Source: Cetorhinus maximus (Eukaryota). Taken from it: DNA of 64,000 bases. The stretch spans positions 28,272,001-28,336,000 of the forward strand of contig NC_135901.1 of NCBI RefSeq assembly GCF_964194155.1. Reading direction: 5' to 3'. Positions within the stretch are counted from its first letter, which is position 1, and each line of letters begins with the position of its first letter. Of the stretch, positions 1 to 64,000 are shown piece by piece. Both the position numbers and the translations under genes were made by a program. The notes beneath the pieces are model-generated. The model ran no database searches, had not been told where the DNA came from, and saw only the letters and a list, made by a program, of their open reading frames with translations.

Positions 1-243
1 CTACAACCACCCGCCCCCACCACCCCCCCAACTTCTCTCCCCCCACGCCCCCCCTCGCCCCCCCACCTTAAACCAGCTTATATTTCACCCCTCCTATTTT
101 TACTTAGTTCTGTTGAAGGGTCATGAGGACTCGAAACGTCAACTCTTTTCTTCCCCGCCGATGCTGCCAGACCTGCTGAGCTTTTCCAGGTAATTCTGTT
201 TTTGTTTTGGATTTCCAGCATCCGCAGTAGTTTTTTGTTTTTA
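1..243 (+). mobile_element. 3' end (pLTR + T-rich tail) of a Penelope-like element inserted in a ZNF intron module
   Basis: Matches the pLTR ends at 16890-17091 and 11670-11850 (gatgctgccagacctgctgag...ttccagcatccgcag...gtttttat). Abuts the conserved module at cccaggtctctc. Confidence 0.85.
106..144 (+). ncRNA. Minimal type I hammerhead ribozyme-like motif in PLE pLTR
   Basis: AGUU-CUGUUGA-A-GGGUC-AUGAG-GACUC-GAAA-CG-UC-AACU: stem I, core (A6 replaced by U), stem II and a palindromic ACGU stem III. Confidence 0.7.
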
Positions 244-1294
244 TCCCCAGGTCTCTCTCTCCCTCTTAAAGATATTGACATCCTTTGCTCCCTCAGCTTG
301 ACACATTTATTTGTCTGGCTAAAAGGATGGTCTCTTTCCTATTGTTCACAATTAAAGGGGTGGTTTCCCCACGAGATGGCTGACATTTAAGGGACAGGGC
401 AGAGACATGTCCAGTGTTGCTATATGGTACATATTAGATATGTTATTTATGGTTCTGTAATAAAGTGCATTGATTGTTATTTGTAGTCTTCTAATATATT
501 ACTGTAGCTGTGTTACGTATTTCCAGTCATAGTCATTGCAGCTCTGAAAAATTCCTTGTGGGAATTTGAGTCCATGCTGACTCTCTGTAGAGCAATCCAG
601 TCAGTCCCATTCCCTCTTTATATTCCCGTTCCCCTGCAAGTTTATTTGCTTCAAGTGCCCACTCAATTCTCTGATTCCACCACCCTCGTAGGGAGCGGGT
701 TCCAGGTCATGATCATTTGCTACCTAAACAATGTTCTTCCTTGCATTGCCTGCATCTTAACCCAGTGAAACAGTCCTGTAGATTACACCCATTTTAAGAC
801 CAGTGATACAGGCATTATTTTTATTCACTGGGCAGCCCAAAGAAGAGAAGAAAGAATGTCCTATAGAAACTAGAATTGTGTGTTCTGAATTTCTATCCTG
901 CACTGAAAGTGATGACTTTTGTAAACTCCTTTTACAGGAAACTGGAAGCAGAGGATTTGCAGACAGAAATCTCACACCAAATGTCAGCCAGAACCTGACA
1001 GGGTCACTTGATTTAGCAGGACCTAAATATCATTGACTTTTGTTTCTAGAAAGAGAAATATTTGCCTGCTTCAAAAGGTTTTCAACATCAATGTGACTGA
1101 AAAAGCACCGAGATACACACACCCGAGTGAGAGTGTTCCAGTGCACTGACTGTCGAAAGAGCCTTAACCAGTTACACAGCCTGAAAAACACATCACACCA
1201 TTCACAGCAGGGAGAGACTGTACAAGTGTTCTGTGTGTGTGGACAAGGCATCAACTGATCATCAAACCTGCAGAGTCACAAGGACACCTGCATC

Positions 1295-1717
1295 ATGGAG
1301 AAACCATGGAAATGCGGGGACTGTGGGAAAGGATTCCGGTTCCCATCTGCGCTGGAAACTCATCAGCGCAGTCACACCAGGGGGAGGCCTTTCACCTGCT
1401 CTGAGTGTGGGAAGGAATTCAGTCAATTATCCCACCTGCAGACACACCAACGAGTTCACACCGGGGAGAGGCCATTCACCTGCTCCGTGTGTGGAAAGCG
1501 ATTAAAAAGCTCATAGAATCTTCTGCAACACCAGCGGGTTCACACCGGGGAGAGGCCATTTACCTGCTCTGAGTGTGGGAAGGGATTCTGTGCTTCATCC
1601 AATCTGCTGACCCACCAGCGAATTCACACTGGGGAGAGGCCGTTCACCTGCTCCCTGTGTGGGAAGGGATTCACTCATTCACCCCACTTGCTGAGACACC
1701 AGTGAGTACACAAGTGA
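1295..1717 (+). pseudogene. C2H2 ZNF gene Z1, 5 fingers, two premature stops
   Basis: [10 protein letters not shown] start and TGERPF linkers. TAG at 1514-1516 and a later CGA>TGA. The family stop cacaagTGA is at 1715-1717. Exon acceptor tttacag at ~937. Confidence 0.85.
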
Positions 1718-1879
1718 TTACAGGGGTTGGATTCTGCTATTATTACTTCTGTTGATCACGTCCAGGACTGAACCATGTTCATTCTAACAGTTGGTGAAGT
1801 GGGAGGGTCGGAGGGTTTCTTTTTGCTGGACAAGCCAGTCTGATGACTTTGCTTCCAGTGGGTTGATGCTCGTTCAACC

Positions 1880-2236
1880 TTGTTGCGAATATATTGGTTC
1901 ATATTTGAAATGGATCATAATATCAAAGGTGTTTTAAAGGTAAAATATATTTATTTGTTTTTCTGTTTGGAACTTCTCAAAGCATGCCGCGTTGCCACGG
2001 AGATGGGCTGTACAGGTTAGAAGTTTCTTTTGTTTAATTTATTTGCCTGTTTCTCAGAGAAGACAGTTACAGATTTCATCTTGTCCAGGCTACAGCTGAC
2101 TTCACTTCGTGTGAGGGGAAAATAAGTTGGACGATTTGCCCAGCTTTAAGCCAGAGGAGGAAATCTCCAGTGGTCCGAAAGGTGTGAGGAATGGAGTTTT
2201 TTAAAATATATATATTTTTGTGGCATATTGTGTTAT
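1880..2236 (+). mobile_element. LTR-like element start (TGTT...) inserted in the Z1 3'UTR
   Basis: Homologous to the insert at ~40631, and at the same 3'UTR position. The empty site is seen at ~61640. Confidence 0.5.
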
Positions 2237-2384
2237 NNNNNNNNNNNNNNNNNNNNNNNNNNNNNNNNNNNNNNNNNNNNNNNNNNNNNNNNNNNNNNNN
2301 NNNNNNNNNNNNNNNNNNNNNNNNNNNNNNNNNNNNNNNNNNNNNNNNNNNNNNNNNNNNNNNNNNNNNNNNNNNNNNNNNNNN
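2237..2384. other. Assembly gap (N run)
   Basis: Run of n bases. Confidence 1.
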
Positions 2385-3282
2385 TTAAGCTGGGCAAAAT
2401 TTAATAGAAGACAGGTTGTCTGAGGGGGTTTAAAACATGAAAGGATAAAGGTGTTAGATTTGAGGTACAAGTGAATAGGTTGGATCTAACATTTGCATTA
2501 TTAGATAAATTGAGTTTGTTTGAATATCAAAGGGAAGTCAGAGGTACAAAGAAACATGTTTGTATCTTGCAGGAGTTCCACAGGTAAACAGAAGAGGGTA
2601 TATGACATTGTATTGACCCAAAAGCAGAGGAAAAAATAGAAACACAAAAGATTTTATATTTGGAAGGATTTGAGGTTCAAAGAGGTGTGAGAACAATGGA
2701 ACATGAGGTGAAAGTGGGGGGGAAAAGATATTTTAGAGTTACTGGAGCTGACTTGAGAGCTGTTAGCTGTAGCTTTAGGCTGGGGGAAGAGGTAGTTTGA
2801 ATCAGCATCCAGTCAAACCAGAGAAGTCTTGGGCTGCAACAGTCCTGTTCTGAAGGCTTGGATTTCCACAGCAGAGTGGAAGGGAGTTACAGGTCATGTG
2901 GTATGCTTTTATGAAAGTTACAGCAGTTTGCCTTAGGTGATATTACTGGATTTTTATAGTTCAGCATCTATAAGCGTGTGTTGCCTGGAAAGTGTTTACT
3001 TGTGGGTCTGACCAAGTAGGGAGTCTTTTGGGGGATTGTGTTATAAGACTAATTTGAACTGTGCAACTGTAATCTTGTGTGCATAAGTTTTTGTTTATTC
3101 TTGTTAATAAATAATTTACTTTTAATTTTTAAAATCCCAAATCTCTTACTGGACTTGTTGCTGCTGCGATCAGTACGTTTACTTTCTAATTTTCAGAATA
3201 CAAAAAAGGGTATGGCCTGTAAGCCAAGTTTCCCTCTGGGATTTGGTTTGTGCAGCAGTTAACATCAGCTGTGGTTGTAACA
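2385..3282 (+). mobile_element. LTR fragment, related to the 7344-8281 solo LTR
   Basis: Shared tgttaataaa...gccaagtttccc...gatttggt and terminal TAACA. Confidence 0.5.
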
Positions 3283-3619
3283 ATGGTGAAAAGCAGTTGG
3301 CCTTGTGGCAGAAGGCAATCAGCTTGAACCGTTAGCTTGGACAGAGCTGTGAAGAAGCTTTGGGAGCCGACTGGGAAAAAGCAGTTGGTCTGTCCAATGT
3401 CAGCTCAAGAAGGCAGTGGAATCCTCACAGAGGGAAAGAACTCTGGAAGTCTGAGTGCCAGGCTGGGAAACTGGGGAGAAATCAAAGTAAATTCCAGAGG
3501 GCTGTGGCATACCTTCGGGTTGGTCCCAAAAGAATGTGAATGAACCATCAAGATTTCAAAAGAGAAGGGAACTCTTAGGGAGGAAGTGAAGGGAAAACTA
3601 GATTCATTACCCTGTTAGA

Positions 3620-3870
3620 TGTTGCAGTTTGGTTTGAGATTTCTGTCTGCAAAACTTCCCCTTCTAATATCCTGTAAAAGGAATTTACAAAGTCATGGCT
3701 GTCAGTAAGGATACAAATTCAGAACAGACAATTCTAGTTTCTTGGGAGCATTCCTTCCTCTCCATCCCAAACATTTAGCCCCCAGAATGAGAAAAGAAAT
3801 AGAAAGGGGGAAATATTGATTTCCTCACAGATGTTGCCCAGAGGAGGAAGTTTTAGTCTGAAGCTCATTG
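3620..3870 (-). pseudogene. Truncated ZNF unit: exon 1 fused by deletion to the last-exon acceptor, fingers lost
   Basis: On the minus strand, cagactaaaacttcctcctctgggcaacatct|gtgagg is followed by ttttacag|gatattagaaggggaag, as in the intact paralogues. Confidence 0.65.
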
Positions 3871-4472
3871 TCCAACTTCCGCATTGTGACTTCCACAATG
3901 GAACCCTGCCTGAATCAGCCAATATGAATCACTCTGCTCCGCGGTGACGTCCTCGGGTTCCAGGCTGCAGACCAGGCGCGCGAACACGGGAGCCCCGCCC
4001 CCACCCATTGTTCCCCCTCCCCCTCCTCGAGCCAAGGTTTCCAGGCAACCGGCTGACGGCTGCTTCCAGAGCGAGAAGCCGCTCGGAGAACTCGGGAGAG
4101 GGGAAGCTGCGCATGTGCGGGAGAGAGCCCGCCCCCTTCCCTTCATGCTGAGGGCTTGACCAATGGCAAGATTTGAAGGACCGGAAGGGCTCTGGTCCTC
4201 CAGCCAATCAGAGTGCGGGCTTTGTGTGAATGAAGATTGAGCTTCACACAGACTAAAACCTCCTCCTGTGTCCAACATCTGTGAGTAAAACACTTTCTTT
4301 TCTCCCCCTTTCCATTGCTTTTCTCATTCTGGGGGGAAATTGTTGACTTGCAGGAACTGAAGGGAAAGGAAGTGAATCCAGGGAGGGTGCAGACTCTGGA
4401 AAGGTTGGCCCAGGTCTCTCTCTCTCTTACAGACATTGACATCCTTTGCTCCCTCAGCTTTACACATTTATT
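3870..4472. promoter_or_regulatory. Bidirectional CpG promoter plus exon1/mini-exon module (orphaned)
   Basis: CCAAT boxes, X-box-like gtttccaggcaac, NRF1-like gcgcatgtgc, GC box and ccggaag. Donor GTGAGT at 4281, acceptor at 4353, 50-nt exon 4354-4403. Confidence 0.7.
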
Positions 4473-4475
4473 TAA

Positions 4476-4808
4476 CCGCACACCATCCTGCTCTCATGCC
4501 CACATGTCTGTCCTTAGCCTGCTGCAATGTTCCAGTGAAGCCCAACGCAAGCTGGACGAACAGCACCTCATCTTCCGATTAGGCACTTTACAGCCTTCCG
4601 GACTTAACATTGAGTTCAACAACTTCAGACCATGAACTCCCTCCTCCATTCCCACCCCTTTGTGATCCCCATTTTTCAATATTCATTTTTAATTTTTATT
4701 CACTTATTTTTATATATTTCAATCTCTATTCATTGTTTTATCCCCACCTTATCTTATTTTCAATCTTTTTTCCCACCAATGTCCCCCCCCCCGCTTCACC
4801 ACCCCCCC
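4476..4808 (+). mobile_element. 5'-truncated PLE fragment (GIY-YIG C-terminus + 3'UTR)
   Basis: RKLDEQHLIFRLGTLQPSGLNIEFNNFR, the same C-terminus as the other PLE copies. Confidence 0.85.
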
Positions 4809-4809
4809 A

Positions 4810-5288
4810 ATTTACTTTTGTTGGTAAGTGACAATGCTAAGACCAGACCTTGTTTCCTCTTTGGTAGGGACGTAACCCGTGTCCACATATCCGCTTCATT
4901 CACACTGGTCGTGTGGCTCAGACTCCGAGAACATCGGCGGGTAATCAGACCCTGACAATTTCCACTTGCTTTCAGCCATTTCTCACAAAAGCTACTCGGG
5001 TTGTAAGCCTCTGTTTAATATTTTATTTTCCTCTAGTTACCAACATTCACCATTAGACAAGCATTCTCTGTTACCATGTTATAATGTTGACAGCCTGATG
5101 GCGAAGGAAGAAACTGGAGCTAATCTTTACTTGGTATAGATTTATTCACCGAGTGAAACATTACAGGTATATACCTTTTGACTTGACTCCACTCTATGTC
5201 AGTAAGGGTCTCCTTATATGTGCTCAAGTAACGATCTAATACATGATGTCCACCCGTATATACTTAACCTCAATTCACACAATCAACA
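4810..5288 (-). mobile_element. GalEa-like Ty1/Copia 5' LTR (5077-5288), PBS and gag start
   Basis: 212-bp TG...CA LTR with AATAAA and PBS TGGTAACAGAG (tRNAiMet-like). gag MAESKWKLSG starts at 4979. Inverted paralogue of the copy starting at 17675. Confidence 0.7.
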
Positions 5289-5315
5289 GCCACAGTCAGG
5301 GCATCTAAAAGGTCT

Positions 5316-6410
5316 CTAATCGGTGTGACTGTCACGGTGTGTCAGCAGCTCGGATGAACAGGTGAATCCCTTCCCACACTCAGAGCAGGTAAATGGCCTC
5401 TCCCTGGTGTGAATTCGCTGGTGTCTCAGCAGGGTGGATCGATCACTGAATCCCTTCCCACACTCAGAGCAGGTGAATGGCTTCTCCCCAGTGTGAACTC
5501 GCTGGTGTGTCAGCAGATGGGATGACTGGGTGAATCCCTTCCCACACTCAGAGCAGGTGAATGGCCTCTCACCGGTGTGAACTCGCTGGTGTGTCAGCAG
5601 ATCGGATGACCGAGTGAATCCCTTCCCACACTCAGGGCAGGTGAACGGCCTCTCCCCGGTGTGAACTCGCTTGTGTGTCTGCAGCGTGGATGGCCGAGGG
5701 AATCCCTTCCCACACACGTAACAGATGAATGGCCTCTCCCCAGTGTGAAACCGCTGGTGAGCCAGCAGGTCGCATGACCGAGTGAATCTCTTCCCGCATT
5801 CAGAACAGACGAGCCAGTCCCCGGTGTGAACACGCTGGTGTGTCAGCAGGTAGGATGACCGAGTGAATCCCTTCCCACACTCAGAGCAGGTGAATGGCCT
5901 CTCCCCGCTGTGAACTCGCTTGTGCATGAGCAGGGAGGATGAATCACTGAATCCCTTCCCACACTCCAAGCAGGTGAACGGCCTCTCCCCAGTGTGAACT
6001 CGCTGGTGTCTCCGCAGGTGGGATGAATTACTGAATCCCTTCCCACACTCAGAACAGGTGAACGGTCTCTCCCCAGTGTGAACTCGCTGGTGTGATTGCA
6101 GGCTGAATAACTGTCTGAATCCCTTCCCACAGTCAGGGCAAGTGAACGGTCTCGCCCCAGTGTGAACTCGCTGGTGTGACTGCAGGCTGAATAACTGACA
6201 GAATCCTTTCCCACACTCAGGGCAGGTGAATGGCCTCTCCCTGGTGTGAACCCGCTGGTGTGACTGCAGGTGAGATGACCGAGTGAATCCCTTCCCACAC
6301 TCAGAGCAGGTGAATGGCCTCTCCCCGGTGTGACTGCGCCAATGAATTTCCAACGCAGATGGGTATTTGAATCCCTTCCCACAGTCCCCACATTTCCACG
6401 GTTTCTCCAT
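5316..6410 (-). CDS. C2H2 zinc-finger protein Z2, 13 tandem fingers, no effector domain
   Basis: Intact 364-aa ORF of CxxC-x12-HxxxH repeats with TGERPF linkers. Upstream exons at 8873-8922 and ~8995-9040; last-exon acceptor at 6763. Confidence 0.92.
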
Positions 6411-7343
6411 GGTGCGCGTATCCTTGTGTCTCTCCAGGTGCTACGATCAGCTGAAGCCTCGTGCTCACACAGAACACGTGTACAGTCTCTCTCCGCTGTG
6501 AATGGTGATGTTTTTCTCAAGCTGCGTAACTGGTTAAAATTGTTCCCACAGTCAGTCTCTCACTCGGGTGTGTGTGTCTCGGTGCTTTTCCAGTCACACT
6601 GATGCTTAAAACCTTTTGAAGCAGACAGAACAGACAAACATTTCTCCTTCCAGATTCAAAGGCTGATCATATTCAGGTCCCGATGAGTCGGGTGAGTCTG
6701 TCAAATCTTGACGTGATGTTTGGTTTGAGATTTCTGTCAGCAAATCCTCTCCTTCTAATATCCTGCTAAAGGAGTTTACAAAAGTCATTATTGTCAGTAC
6801 AGGTTAGAAATTCAGAACAGACAATTCTAATTTCTGTGGAACATTCTTTCATCTCTCATTCCCCAAAAGCAGTAAATCCCCATCCCACACGCTCTCACTC
6901 CATTCTCACTCTGCTGCACCTAAGATACACCCAACATTACTGCACTAAAAATGTGTCTAATACACAGTGCTCAATTACATGATTAGAGATTCATGGTGCT
7001 GTGGGGATGAACTTTATTTCAACAGCCAGTGGTGATGTCCTGGAACCCACCGCCTATGAGGGTGGTGGTTCCAGAGACGATCAATAATTTCTAAATGAAA
7101 TTGAATTGACACTTGAAGGAAATGAACATGCAGGGGAACGGGGGTATAGAAGGGGAATGGGATTGACTGGATAGCTCTACAGAGAGTTGGTATGGACTCG
7201 AGTTGTCAAATGGACTCCTTCTGTGTCAGAATTACTCCATCATTGGAAATATATTAAGTAGCTACAGGACTGTCCTCCAAGACTAGAAGGATAACAAATG
7301 AACTTTATGACAAAACTTTCAATAATATATCTAAAGTTTCCCC

Positions 7344-8281
7344 CGTTACAGAAGTATAATAATTTTCATAATATTATTCTGGTTTATTGTCGAGTTGGTT
7401 TATGAGTGTGAGCGTGGATGGTTCTCTCTGTGTGATTTAACTACATTTGGAGTCAGGGAAACTGCAAGCTTGAAATTATCAAAAGAAGTTAGGTGTAGAA
7501 ATGTACTTGAAATGCTAATGAGTAAACATCAATGGGGTCCTAGCATGTAAGGTGTGAAGGGAATTTGCGTTTCTAATGCAGTGAAGGGGTTGTTTGGATT
7601 TCAAACGGATGTTAGGATTTTTACAACTAGCCAGATGAGCAAGGCTAAGCGTTGTGTTCATTTTTCCCAAAGGTTACTGATAATATTGGCAACATAAAAG
7701 ATTGCTATGGTATGGGAAAGGTAAAGATCCAAAGACCTATGGAACAATGGAATTTACATATTAAAGAGAGAGAAACATATATAAAGGAGAATGAAAGGCT
7801 TTGTTGGGGGGGGCCAAGTAAGATATAACAGGAGTGTATGAAACAGCCTTCGGGAAGCTTCCACCCATTTGTGCATAAGTCTACTGTGTCCAGAAACTAA
7901 AGTTGAAGACAAGCTTTTGGAATTCCTCTGTCAAGTGGGTACTGTGGTAACTTGCTGACTTATTTTTAAATTTAAAATCTATTTTGGATTGTTGCCTTAA
8001 AGGGGGTGTGTAATTTAGAGTCAGGTCAATTAGGAATTTGAGGATTTGTTACAGTTTTGAGTAATTGTAATCTAATGTATGTGCTTGAAATCTTTCCTTT
8101 TGTTAATAAATATTTTAATTTCATGTTTAAAATCTCTAAAGGTCTTAGTGGACTCCTTGTTTCTGAATTCAGTGCACACATCTTGTAATAAATACAAATT
8201 GCAAAACTGTTGTGATAGCGTGGCCAAGTTTCCCTTGTGGATTTGGTCCACCTGGCACACATCATCTCCCACATCATAACA
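7344..8281 (+). mobile_element. Solo LTR in the Z2 intron
   Basis: Absent from the inverted paralogous intron (~14240). (T>C)GTTA...TAACA ends, cccc TSD and AATAAA at ~8105. Confidence 0.65.
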
Positions 8282-8719
8282 CCCCAATCACAACATTAGA
8301 CATATCTTTGTCCTCTCATACTGTATTGTCCAGGGGGCAGAACTCTAATGAAATAAAATAAGGGACAACTTCAGCCATGGGGGTGGCATGGGTGGGGGTG
8401 AGATGCTTGTGCCGTGAAGCAGGTTGGGGGTGTTTGCGTTTCAATATGAGAGGGGCTGGGGAGGAGGTGTCTAGAGACAATAATAGTGGGAGCGGTGGGG
8501 TTTAAAATCAACTAAAACTTACAACGGTTCTTGTTCAGTCACATCATCATCATCTCTCTGCTGGCCGACTCACTCACTTGCTGTCCCACTCGAATCATCA
8601 AACTGACCCTAAAGACTCAGGGATCAGTTTCTCACAGGCAGTCCTAAAAATATGGGCAAAAATACAAAATAAGGAGGAATCCCTTAAAATACAGGACAGT
8701 TAATCACCGTAAAATTGAC

Positions 8720-9447
8720 GCCTTAAATGTCCGCCACCTCCTGGGGAAACCACCCCTTTTATTGTGAACATTAGGAAAGAGACCATCCTTTTAGCCGGAC
8801 AAATAAATGTGTCAAGCTGAGGGAGCAAAGGATGTCAATTTCTTTAAGAGAGAGAGAGAGACCTGGGCCAACCTTTCCAGAGTCTGCACCCTCCCTGGAT
8901 TCACTTCCTTTCCCTTCAGTTCCTGCAAGTTAACAATTTCCCCCCAGAATAAAAGAAATGGAAAGGGGGAGAAAAGAAAGTGTTTTACTCACAGATGGTG
9001 GACACAGGAGGAAGTTTTAATCTTCATTCACACAAAGCCCGCGCTTTGATTGGCTGGAGGACCAGAGTCCTTCCGGTCCTCCAACTCTTTCCAAAGGTCA
9101 GTCCCTCAGCATGACGGGAATGGGCGGGCTCTTCCCCGCACATGCGCAGTTCCCCCTCTCCCGAGTTCTCCGAGCGGCTTCTCGCTCTGGTCGGAGCCGG
9201 TTGCCTGGAAACCTTGGCTCGAGGAGGGGGAGGGGGAACAATGGTGGGGGGGCGGGGCCCCCGTGTCCGCGCGCCGGGCCCCCGTGTCCGCGCGCCGGGC
9301 CCCCGTGTCCGCGCGCCGGGCCCCCGTGTCCGCGCGCCGGGCCCCCGTGTCCGCGCGCCGGGCCCCCGTGTCCGCGCGCCGGGCCCCCGTGTCCGCGCGC
9401 CGGGCCCCCGTGTCCGCGCGCCGGGCCTGCAGACTGGTACCCGAGGA
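8720..9447 (-). promoter_or_regulatory. Z2 promoter, exon 1 and mini-exon module
   Basis: Reverse complement of 3950-4472 with the same motifs. Confidence 0.75.
9255..9427. repeat. Perfect 21-bp GC-rich tandem repeat x8
   Basis: (gggcccccgtgtccgcgcgcc)8. It is single-copy at the paralogous sites ~3970-3995 and ~55390-55415. Confidence 0.97.
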
Positions 9448-9543
9448 TAAAAGCAAAAAACTGCGGATGCTGGAAATCCAAAACAAAAATAAAAATACCT
9501 GGAAAAACTCAGCAGGTCTGACAGCATCTGCGGAGGGGAACAC

Positions 9544-11050
9544 TTTTTTTTGCAAAAATATACTTTATTCATGAAATATCTTCAACCACATTCCAAACCA
9601 TTTCAAAATCACCATCACAAAGGTACAATCAGGTTCAACTTTTACAAAATGTATCACAAGGTGCATCAGTACAAACAATGAATATTACAATCATTTGCAG
9701 ATATTCATTTTGAGCTGTACATCCCGAGGGGCTATACACAGTTCCCAGTCCCTCGGTGCCCTGTGGCAGAAAGGTCTTAGACAGCGACCCTTCCCCATTG
9801 GCCCTTTGCGGCAGCTGCCCCAAGCTTTAGTGCGTCCCTCAGCACATAGTCCTGGACTTTGGAATGTGCCAGTCTGCAACACTCGGTCGGGGAAAACTCT
9901 TTGCGCTGGAAGACCAACAAGTTTCGGGCAGACCAAAGCGCGTCTTTCACCGAGTCGATGATCCTCCAGTTGATGTTTGTCTCGCTGTGTGTCCCTGGGA
10001 ACAGCCCATAGAGCACAGAGTCCTGTGTCACAGAACTGCTCGGGATGAACCTCGACAGAAACCACTTCATCTCTCTCCAGACCTTCTTTGCAAAGGCACA
10101 ATCTACAAGGAGGTGAACAACGGTCTCTTCCCCATCACAGCAACCTCGAGGGCATCGTGCCGAGGGGGTGAGACTCCTGGCGTGTAGGAAGGATCTGACG
10201 GGGAGGGCCTTTCTCACCACCAGCCAAGCTACGTCTTGGTGCTTGTTGGAAAGTTCTGGCGATGAGGCATTCTGCCAAATGACTGACAGTCTGCTCGGGG
10301 AACCATCCCACAGGATCCACCCTCTCCTTTTCCCTCAGGGCCTCTAAGACGTTACATGCCGACCACTGCCTGATGGACTTGTGGTCAAAGGTGTTTTTCT
10401 GCATAAATTTTTCCACGAGGGACAGGTGGTACGGCACGGTCCAACTACTTGGAGCGTTCCGCGGCAGCATGGCCAGACCCATCCTTCGCAACACCGGGGA
10501 CAGGTAGAACCTCAGCATGTAGTGACACTTGGTGTTTGCGTACTGAGGGTCTACACACCGCTTGTTGCAGCCAAACACAAAGGTGGCCATCAGTATGAGG
10601 GCGATGTTGGGCACGTTTTTCCCCCCTTTATCTAGAGGCTTGTACATCGCGTCCCTGCGGACACGATCCATTTTTGACCTCCAGATAAAGCGGAAGATGG
10701 CTCGAGTGATCGCCACCACGCAGGAGTGTGGAATGGGCCAGACCTGCGCCACGTACAGCAACAGCGAGAATGCCTCACACCTGATGACCAGGTTCTTACC
10801 CATAATGGAGAGGGAGCGTTGCTCCCACATGCCCAGTTTCCTTTTCACCATAGACACTCGCTTCTTTCAGTTTCTAACGCATGCCCTGGTCCCTCCGAAC
10901 CATATCCCCAGCACCTTCAGGCCATCAGCCCTGACAGTGAAGGGGACAAAGGATCGGTCAGCCCAGTTCCCAAAGAACATGACCTCGCTCTTCCCACGGT
11001 TTACCTTGGCTCCCGAGGCCAGTTCGAACTGGTCGCAGATGTGGATCAGT
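9544..11050 (-). mobile_element. 5'-truncated L1/Tx1-clade LINE nested in the PLE
   Basis: RT C-terminus (FELASGAKVNRGKS...LGIWF) and CCHC zf-RVT (CPRGC...ETVVHLLVDC), then AATAAA and poly(A), seen as poly-T at 9544. Confidence 0.85.
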
Positions 11051-12021
11051 CTGGAAAAAACAAAAAGGAGGGGGAAAAATCGGAAAGGGGGTGGGGATGG
11101 AGGAGAGAGTTCATGATCTAAAATTGTTGAACTCAATATTCAGTCCGAAAGGCTGTAAAGTGCCGAGTTGGAAGATGAGGTGCTGTTCCTCCAGTTTGCA
11201 TTGAGCTTTACTGGAACAATGCAGCAAGCCAAGGACGGACATGTGGGCATAAGAGCAGGGTGGAGTGTTGAAATGGCAAGCGACAGGGAGATCTGGGTAA
11301 TGCTTGCGGACAGAACGAAGGTGTTCTGTAAAGTGGTCACCCAGTCGCCCCTTTCTGATTTTTCCCCCTCCTTTTTGTTTTTTCCAATAATTTATATAGA
11401 TTTTTCTTTTCCCACCTATTTCCATTATTTTTAAATGTATTTCCATCCATTGTTTTATCTCTACCTTTTAGCCTTTTTCGATTCCTTCACCCCACCCCAC
11501 CCCACCCCCACTAGGGTTATCTGTACCTTGCTTGTCCTGCTTTCTACCCTTAATTAGCACATTCCTTTAGATAATATCACCACCTTCAACACCTCTTTGT
11601 CCTTTTGTCTATGACATCTTCTGGTTGTCTCCTCCTATCACTGGCCCTCTATGCAGCTCTCTTGTCCCAACCCCCCCTTAAACCAGCTTATATTTCACCC
11701 CTTTTCTATTTTTCCTTAGTTCTGGTGAAGATTCATGCGGACTTAACTGTTCCTCTCCACAGATGCTGCCAGACCTGCTGAGTTTTTCCAGGTATTTTTA
11801 TTTTTGTTTTTGTTTTCGATTTCCAGCATCCGCAGTTTTTTGCTTTTATCTTAAGGTACAGATAGCCCTGGGGGAAGGGATCGAAATAGGCTAAAAGGTA
11901 GAGATAAAACAATGGATGGAAATTCATTTAAAAATAATGGAAATAGGTGGTAAAATAAAAATCTATATAAATTATTGGAAAAAAGGGGGATCAGAAAGTG
12001 GGTGGGGATGGAGGAGAGAGT

Positions 12022-13392
12022 TCACGATCTAAAATTGTTGAACTCAATATTCAGTCCAGAAGGCTGTAAAGTGCCTAGTCGGAAGATGAGGTGCTGTTCC
12101 TCCAGTTTGCGTTGAGCTTCACTGGAACATTGCAGCAGGCCAAGGACGGACATGTGGGCATGAGAGCAGGGTGGGGTGTTGAAATGGCAAGCGACAAGGA
12201 GGTCTGGGTCATGCTTGCGGACAGACTGAAGGTGTTCCACAAAGCGGTCACCCGGTCTGCGTTTGTTCTCTCCAATGTAGAGGAAACCGCATTGGGAGCA
12301 GCGAGGGAATTGAGGGAAGTGCAAGTTAAATGCTGCTTCACTTGAAAGGAGTGTTTGGGCCCTTGGATGGTGAGGAGGCGGGAAGTGAAGGGGCAGGTGT
12401 TGCACCTTCTGTGGTTGCATGGGAAGGTGCCATGGGAGGGGTTTGAGGTGTAGGGGGTGATGGAGGAGTGGACCAGGGTGTCCCGGAGGGAACGATCCCT
12501 GCGGAATGCCGCCGGGGGGGTGAAGGGAAGTTGTGTTTGGTGGTGGCATCATACTAGAGTTGGCGGAAATGGCGGAGGATGATCCTTTGAATGTGGAGGC
12601 TGATGGGGTGATAAGTGAGGACAAGGGGGACCCTATCATGTTTCTGGGAGGGAGAGGAAGGTGTGAGGGCGGATGCGCGGGAGATGGGCCAGACACGGTT
12701 GAGGGCCCTGTCAACCACCGTGGGTGGAAAACCTCAGTTAAGGAAGAAGGAAGACATGTCAGAGGAACCTTTTTTGAAAGTGGCATCATCAGAACTGATG
12801 CGACAGAGGCGAAGGAACTGAAAGAATGGGATGGAGTCCTTACAGGAAGCAGGGTGTGAGGAGCTGTAGTCAAGGTAGCTGTTGGAGTCGGTAGGCTTGT
12901 AATGAATATTGGTGAACAGTCTATCACCAGAAATTGAGACTGAGAGGTCAAGGAAGGGAAGGGAAGTGTCAGTCGTGGACCATGTGAAAATGATGGAGTG
13001 GTGGAAATTGGAAGCAAAATTAACAAATTTTTCCAGGTCCAGACGAGAGCATGAAGCAGCACCAAAGCAGTCATCGATGTACCGGAGAAAGAGTTGTGGG
13101 AGGGGGCCGGAGTAGGACTGGAACATGGAATGCTCCACATGCCCCATAAAGAGACAGGAATAACTGGGGCCCATGCGGGTACCCATAGCCACATCTTTTA
13201 TTTGGAGGAAGTGAGAGGAGTTTAGGGAGAAATTGTTCAGTGAGAGAACAAGTTCAGCTAGACGGAGGAGAGTAGTGGTGGATGGGGATTGTTCGGGCCT
13301 CTGTTCGAGGAAGAAGCGGAGAGCCTTCAGACCATCCCGGTGGGGGATGGAGATGTAGAGGGATTGGACATCCATGGTGAAGAGGAGGCAGT
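12022..13392 (-). pseudogene. PLE RT + GIY-YIG endonuclease ORF, frameshifted
   Basis: MDVQSLY (motif A), QIKDVAMGTRMGPSY, FLRYIDD, CSQCGFLYIGE...R, ending in FNNFRS*. Confidence 0.9.
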
Positions 13393-13800
13393 TGGAACCC
13401 GAGGACGTCGCTGCACAGCAGAATGATTCCTATTGGCTGGTTCGGGAAGGGTTCCATTGTGGACGTCACAATGAGGAAGTTGGACAATGAGCTTCAGACT
13501 AAAACTTCCTCCTCTGGGCAACATCTGTGAGGAAATCAATGTTTCCCCCTTTCCATTTCTTTTCTCATTCTGGGGGCAAATTGTTAACTTGCAGGAACTG
13601 AAGGGAAAGGAAGTGAATCCAGGGAGGGTGCAGACTTTGGAAAGGTTGGCCCAGGTCACTCTCTCTCTCTTTTAAAGACATTGACATCCTTTGGTCCCTC
13701 AGCTTGACACATTTATTTGTCTGGCTAAAAGGATGGCCTCTTTCCTAATGTTCACAATTAAAGGGCTGGTTTCCCCGGGAGATGGCTGACATGTAAGGAG
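13393..13800 (+). promoter_or_regulatory. Z3 half-promoter, exon 1 and mini-exon (13595-13644)
   Basis: Homologous to the minus-strand half at 3770-3960, followed by the invariant mini-exon. Confidence 0.7.
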
Positions 13801-15461
13801 ACAATTTCAGGGCAATTAACTGTCCTGTATTTTAAGGGATTGCTCCTTATTTTGCCTTTTGCCCTGTATTTCTCAGACAGCCTGTTGGAAACTGATCCCG
13901 GGAATCTCCAGGGTGAGTTTGAGTGATTCGAGTGGGACTGCAAGTGAGTGAGTTGGCCAGCAGAGAGATGATGATGTTGTGACTAAACAAGATAAGTTGT
14001 AAGTTTTAGTTTATTTTAAACCCCACCCCTCCCACTATTATTGTCTCAAGAACCCTCCTCCTCACCTCCTCTCATATTGAAACCCAAACCACCATCCAAC
14101 TGCTCTCACGGTCACCAGCATCCCACCACCACCCACTCTCCAACCCCACGGCTGAAGTGTCCGTTATTTTATTTTGTAAGTCTTCTGCCCCCTGGACAAT
14201 ATAGTAATAGAGGACAAAGATATGTCTAATGTTGGGGGATTGGGGACACGTTAGCTATATTATTTATAGTTCTGTAATTAAGTTCATTTGTTATCCTTTC
14301 TAGTCTTGGAGAAGAGTACTGCAGGTACTTAATATATTTCCAGTGATAGTCATTATGACACAGAAGGAGTCCATTTGATAACTTGAGTCCAGATTGAATC
14401 TCTGTCGAGTGACCCAGGCAGTCCCATTCCCCCTTCTATATCCCCATTCCTCTGCATGTTCATTTCCTTCAAATGTCAATTCAATTTCATTTTGAAATTA
14501 TTGATCATTTCTGGAACCACCACCCTCATAGGCTGTGGCTTCCAGACATCACCACTGGCTGTTGAAACAAAGTTCTTCCCCACAGCATCATGTGTCTCTA
14601 ATCATGTAATAGAGTCCTGTGTGTTACACACATTTTTAGTGCAGTACTATTGGGTGTATATGAGATAAAGTAGGGTGAGAATGGAGTGAGAGTGTGTGGG
14701 GTGGAGGTTTACAGCTTTTGGGGAGCGAGAGATGAAAGAATGTTCCGTAGAAACGAGAATTGTCTGTTCTGAATTTCTATCCTGTACTGACAGTGATGAC
14801 TTTAGTAAACTCCTTTAACAGGATATTCGAAGGGGAGGATTTGCAGCCAGAAATCTCAAACCAAACTTCACATCAAGATCTGACAGAGTCACCCCATTCA
14901 TTGGGTGCTGAATATGATTGGCTTTTGAATCTGGATGGAGAAATGTTTGTCTGTTCTGTCTGCTTGCAAAGGTTTCCAACATCAGTCTGACTGGAAAAGC
15001 ACCAAGACACACACACTTGAGTGAGAGTGTTCCAGTGCACTGACTCTGGAAAGAGCTTTAACCAGTTACACAGCCTGAAAAAACATCACCATTCACAGTG
15101 GGGACAGGCCATACACGTGTTCTGTGTGTGGACGAGGCTTCAACTGATCGTTGAACCTGGAGAGACACAAGGACACATGCAGAATGGAGAAACCATGGAA
15201 ATGTGGGGACTGTGGGAAGGGATTCGAAGCCCCGTCTGAGCTGGAAACTCATCGATGCAGTCACACCGGGGAGAGGCCATTCACCTGCTCTGAGTGTGGG
15301 AAGGGATTCACTCAATTATCCGACCTGCAGATACACCAGCGAGTTCACACTGGGGAGAGACCCTTCACCTGCTCTGATTGTGGGAAGGGATTCACTCAAT
15401 TATAAAAACAGAATTACCTGGAAAAACTCAGCAGGTCTGGCAGCATCGGCGGAGAAGAAAT

Positions 15462-15502
15462 CAGTTAACGTTTCGAGCCTTCATGGCCCTTCGGCAGAAC
15501 TG
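15462..15502 (-). ncRNA. Minimal hammerhead-like motif
   Basis: CAGUU-CUGCCGA-A-GGGCC-AUGAA-GGCUC-GAAACGUU-AACUG. Confidence 0.7.
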
Positions 15503-16945
15503 AACCATAGTTAGAAGAAGGGAGAAATATAAATTGGTTTAAGGTGGGTGGGGGGGGGGGGGGGGGGTGGGGGTGGTGGGGGGGGGGGGGGTGAAAGAGA
15601 GACATTGAGGGTGTGGTGATTGTGGAGATGAGCAGATAATCAAAAGATGTCACAGACAAAAGGGTCCAAGAGGTGTTTTGTCTGAGAAAAGTGCTAATTA
15701 AGAATGGAAGACGGGATATTCAAAGTACAGCTCTAGTGGGGGTGGGGTGGAAAGGCTAACAAGGTTTTAGTTTTAGATTTAAAAATAATGGAAATAGGTG
15801 GGGAAAGAAGAATCTATATAAATATTGAGAAAAAAAAAGCGGGGGGGGTGGGGGGGGAAGAAACGGGGTGGGGATGGGGGGAGGGGGAGTTTAAGATCTA
15901 AAGTTGTTGAATTCAATATTCAGCCCGGAAGGCTGTAAAGTGCCTAGTCGGAAGATGAGGTGCTGTTCCTCCAGTTTGCGTTGGGCTTCACTGGAACAAT
16001 GCAGCAAGCCAAGGACAGACATGTGGGCAAGAGAGCAGGGTGGAGTGTTAAAATGGCAAGCGACAGGGAGGTTTGGGTCTTTCTTGCGGACAGACCGCAG
16101 GTGTTCTGCAAAGCGGTTGCCCAGTTTGCGTTTGGTCTCTCCAATGTAGAGGAGACCGCATTGGGAGCAACGAATGCAGTAGACTAAGTTAGGGGAAATG
16201 CAAGTGAAATGCTGCTTCACTTGAAAGGAGTGTTTGGGCCCTTGGACGGTGAGGAGAGAGGAAGTGAAGGGGCAGGTGTTGCATCTTCTGTTTGGGCATG
16301 GGGAGGTGCCCTAGCTGCGGGTTGAGGAGTAGGGGGTGATGGAAGAGTGGACCAGGGTGTCCCGGAGGGAACGATCCCTATGGAATGCCGCCAGGGGGGG
16401 TGAAGGGAAGATGTGTTTGGTGGTGGCATCATGCTGGAGTTGGCGGAAATGGCGGAGGATGATCCTTTGAATGCGGAGGCTGGTGGGGTGATAAGTGAGG
16501 ACAAGGGGGACCCTATCATGTTTCTGGGAAGGAGGAGAAGGCGTGAGGGAGGATGCACGGGATATGGGCCGGACACGGTTGAGGGCCCTGTCAACGACCG
16601 TGGATGGAAAACCTCGGTTAAGGAAGAAAGGACATGTCAGAGGAGCTTTTTATATAGATTCTTCTTTCCCCACCTATTTCCATTATTTTTAAATCTAAAA
16701 CTAAAACCTTGTTAGCCTTTCCACCCCACCCCCACTAGAGCTGTACTTTGAATATCCTGTCTTCCATTCTTAATTAGCACTTTTCTCAGACAAAACACCT
16801 CTTTGACCCTTTTGTCTGTGACATCTTTTGATTATCTGCTCATCTCCACAATCACCACACCCTCAATGTCTCTCTCTCCCCCCCCCCCCCCCCCCCCCAC
16901 CCACCTTAAACCAATTTATATTTCTCCCTTCTTCTAACTATGCTT

Positions 16946-16985
16946 CAGTTCTGCGAAGGGCCATGAAGGCTCGAAACGTTAAATG
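16946..16985 (+). ncRNA. Hammerhead-like motif with a 1-nt core deletion
   Basis: cagtt-ctgcga-agggccatgaaggctc-gaaacgtt-aaatg. Confidence 0.55.
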
Positions 16986-17674
16986 ATTTCTTCTCCGCTG
17001 ATGCTGCCAGACCTGCTGAGTTTTTCCAGGTAATTCTGTTTTTGTTTTGGATTTCCAGCATCCGCAGTAGCTTTTAGCTTTTTGTTTTTATATTCACTCA
17101 ATTATCCTCCCTGCTGACTCACCAGCGAGTTCACACTGGGGAGAGACCATTCACCTGCTCTGAGTGTGGAAAGGGAATCATTCTGTCATCTCACCTGCAG
17201 AGACACAAGCGAGTTCACACTGGGGAGAGACCATTCACCTGTTCTGAGTGTGGGAAGGGATTTAGTGACTCATCCACATTGCTGACTCACCAGCAGGCTC
17301 ACAGCGGGGAGAGGCCGTTCACGTGTTCCGTGTGTGGGAAGGGATTCACTCGGTCATCCCACCTGCTGAGGCACCAGACAGTTCACACTGGGGAGAGGCC
17401 TTTCACCTGCTCTGAGTGTGGGAAGGGATTCACTTGGTCATCCCATCTGCTGAGGCACCAGCGAGTTCACACCGGGGAGAAGCCATTCACCTGCTCCAAG
17501 TGTGGGAAGGGATTCAGTGATTCATCCGAGCTGCTGAGACACCAGCGAGTTCACACCGGGGAGAGACCGTTCACCTGCTCTGAGTGTGGGAAGGGATGCA
17601 CATGTTCATCGGAGCTGCTGAGACACCAGACAGTTCACACTGATTAGAGACCTTTTAGATGCTCTGACTGTGGA

Positions 17675-18815
17675 TGTTAATTGTATCAATTGACGTTAAG
17701 TATATACAGGTGGGTGTCATGGATTGGATAGTTACTTGAGCACATATGAAGAGACTCTTACTGACATAGAGTGTAGCCAAGTCAGAAGGTATATACCTGT
17801 AATGTTTCACTCAGTAAATAAATCTATACCAAGTAAAGACTGGCTCCAGTTTACTCCTTCACCATCAGGCTGTCAGGATTATAACATGGTAACAGAGAAT
17901 GCTTGTCTCATGGTGAAGGTTGGAAACTAAAGGAAAATAAAATTTCAGACAGAAACTTACAATCTGAGTAGCTTTTGTGAGAAATGGCTGAAAGCAAGTG
18001 GAAATTGTCAGGGTCTGATTACCCGCCGATGTTCTCGGAGTCTGAGCCACACGACCAGTGGAAGAATGAAGTGGAGATGTGGACACGGGTTATGTCCCTA
18101 CCAAGGAGGAAACAAGGTCTGGTCTTGGCATTGTCACTTACCAACAAAAGTAAAATCAGAAGCAAAGTATTTAGTGAGCTAGATGCTGGTCGGTTGGATA
18201 CTGATGAAGGTTTGGATCTTCTATTCGGGTTCATTGATGAGATTTACAAGAAAGATGTTCTAGTGGATGCCTATGAAGCATAGATGGACTTTGACAGGCT
18301 TCGAATGAGGGCAAAAGCATCTGTAACAGATCTGGATATCTCAACAGAAGACAAGATTAGAACAGCACCAATAGGTGAATGAACCCCAGGGGTGACCAGG
18401 GAACAGTTAACAGGTGTTTCAGGTCTGACTCAAAATATCATTATGTGATGAACTGCCCAAAGTGGAAAATCAGGGTCTTCGAAGTGACACATGATACAGA
18501 GAATTCTAAGGCTGAAGATGATGATGATGATCACTCTGAAGGAATTGTACTAGTCACAAGGAGCTTTGGTCCAGTGATGAGTATGTTAGTCACAGACTCA
18601 TTCAACTATGCTGTGTTAGACAGTGGCTGCACCTTGACAGTATGTGGATTAGATTGGTGAACATGTTACCCAGATTCACCTCGTACTGAGGATCGACACA
18701 AGGTTAAGGAGTGTGAAAGTTGGACTTGTCTTGGTTTGGTGATGTCAACGCATTGAAGTCACTAAAAAGAGTGGGGATTCCCTGCAAAATAACTGGAGTC
18801 AGCCTCTTTATCAGT
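17675..18815 (+). mobile_element. GalEa-like Ty1/Copia element 5' part: LTR 17675-17886, PBS, degenerate gag and protease
   Basis: TG...CA LTR with AATAAA at 17817, PBS TGGTAACAGAG, gag 17984-18283, knuckle remnant CFRSDSKYHYVMNC and protease AVLDSGCT. Confidence 0.75.
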
Positions 18816-19594
18816 GTTAACTGTTAAACTTCACCCCGATGACACATTTGTGTAATTAATAAGGCTTATATTACCAAATTATACTGTATGTAAGCTTAAC
18901 GATGAACGGTCTTCAATTGCCTGGCTCTTTCAGTTCCAGATACTGTAATGTAGCTTTAAGAAAAAAAAAACTGGTGTTAAGGTCAGTGTGGAAGAATAAA
19001 ATACATCTACAGGACAACTAAGGGTTAAACAGTTAAAACCATAGTGGAATACTACAGCACAGTTCCCTCTTTTGTTCTAGCAGGCACACCTGCAACTGCC
19101 AGCTAATTGAGCAGGAAAGGAGAAAAGGAGTATCTTAAACAAGCTTCCTAGAATCCTTGAGACAAGCCTAGGATGTCTGCCCCCAACACAAAGAGACAGG
19201 ATCAAGCAATGGTCATCTGTTCTCTAAGAGTGTACACCCCCTAGCACTAAAGATAAGGTCAAGCATGGTTATCTATTCTCTGTCTGACTTTTTATTACTA
19301 TGTGGGCTTCCCCCAATATCCTGTATAGTCATTACTTAGAATAGACTAATTGTGTGTTGCATGCCAAAGACAATGATTCTCAATGTAATTGATTATTGAA
19401 AGTTAGACAGTCTTATCACCTTCAAGCTCTTTGATATGTACGACTTCTACTATAAATATGTATGTACTCTGATGCTTCCTCAGAGTGTCAGCTAGCTCCA
19501 TTGTATGCTGCTGGGCTCTCCGTGATATCACGATTTAATAAAGGCTTCCGAGACAAACCTCCTGGGTCTGAGTGTTCTGTTTTCCGCGACAAAT

Positions 19595-19612
19595 TGGCGA
19601 CGAGGATGGGAT
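19595..19612 (+). promoter_or_regulatory. Primer-binding site, tRNA-Ser(GCU)
   Basis: TGGCGACGAGGATGGGAT is complementary to the 3' 18 nt of vertebrate tRNA-Ser-GCT (recalled, not searched). Confidence 0.85.
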
Positions 19613-20176
19613 CCGACTGAAGTCCAGTAACCTCTTAAATTGGAGAGGTGATTGAAATCCTGGGCCGTCGGATCTCTAAAAAAAGAACCCTCGCGGAGAA
19701 AGGGAGGAATAACTCTCCTAAGTTAGGGTGAGTACGAACTGCATCCTAGCTGAAAGGGGATTGCAGTGAATTAGCGTCCCAGCTGAGAAGGGGACTGCCA
19801 GTAAAAGGGTAGCTACCGACCAAAGAGACTTAAGTGACCCAAAGAATCGGAGGACTTGTTAAGGAACTCTTAAACACCGGTGAGCGCATAGGGTAGGAAA
19901 TGCGCCGCGCTGTTAATTGTGTTTTCTTTTCAGAAAAATGGGAGGTCGCAACAGCAGAGCGGGCTCTGCCACTCCCCCCGCTTCGCAAAGTACTAAGAAC
20001 AAACCGAAACCGGCGAAACCGGAGCTTAAATCAGGAACTTTGAAGATGGGCAAGAAAACGGAATGAAAAATAGATGGAGGTAAAAAAAAGTAGTAGTATA
20101 CCCAGGGGTTCGAGTCCCATGGAGGTGAAAAGTAAGTAATTTCTGTGTTTTCTTTTGTGTATCTTATTAAGTAAAA

Positions 20177-20540
20177 TGGGAAATATGACATCAAAGAAAC
20201 CCCAGGTTCCCCCTTTGAAGGGAACCCCAAATGCTTATATGTATGTCCATTACGGTCCTGAAATTGTCCAACATGTTTCTGATTGGGTTAAATGGACTCA
20301 AAGTAAAGGAGAGAGCTTCCCACCAGCTGGAACTTTTAATCGGGACAGATTTGAGCGCTTATAATATGTTTTAAGGGAGGTAGATCGTCCGCTACTGAAT
20401 TTTCTGTAACTTTAAAAAAAGAATGAATTGATCTAAGTTACAAGAGCTGTTTGTGCTGAAAGAGAGAGAGAGAGAGAGAAAGGGTACCCCTAGGGGGTTA
20501 ATGAGCAATTTGCAAGCAGCAGCAGAGAAAATGTGAGCTT
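20177..20540 (+). pseudogene. gag matrix-like remnant
   Basis: MGNMTSKK (myristoylation-like) ...GTP...W.KWT...FP..GTF, followed by stops. Confidence 0.6.
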
Positions 20541-22079
20541 TCGTCAGTTTGAAGGTCCCTATAGGTGGAGCCTTCAAGATCCCTTTATTCCCCCCACTGC
20601 TACTCGAAGATTCGTTTAGAGTTAAGTTCAATATTAAAGGAGTATCGATACATACCTTTATATATGTGTTTGTGTGCAATGAAGCATTTGCATGTGAGCT
20701 TTAATGTGTTTTCTTCCCTGAATTGTCTTGTGTGTGTAGTTGAGCACTTTAGAGTCGAAAGCCCCAGATTAGATTAAAGGAAAAGTTTATTCAAATATTC
20801 CAAAGTTTTGAGTATAAGGTTTGAGTTGAGATTTCTGGCAAAAATTGTAATTTGAAGGTAGTGTAAAGATAAAACAGGGCTTGCCTTCGTTTGAGATGAA
20901 CCAACCCTTGTACCACCCTCTCGCAGACTAGTAGGGAATAACCCTCATCATCAGCTTCCAAGCTGATTGGGATTAATACATACGAGTTCATATTCTAAAA
21001 TTCTGAGAAAAAGAAATTACTTGAAATTCAGAAGGATTCTAGGAAAACCAAAAGACATAAACACAAGGTCTAGATAGTTCCAATGGATAAAAAGGGGTTT
21101 CTTATGAAAGAGATGAATTAAATATGAAAGGAAATCTGCTTTCCAAAAGCACTGGAATCTGAATTTGGGACAATCTTGAGATGTAAAGTGCAGTGTAATT
21201 TAACAGGTTACTTTTGAATCACTAGGATGCTATCTAAGATAAAGAATGTGTCGATAAACATACTTAAATTATAACTTGGATCCAAATCATTACACATGAA
21301 AAAGAGGTTGTTTTAATTTTGATAGTGTAAATTACAGTTCTTACAAAGTTTAAAAATTTGAGGTTTGGTTCTCGATAAAGTTCTCAAAAGGAAATATTCA
21401 TTTTAAAAGGCCTGACAACAATTGGCACTAATTCAAATGCTGCAAGCTTTTGTGTTTATAAGTCTGTTCCCAAAATATGAAGCTAAGCTCAAGACCTTGG
21501 CAAAGTTTGGCAGAAATCCAATTTTTGGCCGAGTTAATGAATCTGGGATAATTCTAAAAGAAAAGGGTCAGACACAATTTAGTGGGCTACCTTTAAGACA
21601 ATAAAATCTTTGAGAAGAAGAAAAGGAAGCAAAACACGTCAATACCTGATTTCTGTTTTAAAACTGTTATGAGAATACTTTATTGGATTGTAAAGTCTCT
21701 CCAGACAACCTGAACAAGATAAGATGGTAGCTGTTGCAAGTGTAATATGGTATGAGGCAAGTAGGAGAATGAGTTAGGGAAAGAGGACATAATGTACAAA
21801 CTGTTTTAAGGGAAGTGAATTTGATAATCTGGCCATCAACTGAGGCATTGGAACTGCACAGGGGGAGATAAGCAAAGATCTAGAGACAGAGATCCCCGTT
21901 GAAATGGAATAGTTAATATGGCCTAAAGAGTAAGGAAACATTTTAAACAATCAAGACAATAGAGAAACTGAACTCAAGAGAACCTTAGGATGATCATGGT
22001 CAGGAAAGAAAACTTAGAGGTAAAACTATGAGGAATCTGTAGTTCAGGAATTGAAATGTAAGGAGAAATAATACTTAAC

Positions 22080-22830
22080 AACAATTTACCACAAGATGGA
22101 TACAGGTAAAGGGAAAGCTGGAAAAAGGCTAAATAGATGTATTACTGATTATATTAATGTGCCTGTGAGCTACAAAAAGTAAAACCATAGGATTAACACC
22201 TTGATGACAGGCAGAGTTAAGCGGTTCCCAGAGAGAACCATCACTGGAAGTGAAGATACTGAGCCATTGAAAGATAGGATAAGAAGGTGCGTTGTAGAGT
22301 TGTTTAAGGAATTGAGGTCTGACATGAGACAGCAGCAGGAGAGAGTAAACTGGAAGGAGTGGGGGTGCCTACCCAGATGGATTCAGATCAGGGAACTCAT
22401 TTCACAGGGAGAGTCATTAAAGAAGTATGTAATCTTATGGAGATTAAACAGAAATTCCATATTCCTTACCACACCCAGAGTCCAGGGATGGTGGAAAGGA
22501 TGAACTGAACTTTAAAAACATCTATAGCCTAAACAATTCAGGAGACAGGCAACAGCTGGACCACAGTATTGCCCAGCATTCTGATGCGGCTTAGGGCTAC
22601 ACCAAATAAGACTACCAGGTTCACCGCATTGAATTGATAACAGGAAGGGCTATGCAATTACCTGAAGGTATTATAGTAGGAGGTGTAGGGCCACAGAAAT
22701 GAAAAATACAGGACAATGTAAGGGAATTAAGTAGGAAATTGCATGAGTTAAGGAAGGAAGTCAGAGACCGACAGGTGATTAAGGATATGGAAACAGGCAA
22801 ATCCAAAGAGAAAGATACATGACAATTGAC
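22080..22830 (+). pseudogene. Integrase remnant 1
   Basis: FHIPYHTQSPGMVERMN*TLK...W..VLP..LM.LRATP from ~22455. Confidence 0.75.
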
Positions 22831-22880
22831 CAAGCGGTAACCCAGAGAATGGGAGCCGATGTTAATGTCTCCACAGATCT

Positions 22881-24055
22881 ATGATCCTGGTCATGGGCAT
22901 ATCAGTACTGGCAACAAGGTCGGGGATCATCACTGCTCATCCTGCACCGCAGGAGGAACTTTGGTACAGCATGGACAGTGCTGAATGCTACACGCAAAGG
23001 GGAATGATAAATGTAACAGTAGGAGAACAAGTGCTTTCAAATTGTAGTAAGGGTTTGCTTCAGATCGAGCATGGGAGGTCCGCCACTACCCAGCCACCTC
23101 CCACCTCTACTTTCACAGTCTGAGTAGAGATAATTGTAGCCCCTCAAACCACACCGACTGATCCATCTTGTCTGACTATGCATCCAGGACCGACGAATGG
23201 TTTGGTACTGGTTAATCAGAAGTTTTGTATGATAATGTACACCATGAGCTGGTACCCGTAGTCTTGAATATATCGGGAATCGTCCTGCCCCAATGGTGCT
23301 CAATCCATACCCAAGCACTCTATAAGGCTCTGAAGTGCCAATTGATGACTGAAACAGTTGTTCAATGGCGAGATGCGATCAGGCTTGGGAGGGAACCGTG
23401 TTAAGCGCAGCCTGATAAATGATGCCACTATGATATTCAATATAGGGACATCATTGGTTAATCCAAAGTCTGGCTACCGTGCTCGAAAGTCATGCGGGCA
23501 CTATCAATAAATTAATTGAAATAGGAAAAAATATTTCAGACGAAGTGAGCAGAAATGATGTATGCAACACCTATGGATCTTGGGCACTGGAACAAGCCCG
23601 AGAAAATTTAAGACAGATTAATGAAGGGGTAGTCCCTTTATGGGTAACTAATGAGCATTTATTGAATCTCTCACGACACAGGAATCATGACTTGACTGGT
23701 TGCCAGCTCAGGGGTTTAACACGTGTATGTAGAATGAATGTTGAATGTATAGTGAATAGTAATATGCTAATAGGCATTGTATTAGTAATAAAAACAGAAT
23801 TACCTGGAAAAACTCAGCAAGTCTGGCAGCATCGGCGGAGAAGAAATCAGTCAACGTTTCGAGCCCTCATGGCCCTTCAGCAGAATGCTGAAGGGCCATG
23901 AGGGCTCGAAACGTTGACTGATTTCTTCTCCGCCGATGCTGCCAGACTTGCTGAGTTTTTCCAGGTAATTCTGTTTTTATTTTGTTTTGGATTTCCAGCA
24001 TCCGCAGTAGCTTTTAGCTTTTTGTTTTTATCATTGTATTAGTAATACCTGTCAT
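22881..24055 (+). pseudogene. env-like gene 1 (non-gamma type), degenerate and 3'-truncated
   Basis: Splice acceptor ctccacag just before ATG 22881, hydrophobic signal-like N-terminus, Cys-rich with heptad-like segments, in the post-integrase position. Confidence 0.5.
23791..24031. mobile_element. 241-bp palindromic mini-PLE
   Basis: Perfect arms 23787-23882 and 23886-23981 with a 3-nt loop. 16-bp TSD cattgtattagtaata (23775-23790; 24032-24047). Confidence 0.95.
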
Positions 24056-24059
24056 ACCT

Positions 24060-24720
24060 ATGTCAATGACATAACCCAGGCAAGACACCCACAGTGACTG
24101 CTGGTACGGGACCCCAGCCATGGGGCCCATTTGTACACCTACAAATGGACTTTATACAAATGCCTAAATGTATGGAATATAATTATGTTTTAGTTCTAGT
24201 ATGTTTGTTCTCGCGATGGGTGGAGGCGTATCCCACCCGACGAAATGATGCTGTTGTTGTTGTTAAATTGTTGTTCATTTTACTGCTAAAGTGATAAAGG
24301 AACTGTTGAAGGCCTTACAATGCAACCATCACCTTTCCTGCCCATACCACCCCTAGTCTACTGGAGCGGTGGAAGGACAAAATGGTATTCTGAAAAACAA
24401 ACTAGCTAAATTATGTGAAGAAACCAGTTTGAAAGGGCCTGAAGCTCTACCCTTGGCGCTCATGACTATGTGCTCTCACCCTAACTATCTCAAGAGCTTG
24501 CATATACAGGTAGTAGAAGCTCAGAAAAAGCCCACCATTGAAGACTGCCATCAATACCAGCCCGGGGACCTAGTCCTAGTAAAGACCTTCAGGAGAAAGA
24601 ACTGTTTGGAACCTCGATGGGAAGGGCCTTTCCAAGTCCTGCTCACCACCCATATGGCCATAAACGTTGAAGGACGCCCTTGTGGATCCACGCATCGCAC
24701 GTCAAGCGGACGCTGACCTC
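24060..24720 (+). pseudogene. Integrase remnant 2 (gamma/epsilon-like)
   Basis: PFVHLQMDFIQMP...VCLFSRWVEAYP; YHP*STGAVE..NG.LK; LEPRWEGPFQVLLTT. Confidence 0.85.
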
Positions 24721-24919
24721 GGACGGAAGTGCTTGTGCAAGAACTTTAACTGAGCCGTCGGAATGCTGACTCTGATTTGGATCCTGTCCTGCGTGGTCCT
24801 TGCGGGGGCATGGAATACCAATTCTGCAGTTCAATGAATGCAGGCCGTAGCCTCGCAAGTTAATCGGACTAAATGTTGGATTTGTACTCATTTTCTTCTA
24901 TGCAAAACAGCAGCTGAAT

Positions 24920-25030
24920 TGCATGAGAGGGTGGAAAGGACCCTACCTTGTGCTGCTAACAACTCGAACGGCCCTGAAGATTAAAGGGAAGGAAGATTGG
25001 GTCCACGCCACTCGTTGTAAAAAAGAAACA
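24920..25030 (+). pseudogene. Third integrase fragment (GPY/F C-terminal domain only)
   Basis: WKGPYLVLLTTRTALKIKGKEDWVHATRCKK. Confidence 0.8.
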
Positions 25031-25078
25031 TTGTCAGGCAGTCCTATAACCGTCATTACCAGTGAACTAATTTGCATT

Positions 25079-26451
25079 ATGTATCGGATACTGTCTTTTG
25101 CTATATTCTGTCTTTTTGCTATATTCTGTGAAGTATACCCAAAGGATTCTCACCCCAACACCTTTTTGTCTTTATGCCGCGCCTATGCTAGACAAGTAGG
25201 ACAGGGCGCCTGTTGGATATGTGCCCAGACTCCCCATCATGGAGGTGAGTCAAGCACCTATCAGGCAAAACCAATGACTGAGGAAGAAGTGAAGGATCTC
25301 ACAAATTTCCACACCCAGTCAGATGATGCAGAATCCAATATGTTCAGGGGATGGTTCCGTCGCTCTCCACCTGCTAATGGGTGGAAATACAGATCATGGG
25401 ATAAGAATCAAGCCTCCTCAGGAGCCAATAAACGCCACCTGTTGGTGTTCGAACCTTGCAACCGATACCTATAACCTGGGAAACAGTAGTTGCCAAAACA
25501 CCATATCTACTAGCCCTGGTAGTTATGATCCTCAAAATCCTCTAAATGGTACATACTGGGTTTGTGGGGAAAAAGCATATCTCTGGCTGCCTGGGATGTC
25601 ACAATTATCTTCCTTCTTTAATCAAGATACCGGAAGTTTGGGCAAGGATGCTACCACTCCCACCTGGAGTGGCTGCTGCTACCTAGCATATTTGAATCCC
25701 TATCTTCGCTATATAAGTAAATTAGATATTCACCCGCATCTACGTCTACATCGCCGTGACATCTCGGAATCCGAACGATTCTGGATGATTGCTATCCCCT
25801 CTTATGGAGCTGCTCGTAATTCCCGAGAGATTATCAACCTGGCAGCTGCACTTGAAAAATTTGCTAATTCAACGGCTGATGCTTTGATTGAGACACAGAA
25901 ACAGATTTCAGCTACCACTACTGAAATGATAGCCCTACGCCTGACCGCCTTACAAAATAGAATGGCCCTTGATTTCCTCCTAGCTGAAAAAGGTGGCACT
26001 TGTGCCATGATAGGTTCAGAGTGCTGCACTTGTGTGCCTGGTGTTTCTGAGAACATTACTAACCTGGGACAGCATGTTATGGATAAAGTGCAAGAAATAA
26101 AGAAAGTTGGGGAAAGACAGTAATTTTTATAACAAGGATTCCTGGTGGGCTACAGTAATGGGGTGGTTCCCTGGTTGGGGAAGTTGGCTGCTGTATGTTT
26201 TAATTGGGTTGGTCATAGCATGTGTTATAGGGTGTTGTGCATGTGTTGCTCTGCGAATTTGCTGTTCCCAGGTTATTAACAGTGTCTCTACTGGATTAGG
26301 AGGAACTCCAATTATTCCCCAAATGGGGCGCACTGGCCCCAGCGAAGCCCACTGGTGGGGAGAGAAAGTTTACCCCGCCAGAGATCGGCCTTTTCCTTAT
26401 GGTTATGAACCCCCATATGATAATGAAGATACTATTCCTCATTGGTGTTAA
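25079..26451 (+). pseudogene. env: Gamma-type env, about two frameshifts
   Basis: Signal peptide, CWIC, furin site RLHRR, ISD LQNRMALDFLLAEKGGTC, CX6CC and TM helix. Confidence 0.92.
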
Positions 26452-28629
26452 TCTAGAAGATTAACAAGGAGGGACTGTGGGAGAATAAAATACATATACA
26501 GGATAACAAAGGGTTAAGTGGTTAAACTATATAATGGAATATTACAACGAAGTGTCCTTGAAACTAGGCCCATCCGTTTTCTCACTAGCACATAAAATAA
26601 TAGACTAGTCGCGCTATCAGCTACCTTCCCAGACTAATGGGCGCCAGATGGGTTGTGCAAGTGTCAGATGTGGTTGTAAACTAAAAGAACTATTGTGTGC
26701 ATGCCAAAAGATATGTACTTTTTTGCTATAACTATGTGTGTACTCTGATGCTTCCTCAGAGTGTCAGCTAGCTCCATTGTATGCTGCTGGGCTCTCCGTG
26801 ATATCACGATTTAATAAAGGCTTCGGAGACAAACCTCCTGGGTCTGAGTGTTCACTCCATTTTCCGCGACACCTTGAATTAACATTAATACATCTCGAAT
26901 CAGGCCTGTTGTCAACAGACAATTGGTCATTGTTATTCCTGAGTTAATTTTATTGGATTGAACCATTTTCATACATTGTTCCATGGAGCAGAACAATTGG
27001 GCTGTTCAGGATCTTTCTTTTTATCTGAGTTTAGGCAATGTTACGGAGAGAGATGGGGATTGCACAGTGAATTCCAGCCCCACTACCTCACGGACCATAA
27101 CAATAGTTTAAATGTTTAATTCATCCACAAAACAGGCCAATTGTTACCCTTTGCTACTGTTATTCTCAGCCCAAAAAAACTCTAACCAGGCTTCTTTCAG
27201 TCACACAAAAAAGTTGAATTATTATAAAACAAACTATTTTTTAAAAACAAGTGAATGAACTGGTTAACATACAACTTGCAGTTTAGAAGTACAACGATTT
27301 TCCCTTTTTTAAAAAAAACACATTTTTGAACCCCCATACACACACATACACACAAACACAAAACAGGACAAAACAAATACAGTCCCCTGCAGAGGCTGGA
27401 GTATGGGAAAGTTTCTTTAAAAAGGGATCACAACGATGTTGATCTAACAGAATTCTAGTCATAATAGGTCAGGAGGTTCCTCTAGACAGATTTTTTGGTG
27501 AAACTGTCCTTGATGACTCTTATTTATCACAACGTTGCAGACTTCCAAAAAACACAGATAAATTATCCTGATGAGATGTTTCTGAGGAAGGTTTAACACA
27601 AAGGTGGGGCAGAGAGAGGGGAAGAGAGTCTTTTCTTCCAGCCTGCTTCAAAGGCACACAAACAATCTCTCTAACTGAGGGTTTTAAAGGACTAAGATGG
27701 TCAAAGAATACTTCTCTTAAGCTAGGGGTTTTTAACCAATCAGCAAAAGTCTTTAGTTTGGCAACAGTGGTTCTTTGTTAATTTTGATACATAAAGTATC
27801 TCTTCCCTCTCCAGGTGTTCCCGCTGGGTAGCTTAATTCACCCGTGATTTATTGACGAACAGCACATTCACAGCACTGAATTAATATTGCAGACTTCTAA
27901 TTCAATGTTCTTCAAATTATCCAAAAAATGGCTCCTCACAACAAGATCATAAATGGTTTACATCGAGGACATAAAGAGAAACTGTTTCCACTGACAAAAG
28001 GGTTGTTAACCAGAGGACACAGATTGAAGGTGATTGACATAAAAGCCAGAAGGGAAATGAGGAAGATAAATCTTTACACAGTGATGTGTTGTGATCTGGA
28101 ATGCACTACCTGAAAGGCTGGTGGAAGCAGATTCAACAAAGGGAATTGGATAAATCCTGGAAGGGGACTAGTTTGCAGGGCTCATGGGGAAAGGGCAAGA
28201 TAGTGGGACTAATTGAGTAGCTCTTTCAAAGAGCCAGCATAGGCACGATGGGCTCAATAGCCTCCTTCTGTGCTGTGAAAGTCTGTGAACATAGATAAAT
28301 AAATGCGTGTCTGTAATATATACAGTGATGTCAATAATATCTGGAATTCCCTTTTTCACATTTCAGAATTTTATCCCTTTCCTTCCAGTTTGATTTTGGA
28401 CAAAGAGAACAAAAGCAAATCACTCAGTACATTGAGAGCCCCGATGTCTATTCTCGGCCAGCATTACACAGGGGGAAAAGGGCTGGATTCTCAGACCAGC
28501 AAGTCAAGGCCTCCTCTTTAAATGGCCACTTCCCACAATGGATTCAGTGGCCTCTGAAGGAAAGCAGCTTCGGTCCACACTGGGAGTTCCTGCCCCCCTG
28601 TCGGCTGGCTCATGCTGGCTTATGCTCCT

Positions 28630-29215
28630 GATGTACACGGTGTTGATGAGACCACATCTAGAGTATTGTGTCATGTTCTGGTCACCTTATACCAGAAAGG
28701 ATAAATACTTTAGAAGCTGTTCAGAGAAGGTTCACTCGACTGATACCTGGGATGGGTGGGTTATCTGAGGAGGCAAGGTTGGACAGGCTGGGCCTGTATC
28801 CACTGGAGTTTAGAAGAATGGGAGGTGATCTTATTGAAACCTCCAAGATCCTGAGGGGACTTGACAGGGTGGATGCTGAAAGGAAGTTTCCCCTGTGGGA
28901 GAGACTAGAACTAGGGGACATTGTTTAAAAATAAGGGTCTCCCATTTAAGATGGAGATGAAAAGAATCATTTTCTCTCAGAGGGTCATGTGTCTTTGAAA
29001 CTCTCTTCCCCAGACAGTGGTGGAGGCAGGGTCAATGAATATTTTTTAGGCAGAGGTAGATATATTCTTGACTAGCAAGGGAGTCAAAGGTTATCGGGGA
29101 GAGGCGGAATGTAGAGTTGAAACCACAATCAAATCAGCCATGATCTTAGTGAAAGGAGCAGCAGACTCAAGGGGCCGAATGGCCCACTCCTGCTCCTAAT
29201 TGATATGTTTGTATG
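28630..29215 (+). mobile_element. CR1 LINE 3' fragment
   Basis: RPHLEYC..FWSP..LEAVQRRFTRLIPG plus the typical 3'UTR. Confidence 0.85.
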
Positions 29216-29254
29216 GATGATCTGCCCCAAAGGATAGGGGCTTGTCGATTTAAA

Positions 29255-29720
29255 AAGAAACTTGCATTTTAATAGCACCTTTCACCACCTCAGGGCATCT
29301 CAAAGTGTTTCACTGTGGATGAAACACTTCCTGAAGTGTAGTTATTGTAGGAATCACGGAAGCCAATTTGTGCACAGCAAGATCCCACAGACAGCAATGT
29401 GATGATCACCAGATCATCTGTTTTTTACTGAGGTTGGTTGAGGGATAAATATCAGGCCCCAGGACACCGGGGGTGAACTCCTCCCCCTCCTGCTCTCCTT
29501 TCAATTGTGACCATTCAGTCTTGTACATCCAACTGAGAGAGCAGACGGGGCCCTCGGGTTAATGTCTCACTCGAAAAACGGTCCCTCTGACAGGATGGTT
29601 CTCCCTCAGTACTGGCACTGGAGTGTGGGCCCTGGATTTTGAGGACTTGAGTCTCTGGAGTGGGGATTCGAACCCCCCACCTCCTGACTCAGAGGCGAGA
29701 GTGCTACCCACCGTCATGCC
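29255..29720 (-). mobile_element. tRNA-derived Deu-SINE (SacSINE1/AmnSINE1-like)
   Basis: A/B-box head ggttcgaatcc, Deu core (...gagggcccgtctgctctctcag...atatttatccctcaacc...ttgctgtgcacaaattggct) and an aaatgcaag tail. Confidence 0.75.
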
Positions 29721-30749
29721 GTGTTGAATAGAATCAGCGAGCTGGTGTTCTAGAATCATGGAATGGTTACAACACTGAAGGAGGCCGTTCAGCCCATTCT
29801 GTCTGTGCCAGCTCTCTGTAAGAGCAACTCACCCAGAGCCACTTGCCCACCTTTTCTCCACAACCCTGCCAATTTCTGCTCTTCAGATAATGATCCAGTT
29901 CTCTCTGGAAAACCATGACTGAATCTGCCTCCAGGTCCTTTCATCCCTGGTGTCATTCTCGTCAATCTCCTCTGCTCCCTCTCTAAGAACTTCACATCTT
30001 TCCTGAAGTGTGGGGCCCAGATATCGGGTTCCATTCTAGAGGGATAGAATTGCAAAGCAGGGAGGTTATGTTCAACTTGTTTCGAACCAGAACTGAGAGC
30101 ATTTACCCCTCAGGAAAGGCTGGGGCTGCTTTTCTCTAGAAAAGAGAAGACTGAAGGGTGACCTGATGGAAGTCTTTAAGATTATAAGGGGGGTTCAATA
30201 ATCCAATAGGGATTTCATGAGAAACCTCTTTACCCAGTGAGTGGTGAGAATGTGGGACTCACTACCAGAGCGACTGGTTGAGGTGAATAGCATGAATACA
30301 TTTAAGGGGAAGCTAGATACATACATGAGGGAGAAAGGAATAGAAGGATATGCTGATGGGGGGAAATGAAGAGGGGCGGGTGGAGGCTCATGTGGAGCAT
30401 AAATACTGACAGAGACCAGTTGAACCGACTGGCCTGGCCCTGTGCTGTTGACTCAATGGAACAGAGACAAATGTACTTCCTTCAGATATACCTACAGTAG
30501 TAAGAAAAGCATTATTTACGATCAAGGTTAAAATAAATGTACTTCATCAGCTTTTGTGGATTATTTCAGTGGAAATGTGCACTCCCAGGCTCAAAGAGCA
30601 TCAGCCCACTGGAAGCAAAGTCATGAAACCGGCAAGTCCAGCAGAAAGAAACCCTCCGACCCTCCCACTTCACCAAGTGTCAGAATGAACATGGTTCAGT
30701 CCTGGATGTGATTAACAGCAGCAAAAACAGCAGAATCCAAACCCTGGAA

Positions 30750-31340
30750 TCACTTGTGAACTCGCTGGTGTCTCAGGAGGTTGCTTGACTGAGTGAAGCC
30801 CTTCCCACACACAGGGCAGATGAACGGCCTTTCCCCTGTGTGAACTCGCTGGTGAGTCAGCAGGGTAGATGAATCTCTGAATCCCTTCCCACACTCAAAG
30901 CAGGTGAATAGCCTCTCCCCGGTGTGAACTCGCTGATGTGTCCGCAGGCCAGATGAATCACTGAATGCCTTCCCACACTCAGAGCAGGTGAATGGCCTCT
31001 CCCCAGTGTGAACTCGCCAGTGTGTCTGCAGGTTTGATAACTGAGTGAATAACTTCCCACACTCAGAGCAGGTGAATGGCCTCTCCCCAGTGTGAGTGCG
31101 TCGGTGAATCTTCAGTTTAGATGGGGATCTGAATCCCTTCCCACACTCAGAGCAGGTGAACGGTTTCTCGCCGGTGTGAACTAGTTTGTGTGACATGATG
31201 TTGGATAAATGACTGAAACTCTTTCCACACACAGAGCAGGTGAACGGTCTCTCCCCGGTGTGACTGCGTCTATGGATTTCCAGCTGAGATGGGTGTCTGA
31301 ATCCCTTCCCACAGTCCTCACATTTCCACGGTTTCTCCAT
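30750..31340 (-). CDS. C2H2 zinc-finger protein Z4, 7 fingers
   Basis: Intact [10 protein letters not shown]...HQRVHK*. Last-exon acceptor at ~31705; leader module at 32300-32640. Confidence 0.9.
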
Positions 31341-32299
31341 GGTGCAGGTGTCTTTGTGTCTCTCCAGGTCCAACGGTCAGTTAAAGCCTCGTCCACGCAC
31401 AGAACATGTCGAATGTCTCTCCTCACTGTGAATGGTGCGATGTTTTTTCAGTCTGTGTAGTTGGTGAAAGCTCTTTCCACAGTCACTGCACTGAAACACT
31501 CTCACTGGGGTGTGTGTGTCTCGGTGCTTTTCCAGTCACACAGACGTTTAAAACTGATTGAGGCAGACAGAAAAGACAAACATTTCTCCTTCTGGATTCA
31601 AAGGCTGGTGATATTCAGGTCCTGATGAAATAGGTTGCTCTATCAGATCTTGATGTGATGTTTACATTGAGATTCTGTCTGCAAATCCTTCCCTTCTGAT
31701 ATACTGTAAAAGGAGTTTACAAAATTCATCACTGTCAGTACAGGACGGAAATTCAGAAACAACAATTCTAGTTTGTATGGAGCATTCTTTCCTCTCTCAT
31801 TTCCCAAAAGCTGTAAATCTCCATTCCACACACTCTCCATCCATTCTCACCCTGCTGCACCTGATGTACACCCTCCCAATTCTCCTGGTGCCGATTCATG
31901 CTCATCAAAAAATGCATGCTCACTGATTCTTGTCCAAGACTTGAAAATCTTCATATAAATATATTTACTGATGAGAGCTACAGGGAGAATGCAAGGAAGA
32001 ACTTTATTTAGGCAGCGCATGGTCATGATCTTGGACTCGAGTTGCCAAATGGACTCTTTCTGTGCTGTAATGAATATAAGGCTGGAAATATATAAGGTAG
32101 CTACAGTACTATATTACAAGACTAGAAATAATAATAAATGAGCTTGATTACACAGCCAAAAATATATTAAATATGTAAGGACTTAAATATATTAAAAGGC
32201 TAGAAAAAGAAATAAGTACTTTATTCCTGAACCATCAATAATATATCTAATATATACCATATAACAACACTTGACATATCTCTGTCCTATATTAATTTA

Positions 32300-33240
32300 C
32301 TGTCCCATTAAATGTCAGCCATCTCCTGGGGAAACCACCCCTTTAATTGGGAACATTAGGAAAGAGACCATCCTTTTCGCCAGACAAATAAATGTGTCAA
32401 GCTGAGGGAGCAAAGGATGTCAATGTCTCTAAGAGAGAGAGAGAGAGACCTGGGCCAACCTTTCCAGAGTCTGCACCCTCCCTGGATTCACTTCCTTTCC
32501 CTTCAGTTCCTGCAAGTCAACAATTTCCCCCCAGAATGAGAAAAGAAATGGAAAGGGGGAGAAAAGAAAGTGTTTTACTTACAGATGTTGGACACAGGAA
32601 GAAGTTTTAGTCTGTGTGAAGCTCAATCCTCATTCCGACAAGGCCCACGCTCTGATTGACTGGAGGTCCAGAGTCCTTCCGGTCCTCCAATTCTCGCCAT
32701 TGGTCAATCCCCGGCATGAAAACAATGGGGCAGCGGAAGCATTCGTGACGGTGGGAGACACTTTGACCCCATGTCTCAACAACTACTGGCCAATGGGGAA
32801 CGCCGCTTTTTGCACATGCGCAGCTCCCCCTGTCCCTCGAACATGCGCAGTCCTGGGCCGCCTGCCCGCGCGGCGGATAGAGCGGTTTCCCCAGCGCGGC
32901 GGATTGTGGGAGCTGAGGTCGCCATTACTCATCCGGACCCCAGTCTCCAAACTCCTGGGACTGGGATGGAAAGTGGGGGTGGGTGGCGCAGTGACCCCGC
33001 CCTGACAGAAAGTACATGTGGGTAGTCACTGGATTTGATTGTGACGTCCCTTAGCAAAACAGTTTGTTTTCAGGTGTAAAGATTTAGACTGAAATAGAAA
33101 GAGAAAGTGCTGGAGACACTCAACAGGTCTGGAATCATCTGTAGCTAGAGAAACAGAGTTAACGTTTCGAATAGAATATGACTCTCTTTCTGTAAAGGTG
33201 TAGGCACCTGGGTGACATATTGGGGAGGGCAATAGGAAAT
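32300..33240 (-). promoter_or_regulatory. Z4 promoter (type B) and leader module
   Basis: Inverted homologue of 37395-38220. NRF1-like and ZNF143-like (ctcccacaatcc) motifs. A short PLE pLTR piece lies at ~33090-33190. Confidence 0.7.
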
Positions 33241-33699
33241 GGAGGAGGTCTTGTGGAGCAGTGGGTAGTGTCCCAGCATTTGAGCCAGAAGTTCCTGGTT
33301 CAATTCCAACTCCAGGACCTGATGGCCAAGGAAAGTGTCTTCACGATGCAGCCAAACAGATTTAGTATCAACTTGTAAAACCTTCCAACACACCAATGGC
33401 AGGCGGTAAGAGCGGGAGAGATTCCTGCTCAGCCACATGGTGGAAGGAAATTGGAGCCGTGACCATCACTATCCATAGCTCCAGACTGTGAGTTGAGTGT
33501 AACATACAGTGTATGTTGCCACAGCAACTCCCACTCCTTGGAGGGCCTTTTGGCTCAGTCGCCTGGAAGGTGAGTGTATATCAGATTGGTGGAACAACCC
33601 GTTCTGGCTGGGGTGGATTCAGGATCTGCCTCCTTGCCCTACCCGCCAGTGGTGGAGGTCATGGCACTGTGGATCAGACCTGTCTTTGGGCAGATAACT

Positions 33700-34090
33700 C
33701 AAGAAGGAGGAAAAGGATTCACTCGCTCAGTGAGCGCAATTACATATGTGTGAGGCCATTCACCTGCTCCGTATGTGGGAATGGATTGATTGGGTCAGCC
33801 AACCTGCTGGTCTACCAGCGATTTCAAACTGGCGAGAAGCTGATTAAATGTTCTGAATGTGGGAAGGGATTCACTCGCTCATCCTACTTACTGACACACC
33901 TGTGAGTCCCTCCTTGACTGCAGGGGTTAGATTCTGCTTTTATTGCTGCTGCTAATCACATCTAGGACTGAACCACGTTCATTTTGACAATTGGGGTCTG
34001 TTTCTGCTGATGATAATAATCCGTGTAACTGGGCTGGAGATTAATATTCTGGATAAATGTCAAATCAATCAGCTTTGTTTTGGACACACA
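33700..34090 (+). pseudogene. Degenerate ZNF 3' relic with family 3'UTR
   Basis: RPFTCSVCG..., [18 protein letters not shown], then gggttagattctgct...aggactgaacc. Confidence 0.7.
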
Positions 34091-34894
34091 GTTTGTCAAG
34101 TCTCTGACGTCAATGAGAGAAGTAAAGGTAGGTTTTAAGCACAGACTTAAAGGAGGAGACAGAGAAGTGGAGGGGTTAAGGGAGGGAATTCCACAGTTTA
34201 GGAACCTGGCAGTTGAGTTTCTGGAGTGGGGATTGAACCCACGACCTTCAGACTCAGAGGCTAGAGTATGAGACTGACTGAGCCCTGGTGTTCGATGTGA
34301 AGTTTCAGTTGCCTCATCCTTTCTCTGTCCTTCGTCCCATTCGAGGATCAGCAGATCGAGCTGAGAAACTGGGCAACAATTAAATGGGGCAAGAAGAAAG
34401 TTAAGAGAATAAAATGCTTCACCCAGAGAGTGGTGAGAATGTGGAACTCGCTCCCACACAGAGTGGTTGAGACAAATAACATACATCCATTTATGGGGAG
34501 CTTGGTATGTTCAGGAGGAAGAAAGATGGGGCTTGATGAAGTAAAACGGGAGAGACTCGTGTACAGTGTAAATGAGATGGACTGAATGGCCTGGTTCTTT
34601 GCTGTACATTGTGTGTGAAGAATTTGTACCACACAACATCTTCCATCCCCTCAGCCAATTAAATACTTTTTTTAAGGTGAGGCATTTCAGCCTTTTTTTA
34701 ACTAATGTAGAGTCAAGGGGTTTTTAAACATATAAACCAATCCCAAGTTTAGGTTCGGGAGCTTACTGGACAAACAGCCACACTTATAAATATAGAGATA
34801 GCTGGGAATCAGGGGATAGTGGCTAAAGATCAGGAAATGGTCAAATTAAAACTTGCCCAGAATGCAGCAGGATGGGCTGAGCAAGGTGACGCTG

Positions 34895-35520
34895 AGCTAA
34901 AAGGGGTTTGCGTACACGCAGACTCTGATTGAAATGGGTTTATGTACACACAGACTCTGATCGAAAGGAGTTTGCATACACAAGGGCTTTGATCTAAAGG
35001 GGTTTGCATACACACAGGCTCTGATTGAAAGGGGTTTGCGTACACAGGCTTTGATCGTAAGGGGTTTGCATACACATGGGCTCTGATCGAAGGGGGTTTG
35101 GGTTCACACAGGCTTTGATCAAAAGGGGTTTGCGTACACACGGGCTCTGACTGAAAGGGGTTTGCGTACATACAGGCTCTGATCGAAAGGGGTTTGCATA
35201 CACACGGGCTCTGATCGAAAAGGTTTTGTATACACACGGACGCTAATCGAAAGTAGTTTGCGTACACACGGACTCTGATAGAAAGGGGTGTGTGTACACA
35301 CGGGCTCTGATCAAAAGGGATGTGTGTACACACGGACTCTGATTGAAAGGGGTTTGTGTACACTTGGACTCTGATCGAAAGGGGTTTGCGTACACAAAGA
35401 TGTTGAACTAAAAGGGTTTTCAGGCACACAGACCTCGAACTAAAGGGGTTTGAATACACAAAGACCATGAACTAAAGAGGTATGAGTATACACAGACACT
35501 GAACTGAAGGGCTTTTCATA
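34895..35520. repeat. ~32-bp minisatellite, ~19 diverged copies
   Basis: Consensus ctctgatcgaaaggggtttgcgtacacacggg. Confidence 0.92.
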
Positions 35521-37394
35521 CGCACAGATCCTGAGCAATAGAGGTCCAAGTCAGGATGGTGTGCCACTCGGAGGGGAATCTCAATTGGTGCTGTCCCCAT
35601 GTGTCTGTTGCTGTTCGAGATGGTAGAGATAGTGGGGTTGGAAGTTGATGTTCAAGGAGCCTTGATGAGTCAATGCAGTGCATTGCACACTGCAGCCACT
35701 GTACGTCACTGGTGGAGGGATTGAATATTGAAGGTGGCAGATGGGGTGCCATTAAAGTGGGCTGCATTGTCCTGGATGAAACAGACTCTCCAATTTGAAA
35801 AAGACTGGCTGATAAATCATAATTGTTTTAGGAAATGACTGGGGCCCGGTAAATTTAAATAGTTTCAGTCCATTTTCAAAACACCTGCTCTTCAAAGTCA
35901 TATTGGAACAAATCACGTGAGATGTTTGTAGTTGAATTGAATGTCTTGGCTCCTCACTCGGACACCTGACTGACAAGAGGCAGTAACTGGACAATAGCTG
36001 GAAGCAATGAGCTGAAATGTTCTTCTGTGAGTTAAACTGTTTTCCCTTTAACCCAGAATGGACAATGTCAGAGTTAAAGGCAATACCAGACTCAAATACA
36101 TTGAATTTACATCACAAAAACAGGCCATTCAGCCCACCCAATCCATGCCAGTGTTTATACTTCACTTGAGCCTCCTCTCATTCTTTCTCATCTCACTTTC
36201 AGTGAATCCTTCTGTTCATTTCTCCCCCATGTGTTTACCCAGCTTCCTCTTAAATGTATCTATGTTATTCACCTCCACCACTCCCTGTGGTGGCGAGTTC
36301 CACATTCTCACCACACTCTGGTAAAGAAGTTTCTCCTGAATTCCCGATTAGATTTAGACATCGCTGTCTTATGCTGGTGGCCTCTAGTTTTGCTCTTCCT
36401 CCTACAAGTGGAAACATTCTCTGTGTCTATCAAAACCTTTCAGAATTTTATAAACCTCCATTAGCCCTCAGCCTTGACTTTCCAATAGTGAAGTCACCCA
36501 GCCTATTCATCGTCTCCTGGTGCATTAAACCTTTCCGAGTGAAAATCTGAAGACAAATGTTTTGTTCACACCTGAACTCAGCACAGTGAGAGAGGAGGGA
36601 CAGAGTCACAAGAGAGCCTGAGAAGAGGAGAATCACTGAGATTGGCTGGGCTGGGCTGGGCTATGCTGTGATTGTTGATCAGACTGTTCATCATAGGGGT
36701 CTTGGAGTTAGGGGGCAGTGAGGGAGTTCAAGTGACAGCCTTCAATAAAGCAACAACCTGTATTTATACAGCACCTTTAATGAAACAAAATGTCCTGTTT
36801 CTGTGCTGTATTTTCAATGTAATTGAGCCCAGTATGGTCTTGAACTCTAACATAGTCCGTTGAGGGTTCAAGGTCAAGGTCCCAAGGAGCATTTTGAAAC
36901 AGAAGTTGACAAAAGCTGATAAAGTTGTCTATGTCATAGAACATCCCACTCCCTTTTTCTCATTCGTTTCTGGGATGCGGGTGGATCGTCCCAAATTGCC
37001 CTTCTTCAGAGGCCATGTAAGGGTCAACCGCATTGCTGTGGGTATGGAGTTACATATATGCCAAACTGGGTAAGGACATCAGATTTCCTTATGGAATCAG
37101 AAGGGTTTTTGCAAAAATCAGCAATGGTTTCACTGTCATCATGAAACCTTAAGCTCCAAATTTTGCCAGCTGCCATGGTGGCGAACTCGGTTCCCCAGAG
37201 AATCACCTAGGATCTCTGGAATACCAGCCCAGTGACAATGCCACTATCCCGTCGCCTCTCGAGCTATAAATCTCTGTGCCCCAGACATTCCATCCTCCCT
37301 ATTGGTTGTGACTAATTCATCCGACTATTCTCCACCAGCTTTTTCCCCAATTCTCCTCCCCTGAAGGTGCTGACTCTCGGGTTCAGTTTCACAC

Positions 37395-38220
37395 TCACCG
37401 ATTGCCCTCCCCAATATGTCACCCAGATATCTAAATCTTTACACCTGAAGTTAACAAACTGTTTTGCTAAGCGGGCGTCACAATCAAATCCAGTGACTAC
37501 ACACGTGTACTTGATGTCAGGGCGGGATCACTGCGCCCCCCAACCCCACTTTCCATCCCAGTCCCAGGAGTTTGGAGACTGGGCTCCGGATCAGTAATGG
37601 CGGCGGCAACTCCCACAATCCCCCGCGCCGGGGAAACCGCTCTATCCGCCGCGCGGGCGGGCGGCCCGGGACTACGCATGTCCGAGGGAGAGGGGAAGCT
37701 GCGCATGTGCGAGGAGTGACCACTTCCACTTCCGGTCATGCTGAGGGATTGACGAATAAGAAGAGTTGGAGGACCGGAAGGACTCTCGTCCTCCAGCCAA
37801 TCAGAGCGCGGGCTTTGTGTCAATGAAGATTGAGCTTCACACAGACTAAAACTTCCTCCTGTATCCAACATCTGTGAGTAAAACACTTTCTTTTTTCCTC
37901 CTTTCCATTTCTTTTCTCATTCTGGGGGGAAATTGTTGACTTGCAGGAACTGAAGGGAAAGGAAGTGAATCCAGGGAGGGTGCAGACTCTGGAAAGGTTG
38001 GCCCAGGTCTCTCTCTCTCTCTCTCTTAAAGACATTGACATCCTTTGCTCCCTCAGCTTGACACATTTATTTTTCTGGCTAAAAGGATGGTCTCTTTTCT
38101 AATGTTCACAATTAAAGGGGTGGTTTCCCCAGGAGATGGCTGACATTTAAGGGGACAATAAATTAATATAGGACGGAGATATGTCCAGTGTTATTATGTG
38201 GTGCATATTAGATATATTAT
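37395..38220 (+). promoter_or_regulatory. Z6 promoter (type B), exon 1 (donor 37874) and mini-exon 37947-37996
   Basis: CpG-rich with CCAAT, NRF1-like, ETS-like and ZNF143-like motifs, and GT-AG sites. Confidence 0.75.
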
Positions 38221-38384
38221 TTGTGGCTCTGTGAAAAAATACATTTATTATTATTTCTAGTCTTGTAACATAGTATTGTATCTACGTTATATATCTCCAG
38301 TTCTGGGATCATTATGGCACAGATGGAGTCCATTCGGAAACCTGAGTCCATGCCGACTCTCTGGAGTAATCCAGTCAGTCTGGT

Positions 38385-39105
38385 GAAACTTCTCTGAACT
38401 GCTTCCAATGCAAGTATATCCCTCCTTAAAGAAGGAGCCCACAACCGTACACAGTACTCTAGGTGTGGTCTCACCAATACCCTGTACAGATGCAATAAGA
38501 CGTCCCTACTTTTATACTCCATCCTCCTTGCGATAAAGGCTTACATTCCAATTGCCTTCCTCATTACTTGCTGTACCTGCAGACTGACCTTTTGTGATTC
38601 ATGTGCAAGGACACCCAGATCCCTCTGTACTGCAGCATTCTGCAGTCTCTCTCCATTTAAATAATATTCTGCTTTTCCATTCTTCCTGCCAAAGTGGACA
38701 ACCTCACATTTTCACACATTATACTCCATCTGCCAATTCTTTTTCCCCACGCTAAACCTATCACTATCCCTTTGTGGACTCTTTGTAAAGTCCTCACAAC
38801 TTGCTTCCCTACCTATTGTTGTAACATCAGCAAATTTGTCTGCAATACAGTCAGTTCCTTCATCCAAGTCATTAATATGGATTGTAAATAGTTGCAGCCT
38901 CAGTACTGATCCCTGCAGGACTATGGAGGCCCCAGGTTAAATATATTCAAGACAGAGATTGATAGGTTTTAGATCGTGAAGATATTAAGGGTTTTTGGGG
39001 ATAGTGCAGGAAAATGGCGCTGAGGCAGATCAGCCATAATCTCATTCAATGGTGGAGCAGGCTCAATGGGCCGAATAGCCTACTCCTGCTCATATTTCTT
39101 ATGAT
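38385..39105. mobile_element. CR1 fragments (minus 38385-38915, plus 38920-39105)
   Basis: MEYKSRDVLLHLYRVLVRPHLEYC plus a CR1 3'UTR. Confidence 0.8.
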
Positions 39106-39716
39106 TTCTTTGTCCTGGACAGGGAGTGGTGAGCGTGGATCTGTCGATCAGCATGAACCTTCAGGAGAATTGGGAGGGTGTATGTTAGGTACAGCAGAGT
39201 GCGAATGCTGAGAGAGAGTGTGTGTGTGATGGAAATTCACTTTAGTGGAATGAGAGGAAAGAATGTTCCATAGAAACTGGAATTGTCTGTTCTGAATTTC
39301 TATCCTGTGCTGACAGTGACGTCTGTTGTGAATTTCTTTTACAGGATACGAGAAGGGGAGGATTTGCAGACAGAAGTCTGAAATCAAAGGTTAAGATCTC
39401 ACAGAGTCACTCAATTTATTGGAACTTGAATATGATCAGCTTTTGAATGTGGAAGGAGAAATGTTTGTGTTCTGTCTGCTTCAAAATGTTCTAAACATCA
39501 GGGGGACTGGAAAAGGACCGAGACACACACACGCGAGTGAGAGTGTTTCCAGTGCACTGACTGTGGAAAGAGCTTTCACCAGTTACACAGCTTGAGAAAA
39601 CATTGCCATTAACAGCAGGGAGAGACATTATACATGTTCTGTGTGAGCACAAGGCTTCAACTGACCGTCAGACCTCGAGAGAGAGAGAGAGAGAGAGAGA
39701 CACAGAAACGCGCACC

Positions 39717-40472
39717 ATGGAGAAACCGTGGAGATGTGGGGACTGTGGGAAGGGATTCAAAACCCCATCGAAGCTGGAGACTCATCGACGCAGTCACACC
39801 GGAGAGAGACCATTCACCTGTTTTGAGTGTGGGAAGGGATTCGCTCAGTTACACCACTTGCAATCACACCACCAGGTTCACACTGGGGAGAGGCCATTTA
39901 CCTGCTCCTTGTGTGGGAAAGGATTCGCTCGCTTATACAACCTGCAGACGCACCAGCGAGTTCACACCAGGGAGAAGCCATTCACCTGCTTCTTGTGTGG
40001 GAAGGGATTCACTCAATCATCCAACCTGCAGACACACCAGCGAGTTCACACCAAGGAAAGACTGTTCACCTGCTCTGTGTGTGGGAAGGTATTCACTCGC
40101 TCATCCAACCTGCTGACACATCAGCGAGTCCACACTGAGAGGCCGTTCCCCTGCTCTGAGTGTGGGAAAGGATTCACCAAGTTATACAGACTGCAGGTGC
40201 ACCAGCGAGTTCACACAGGGGAGAAGCCATTCACCTGCTCTCAGTGTGGGAAGGGATTTGCTCAGTTACACCACCTGCAGTCACACCATCACGTTCACAC
40301 TGGGGAGAGGCCATTTACCTGCTCCGTGTGTGGGAAGGGATTCGCTCGTTTATACAACCTGCAGATACACCAGCGAGTTCACACCGGAGAGAAGCCGTTC
40401 ACCTGCTCTGTGTGTGGGAAGGGATTCACTCAGTCATCCAACCGGCAGACACACCAGCGAGTTCACAAGTGA
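39717..40472 (+). CDS. C2H2 zinc-finger protein Z6, 9 fingers
   Basis: Intact [10 protein letters not shown]...HQRVHK*. Last-exon acceptor at 39344. Confidence 0.9.
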
Positions 40473-40879
40473 TTGCAGGGTTTGGATTCTGTTTTTGCTG
40501 CTGTTAATCACATCCAGGAATGAACCATGTTCATTCTGACAGTTGGTAAATTGGGAGGGTCAGAGGGTTTCTTTCTGCTGGACTGACCAGTCCCACGACT
40601 TTGTCCCCGGTGGCTGATGCTCTTTGAGCCTTGTTACCAGTACCTAGTTTCATATTTCACAAAGATCACAGGATGAATCGGTGTTTGGAATATAAAAGAT
40701 ACTTAGTTTGCATTTCTGTTTGGAACCCCGCAAAGCATGCCATGTTGCCATGGAGATGGGCTGTGCTGGTTAGATGGTTCTTTTGTATCCTTTATCTGGG
40801 TGTTTCTCACATAAGAAAATTATCATAGTTTGAGGGTCAAGTTGGCTGTGGTAAATTGGGAAACTACATGAAAAGTTAT

Positions 40880-43565
40880 GACGGTAGACAGGCAATAGCT
40901 AGCATTGAAGGAATTATTACATAGTTACAGCAAATATAAATCCCTTTAAGAAACAAAAACCCAACAGGAAAAGTGATGCAACTGTGGCCAAGAAGAGAAG
41001 TTGAAAATTGAATTAGGTCATTATAAGTAGTAAGCCTGAGGATTGGAGCTTTTTTAGAATTCAGCAAATGAGGACCAAGAAACTGATAAAGCAAGAGAAA
41101 ATCAAACATGAGAGCAAACTGGCAAGAAACATAAAAAGCAAGTGTAAAAGCTTCTATAGGTATGTGAAAAGGAAAAGATTAGCAAAGAGAAACGTGGGTC
41201 CATTCCAGGCAGAGACAGGAGAATTTATAATGGGGAATAAGGAATTGACAGAAAAACTAAACAATGTATGTCTGTCTTCACAGAGGAAGATACAGAAATC
41301 ATCCCAAAAATACGAGAGAATCAAGGGACTCGTGAGCATGAGGAAATGATAGAGATTAGTATTGGTAAAAAAGTAGTACTGGAGAAATGAATGGGGTTGA
41401 AAGTTTATAAATCCCCTGGACCTGATGATCTACATCCCAGAGTGTTAAAGGAGGTGGCTGTAGAGATAGTGGATGCATTGGTGATCATCCACCAAAATTC
41501 TATAGATTCTGGAATGGTTCCTGCAGATTGGAAGGTGGCAAATGTCACCCACTATTTAAGGAGGGAGAGAGAAAACGGGGAACTACAGACCTGTTAGCCT
41601 GACATCAGTAGTAGGGAAAATGCTCAAATCCATTATAAAGGATGTGATAACATAGGAACATAAGAATTAGGAGCGGGAGTAGGCCACTCGACCCCTCGAC
41701 CCTGCTTCATATTCCATAAGTTCCTGACTGGTCTGATTGTAACCTCAGCTCCACATTCCTGCCTATCCCTGATAACCTTTTACTTCTTGCTTATCAAGAA
41801 TCTACCTAGCTCCTGCCTTAAAATATTCAAAGTCTCTGCTTCTCCCGCTGTTTGAGGAAGAGAGTTCCAAAGACTCTCTACCTTTTGAGAGAAAAATGTT
41901 CTCCTCTGTCTTAAAGAGGCGACCCGTTACTTTTAAACCGTGACCCCAATTTCCAGATTCTCCCACAAGAGGAAACATCCTCTCCACATCCACCCTGTTG
42001 AGGCCCCTCAGGATCTTATATGTTTCAATCAAGTTGCCTCTTACTCTTCTAAACTCCAGCAGATACAAGCCCAGCCTGTCCAACCTTTCCTCATAAGACA
42101 ACTCTCCCATTCCAGGTATTAGTCTCATAAACCTGCTCTGAACTGCTTCCAATACATTTACATCCTTCCTTAAATAAGGAGACCAATACTGTACACCGTA
42201 TTCCAGATATGGTCTCACCAATGCCCTGTATAACTGAAGCATAACCTTCCTACTTCTAATGATAACCGTCTGTTAGCTTTCCTAAAGACTTGGTGTACTT
42301 GAATAATTAGCTTTTTCAATTCTTGCACACGGACACCCAGATCCCTCTGCATCTCAGAACTCTGCAATCTCTCACTGTGTGCTTATTTTTTATTCTTCCT
42401 GCCAAAGTGGATATGCTCCATTTGCCTGATCTTTCCCCACTCATTTAACCTGTCAATATCCCTTTGTAGCCTCCTTATGTCCTCTTCACAACTTACTTTA
42501 CTACTTATCTTAGTGTCATCTGCAAATTTAGCAACCATACCTTCAGTCCCTTCGTCCAAGTCATTTATATAAATCGTAAAAAATTGAGGCCCCAGCACTG
42601 ATCCCTGTCGCACATTTTGCCAAATAGAAAATGGCCCATTTATGCCTACCATGTTTCCTGTTAGCTGACCAATCTTCTATCCATGCCAATATCTTACCTC
42701 GTACAGCATAAGCTCTTGTTTCCTGCAATAACCCTTGATGCGGCGCCTTATCAAATGCCTTCTGGAAATCCCTATTTCCCAATCCCCATTTCACTTTAAG
42801 TTAGATGCTATCATTAACTTTTATAGTTAACCACAGATGGTGGGTCCTCCCCTTGGAATTTTTCTTTCTTGTTGGAATGTATCTATTCTGTATATCCTGA
42901 AATATCCCCTTAAATGTCTGCCACTCCATCTCAACTTACGCATCCCATAACCTAATTTGTCAGTTCACTTTAGTTAGCTCTGCTTTCATGCCCTCATAAT
43001 TGCCCTTCTTTAAGTTTAAAATGCTAGTCTTGGACCCACTCTTCTCTCCGTCAAATTGAAGATAACATTTAATCATATTGTGATTGCTGCTACCTAGGGG
43101 CGCCTTCACTATGTCGTCATTAATTAATCTTATCTCATTGCACAATATCAGGTTTAATCTCGCCTGCTCTCTGGCTCCAGAACGTGCTGTTCTAAGAAAC
43201 TATCCCAAAAATGTTCAGTGAATTCCCCATTTAGGCTACCTTGGCCCATCTGATTTTTTCAGTGTATATGTAGATTTAAATCCCCTATATTTATCACTGT
43301 AACTTCTGACAAGCTCCCATTATTTCTTCTTTTATACTCCATCCTACCATGTGGTTACTGCTAGGGGGCCTGTACACCACTCCCACAAGTGACTTCTTGC
43401 CTTTATCATTTCCCATCTCTACCCAAACTGCTTCTACATCCTGGTTTCCTGAACTTAGGCCATCCCTCTCTATTGCGGTAATGCCATCATTAATTAACAG
43501 TGCCATCCCTTTACCTTTTCCAAGCTTCCTGTCCCTACTTAATGTCATGCATCCTTCAATATCAG
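40880..43565. mobile_element. Nested degenerate CR1 fragments (+40880-41650; -41655-42780; -42790-43565)
   Basis: KSPGPDDLHPRVLKE, FADDTK, RPYLEY and EN motif GVVYRPP. Confidence 0.8.
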
Positions 43566-44559
43566 TTAGTCTGTTAGTCTCCAAAGTCCAGGGAGGTATT
43601 GAAAATGTCAGATTTTGTGAATGGCTATACTTTAATTGTCTATTTAATTTCCAGATAGAATGATGTTGGGAGTCTGAAAGATAACTAAGTGGCATTTCTA
43701 CCTGGATACAAGGCCCATGTGATTCACATTGCCATGGAGATGGGCTTTGATTGGGGAAGGATGCATGGGAAGCCATTGTAAGATCGAGTTGTAAAGTTCT
43801 TCTAAAAGGCTTCTCTGAATTTCACAGACAGATCAGTCTGCCAGGATCCAAGAGCGAGAGATGATAGAGGCGGCAAGTCTCTGTTTGAACACACGCGAAT
43901 GTGGATGGGACCTTGTGCTCAGATTGAAAAGACCAAATTCATGAGGATTTAAAATGAGACTGGAAGATTCGCCTTGCTTGAGTTAGAGGGAGAACCCAGG
44001 AGAACCTTCACTGTGAAAGACAGTTCTGGGGTTTAAGGTTGCCAGACTGGGAAAGGAAAAGAATGGAAGTAAACCCTCAGGAGCAAAGAATCACTTTGGA
44101 CAGGTTCCAGGACAATTGAGTGTCTACTTCAGGAACAGAGTAAAGTTTAACCATGGAGTGGGATTTTTGATTATGTTAAAATTAAAAGAGCAAAGTTCTG
44201 TTTCTGTTTGATGGTTTAAGGTATACGTTGCCCACAAAAATGGTGTTTAGCCAATGTTGCTTCTAGTTTGTTTGTTGCAGTAAAAGTCATAAAACTTGAC
44301 ATCTTGTTTTGTGACCCTTTTAATTTGTTCACTGGCAATTTGAATTTCTTTTTACAATTTACCGGTCTTTACAGAGATCTTAATATTTGGTTTAGAGCCA
44401 CAAGTTTCAACTTCCCATTTGAGCCTCCAGCACCTTTCTGTCTCTTTATTTCTCGTGTCAATGACAGCCAGGCATCGGAGCTGAGGGCTGAATTTAGCTG
44501 AGAATAACGGGGCCTGCAACCCAGTTGGTAAACTGCCATGGGCGTCGCATTAATAGAGA

Positions 44560-45725
44560 CAGGAAGTGTGGATAAAAGGGAACCTGTAGATATGGTTTAC
44601 TTAGATTTACAGAAGGCATTTCACAAGGTGCCACAGCAAAGGTTACTACACAAAATAAGAGCTCGTGGTGGAGGGATTAACATATCAACATGGGTAGAGG
44701 ATTGGTTAGCGAACAAGAAACAGAGAGTAGGCATAAATGGGTCATTTTTGTGTTGGTAAGATATGACAAGTGGAGTGCCACAGGAGATCAGTGCCGTTTA
44801 CAATCTATATCGATGACTTGGATGACAGGATCGAATGTGGGTGGTTAAATTTGCTGATGACACAGATAGATAGGAAAGTAATTTGTGAAGCGGGCACAAG
44901 GAGTCTGCAAAGGGATATAGAAGGTTCAGTGAGGGGGCAAAAATTTGGCAGATGGACTATTATGTGGGAAAATGTGAACTTGTCCACTTTGGCAGGAACA
45001 ATAAAAAACACATTAAAATGGAGAGGGATTGCAGAACTCTGAGGTACAGAGGGACCTGGATGTCCTGGTACATGAATCACAAAGTTAGTATTCAGGGACA
45101 GCAAGTGATTAGGAAGGCAAATGGCATTTTGGTGTTTATTACGAGGGGAATGAAACGTAAAAGTAGGGATGTTTTCCTGCAGTTGTACAGGGCCTTGGTG
45201 AGATCACATTTAGAGTATTGTGCACGATTTTGGTCTCCTTATTTAAGAAATGACGTAATTGCATTCGAAGCAGTTCAGAGAAGGTTCACTCGCTTGGTTC
45301 CTGGAATGAGGGGGTTATCCTCTGAGGAAAGGTTGGACAGGTTAGGCCTGTATCCATTGGAGTTCAGAATAATGAGAGATGATCTTATTGCAACTTATAA
45401 GATCCTGAGAGGGCTTGACAGGGTGGATGTAGAAAGGATCTTTCCCCTTGTGGGTGAGACTAGAATTGGGGACACAGTTTAAAAATAAGGGTCTCCCATT
45501 TAAGACAGAGATTAGGAGAATTTTTTTCTCTGAGGGTTGCCAGTCTATGGAACTGTCTTCCCCAGAGAGCAGTGGTGGCAGGGTCATTGAATATTTTTAA
45601 GGCTCAGTTTTGATTGATAGCTCCTTGATTGACAAGGGAATGAAAGGGTATGAGGCGTAGGAAGGAAAGTGGAGTTGAGACCAGATCAGATCAGCCATGA
45701 ACTTATTGAATGCTGGAGGGGCCGA
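44560..45725 (+). mobile_element. CR1 LINE 3' fragment
   Basis: YLDLQKAFHKVP...RSHLEYCARFWSP plus 3'UTR. Confidence 0.85.
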
Positions 45726-45789
45726 ATTTTTTTTTTGAAAATTATACTTTATTCATAAAATACCTGAAAGAACATTACAAACATTTCTA

Positions 45790-48700
45790 AATCTACCCGA
45801 GCCACATGAAAATTGGCATAGGGACACGAGAATAAGGGCAGTAAACATGTGGCTAAAGGAGTGGTGCGGGAAAGAGGGGTTCCATTTCGTGCGGCACTGG
45901 CATCAGTATTGGAACAGGAGGGGTCTGTACCATTGGGATGGTCTCCACCTGAACCGATCTGGGACCAATGTTCTAGCGAAAAGGGTAAATAGGGTGGTCA
46001 TCAGCACTTTAAACTAGAGAGTGGGGGGGAAGGGAAGGGTAAAACTCCAAGAAGTATGACTAATGGGAAACAAAGCAGCAGGTTAGCGTGTGGAGGGGGG
46101 TGGATTTAACTTCATGGAAAATTATGAAAAAAACTGAAAAGAAAGGAGAGCCCAGGAGAGGCTATTGAAGTCTCCAGAACACAAAATAGGACACAGTGTT
46201 TGGAAAGGGCTAGGAATCTAACTTCAAGCACATCAGGTAAAGGGATGACAATGAGAAAGGGGACGGGAAATACAGGACTGCAGGTGTTGTATCTGAATGC
46301 ACGCAGTATACGAAATAAGGTAAATGAGCTTGTGGTGCAGATTGAAATTGGCAGGTATGATGTGGTGGGCATCGCGGAGACATGGCTGCAAGGGGATCAG
46401 GACTGGGAGCTAAATATCCAAGGATATACATCATATCGAAAAGATAGGCAGGTTGGCAGAGGGGGTGGGGTTGCTTTGTTAGTCAGAAATGAAATTAAAT
46501 CGATAGCAAGAAACGACGTAGGGTCAGATGATGTAGAATCTGTGTGGGTAGAATTGAGGAACCGCAAAGGTAATAAGACCATAATGGGAGTTATGTACAG
46601 GCCTCCGAACAGTAGTCAGGATGTGGGGCACAAGATACACTAGGAGATAGAAAAGGTGTGTAAGAAAGGCAAGGTTACTGTGATCATGGGGGATTTCAAT
46701 ATGCAGGTAGACTGGGAAAATCAGGTTGGTAGTGGATCCCAAGAAAAGGAATTTGTGGAATGTCTACAAGATGGCTTTTTGGAGCAGCTTGTGGTGCAGC
46801 CCACTAGGGAACAAGCAATTCTAGATTTAGTGATGTGTAATGAGGCAGATTTGATAAGGGAGCTTAAGGTGAAGGAACCCTTAGGAGAAAGTGTCCATAA
46901 TATGATAGAATTTACCCTGCAATTTGAGAGGAAAAAGCTGGAATCAGATGTAACGGTACTACTGTTGAATAAAGGCAATTACAGAGGCATGAGGGAGGAG
47001 CTGGCCAGAATTGACTGGGAGATCAGCCTAGCAGGAAAGACAATGGAACAGCAATGGCAGGAGTTTCTGGAAGTAATTTGGGAGATACAGCAAAACTTCA
47101 TCCCTAGGAAGAAGAAGCATACTAAAGGGAGAACGAGACAACCATGGCTGACAAGGGAAGTCAGGGACAGCATAAAAGCTAAAGAGAAAGCATACAATGC
47201 GGCAAAGAGCAGTGGGAAACCAGGGGTTTGGGAAGCCTACAAAGACCAACAGAGGACAACTAAAAATGAAATAAGGAGGGAGAAGATTAAATATGAGGGT
47301 AAACTAGCCAGTAATATAAAAGAAGATTGCAAGAGTTTTTTAAGATATATAAGGGTAAGAGAGAGGCAAAAGTGGACATTGGGCTGCTGGAAAATGACGC
47401 TGGAGAAGTAGTAGTGGGGAACAAAGAAATGGCAGAGGAACTGAATAGGTACTTTGCATCAGTCTTCACAGTGGAAGACACGAGTAACATCCCCAAAGTT
47501 CAAGAGAGTCGGGGGGCAGAGGTGTGTATGGTGGCCATTACCAAGGAGATGGTGCTAGGAAAACTGAAAGGTCTAAAGGTGGATAAATCACCCGGACCAG
47601 ATGGATTACACCACAGAGTTCTGAAGGAGATAGCTGAATAGATAGTGGAGGCGTTAGTGGTGATCTTTCAGGAATCACTGGAGTCAGGGAGGGTCCCAGA
47701 GGACTGGAAAATCGCTAATGTAACCCCCCTGTTTAAGAAGGGAGTGAGGCAAAAGATGGGAAATTACAGGCCGATTAGCCTGACCTCGGTTGTTGGTAAG
47801 ATTTTAGAGTCCATTATTAAGGATGAGATTTCAGAATACTTGGAAGTGCATGGTAAAATAAGTCAGCATGGTTTCATCTGACAAATTTGTTAGAATTCTT
47901 TGAGAAGGTAATGAGTAGGTTAGACAAAGGAGAGCCAATGGATGTTACCTACTTGGACTTCCAGGAGGCCTTTGACAAGGTGCCGCACAGGAGGCTGCTC
48001 AGTAAGATAAGAGCCCATGGTGTTAGAGGCAAGGTATTAGCATGGATAGAAGATTGGCTGTCTGGCAGGAGGCAGAGAGTGGGGATAAGGGGGTCCTTCT
48101 CAGGATGGCGGCCGGTGACTAGTGGAGTTCCGCAGGGGTCAGTGTTGGGACCACAACTTTTCACTTTATACATGAATGATCTAGATGAAGGAATTGAGGG
48201 CATTCTGGCTAAGTTTGCAGATGATACAAAGATAGGTGGAGGGACAGGTAGTATTGAGGAGGCGGGGATGCTGCAGAAGGATTTGGACAGGTTTGGAGAA
48301 TGGGCAAAGAACTGGCAGATGGAATACAACATGGGGAATTGTGAGGTCATGTACTTTGGTGGGAAGAATAGAGGCATAGACTATTTTCCAAATGGGGAGA
48401 GAATTCAGAAATCTGATATGCAAAGGGACTTGGGAGTCCTGGTCCAGGATTCTTTTAAGGTTAACTTGCAGGTTGAGTCGGTAGTTAGGAAGGCAAATGC
48501 AATGTTGGCATTTATTTCGAGAGGACTAGAATATAAAAGCAGGGATGTGCTGCTGAGGCTTTATAAGGCTCTGGTCAGATCACATTTAGAATATTGTGAG
48601 CAATTTTGGGCCCCGTATCTCAGGAAGGATGTGCTGGCCCTGGAGAGGGTCCAGAGGAGGTTCACGAGAACGATCCCAGGAATGAAAGGCTTAACATATG

Positions 48701-49136
48701 AGGAATGTTTGAGGACTCTGGGTCTATACTCGATGGAGATTAGAAGGATGAGGGGGGATCTGATTGAAATTTACAGAATACTGAAAGGCCTGGATAGAGT
48801 GGACGTGGGGAAGATGTTTCCATTAGTAGGAGAGACTAAGACCCGAGGGCACAGCCTCAGAGTAAAGGGAAGACCTTTTAGAACAGAGATGAGGAGAAAC
48901 TTCCTTAGCCAGAGAGTGGTGAATCTATGGAATTCATTGTCACAGAAGGCTGTGGAGGCCAGGTCATTGAGTGTATTTAAGACTGAGATAGATAGGTTCT
49001 TGATTGGTAAGGGGATCAAAGGTTATGGGGAGAAGGCGGGAGAATGGGGTTGAGAAACTTATCAGCCATGATTGAATGGCGGAGCAGACTCGATGGGCCG
49101 AATGGCCTAATTTCTGCTCCTATGTCTTATGGTCTA
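45790..49136 (+). mobile_element. Young near-full CR1 LINE: ORF1 esterase tail + ORF2 (APE-RT) with few lesions
   Basis: ORF1 W..DGLHLN..G motif. YLNARS, ETW, YRPP, GDFN, GVPQGSVLGP, FADD. tcttatgg tail. Confidence 0.95.
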
Positions 49137-49144
49137 ACCCAAGG

Positions 49145-49450
49145 GTCCCATTTGCCCTCTTAGGTGGATGTACAATACTGAATGGTCATAATTGGAAGGA
49201 GAGCAGGAGTGGGAGTAGTTCACCCCCACCCCCAGTGCCCTGGGGCCTGATATTTATCCCTCAAACAATATCGGGAAAAATAGATGATCTGGTCATCATC
49301 ACATTGCTGTCTGTGGGATCTTGCTGTGCACAAATTGGGTTCCACGTTTCCTGCAGTGACAACACTTCAGAAAGAGCTTCAGTGGCAGTGAAACACATTG
49401 AGATTCCCTAAAGTGGTGAAAGGCGCTACATAAATGCAGGTTTCTTTTTA
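49145..49450 (+). mobile_element. Deu-SINE 3' part
   Basis: Inverted homologue of 29255-29540. Confidence 0.7.
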
Positions 49451-49689
49451 AACTCCTATCCTCACAGGCAGATCGTCCAGCAGGAGCATGAGCCAGCATG
49501 AGCCAGCTGACTGCGGGGCAGGAACTCCCAGTGTGGACCAAGGCTGCTTCCCTTCAGAGGCCACTGAATCCATAGTGGGAAGTGGCCATTTAAAGAGGAA
49601 GCCTTGACTTGCTGGTCTGAGAATCCAGCCCTTTTCCCCCTGTGTAATGCTGGCTGAGAATAGACATCGGGGCTGCTCAATGTACTGAA

Positions 49690-50225
49690 ACTACCTCTGC
49701 CACTGAAGATGGGCGGAGGTAATATTTACATCCCTGTTATTCTGTTTGTAAACAATTTATCTCCCAAACTAATGAACGGATTTTAACAAAACTCAGTACA
49801 CCTACAGGATATGGCTCGTGGAAGAACTGATTTGTTTTTGGCGATGATCTGAATCCTGGAATTTTTGAAGGGATCCGTTCCCATTGGGAGATTGTGAGAA
49901 TTGACGTTTTTCTTTTAGATTCTTGGAGTTTGCTTTATTTTGAATGTTGATTGTTTTTGAATGTTGTGGGTTGTCTCCGCTGCTGGGGTGGAATGTCACA
50001 GTTGTCAAAATGTGAGCAGAGTTTTCAGATCAGGTTGTTGGATCTGGAGATTGGTTCTGTTAATACATGCATTTATTTTTCTGCTTTGCAGATACAGAGC
50101 ATGCTTTCATCCCTGTTTGTCTGTCTGTAATACGTCTCAAAAACTAATGGATGGATTTGGATATGGTAAGGCCCAAGGAAGAAATGATGACATTTGGTGA
50201 AGATGCTGACCAGATCCAGATCCTG
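49690..50225 (+). mobile_element. Possible HINE/DINE-1-like non-autonomous Helentron
   Basis: 5' inverted repeat acctctgcc...ggcggaggt, ctgt microrepeat, and a duplicated aaactaatgaacggattt block. Confidence 0.4.
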
Positions 50226-52279
50226 GAAGCTTTTGTATTCGTACACAGAGCCAGGTCCTCTGCAGGCAAAAGGAACTTGCCCGGGCATTTCACCTTTTCA
50301 ATTAAACAAAAGCTTGGGGGACAATTGTTCCCTCGTGCATTCCCCATGGTAACTCCTCAACCAATCTGAGTCCATGTGCCAACCAATCAACACCCTGTTT
50401 CTCAGTCAGTGTAAGTTGCTGTTCCCTTTGACATTTGTATTCTTGGCTCTGGCCGGATGAGTGCAAGACAAAAAACTTCAACAACACGTCTCTTTTTTGT
50501 GTTTTAAAAGTGTTTGTTAGCATTGGGAGATTGTGTGAAATAATGATTTGTTTCCTCACTGACAATTTATTATAAACAATGATAACAAACTGTCATCAAA
50601 AAACTCACATACATTTGCACTAGGAAATTTTTAATTTTAGCGGTAAATGTTCTCGATCTGGATCATTTTTCAGATCCAAAGATCAATTCTATACATGTAG
50701 TTAAAAATTCTGTATAAAAACTCACACAAACAATCGTTTCTGCTCACTGCACAATGATAAAGCAATGTGCAGCCATCAGCTAATCCCACACTCCCAATGA
50801 AGTCTATAGTCTGGTGTCAACTGATTGTGGAATCACAAACAAGCTGATGTCATCTTAGAATGTGATGATGTCAGCTTGATCTTAGACATAAGTGGTGTGA
50901 TGGGAAATGTACAGAACTGGACCAGTTTTCTTCAATAGAGAAACTCTGCTGCCCGTCTCCCAACTCACACTCAGTCCCGTTCACCTATCACCCCCTGTGC
51001 TCACTTACCGACATTGGCTCCCACTCAAGCAATGCCTCAATTTTAAAATTCTCCCCGGGCCCGGTTTTACCTCGTAAAGGTGAATGGGATTTTTATTCAG
51101 CTAAATTCGGGCCCATTCTTTTCAAATCCCTCCACGGCCTCCTTTTATTCAAATCACCACATGATCACACACCCGCAATCTCTCTCTCTTTCATCTTCTC
51201 CATCCCTACAACCCTCCGAGATATCCATGCTTCACTAATTCTGGCCTCTTCAGTATCCCCAGTTTCAATTGCACAACCAGTGGGGGCCGTGTCTTCAGCT
51301 GCCTGGGTCCCACGCTCTAGAATTCCCTCCCTAAACCTCTCTGCCCCTCGATCTTTTTTGCTCTTTTAGGACACTCCTTAAAACCTAACCCTCTGACCAA
51401 GCTACTATTGATCTGAGCTAATATGTCTAAGTGGCTCACTGTCAGATTTGGTTTAATAATTGCTCCTGTGAAGCTCCCTGGGATGTTTAAAGGTGCTATA
51501 TAAATGCAGGTTGTTTTTGTTGTGGTGTTTGAATTATTTTCAGGGGATGCCGCTATTGTGAAGCAGTCAAACGCTTTCTTGCTGCGTCCAGCGAGAGCTA
51601 CAGGAAGGCTGTTGACTATAATCAGCCATGCAAGGCTTTGTTCCATGTTTAAATATACAGAGGAGTGGAGACATTGTTATATTGGTCACTCAGAGCTGAA
51701 CAGAAACCCGTCTCTTTAAATACATAAACAGGGAAGAGGCTGAAATGATATCTGACCCCTTTAACCTGCACAAAAGCAGGAGCCTCAGATTCACAGGCTG
51801 GAGAAGTCCATTCGGCCCATTGTGCACCTGCCATTTCTTTGAAAGGACTCTCTGATTCATCCAACTGCTCTGCTCTTTCCCCACAGCCCTGCAAATTCTT
51901 CCCCTTCAAGTATTTACCCTTTGGAAAGATACCATTGAATCTGCTTTCAGGCTGATCAGAACAACTCGCTGTGTCAAAAAATAAAATCTCATCTCCCCCT
52001 CTGGCTCCTTTGCCTATTACCTTAGAGGGACTCACTTTCTGTTAAAGGGCCCGCCAACCCCTCTCACCCACTTTCCCTAAAGTGCAGAAATCGAGTCAAG
52101 ATTAAAAAATCAGAAAAATCAAATATTTTTACTGATAAAAGTTTGTAATCAAACAGAACATTGTTAAAAGAAAACAGAAAATTACTTGAGGATCAAAGAC
52201 AACCAGAGTAAAAGGATGTGCACAATGTTCTGGATCCAAATGGTTTCTCTTTAATTCATCTGTCCCCTGTTTGCTGCCC

Positions 52280-52890
52280 TCTTTGTGGAACACCTCCGCT
52301 CAATCCACAAGCATGACCCTGACCTTCCAGTTGCTGCCATTATAATTCACCACCTTGCTCTCATGCTCACATTTCTGTCCTCGGCCTGCTGCAATGTTCC
52401 CGAGAAGCCCAACACAAGCTGGATGAACAGCACCTCATCCTCCGATGAGGCACTTTACAGCCTTCTGGACTCAACACTGAGTTCAATAACTTCAGACTGT
52501 CAACTCCGTCCTGTGTTTTGATTTTTTTTTGCCAAGTGCCAGTCTGCATCTTGTTTTCATGTTTTTGCTTTCAGACAGAGCTGTCCTTTATTCTGCCATT
52601 AACACTTACTCTAGGCCAATGCTTTGTTTCTTTACTACAACCATTACCTCTCCCTTTGTCTTTTGTTCCATGATATTTTGGTTATTTAATCTCGCCTGCT
52701 CTCTCACCAATCCCTGACTTTTCCTTTTGTTCTACTGGACCCTCCCCCCTTTCTCAACAGCAACAAACCCATCGCATTTCTCCCTCTCTGAAATTCTGGA
52801 CAAGAGTCATATTGGACTCGAAATGTTAACTCTGTTTCTCTCTCCAAAGATGCTGCCAGACCTGCTGAGTTTTTCCAACACTTTCTATAT
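52280..52890 (+). mobile_element. Older PLE 3' fragment with degenerate hammerhead, in the Z7 3' region
   Basis: EHLRSIHKHDPDLPVA..., ctggacaagagtcatattggactcgaaatgttaact, gatgctgccagacctgctgag. Confidence 0.8.
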
Positions 52891-53151
52891 TTTAGATCTA
52901 CCTGTAGTGGTAGGAACAATCACTATTTACTACCCAGGATAAAATAAATGTACTTTTGTGGATCATTTCAGTGGAAATGTACACTCCCAGGCTCAAAGAG
53001 CATCAGCCCACTGGAAGCAAAGTCGTGAGACTGGCCAGTCCAGCCAAAAGAAACCCTCTGACCCTCCCACTTCACCAAATGTCAGAATGAACATGGTTCA
53101 GTCCTGGATATGATTAACAGCAGCTATCACAGCAGAATCCAACCCCTGTAA

Positions 53152-53742
<591 letters not shown>

Positions 53743-54759
53743 GTTCCAGGTGTCCTTTTGTGATTTCCCCAAGCTTAACGGTCAGTTGATGCCTCACCCA
53801 CACACAGAACACGTGTGCGGTCTCTCCCGCTGTGAATGGCGCAATGTTTTTTCAGGCTGTTGTAACTGGTTGAAGCTCTTCCCACAGTCAATGCATAGGA
53901 ATCCTCTCATTTGGGTGTCTCTGCCTCACTTCTTTTCCAGGCAACCCTGATACTTAAAAACTTCAGAAGGAGAGAGAACAGACAAACAATTGTCCTGCCA
54001 GATTCAAAGGCCGATATTCAGGTCCTGATGAATTGAGTGACTTGTCACATCTCGACGTGATGTTTGGTTTGAGATTTCTGTCTGTAAATCCTCCTCTTCT
54101 AATGTCCTGTAAAAGGAGTTTTCAAAAGTCAGCACTGTTAGTACAGGATAGAAATTAAGAACAGACTATTTTAGTTTCTATGGAACATTCTTACCTCTCT
54201 CGTTCCCCAAAAGATGTAAATGTCCATCCCACACACTCTCCCTCCATTCTCACTCTGCTGTACCTAATATACACCCTCCGAATTCTCCTGAAGGTGCTGA
54301 TTGACAGATTCATGCTGACTGATTCTATACAGAATATATTTATCACACTAAAAACTGAATGCAATATCTGTTATATACAGCATACATGGGGGATGAGAGG
54401 AAGAACTTTATTTAGGTAGTGTGTGTGCTCATGACATGGAACTTACATTCTGTGAGGATGGTGGAAGCAGAGATGATCAAAGATTTGAAAATGAACTTGC
54501 AGGGGAACAGGGATATATTTAGAGGGGGAATGGGACTGACTGGATTGCTCTACAGAGAGTCAGCATGGACTCAAGTTGTCGAATGGGCTCCTTCTGTGTT
54601 GTATTGACTCTCTGACTGTAAAGATATAATATAGCTACAGTCCTGTACTACAAGACAAGAAATAATAAAAAAGGAACTTTATTTAAGAACCATACCTAAT
54701 ATATCTAATGTCAGCCATATAACACTAGGCATATCTCTGTCCTATATTAATTTACTGTC

Positions 54760-55900
54760 CCCTTAAATGTCAGCCATCTCCTGGGGAAACCACCCCTTTA
54801 ATTATGAACATTAGGAAAGAGACCATCTTTTTAGCCAGACAAATAAATGTGTCAAGCTGAGGGAGCAAAGGATGTCAATGTCTTTAAGAGAGAGAGAGAG
54901 ACCTGGGCCAACCTTTCCAGAGTCTGCACCCTCCCTGGATTCACTTCCTTTCCCTTCAGTTCCTGCAAGTCAACAATTTTCCCCCAGAATGAGAAAAGAA
55001 ATGGAAAGGGGGAGAAAAGAAAGTGTTTTACTCACAGATGTTGGACACAGGAAGAAGTTTTAGTCTGTGAATCTCAATCTTCGTTCACACAAAGCCCGCG
55101 CTCTGATTGGCTGGAGGACCAGATCTCATTTGTCATCTCCTGTATGAAAACAATGAGGAAGCGGAACCCGAGCCCACGTGGGGGTGGGAGAGACTTTGAC
55201 CGCCAGCCGCGCTGAGCTGTTGTCCAATCCGCAGTATTTTCCTCCTGTAACCAGTGTTATTGCTCCCAATGGTACAGTGTTGGGAACGCCCCTCTCAGTC
55301 ATTGTGACGTAGAAAACGGGACTCTGCATGAATCAGCCAATAGGAATCACTCTGCTTCGCGGTGACGCCCTCGGGTTCCAGTCTGCAGGCCAGGCGTGCG
55401 GCCACGGGAGCTCCGCCCCCACCCTTTGTTCCCTCTCCCCCTCCAACATCTCGAGCCAAGGTTTCCAGGCAACCGGCTGACGGCTCCGGCCAGAGCGAGA
55501 AGCTGCTCGGAGAACTCGGGAGAGGGGAAGCTGCGCATGTGCAGGGGAGAGCCCGCCCCTTTTCTTCATGGTGAGGGATTAACCAATGGGAAGAGTTGGA
55601 CGACCGGAAGGACTCTGGTCCTCTAGCCAATCAGAGCGCGGGCTTTGTGTGAATGAAGGTTGAGCTTCACACAGACTAAAACTTCCTCCTGTGTCCAACA
55701 TCTGTGAGTAAAACACTTTCTTTGCTCCCCTTTCCATTTCTTTTCTCATTCTGGGGGGAAATTGTTGACTTGCAGGAACTGAAGGGAAAGGAAGTGAATC
55801 CAGGGAGGGTGCAGACTCTGGAAAGGTTGGCTCAGGTCTCTCTCTCTTAAAGACATTGACATCCTTTGCTCCCTCAGCTTGAGACATTTATTTGTCTAGC
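54760..55900. promoter_or_regulatory. Intact bidirectional promoter and both leader modules for Z7/Z8
   Basis: Minus exon 1 at ~55035-55090 and plus exon 1 at ~55650-55703, each with a CCAAT box and the invariant mini-exon. Confidence 0.78.
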
Positions 55901-55901
55901 T

Positions 55902-56225
55902 AAAAACAGAAAATGTTGGAGAAACTCAACAGGTCTGGCAGCATCTGTGGAGAGAGAAACAGTGTTAACTTTTCAAGTCTGCATGACCCTTCTTCAGAGA
56001 CCAAGAAGTAGAAATGTTGTTCTGGTCAAGAGCGAGGTGGAGGAGGTGGAGCAGGATGGAAGGTCAGGGATAGATGGGAGGTAACGAGAGATTGATGAAG
56101 ATGTCGTGGACACAACACAAAGGAGTATTAATGTTAATGGTCGTGGTAAAGACTGAAGGTGGTGCTGATTGTGGGATAAAGTTAAGGATCAGAACGTGTT
56201 AATAGCAGGACAAAGGATTTTGTTT
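55902..56225 (-). mobile_element. Older PLE pLTR with a canonical CUGAAGA hammerhead core
   Basis: Minus strand ctgaaga-agggtc-atgca-gactt-gaaaagtt at ~55965-55997. Confidence 0.7.
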
Positions 56226-56379
56226 TTAGCTTCAGACACACAAAACTTCCTCCTGTGTCCAACATCTGTGAGATCCAACAGAGGGCACAGGTGAGAAGTG
56301 ACTGAAGCATTCTGGGAGAAGTCATCGCAGCCACCGCGACTCAGAAGGGAATTGAGGAGGACCCACTGTCAAAGAACGG

Positions 56380-59300
56380 AAAGGGTAAATAGGGTGGTCA
56401 ACAGGAGTTTAAACTAGAAAGTGGGGGGGAGGGAAGGGTAAAACTCCAAGATGTATGACTAATGGGAAACAAAGCAGCAGGTTAGCGTGTGCAGGGATGG
56501 ATTTAACTTCATGGAAAATTATGAAAAAACTGAAAAGAAAGGAGAGCCCAGGAGAGGCTATTGAAGTCTCCAGAACACAAAATAGGACACAGTGTTTGGA
56601 AAGGGCTAGGAATCTAACTTCAAGCACATCAGATAAAGGGATGACAATGAGAAAGGGGATGGGAAATACAGGACTGAAGGTGTTGTATCTGAATGCACGC
56701 AGTATATGAAATAAGGTAAATGAGCTTGTGGCGCAGATTGAAATTGGCAGGTATGATGTGGTGGGCATTATGTAGACATGGCTGCAAGGGGATCAGGACT
56801 GGGAGCTAAATATCCAAGGATATACATCCTATCGAAAAGATAGGCAGGTTGGCAGAGGGGGTGGGGTTGCTTTGTTAGTAAGAAATGAAATTAAATTGAT
56901 AGCAAGAAATGATGTAGGGTCAGATGATGTAGAATCTGTGTGGGCAGAGTGAGGAACCGCAAAGGTAAAAAAACCATAATGGGAGTTGTGTACAGGCCTC
57001 CGAACAGTAGTCAGGATGTGGGGCACAAGATACACCAGGAGATAGAAAAGGTGTGTAAGAAAGGCAAGGTTACTGTGATCATGGGGGATTTCAATATGCA
57101 GGTAGACTGGGAAAATCAGGTTGGTAGTGGATCCCAAGAAAAGGAATTTGTGGAATGTCTACGAGATGGCTTTTTGGAGCAGCTTGTAGTGGAGCCCACT
57201 AGGGAACAAGCAATTCTAGATTTAGTGATGTGTACTGAGGCAGATTTGATAAGGGAGCTTAAGGTGAAGGAACCCTTAGGAGGAAGTGACCATAATGTGA
57301 TAGAATTTACCCTGCAATTTGAGAGGAAAAAGCTGGAATCAGATGTAAGAGTATTACAGTTGAATAAAGGCAACTACATAGGCATGAGGGAGGAGCTGGC
57401 CAGAATTGACTGGGAGATGAGCCTAGCAGGAAAGACAGTGGAACAGCAATGGCAGGAGTTTCTGGGAGTAATTTGGGAGACACAGCAAAAATTCATCCCT
57501 AGGAAGAAGAAGCATACTAAAGGGAGGATGAGGCAACCATGGCTGAAAAGGGAAGTCAGGGACAGCATAAAAGCTAAAGAGAAAGCATACAATGCAGCTA
57601 AGAGCAGTGGGAAACCAGGGGATTGGGAAGCCTACAAAGACCAACATAGGACAACTGAAAAAGAAATAATAAGGGAGAAGAGTAAATATGAGGATAAACT
57701 AGCCAGTAATATAAAAGAAGATTGCAAGAGTTTTTTTAGATATATAAAGGGTAAGAGAGAGGCAAAAGTGGACATTGGGTCGCTGGAAAATGATGCTTGA
57801 GAAGTAGTAGTGGGGAACAAAGAAATGGCGGAGGAACTGAATAGGTACTTTGCGTCAGTCTTCACAGTGGAAGACACGAGTGGCATCCCCAAAGTTCAAG
57901 AGAGTTGGGGGGGCAGAGGTGAGTATGGTGGCCATTACCAAGGAGAAGGTGCTAGGAAAACTGAAAGGTCTGAAGGTGGATAAATCACCTGGACCAGATG
58001 GATTAAACCCCAGGGTTCTGAAGGAGATAGCTGAAGAGATAGTGGAGGCGTTAGTGGTGATCTTTCAGGAATCACTGGAGTCAGGGAGGGTCCCAGAGGA
58101 CTGGAAAATCGCTAATGTAACCCCCCTGTTTAAGAAGGGAGGCAAAAGATGGGAAATTACAGGCCGATTAGCCTGACGTCGGTCGTTGGTAAGATTTTAG
58201 AGTCCATTATTAAGGATGAGATTTCAGAAGTGCATGGTAAAATCGGTCAAAGTCAGCATGGTTTCATCAAGGGGAGGTCATGCCTGACAGATCTGTTAGA
58301 ATTCTTTGAGAAGGTAATGAGTAGGTTAGACAAAGGAGAGCCAATGGATGTTATCTACTTGGACTTCCAGAAGGCCTTTGACAAGGTGCCGCACAGGAGG
58401 CTGCTCAGTAAGATAAGAGCTCATGGTGTTAGAGGCAAGGTATTAGCATGGATAGAAGATTGGCTGTCTGGCAGGAGGCAGAGAGTGGGGATAAGGGGGT
58501 CCTTCTCAGGATGGCGACCGGTGACTAATGGAGTTCTGCAGGGGTCAGTTTTGGGACCACAACTTTTCACTTTATACTTGAATGATCTAGATGAAGGAAC
58601 TGAGGGCATCCTGGCTAAGTTTGCAGATGATACAAAGATAGGTGGAGGGACAGGAAGTATTGAGGAGGTGGGGAGGCTGCAGAAGGATTTGGACAGGTTA
58701 GGAGAATGGGCAAAGAAGTGGCAGATGGAATACAACATGGGGAAGTGTGAGGTCATGCACTTTAGTGGGAAGAATAGAGGCATGGACTATTTTCTAAAGG
58801 GGAGAGAATTCAGAAATCTAGAGTGCAAAGGGACTTGGGAGTTCTATTCCAGGATTCTCTTAAGGTTAACTTGCAGGTTGAGTTGGTAGTTAGGAAGGCA
58901 AATGCAATGTTGGCATTTATTTCGAGAGGACTAGAATATAAAAGCAGGGATGTGCTGCTGAGGCTTTATAAGGCTGTGGTCAGACCACATTTAGAATATT
59001 GTGAGCAATTTTGGGCCCCGTATCTCAGGAAGGATGTGCTGACCCTGGAGAGGGTCCAGAGGAGGTTCACGAGAACGATCCCAGGAATGAAAGGCTTAAC
59101 ATATGAGGAACGTTTGAGGACTCTGGGTCTATACTTGTTGGAGTTTAGAAGGATGAGGGGGGATCTGATTGAAACTTACAGAATACTGAAAGGCCTGGAT
59201 AGAGTGGACGTGGGGAAGATGTTTCCATTAGTAGGAGAGACTAGGACCCGAGGGCACAGCCTCAGAGTAAAGGGAAGACCTTTTAGAACAGAGATGAGGA

Positions 59301-59537
59301 GAAACTTCTTTAGCCAGAGAGTGGTGAATCTATGGAATTCATTGCCACAGAAGGCCGTGGAGGCCAGTGTATTTAAGACCGAGATAGATAGGTTCTTGAT
59401 TGGTACGGGGATCAAAGGGTACGGGGAAAAGGCGGGAGAATGGGGTTGAGAAACTTATCAGCCATGATTGAATGGCGGAGCAGACTCGATGGGCCGATTG
59501 GCCTAATTTCTGCTCTTACGTCTTATGGTCTTATGGT
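56380..59537 (+). mobile_element. Second young CR1 copy, in the Z8 intron
   Basis: Nearly colinear with 45980-49136, with several stops and frameshifts and a (tcttatgg)n tail. Confidence 0.95.
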
Positions 59538-60891
59538 AAAACACTTTATTTCCCCCTCCCTCTTGGGAAATACAGAGAGTTGTGGGTTCCGGATCTGGAA
59601 TTAGTGCCATATATGCTGAGGGGTAACTTGCTTGTGATTTTGTGGAACCTTTTTTTATTCTATGAGCTGTTTAAAGTCAAATTTATCCAGTGTTCAAATA
59701 ATATTTGTCTCTTAATGAATGCTTCATTTATGTTGATTTTAGTTTGATTGTTACAGTGAAGGTTTTCAAAAAGTGAAACTTGTCCTTCGCTTTATTCCGT
59801 TGGTGTGGTCTGGAAGTTTGTTTATTTTAATGTTATCGATCTCCACAGGGATCGTAATAACAGAGATACGTCTAGTGTTGTTAGACGGTACATATTAGAT
59901 ATATTATTTATGCCCCTGTGATAAAGTACATTTATTTCTAGTCTTGTCGTATAGTACTGTAGCTACATTATATATTTCCAGTCATAGAGTTATTACAGCA
60001 CAGAAGGGAACTTGAGTCCATGCTGACTGTAGAGCAATCCAGTCAGTCCCGTTCCCCCTCTATATCCCCGTCCCCCTGCAAGTTTATTTCCTTCAAGTGC
60101 CCATTCAATTTCATTTTGAAATCATTCATCGTCTCTGCTTCCATCACCCTTGTAGGCAGCGAGTTCCAGGATATGACCTCTCTCTACAAAATAAAGTTCT
60201 CCCTTGTACCTCGAGTCAAGTCATCCAGTTCTGTATTTGATGCATTTTTAGATGTAATATTTTGGCTGGCAGCCTGCATGAAGATTTTCAAGTCTCAGTG
60301 CGCTGTACAGGAAGCAGCGCGCATGGATCTGTCAATCAGCATGAATCAGCACCTTCAGGAGAATTGGGAGGGTGTATATTAGGTACAGCAGAGTGAGAAT
60401 GGAGGGAGAGTGTGTGAGGCAGAGATTTACAGATTTTGGGGAAATAGGGAGGAAAGAATGTTCCATAGAAACTAGAATTGTCTGTTCTGAATTTCTACCC
60501 CGCACTGACAGTGATGACTTTTGTTAACTCCTTTTACAGGATATTAGAGGGGGAAGATTTGCAGACAGAAATCTCAAACCAAATGTTATGTAAAGATCTG
60601 ACAGTCACTCGATTCATCAGGACCTGAATATCATTGGCCTTTAACTGTAGGAGAAATGTTTGTCTGTTGTGTCGACTTCAGAATATTTTAAACATCAGTG
60701 TGACTGAAAAAGCACCGACACACCCACCCAAATCAGAGTGTTCCAGTGCACTGATTGTGGAAGGAGCTTTAACCAGTTACACAGACTGAAAAAACATCAC
60801 TGTTGACAGTGAGGAGAGACTGTGCACATGTTCCATGTGTGGACACCTCAGCCAATCATCAAAACTGGAGAGACACAAGGACACGCGCACC

Positions 60892-61482
60892 ATGGAGAAA
60901 CCGTGGAAATGTGGGGACTGTGGGAAGCGATTCATATCCCCATCGAAGCTGGAAACTCATCGGCGCAGTCACACTGGTGACAGGCCATTCACCTGCTCTG
61001 AGTGTGGGAAGGGATTCGGACATTCATCCACCCTGCAGACACACCAGCGAGTTCACACCGGGGAGAGGCCATTCACCTGCTTTGAGTGTGGGAAGCAATT
61101 CTCTCAGTCATCCCACCTGCTGACACACCATGTCACTCACACCAATGAGAGACCCTTTAAATGCTCTGAATGTGGGAGTAGCTTCAAAAGCTCTAGGGAA
61201 CTGATGTTCCACCAGCGCATTCACACTGAGGAGAGACCATTCAGCTGTTCTCACTGCACAAAGAGGTTTCGAAGGTCATCGGACCTGCGGGAACACAAGC
61301 GAGTTCACACCGGGGAGAGGCCATTCACCTGCTCTGATTGTGGGAAAACATTCAAAGATTCATCCACCCTGCGGACACACCAGCGGATTCACACTGGGGA
61401 GAGGCCATTCAGCTGCTCCATGTGTGGGAAGGGATTCACTCATTTATCCAGCCTGCGGAGACACCAGCGAGTTCACAAGTGA
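60892..61482 (+). CDS. C2H2 zinc-finger protein Z8, 7 fingers
   Basis: Intact [10 protein letters not shown]...HQRVHK*. Last-exon acceptor at 60539. Confidence 0.9.
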
Positions 61483-63159
61483 TTCCAGGGGTTGGATTCT
61501 GCTGTTGTTGCTGCTGTTAATCACATCCAGAGCTGAACCATGTTCATTCTGACACTTGGGGAAGTGGGAGGGTCGAAGGGTTTCTTTCTGCTGGACTGGC
61601 CGGTCTCACGACTTTGCTTCCAGTGGCTGATGCTCTTTGAGCCTGGGAGTGCACATTTCCACTGAAATTATCTACAAAAGCTGATGAAGGACATTTATTT
61701 TATCCTGGATAGTAAATAGTGATTTTTCCTACCACTACAGGTAGATCTAAAATAAATATATTTGTCTCTGTTCCATTGAGTCTACAGCACAGGGCCAGGC
61801 CAGGCGGCTCAATTGGTCTCTGTCAGTATTTGTTCTCCACATGAGCCTCCACCCACCCCTCTTCATCTCCCCCATCAGCATATCCTTCTATTCCTTTCTC
61901 CCTCATGTATCCCCTTAAATATATTCATGCTATTCACCTCAACCACTCGCTGTGGTAGTGAGTTCCACATTCTCACCACTCGCTGGGTAAAGAGGTTTCT
62001 CATGAAATCCCTATTGGATTATTGAACCCCTTCATCATCTTAAAGACTTCCATCAGGTCACCCTTCAGTCTTCTCTTTTCTAGAGAAAAGCAGCCCCAGC
62101 CTTTCCTGAGGGTTAAATGCTCTCAGTTCTGGTATTATTCTTGTGAATCTTTGTTGCCCCTTCTCCAGTGCATCTATTTCCTTTTTCTAAATGGAGATCA
62201 CAAATGTTGACAGTACTCCCAGTGTAGTCTAACCATTGTTCAAAACAAGTTGAACATAACCTCCCTGCTTTTCGATTCTATCCCTCTAGAATGGAACCCT
62301 ATATCTGGGCCCCACACTTTAGGAAAGATGTGAAGTTCTTAGTGAGGGTGCAGAGGAGATTGATGAGAATGGCACCAGGGATGAGGGACTTCAGTCAGTT
62401 GGAGAGACTGGAGCAGCTGAAAATGTTTTCTTTCGATCACAGAGTCACCAAGGCAGAGGATGGCAATGTTGGAAATGCAGGTCCCTTTAAGAGTAAACAG
62501 GACAAGTTTCAGGATGAGTTGAGAGCAGGTGATGCTCATTGAAGCCTGTACTTAAGAGCTGGGGATGGGTGGGGTGTGCTGCTTCTGCAGAAGGGGAGGA
62601 TCCGGAAGGGAAGAGTGGAAACTGGTATTTGTACTGAACTATAGTTTAACAATAAACAGTTGTGCATCACAGAATGTCTTCTGCTGCTTGATTCAGTCAA
62701 TGGATAGTCAACCTATAGAATAGAGGAGGCCATTCAGCCCATCAAGTTCATGCCAGTTCTCTGCAGAGCAAACCCAGTCAGACTTATTGCCCCATTCTCT
62801 CCCCATGGCCCTGCAACCTTATTTCCCTCAACTGCCCGCCTAGTTCCATTTTGAAACTGTTCACTGTCTCTGCTTCCACCCCCCTCAGAGGCAGCGAGTT
62901 CCAGGTCATTACCACTCACTGTGTAAAAACGTTTCTCTTCAAATCCACCGGCCCCCCCGCATCTTTTTATTTGAATTTTTTATGGGATGTGGTTATCGTT
63001 GGCTGGGCCAGCATTTATTGCCCCTCCCTAATTGCCCTTGAGAAGGTGGTGTTGAGCTGCCTTCTTGAACCGCTGCTGTCCATGTGGTGTAGGTCCACCC
63101 ACAGTGCTGTTGGGGAGGGAGTTCCAGGATTTGATCCAGCGACAGTGAAGGAACGATGA

Positions 63160-64000
63160 CTTTAAATCTCTGTCCCCCTCGTCTTTGTACCATCAGCTGA
63201 TGGGAACAGCTTTTCTTTGTCCATCTTATTTAAACCTGTCATAATCTTATACACCTCTATCAAATCTCCCCGCAACCCCCTTTGCTCCAAGGAGAACAAC
63301 CCCAGCTTCTCCAATCTAACCTTGTGGTTAAAATCCCTCACCCCTGGAACCATTCTGGTAAATCTCCTCTCCACCCTCTCAGGGACCCTCACATCCTTCC
63401 TAAAGTGTGGTGACCAGAATTGGACTCAATACTCTAGTTGTGGCCTAACCAGTGCTTTATAAAGGTTCAGCAAAACTTTCTTGCTTTTATTCTCAATGCC
63501 TCTATTTCTGAAGATCAAGAACCCATATGCTCCAAACAGGAATATCAAACCTTTCTGCTTGAACATTAAAACTATTTGAATAACATTCTTAAAATCACTG
63601 AAGAAGATTTTGACCAATGGAGGAACGAGTTGTTGGCACAAAAAAAAGCCATTTATAAAACCATAAAACATCGGAGCAGAAGTAGGCCAATCGGCCCATC
63701 AACTCTGCTCCGCCATTCAATGAGATCATGGCTGAACTGATAATCCGCAACTCCACTTTCCTGCCTTTTCCCCATCACCCCTGGTTACCTTACTGATTAA
63801 AAATCTGTCTATCTCAGCCTTGAATATACTTAATGACCCGGCCTGTACAGCCCTCTGCAGTAAAGAATTTCACAGATTTACTACGTTCTGAGAGAAGAAA
63901 TTCCTCCTCACCTCTGTTTTAATTGGCGATGCCTTACTCTGAGATTGTGCCCTCTGGTCCTAGACTCTCCCACAAGGGGAAACAATCTCTCAGCATCTAT
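63160..64000 (-). mobile_element. CR1 3' fragments
   Basis: LYKALVRPQLEY...ERRFTRMVPG, plus a second 3'UTR at 63665-64000. Confidence 0.8.

Follow-up and report, generated by a model that had tools for sequence, protein, structure and literature searches.

Insertions in which an inverted copy lies beside a forward copy, with a tail on one side only, are known from EN+ Penelope-like elements (PLEs), including Pen2a_Av of Adineta vaga (PMC3846280), the copies in Fig. 2 of PMC8557442 and Penelope of D. virilis, for which inverted terminal repeats and a 34-bp repeat have been described (PMC2377424). Dual hammerheads on opposite strands, 100-700 bp apart, have been reported as well (PMC4209133). 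The origin of inverted, one-tailed PLE insertions is stated as unresolved in this literature (PMC11167929, PMC3846280, PMC8557442). In vitro work on the anole Poseidon element PAc demonstrated that both strands are cleaved and extended, in a reaction modelled as that of a dimer, and that reverse transcription starts at two internal sites which lie downstream of the hammerhead and bound the tail (PMC11167929). The PAc model comprises one priming event and leaves later steps open; the available sections of that report do not describe a stagger, a TSD or an inverted arm (PMC11167929). In a preprint on L1, twin priming was found to yield a minority of internal duplications and arms of correlated length (R 0.76; bioRxiv 10.1101/2024.08.27.596794). 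No published proposal of twin priming or of a fixed stagger for PLEs was found in our search of the openly accessible literature.

The stretch of DNA analysed here (the window) comprises 64,000 nucleotides of the basking shark (Cetorhinus maximus) genome and contains two inserts with this arrangement. Neither the element nor its layout is unusual among PLEs, and the structure has already been described. Insert 1 occupies positions 15404-17091 (1688 bp) and is flanked by a 14-bp TSD, with its left copy at 15390-15403 and its right copy at 17092-17105 of the plus strand. Insert 2 occupies 23791-24031 (241 bp) between TSD copies at 23775-23790 and 24032-24047, also on the plus strand; its TSD is 16 bp when extended maximally, the outermost base at either end being attributable to the element just as well. 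In both inserts an inverted left arm ends within the first T-run past GGTAATTCTG (site 1), and a forward right arm continues through the tail as far as GTTTTTAT (site 2). The preliminary description had given TSDs of 14 and 16 bp, an inverted left pLTR with a forward right pLTR running about 50 nt further, and no 5' end at the insert borders, and in both inserts these features are confirmed. It had also called the termini identical; they are near-identical, strict identity being lost through a 6-nt duplication ahead of the tail in the right arm of insert 2.

The inverted, tail-less arm of insert 1 (15404-16651, minus strand) has its site-1 3' end facing left, corresponds to positions 2029-3257 of a 3310-bp natural reference unit and contains the end of the RT thumb and linker, the GIY-YIG exon of the ORF and the pLTR. 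The stretch encoding the GIY-YIG endonuclease, together with an upstream CX4CxxC linker motif, lies at 15894-16310 of the minus strand (Pfam PF01541, 25.4 bits against a cut-off of 22.6); it is 5'-truncated, its frame is broken relative to the upstream part, and the copy is dead. As this coding stretch lies on the minus strand of the long arm, the polarity is fixed, and each of the two outer ends represents a 3' end of the sense RNA. The forward, tailed arm (pLTR; 16649-17091, plus strand; reference 2855-3310) has its 3' end at site 2 and finishes with a tail of 48 nt (17044-17091, plus strand) equal to the sequence from site 1 to site 2. The two arms meet at a centre junction with an overlap of about 3 nt (16649-16651), the tail-less arm exceeding the tailed one by approximately 830 nt. 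Hammerhead-like motifs are present in the pLTRs of the left arm (15461-15503, minus strand; stem I TCAGTT/AACTGA, a CUGNNGA core, stem II and GAAA) and of the right arm (16945-16988, plus strand; the core with a 1-nt deletion). Insert 1 entered a host C2H2 zinc-finger array, whose reading frame is unbroken across the empty site. Insert 2 joins an inverted tail-less arm (23791-23885, minus strand; reference 3162-3260) to a forward tailed arm (23886-24031, plus strand; reference 3165-3310) by a blunt centre, with the left arm 3 nt longer, at TCAGTT, a hot spot for 5' ends in the family. An Rfam scan of 15300-24200 matched no hammerhead family and gave only microRNA-hairpin matches below the gathering scores, which are due to the palindrome. 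Two independent back-to-back insertions were ruled out, as a single TSD pair encloses both arms. Chance or an assembly artefact was likewise ruled out by genome-wide recurrence and by mismatched-flank controls, in which mismatched flank pairs reached a repeat score of at least 8 in 15/400 and 19/400 trials (about 4-5%).

To judge from their sequence, both inserts fit a PLE family of Neptune/Nematis type that is abundant in the host. Searches of the 4-Gb host genome with two exact 49-nt pLTR patterns yielded 13,803 and 13,510 matches (more than 27,000 together), and none with the reversed control patterns. Full-length units measure 3.3 kb, with a pLTR-ORF-pLTR organization and pLTRs in partial tandem, and open frames of about 917 codons were found at three loci (L118, L121 and L122). 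The family ORF matched RVT_1 at residues 405-566 (E 3e-6; 27.6 bits, short of the cut-off of 29.6) and, C-terminal to the RT, GIY-YIG at residues 819-854 (E 0.03); it shows KPADKG and YIDD, and its GIY-YIG domain has internal cysteines. The linker that joins RT to EN holds CPRRRCNTC, that is CX4CxxC, and a CX2-5CxxC motif in this linker marks Neptune or Nematis and is absent in Penelope/Poseidon, according to PMC8557442. The ORF also carries VYCIRCSQCGLLYIGET followed by conserved His residues, the arrangement by which the same source recognizes EN+ PLEs (PMC8557442). Further features of EN+ PLEs found in the family are a single ORF with RT and C-terminal GIY-YIG, partial tandems, an inverted 5'-truncated copy and a tail at one end. 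Among the homologues of the ORF, the nearest with a name comes from a bamboo shark, the others being unnamed or 'uncharacterized', and a PDB sequence search with the ORF returned no matches at E 0.01. A homodimer prediction for residues 15-330 scored 0.01, with the alignment unused, and speaks neither for nor against a dimer. Upstream of site 1 lies a putative hammerhead-like fold, with a CUGNNGA core and GAAA; 91% of the cells for its stems I and II are paired, and one compensatory change (U-A/C-G) was seen. No joint fitting a putative 96-nt intron of the 5' UTR was listed among the assembled RNA contigs.

The tail does not finish at the end of the RNA, since tandem and full-length copies continue with TTTTTATCTCTGTG into the 5' UTR and the ORF, whose ATG lies about 38 nt downstream. 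For this reason the AT at the tailed end, which the preliminary description had read at both junctions as part of a T-run plus AT matching the target, is element sequence. At the tail-less end AT is not a rule of the family either, the last primer base being A in 48% and T in 28% of the cases. A T-run followed by AT was therefore rejected as the rule for targets.

The wider survey used the first 100 matches of each 49-nt pattern on one contig (C1), which gave 154 regions and 200 anchors; because the pattern lies upstream of both sites neither end is favoured, and arms whose end falls inside the pattern are missed. The anchors represented 160 insertions, comprising 86 two-armed inserts (80 with a TSD score of at least 8) and 74 one-armed inserts (47 with a TSD). 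The 33 inserts without a TSD scoring 8 or more were left out, and four others were dropped because the supposed TSD was complex, belonged to the element or was a 48-bp duplication, leaving 77 two-armed and 46 one-armed inserts. A second set of 51 loci elsewhere in the genome was ascertained by tail or ORF queries. After correction by counting arms, two-armed inserts make up about 45% and one-armed inserts about 55% of insertions. A majority of ordinary 5'-truncated copies had been named beforehand as speaking against priming at both ends; the one-armed class, with its ordinary 5' end, is such a majority by a borderline count, so that second priming is frequent and not obligatory.

The 3' ends of the 200 anchors were bimodal, with 103 at site 1, 93 at site 2 and four read-through cases. 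At site 2, 87 of 88 parsed ends fell inside an 11-nt window. Among the tail-less ends of two-armed inserts, 55/79 lay at +5 to +11 and 15/79 lay 2-57 nt upstream; the endpoints that had been proposed as fixed are thus narrow windows and not fixed bases. Site-1 ends were distributed alike whether the insert had one arm or two (median +8; KS p 0.88), and site 1 was the lone 3' end in 45 of 74 one-armed inserts. The pairing of the two sites was nearly strict: 75 of the 77 TSD-bounded two-armed inserts combined a tailed with a tail-less end, two were site 1/site 1 and none was site 2/site 2, where independent ends would give about 48% mixed pairs (p about 1e-21). In the C1 sample the non-mixed pairs without a TSD amounted to one site-2/site-2 and one site-1/site-1 insert. 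In the second set, the 26 two-armed inserts bounded by a TSD were mixed without exception. A targeted hunt for upstream tail-less ends covered 32 loci: internal indels explained 14 of them, another 8 were unresolvable copies from a single duplicated locus and 2 were one-armed without a TSD; the 8 usable TSD-bounded cases all had a tailed partner. This last observation also fits joining, rather than priming, of the upstream ends. Microhomology at the ends amounted to 1.0-1.8 nt versus 0.4, an excess partly inflated because TSDs were extended maximally, and it was absent at 43/93 site-1 and 26/88 site-2 ends.

The TSDs of the two-armed inserts had a mode of 14 bp (exactly 14 in 36/77, and 13-16 bp in 62/77), whereas those of one-armed inserts were shorter (median 11; 13-16 bp in 15/46), a contrast that was highly significant (p 5e-10) and persisted at a stricter TSD score. 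In the second set 22 of 26 two-armed inserts had a TSD of 13-16 bp. On the strand expected to receive the nick, both target ends of two-armed inserts carried the same motif: position +1 was not A in 92%, +3 was a pyrimidine in 95% and +5 was G in 46% (n=116). We applied a matrix trained on these two-armed flanks to 30 one-armed inserts with TSDs of 12 bp or less, one false TSD having been removed. The motif peaked exactly 14 nt from the primed end, with a score of 0.85, and gave -1.95 where the TSD ends; when compared with the best of 18 offsets in random flank, the peak had a permutation p of 3e-4. The simplest reading of these flanks is that all events share one cut geometry, a 14-nt 3' stagger, the second overhang being kept if it primes and trimmed if it is only joined.

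The arms themselves overlap in all but a few two-armed inserts. Among 70 simple mixed inserts, 37 had arms ending at most 20 nt apart, 22 had the longer arm tail-less and 11 had it tailed (bias p 0.08). The near-equal arms are owed largely to the TCAGTT hot spot; off the hot spot the coupling of arm lengths was weak (3/17 within 25 nt, 0.8 expected, p 0.046). The centres (n=72) carried extra bases in 30 cases, were blunt in 7 and had an overlap of 1-5 nt in 35. These extra bases were often local duplications, a type associated with joining by polymerase theta. At subfamily-diagnostic positions the arms were concordant in 369/388 cases (95%) versus 58% when shuffled, and only 5 of 46 rare variants were common to both arms, which argues against much later conversion. 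An origin from two RNAs of one active subfamily would give the same concordance at diagnostic sites. The partner arm was strictly the nearest sequence in 6 of 51 pairs, with 12 ties, and this test is uninformative on the origin of the arms. At two loci (L169 and L225) one arm is the tail alone, stopping at site 1, which is the non-duplicating product that would be expected if the polymerase starting at site 2 stalled at the site-1 primer on the same RNA. Multi-kb arms elsewhere in the genome are 99.4-99.7% identical, and one locus (L119) is a perfect palindrome of 7.3 kb, with both arms ending at the same place.

Together, these results led us to consider it probable that in two-armed inserts the RT-endonuclease cuts the two target strands with an offset of 14 nt and that a single RNA is the template for both 3' overhangs, which prime at U-rich sites separated by 38-48 nt. 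Two nicks by an enzyme that is probably two-fold symmetric would leave 14-nt 3' overhangs, the signature of this step being the same motif found 3' of both target ends, 14 nt apart. Of the two overhangs, one would then prime at site 2 and its partner at site 1 or, where 1-3 nt can pair, up to about 57 nt upstream of it. The cDNA from site 2 would copy the tail and displace the cDNA from site 1, thus duplicating the sequence, and occasionally it would stop at site 1. Synthesis may end by falling off, at the 5' end of the RNA or at a structural block, after which host end-joining would fuse the two cDNAs head to head. In about half of the events a single overhang, at either site, would prime, and the other would be trimmed and joined to the cDNA end, producing an ordinary insert with a shorter TSD. 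The evidence for this order of steps consists of finished genomic junctions. The preliminary description had suggested that both nicks prime at two pLTR sites and that the cDNAs join internally, a suggestion that gains support from the end pairing, the TSDs, the flank motif, the tail-only arms and the centres, and that also fits the published in vitro reaction of the anole PLE, in which both strands are cut and extended from two starts bounding the tail (PMC11167929). Its mechanism is therefore largely supported as a frequent but optional pathway, operating within windows and not at fixed endpoints.

An alternative origin of the second arm, which we regard as unlikely, is that a cDNA primed at site 2 snaps back, copies itself as far as the vicinity of site 1 and then transfers to the second overhang, with later central deletions making the arms unequal. 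An excess of near-perfect palindromes would be predicted, and the 37 of 70 arm pairs ending within 20 nt, the 7.3-kb perfect palindrome at L119 and the subfamily alleles common to both arms agree with it, as do the tailed partners and the greater microhomology of the upstream tail-less ends. However, extra deletions would be needed to account for solo site-1 ends, which are the commonest in one-armed inserts (45/74) and have the same distribution and nick motif, for the longer tail-less arm in 22 of 33 unequal pairs, and for the tail-only arms that stop at site 1. Moreover, a base-paired fold is not evident from the centres, 37 of 72 being blunt or having extra bases, and a related PLE extends both strands in vitro (PMC11167929). 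Duplication could also be explained without strand displacement if twin priming took place on two RNAs held by an asymmetric dimer, with one subunit always using site 1 and the other site 2. This version, which seems to us rather improbable, would need an extra rule for the 75 of 77 mixed pairs, and a single template is better suited to the tail-only arms ending at site 1, to the 99.4-99.7% identity of the multi-kb arms and to their common endpoint in L119; the unequal arms of 33 in 70 pairs would nevertheless be natural with two templates, a question on which the nearest-sequence comparison of the arms (6 of 51, 12 ties) was not decisive.

For other PLEs it has been proposed in print that self-priming, with an antisense RNA as template, forms a head-to-head hairpin which is then integrated (PMC3846280), the tail being left by endonuclease resolution (PMC8557442). 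The abundance of head-to-head palindromes in the shark genome would agree with this route, but it predicts neither one-armed inserts at either site nor trimmed TSDs nor a motif at 14 nt, the centres are often not self-complementary, and in vitro it is sense RNA that is copied, from two sites matching the ends of the tail (PMC11167929). We consider it very improbable for the family studied here.

The probable priming of both overhangs on one sense RNA would place this family close to, and yet apart from, the described systems. The published EN+ PLE copies and the present ones share the head-to-head 5'-truncated arrangement, the tail at one end, a TSD around the whole unit and partial tandems. 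In the available sections of those papers, single examples show TSDs of 8-10 bp and tails of 30-40 bp, whereas here the TSD mode is 14 bp and the tail about 38-48 nt; the layout is explained there by antisense self-priming or endonuclease resolution, and here the pairing and the stagger have been quantified. PAc resembles the present family in cutting and extending both strands and in having two start sites that bound the tail. It belongs to the Penelope/Poseidon clade; its starts lie in an AC-rich stem within the ORF, its motif is 5'-ATT and it shows no primer homology (PMC11167929), whereas in our family the linker motif is that of Neptune/Nematis, the sites are U-rich and lie upstream of the ATG, the flank motif is another one and pairing amounts to 0-3 nt.

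With L1 twin priming, as presented in the preprint (bioRxiv 10.1101/2024.08.27.596794), the family would share priming by both nicks on one RNA, cDNA joining by short complementarity and an internal duplication when the downstream cDNA passes the internal primer, and it shares correlated arm lengths (R 0.76 in L1, rho 0.76 here). For L1, a chance match inside the RNA, remote from the poly(A), serves as the second site, and most events result in an internal deletion; in contrast, the present family has no poly(A), its second site is in most cases a defined motif at a distance of 38-48 nt from the first, its stagger is nearly constant and duplication is what normally occurs. The preliminary description had set the duplication apart from L1, and it was right that duplication is the rule here, although in L1 it exists as a minority class (bioRxiv 10.1101/2024.08.27.596794). 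Two opposed cDNA segments within one TSD pair, each joined to a target 3' end, as twin priming produces, were found in 77 inserts, with the same motif at both ends. The process works like twin priming but not in its L1 form, as there is no poly(A), both sites are internal and mostly defined, and the arms overlap.

What is new in our results is the near-strict pairing of the ends, the contrast in TSD length between one- and two-armed inserts and the motif 14 nt away in trimmed inserts. They lead to predictions for the existing in vitro system, namely nicks paired at 14 nt, start sites that differ between the two strands of a single molecule and one RNA per insertion. A broader view, possible although slightly short of an even case in our judgement, is that the PLE acts as a two-fold symmetric machine that makes a double-strand cut with a fixed 14-nt stagger ahead of synthesis, and that its priming of the two ends, on a single RNA loaded at neighbouring U-rich sites, is programmed. 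If this view is true, the very common palindromes of 200-250 bp would have arisen by run-off copying from the transcript's upstream pLTR to its start site, and programmed twin TPRT with strand displacement would make the inverted-pLTR-plus-tail structure the normal Penelope product. For TPRT the second-strand cut is usually taken to be variable, in contrast to a fixed stagger, which bears on the use of PLE proteins as DNA-insertion tools. Furthermore, the mechanism would also account for a very large source of inverted repeats in the genome of the basking shark.

The 5' ends of the arms of the Penelope-like element (PLE) clustered at a TCAGTT motif located at positions 3153-3165 of the 3310-bp reference unit, which correspond to window positions 16945-16950 in insert 1 and 23883-23886 in insert 2. 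Among the sampled insertions, 48 of 144 arms ended at 3153-3165 in two-armed inserts (an inverted tail-less arm plus a forward tailed arm) and 13 of 74 in one-armed, 5'-truncated inserts; for nearby 5' ends, 53/113 fell within -8 to +6 of the A in this hot spot. The motif lies approximately 30 nt downstream of a TTATATTT box in the reference unit, and the pair looks like a TATA-initiator start site, but the hot spot is also the beginning of the hammerhead-like fold.

Two palindromes of approximately 7 kb found elsewhere in the genome (L118:1618-8462 and L119:1348-8693) consisted of two full-length PLE units arranged head to head, with an arm identity of 99.4-99.7%; each showed a tailed end, a tail-less end and a TSD of 14 bp. 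Some full-length copies started exactly at site 1, the U-rich 3'-end site of the tail-less arm, of the upstream pLTR (L121:2721 and L122:4936), as if cDNA synthesis had halted at a bound protein. In these copies the tail alone precedes the ORF, an arrangement that resembles the "primitive" Penelope copy with flanking 34-bp repeats (PMC2377424). Eight copies of one PLE junction whose 3' end lies upstream were present on contig C24 and small contigs (L309-L316), a segmental duplication.

Within the window, further fragments of the same or related PLE families, mostly older, were located at 36-242, 4479-4661, 9460-9540, 11057-13406 (a complex cluster holding an ORF fragment of 1.5 kb), 52282-52892 and 55902-55998. 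Insert 1 interrupted one array of a C2H2 zinc-finger cluster with an 84-bp period (1190-1800, 5240-6544, 15079-17750, 30671-31474, 39696-40549, 53073-53792 and 60787-61559). Retrovirus-like open frames lie 3' of insert 2 (24851-26120); they match PF18697, the C-terminal part of an MLV-type integrase, and PF00429, env. Another repeat, several kb long and strongly skewed in GC and AT, is probably a LINE; its two copies (45009-48900 and 56500-59300) are 95-97% alike. Tandem repeats of 21 bp (GC-rich) and 32 bp were located at 9210-9461 and 34820-35553, respectively.

Directly before the ATG of the PLE ORF we identified a putative 96-nt GT..AG intron (L105:1141-1237), containing both site 1 and site 2, where the tailed arm ends; window positions 17030-17091 correspond to its first part. 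Its AG was absent from L116, L118, L119 and L122, and no spliced joint for it was found among the joints listed. If this intron is real, priming would be possible only on unspliced RNA.

What the first reader, a model, noticed from the sequence alone, without database searches (positions are those of the whole stretch)
18987..26871. Mosaic ERV: two env-like genes, three integrase pieces, no RT, non-matching LTRs
Seen order: LTR(605 bp)-PBS(Ser)-gag stub-~1.5 kb AT-rich decayed DNA-IN1-env1-IN2-IN3 C-terminus-gamma env-PPT-LTR(396 bp). The LTRs share the first ~65 nt and the R/U5 region, but their U3 middles are unrelated. The flanks (gtcag / ccttg) give no TSD. I found no YxDD RT motif. Inference: a non-autonomous element that serially captured 3' modules from at least two or three retroviral lineages, and/or a recombinant of two proviruses. 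The gamma env is far better preserved than the 5' modules, so it looks like the latest acquisition.
Basis: partly seen in the sequence, partly recalled or inferred. Interest (0 to 1): 0.7.

Follow-up and report, generated by a model that had tools for sequence, protein, structure and literature searches.

The report
Russian-doll retroviral parasite in shark
This is one of over 200 copies of a dead-gene retroviral element, in what is likely a shark, built like nested dolls from pieces of at least three different retroviruses that still sit in the same genome, each newer virus likely having wrapped its own two ends around the older passenger and spread it again.

Summary
The mosaic is real and is a family, not a one-off: 233 places carry its env2|IN3 junction, and 24 of 27 copies with matched LTRs have a 5-bp target duplication. 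It is not built by 3' capture alone. It is symmetric nesting: a Ser-primed class I ERV (V3) gives both ends, a second class I ERV (V2) the next layer on both sides, and a non-class-I ERV with a paramyxovirus-F-like env (V1) plus a relative give the core. All three donors occur here as gag-pol-env proviruses, and both intermediate non-autonomous families (Y, X) survive. The unmatched LTRs and missing target duplication are a separate, local event: this copy joins halves of two subtypes with flanks from two sites, likely ectopic recombination; misassembly is not excluded. Closest known: koala recKoRV, one layer only. Template switching is inferred, not shown. The scan's earlier notes held nothing on this element.

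The parts
18982..18986 (+). 5' flank GTCAG; integration site 1 in a repeated unit of the zinc-finger gene cluster
   Evidence: 13 of 14 paralogous empty sites continue with the same other sequence, none with an LTR or with the 3' flank
18987..19591 (+). 5' LTR, subtype A (outer virus V3)
   Evidence: 94-97% to both LTRs of A-type copies, 93-94% to LTRs of V3 proviruses L167, L168
19595..19612 (+). primer-binding site, tRNA-Ser(GCT)
   Evidence: same site in V3 proviruses
19613..20063 (+). V3 leader and first ~42 codons of V3 gag (ATG 19938)
   Evidence: match to V3 proviruses ends at 20063 in 17 of 17 V3 loci
20076..20384 (+). V2 leader repeat and first ~70 codons of V2 gag (ATG 20176)
   Evidence: 86-90% to V2 proviruses L138, L140, L141, L179-L181; leader repeat 81-83% to X copy L152
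20387..22120 (+). AT-rich non-coding core of unknown source; begins just after what reads as a V1-clade gag start
   Evidence: shared by families W, X and Y and absent from the V1, V2, V3 proviruses examined; no Rfam match in this stretch; fold z = 0.0
22124..22345 (+). integrase piece 0 (end of core domain), V1 clade, source not found
   Evidence: tblastx hits in 9 of 21 V1-clade loci, 35-58% aa
22361..22813 (+). integrase piece 1, from a V1 relative (V0)
   Evidence: 85% nt over 433 to L220, 67-70% to V1; Pfam rve
22866..24066 (+). env1: broken 5' two-thirds of the V1 F-type envelope gene (signal peptide, RVKR site, heptad region), C-terminal third missing
   Evidence: 88% aa over 110 to the full V1 env frame; fold matches RSV/paramyxovirus F, E 5.8e-12
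23791..24031 (.). hairpin repeat inserted into env1, private to this copy; 16-bp target duplication 23775-23790 / 24032-24047
   Evidence: sequence; absent in 16 of 16 aligned copies
24058..24720 (+). integrase piece 2 (V2), with internal deletions
   Evidence: 89-91% aa to V2; Pfam rve and MLVIN_C
24763..24895 (+). env2 stub: signal peptide and CWIC motif of the V2 gamma-type env
   Evidence: continues into longer env2 in X copies and V2; longer V2 env frames hit TLV_coat, E 1e-27 and 1e-24
24898..25030 (+). integrase piece 3: C-terminal tip of V3 integrase
   Evidence: 90% nt to V3 L167; MLVIN_C
25079..26451 (+). env3: gamma-type env of V3, split over three frames
   Evidence: TLV_coat E 2e-8; 93% nt to V3 L175 over 25300-25700
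26466..26474 (+). polypurine tract
   Evidence: sequence; same in W copies and V3
26476..26871 (+). 3' LTR, subtype B
   Evidence: 93-99% to both LTRs of B-type copies C22, C14a, C33, C8, L115
26872..26876 (+). 3' flank CCTTG; integration site 2
   Evidence: 14 of 14 paralogous empty sites are preceded by another sequence, not the 5' flank

Best explanation
The element is a copy of a high-copy, non-autonomous retroviral family (W) whose sequence is three nested layers from three retroviruses of this genome, likely made by repeated double template switches in which a newer active virus put its own LTR, primer site, leader and 3' end around an older passenger RNA and then likely copied it in trans. 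Shown: layer order V3[ V2[ V1[ AT-rich core + IN0 + IN1 ] ] ]; the donors as gag-pol-env proviruses; the intermediate families Y (V1 ends) and X (V2 ends); spread of W by integration. Inferred: co-packaging and template switching, mobilisation by V3 proteins, and the order Y then X then W. W subtypes later swapped their ends with different V3 lineages (D-type copies carry D-type leader, env and LTR). This copy then likely recombined with a second W provirus in the zinc-finger cluster, crossing over between about 21.4 and 22.3 kb, which explains the A/B LTR pair and the lost target duplication.
For: Family: 233 matches to the env2|IN3 junction, reversed-pattern control 0; 52 of 55 W-class loci hold all seven internal markers. 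Integration: 27 of 32 resolved copies have matched LTRs, median 98.1%, 24 of these 27 with a 5-bp duplication at most 1 mismatch. V3: 17 of 20 fetched Pol loci match the focal 5' part up to 20063 and a 3' part from 24930 (25099 in L175), and nothing between but short integrase homology. V2: six proviruses match 20149/20175-20384 and 24058-24895 only. V1: L194, L197, L219, L232 match env1, IN1 only at 67-72%. Intermediates: 19 X and 15 Y loci among 108 classified; some X copies keep a V1 gag piece behind the V2 gag start. Short shared words lie at the X env1|IN2, Y gag1|core and L205 core|pol junctions. Order: mean pairwise distance W 4.3/4.6%, X 6.3/5.5%, Y 7.0/9.6% in two segments; W is one clade (0.997; 0.904 with X_L127 and L108) inside X; LTR-pair identity X median 95.8% (12 pairs) against W 98.1%. 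End swapping: D-type W copies are 92-97% to V3-D env and 74-77% to V3-A. Local recombination: 4 A-state sites up to 21411, then 24 B-state sites from 22741; flanks from two different empty sites; other mismatched-LTR copies without target duplication exist (L120; C48/C60/C334, one event).
Against: No RNA, packaging or reverse-transcription data. The env2|IN3 junction has at most 2 shared letters and the V3|V2 junction has a short unassigned filler that varies between copies. Tree supports inside X and Y are mostly under 0.9, the AT-segment tree has no outgroup, only 14 of 55 W rows were used, and Y_L208, Y_L196 and V1 L197 fall among X rows, so back-flow occurred or the order is less clean. 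The source of the AT-rich core and of IN0 was not found; V0 rests on one locus. 22 of 54 W copies were not resolved for both LTRs, and 3 of 27 matched pairs lack a duplication. No donor at over 95% to W's outer layer was found (85-94%). No contig piece shown bridged the 5' flank-LTR junction in 4 runs, so the local chimera is not confirmed outside this assembly.
Confidence: 0.8

Rival explanations
1. DNA-level nesting: an X provirus integrated inside a V3 provirus (and earlier a Y inside a V2), and deletions on both sides removed the inner LTRs and the host's gag-pol; the product then spread in trans.
For: Gives the same mirror order; internal deletions are common in the family; two junctions lack clear shared words.
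Against: Needs one integration and two deletions per layer, each removing the inner LTR and primer site entirely; no LTR-X marker in 55 W loci, and no inner LTR by self-alignment; three other junctions sit on shared words.
Confidence: 0.12
2. Serial capture of 3' integrase-env modules by one persistent element.
For: The 3' half does read IN-env, IN-env, IN-env from three sources.
Against: The 5' end is layered in mirror order, and LTR, primer site and leader change with each layer: they match V3 in W, V2 in X, V1 in Y.
Confidence: 0.03
3. For the LTR mismatch only: an assembly misjoin between two W copies in a repeat-rich cluster, not a real recombination.
For: It predicts the same A-half/B-half pattern and unrelated flanks; the cluster is full of near-identical units; public contigs did not confirm the 5' junction.
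Against: The two missing halves were not found: 0 of 60 loci holding the expected opposite flanks carry an LTR (each search scored only its best 40). The halves differ from sister copies by 2-6%, and other mismatched copies exist.
Confidence: 0.12

Closest known systems
recKoRV1 of koala (PMC6112702, passages read)
   Same: 5' LTR and gag leader plus env end and 3' LTR of a newer virus around the interior of an older element; target duplications; microhomologies at some breakpoints; co-packaging proposed.
   Different: One layer and two parents there; here three layers, at least four sources, both intermediates kept as their own families, 233 or more copies, and the core comes from outside class I.
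ETn/MusD of mouse and mysTR-related non-autonomous ERVs of deer mouse (PMC6466679, PMC10089650, passages read)
   Same: Non-coding, high-copy elements with helper-type ends and a replaced interior, moved in trans.
   Different: Their interior is described as non-homologous or of unclear source; here most of it is traced to named older proviruses in mirror order.
Serial env capture SERV to BaEV to RD-114 (PMC10536682, passages read)
   Same: Successive recombination across retroviral lineages.
   Different: Those replace env and give working viruses; here dead integrase-env stubs pile up in a non-coding passenger.
Lokiretroviruses (PMC7947760; passages, section 5, supplement part 1 and two supplement searches)
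   Same: V1 env has signal peptide, RxKR site, coiled coil, TM and an F-like fold.
   Different: V1 RT lacks the motif seen in the 6 distinct loki Pol passages displayed and groups inside retroviruses; that paper found none in 6 chondrichthyan genomes.
Foamy-virus Env and shark snakehead-like ERVs (PMC11468914 passages; PMC4422223 part 1 of 2)
   Same: Foamy Env shares a core with paramyxo/pneumovirus F; V1 RT is closest to foamy RT among solved structures; elephant shark has a snakehead-like lineage beside two epsilon-like ones.
   Different: V1 gag has a CCHC knuckle and in C32 env ends about 190 nt before the 3' LTR, leaving no accessory region; no snakehead sequence was at hand to test membership.

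Membership tests
Non-autonomous LTR retroelement moved in trans | LTRs, PBS and PPT kept, no RT | tested here: met
Non-autonomous LTR retroelement moved in trans | Dispersed copies with matched LTRs and target duplications | tested here: met
   24 of 27 matched pairs; 233 junction matches
Non-autonomous LTR retroelement moved in trans | Coding relative with the same ends in the genome | tested here: met
   V3 proviruses with RT motif and long pol frames, same PBS and LTR subtypes
Non-autonomous LTR retroelement moved in trans | Helper proteins shown to package and copy it | not testable with these tools
   inferred only
recKoRV-type recombinant (works like) | Both ends from a newer virus, interior from an older element | tested here: met
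   three times over
recKoRV-type recombinant (works like) | Microhomology at breakpoints | tested here: inconclusive
   present at three layer junctions in X, Y and L205, at most 2 nt at env2|IN3, unclear at V3|V2
Class I (gamma/epsilon-like) ERV: V2 and V3 | RT closest to MLV; TLV_coat env | tested here: met
   MLV E 7e-51 and 3.5e-51 against foamy 1e-31 and 1e-28; TLV_coat; one clade with other class I-like Pols. Gamma versus epsilon not tested.
Lokiretrovirus: V1 | Env similar to paramyxo/pneumovirus F | tested here: met
   Foldseek RSV F E 5.8e-12 on a model of mean pLDDT 52, TM-scores 0.2-0.4; Atlas hits of a homolog to Baculo_F, Gypsy, Fusion_gly 0.92-0.95; no Pfam hit by sequence
Lokiretrovirus: V1 | RT sister to all retroviruses | tested here: not met
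   V1 lies inside retroviruses; P0066, which by eye bears the loki-type motif, branches outside (support 100). No labelled loki sequence was in the tree.
Foamy virus or snakehead-like (class III) ERV: V1 | RT groups with foamy or snakehead references | tested here: inconclusive
   foamy RT is the best solved match, E 3e-41 against MLV 4e-35; no reference sequences in the tree
Post-insertion recombinant of two proviruses (this copy) | Different LTR subtypes, internal switch, flanks from two sites | tested here: met
Post-insertion recombinant of two proviruses (this copy) | Single molecules span both flanks | not testable with these tools
   short contigs only; one search gave no bridging piece

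The most novel reading that the evidence does not exclude
The 1.7-kb AT-rich core is a portable cis-acting RNA element that helps any retroviral shell carrying it to be exported or packaged, so that one non-coding parasite has survived by changing shells across three retroviral waves and across the boundary between class I and F-env retroviruses. It sits in four differently built carriers (L205 type, Y, X, W) and is kept at 0.96-1.0 over 20487-21987 in W while env3 is kept at 0.33-0.41, but holding part of it was a condition of the classification, inner layers ride along by construction, and it shows no folding signal.
Probability: 0.2. Interest if true: 0.8.

Novelty: new variant of a known kind. 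Interest (0 to 1): 0.62.

Why it matters
recKoRV shows that an invading retrovirus can remobilise an older dead element once. Here the process looks iterated three times with donors and intermediates all preserved, which gives a readable order of retroviral waves in one genome and implies RNA of an F-env, non-class-I retrovirus derivative met class I machinery in the germ line. It also warns that pol-anchored ERV surveys miss such families and that env-next-to-integrase pairings in them are false evidence of env swapping in viruses. A side result is a shark ERV clade with an F-type env that is not a lokiretrovirus.

Tried and rejected
Lokiretrovirus origin of env1: first idea, rejected on RT. 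Word-based protein search with the 114-aa env1 piece found nothing; Atlas with it gave only scores of 0.86; Pfam on env1 frames and 13 homologs found no relevant family; profile search of PDB sequences found nothing below E 0.07; single-sequence fold of a homolog was unusable, pLDDT 34. Source of the AT-rich core: not found in 20 V1-clade loci; genome searches are saturated by the families. Rfam hits over 23811-23957 are all below gathering score and reflect the hairpin insertion. Reciprocal halves of the local recombination: none in 60 flank loci; another W piece in the cluster (L297) is a 5'-truncated C-type copy with another flank. Laying four runs on the 5' junction gave only short contigs, none shown bridging it; the 3' junction remains unchecked in public runs. 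Literature searches listed no report of a multi-layer ERV of this kind or of this family; only listings were seen for most, subscription papers and repeat libraries were not searchable, and the paper on a cartilaginous-fish foamy ERV (PMC9972966, seen only as a reference title) was not held.
Full report
Observation. The 605-bp and 396-bp LTRs align over their first 70 nt and last 160 nt only, the flanks differ, the primer site matches tRNA-Ser(GCT) genes of this genome, Pfam finds the integrase pieces and a TLV_coat env, and no RT is present. The window holds C2H2 zinc-finger arrays on both sides. The host is likely a shark: all 10 env1 homologs looked up carry shark names, and earlier notes on this genome say the same.

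It is a family. A DNA search of the genome scored 19 candidates and returned 18 other loci with the same internal order. A 114-aa env1 piece gave 150 of 150 scored matches at 89-100%. A 28-nt pattern over the env2|IN3 junction matches 233 places, control 0; some are segmental duplicates. Of 108 loci classified by markers, 55 are this family (W, focal included), and 52 of them hold all seven internal markers. Of 54 other W copies, 32 were resolved for both LTRs: 27 have matched pairs (median 98.1%), and 24 of these have a 5-bp duplication with at most one mismatch. So the mosaic spread by integration as a unit.

Outer layer, V3. A Pol search led to 20 fetched loci; 17 match the focal element from the LTR or leader to 20063 and again from 24930 (25099 in one), with RT motifs and long pol frames between. 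Five of them share flanks and count as one insertion. They carry the same Ser primer site. Their RT is MLV-like. W subtypes track V3 lineages: D-type copies have D-type leader (95-97%), env (92-97%) and LTR; B and C types have env closest to L175 (93-94%); A-type LTRs match V3-A.

Middle layer, V2. Three of the first 40 extra copies had another LTR (455 bp) and another primer site (Gln by my recall, not tested) around the same core, ended in a longer env2 and lacked IN3-env3 (one of the three is 3'-truncated). A search with their junction region gave 16 more such X copies and 4 loci without the core among 20 fetched; three of these, and three more, are proviruses with the X LTR that match the focal element only at 20149/20175-20384 and 24058-24895. 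V2 RT is MLV-like too and sister to V3 in the tree.

Inner layer, V1. env1 has 17 homologs at E up to 0.001 among 1.84 billion representatives. The C-terminal part of one found 125 genome matches. Of 19 loci fetched, 15 are a third family, Y: a third LTR and leader, the same core, and a complete env1; two (L194, L197) are proviruses with pol and without the AT-rich core. One Y-class locus, L205, joins the core to V1 pol instead. A natural 727-aa env frame folds (mean pLDDT 52, N-terminal 210 residues unresolved) to a model whose best PDB matches are RSV and paramyxovirus F (E 5.8e-12); the viral library adds walleye epidermal hyperplasia virus env (1.9e-8) and feline foamy env (3.8e-6). V1 RT is closest to foamy RT among solved structures and lies inside retroviruses but outside the class I clade. 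It is not a lokiretrovirus by RT. IN1 is not V1's own integrase: it is 85% to a relative, L220, and 67-70% to V1. A further integrase piece lies at 22124-22345. The AT-rich stretch before it has no found source.

Order and mechanism. Reading inwards from both ends gives V3, V2, V1, core. X copies keep more of env1 and of IN2 than W, and some keep a V1 gag piece that W lost; Y keeps all of env1. Diversity rises from W to X to Y in two segments, and W forms one clade inside X (14 of 55 W rows used, weak inner supports, a few Y and V1 rows among X, no outgroup for the AT segment). X LTR pairs are older than W pairs (95.8% against 98.1%). X_L127 has X LTRs with the W-type env1|IN2 deletion, an intermediate or a back-recombinant. 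Three layer junctions sit on short shared words; two do not clearly. The simplest route is the one proposed for recKoRV (PMC6112702, passages): co-packaging and two template switches, which keep the helper's cis signals at both ends and drop its gag-pol. This step is inferred. Nested DNA insertion with double deletions is the main rival.

This copy. Diagnostic sites are A-type to 21411 and B-type from 22741; nearest neighbours in 300-nt windows narrow the switch to about 21.4-22.3 kb. Paralogous empty sites show the two flanks come from different positions of the cluster's repeat units. That is ectopic recombination between two W proviruses after insertion, or an assembly misjoin; the missing halves were not found in 60 flank loci and public contigs did not settle it. 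The hairpin insertion in env1 is private to this copy.

Novelty. One-layer versions are known (recKoRV; ETn/MusD and deer-mouse elements, passages read), and serial env capture is known in working viruses. Seven searches listed no three-layer case; repeat libraries and subscription papers could not be checked. I rate it a new variant of a known kind, with an unusually complete record. The names V0-V3, W, X, Y are mine; the tRNA identities for V1 and V2 primer sites and the HE1 label are recalled or taken from earlier notes, not tested.

Noticed in passing
L194 (G000:C32, env frame 557-2737 minus), L197, L219, L232 and L214-L233: A diverse shark ERV clade with F-type env, CCHC gag and RT nearest to foamy among solved structures; not loki by RT. 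125 env matches and many RT matches in this genome.
   Followed up: partly
window 23791-24031; also C15b LTRs (L033): A ~240-bp repeat forming a 97-bp near-perfect hairpin followed by a T-rich tail; hairpin forms recur at other loci, so it is a repeat variant rather than a one-off inversion.
   Followed up: partly
L164, L165, L166, L173, L174 (C24 42-58 Mb, C254): One V3 provirus with mismatched LTRs (76%) and no target duplication, copied at least five times with its flanks.
   Followed up: no
L031, L032, L035 (C48, C60, C334); L120; L122: Other W copies with unlike LTRs at the two ends, so inter-provirus recombination is not rare.
   Followed up: partly
L205 (G000:C5:23658100-23668000): V1 ends around the AT-rich core joined straight to V1 pol at a 7-nt shared word: a separately built carrier of the core.
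   Followed up: partly
window 17981-18700: Decayed frames that read like a gag-protease remnant of another LTR element, part of a unit repeated about 40 times in the C24 26.9-31.3 Mb zinc-finger cluster; no Pfam hit.
   Followed up: no
L137, L143, L152 leaders: V2-type leader holds a 40-80-bp tandem repeat expanded to over 10 units in some X copies; one unit survives in the focal element at 20076-20134.
   Followed up: no
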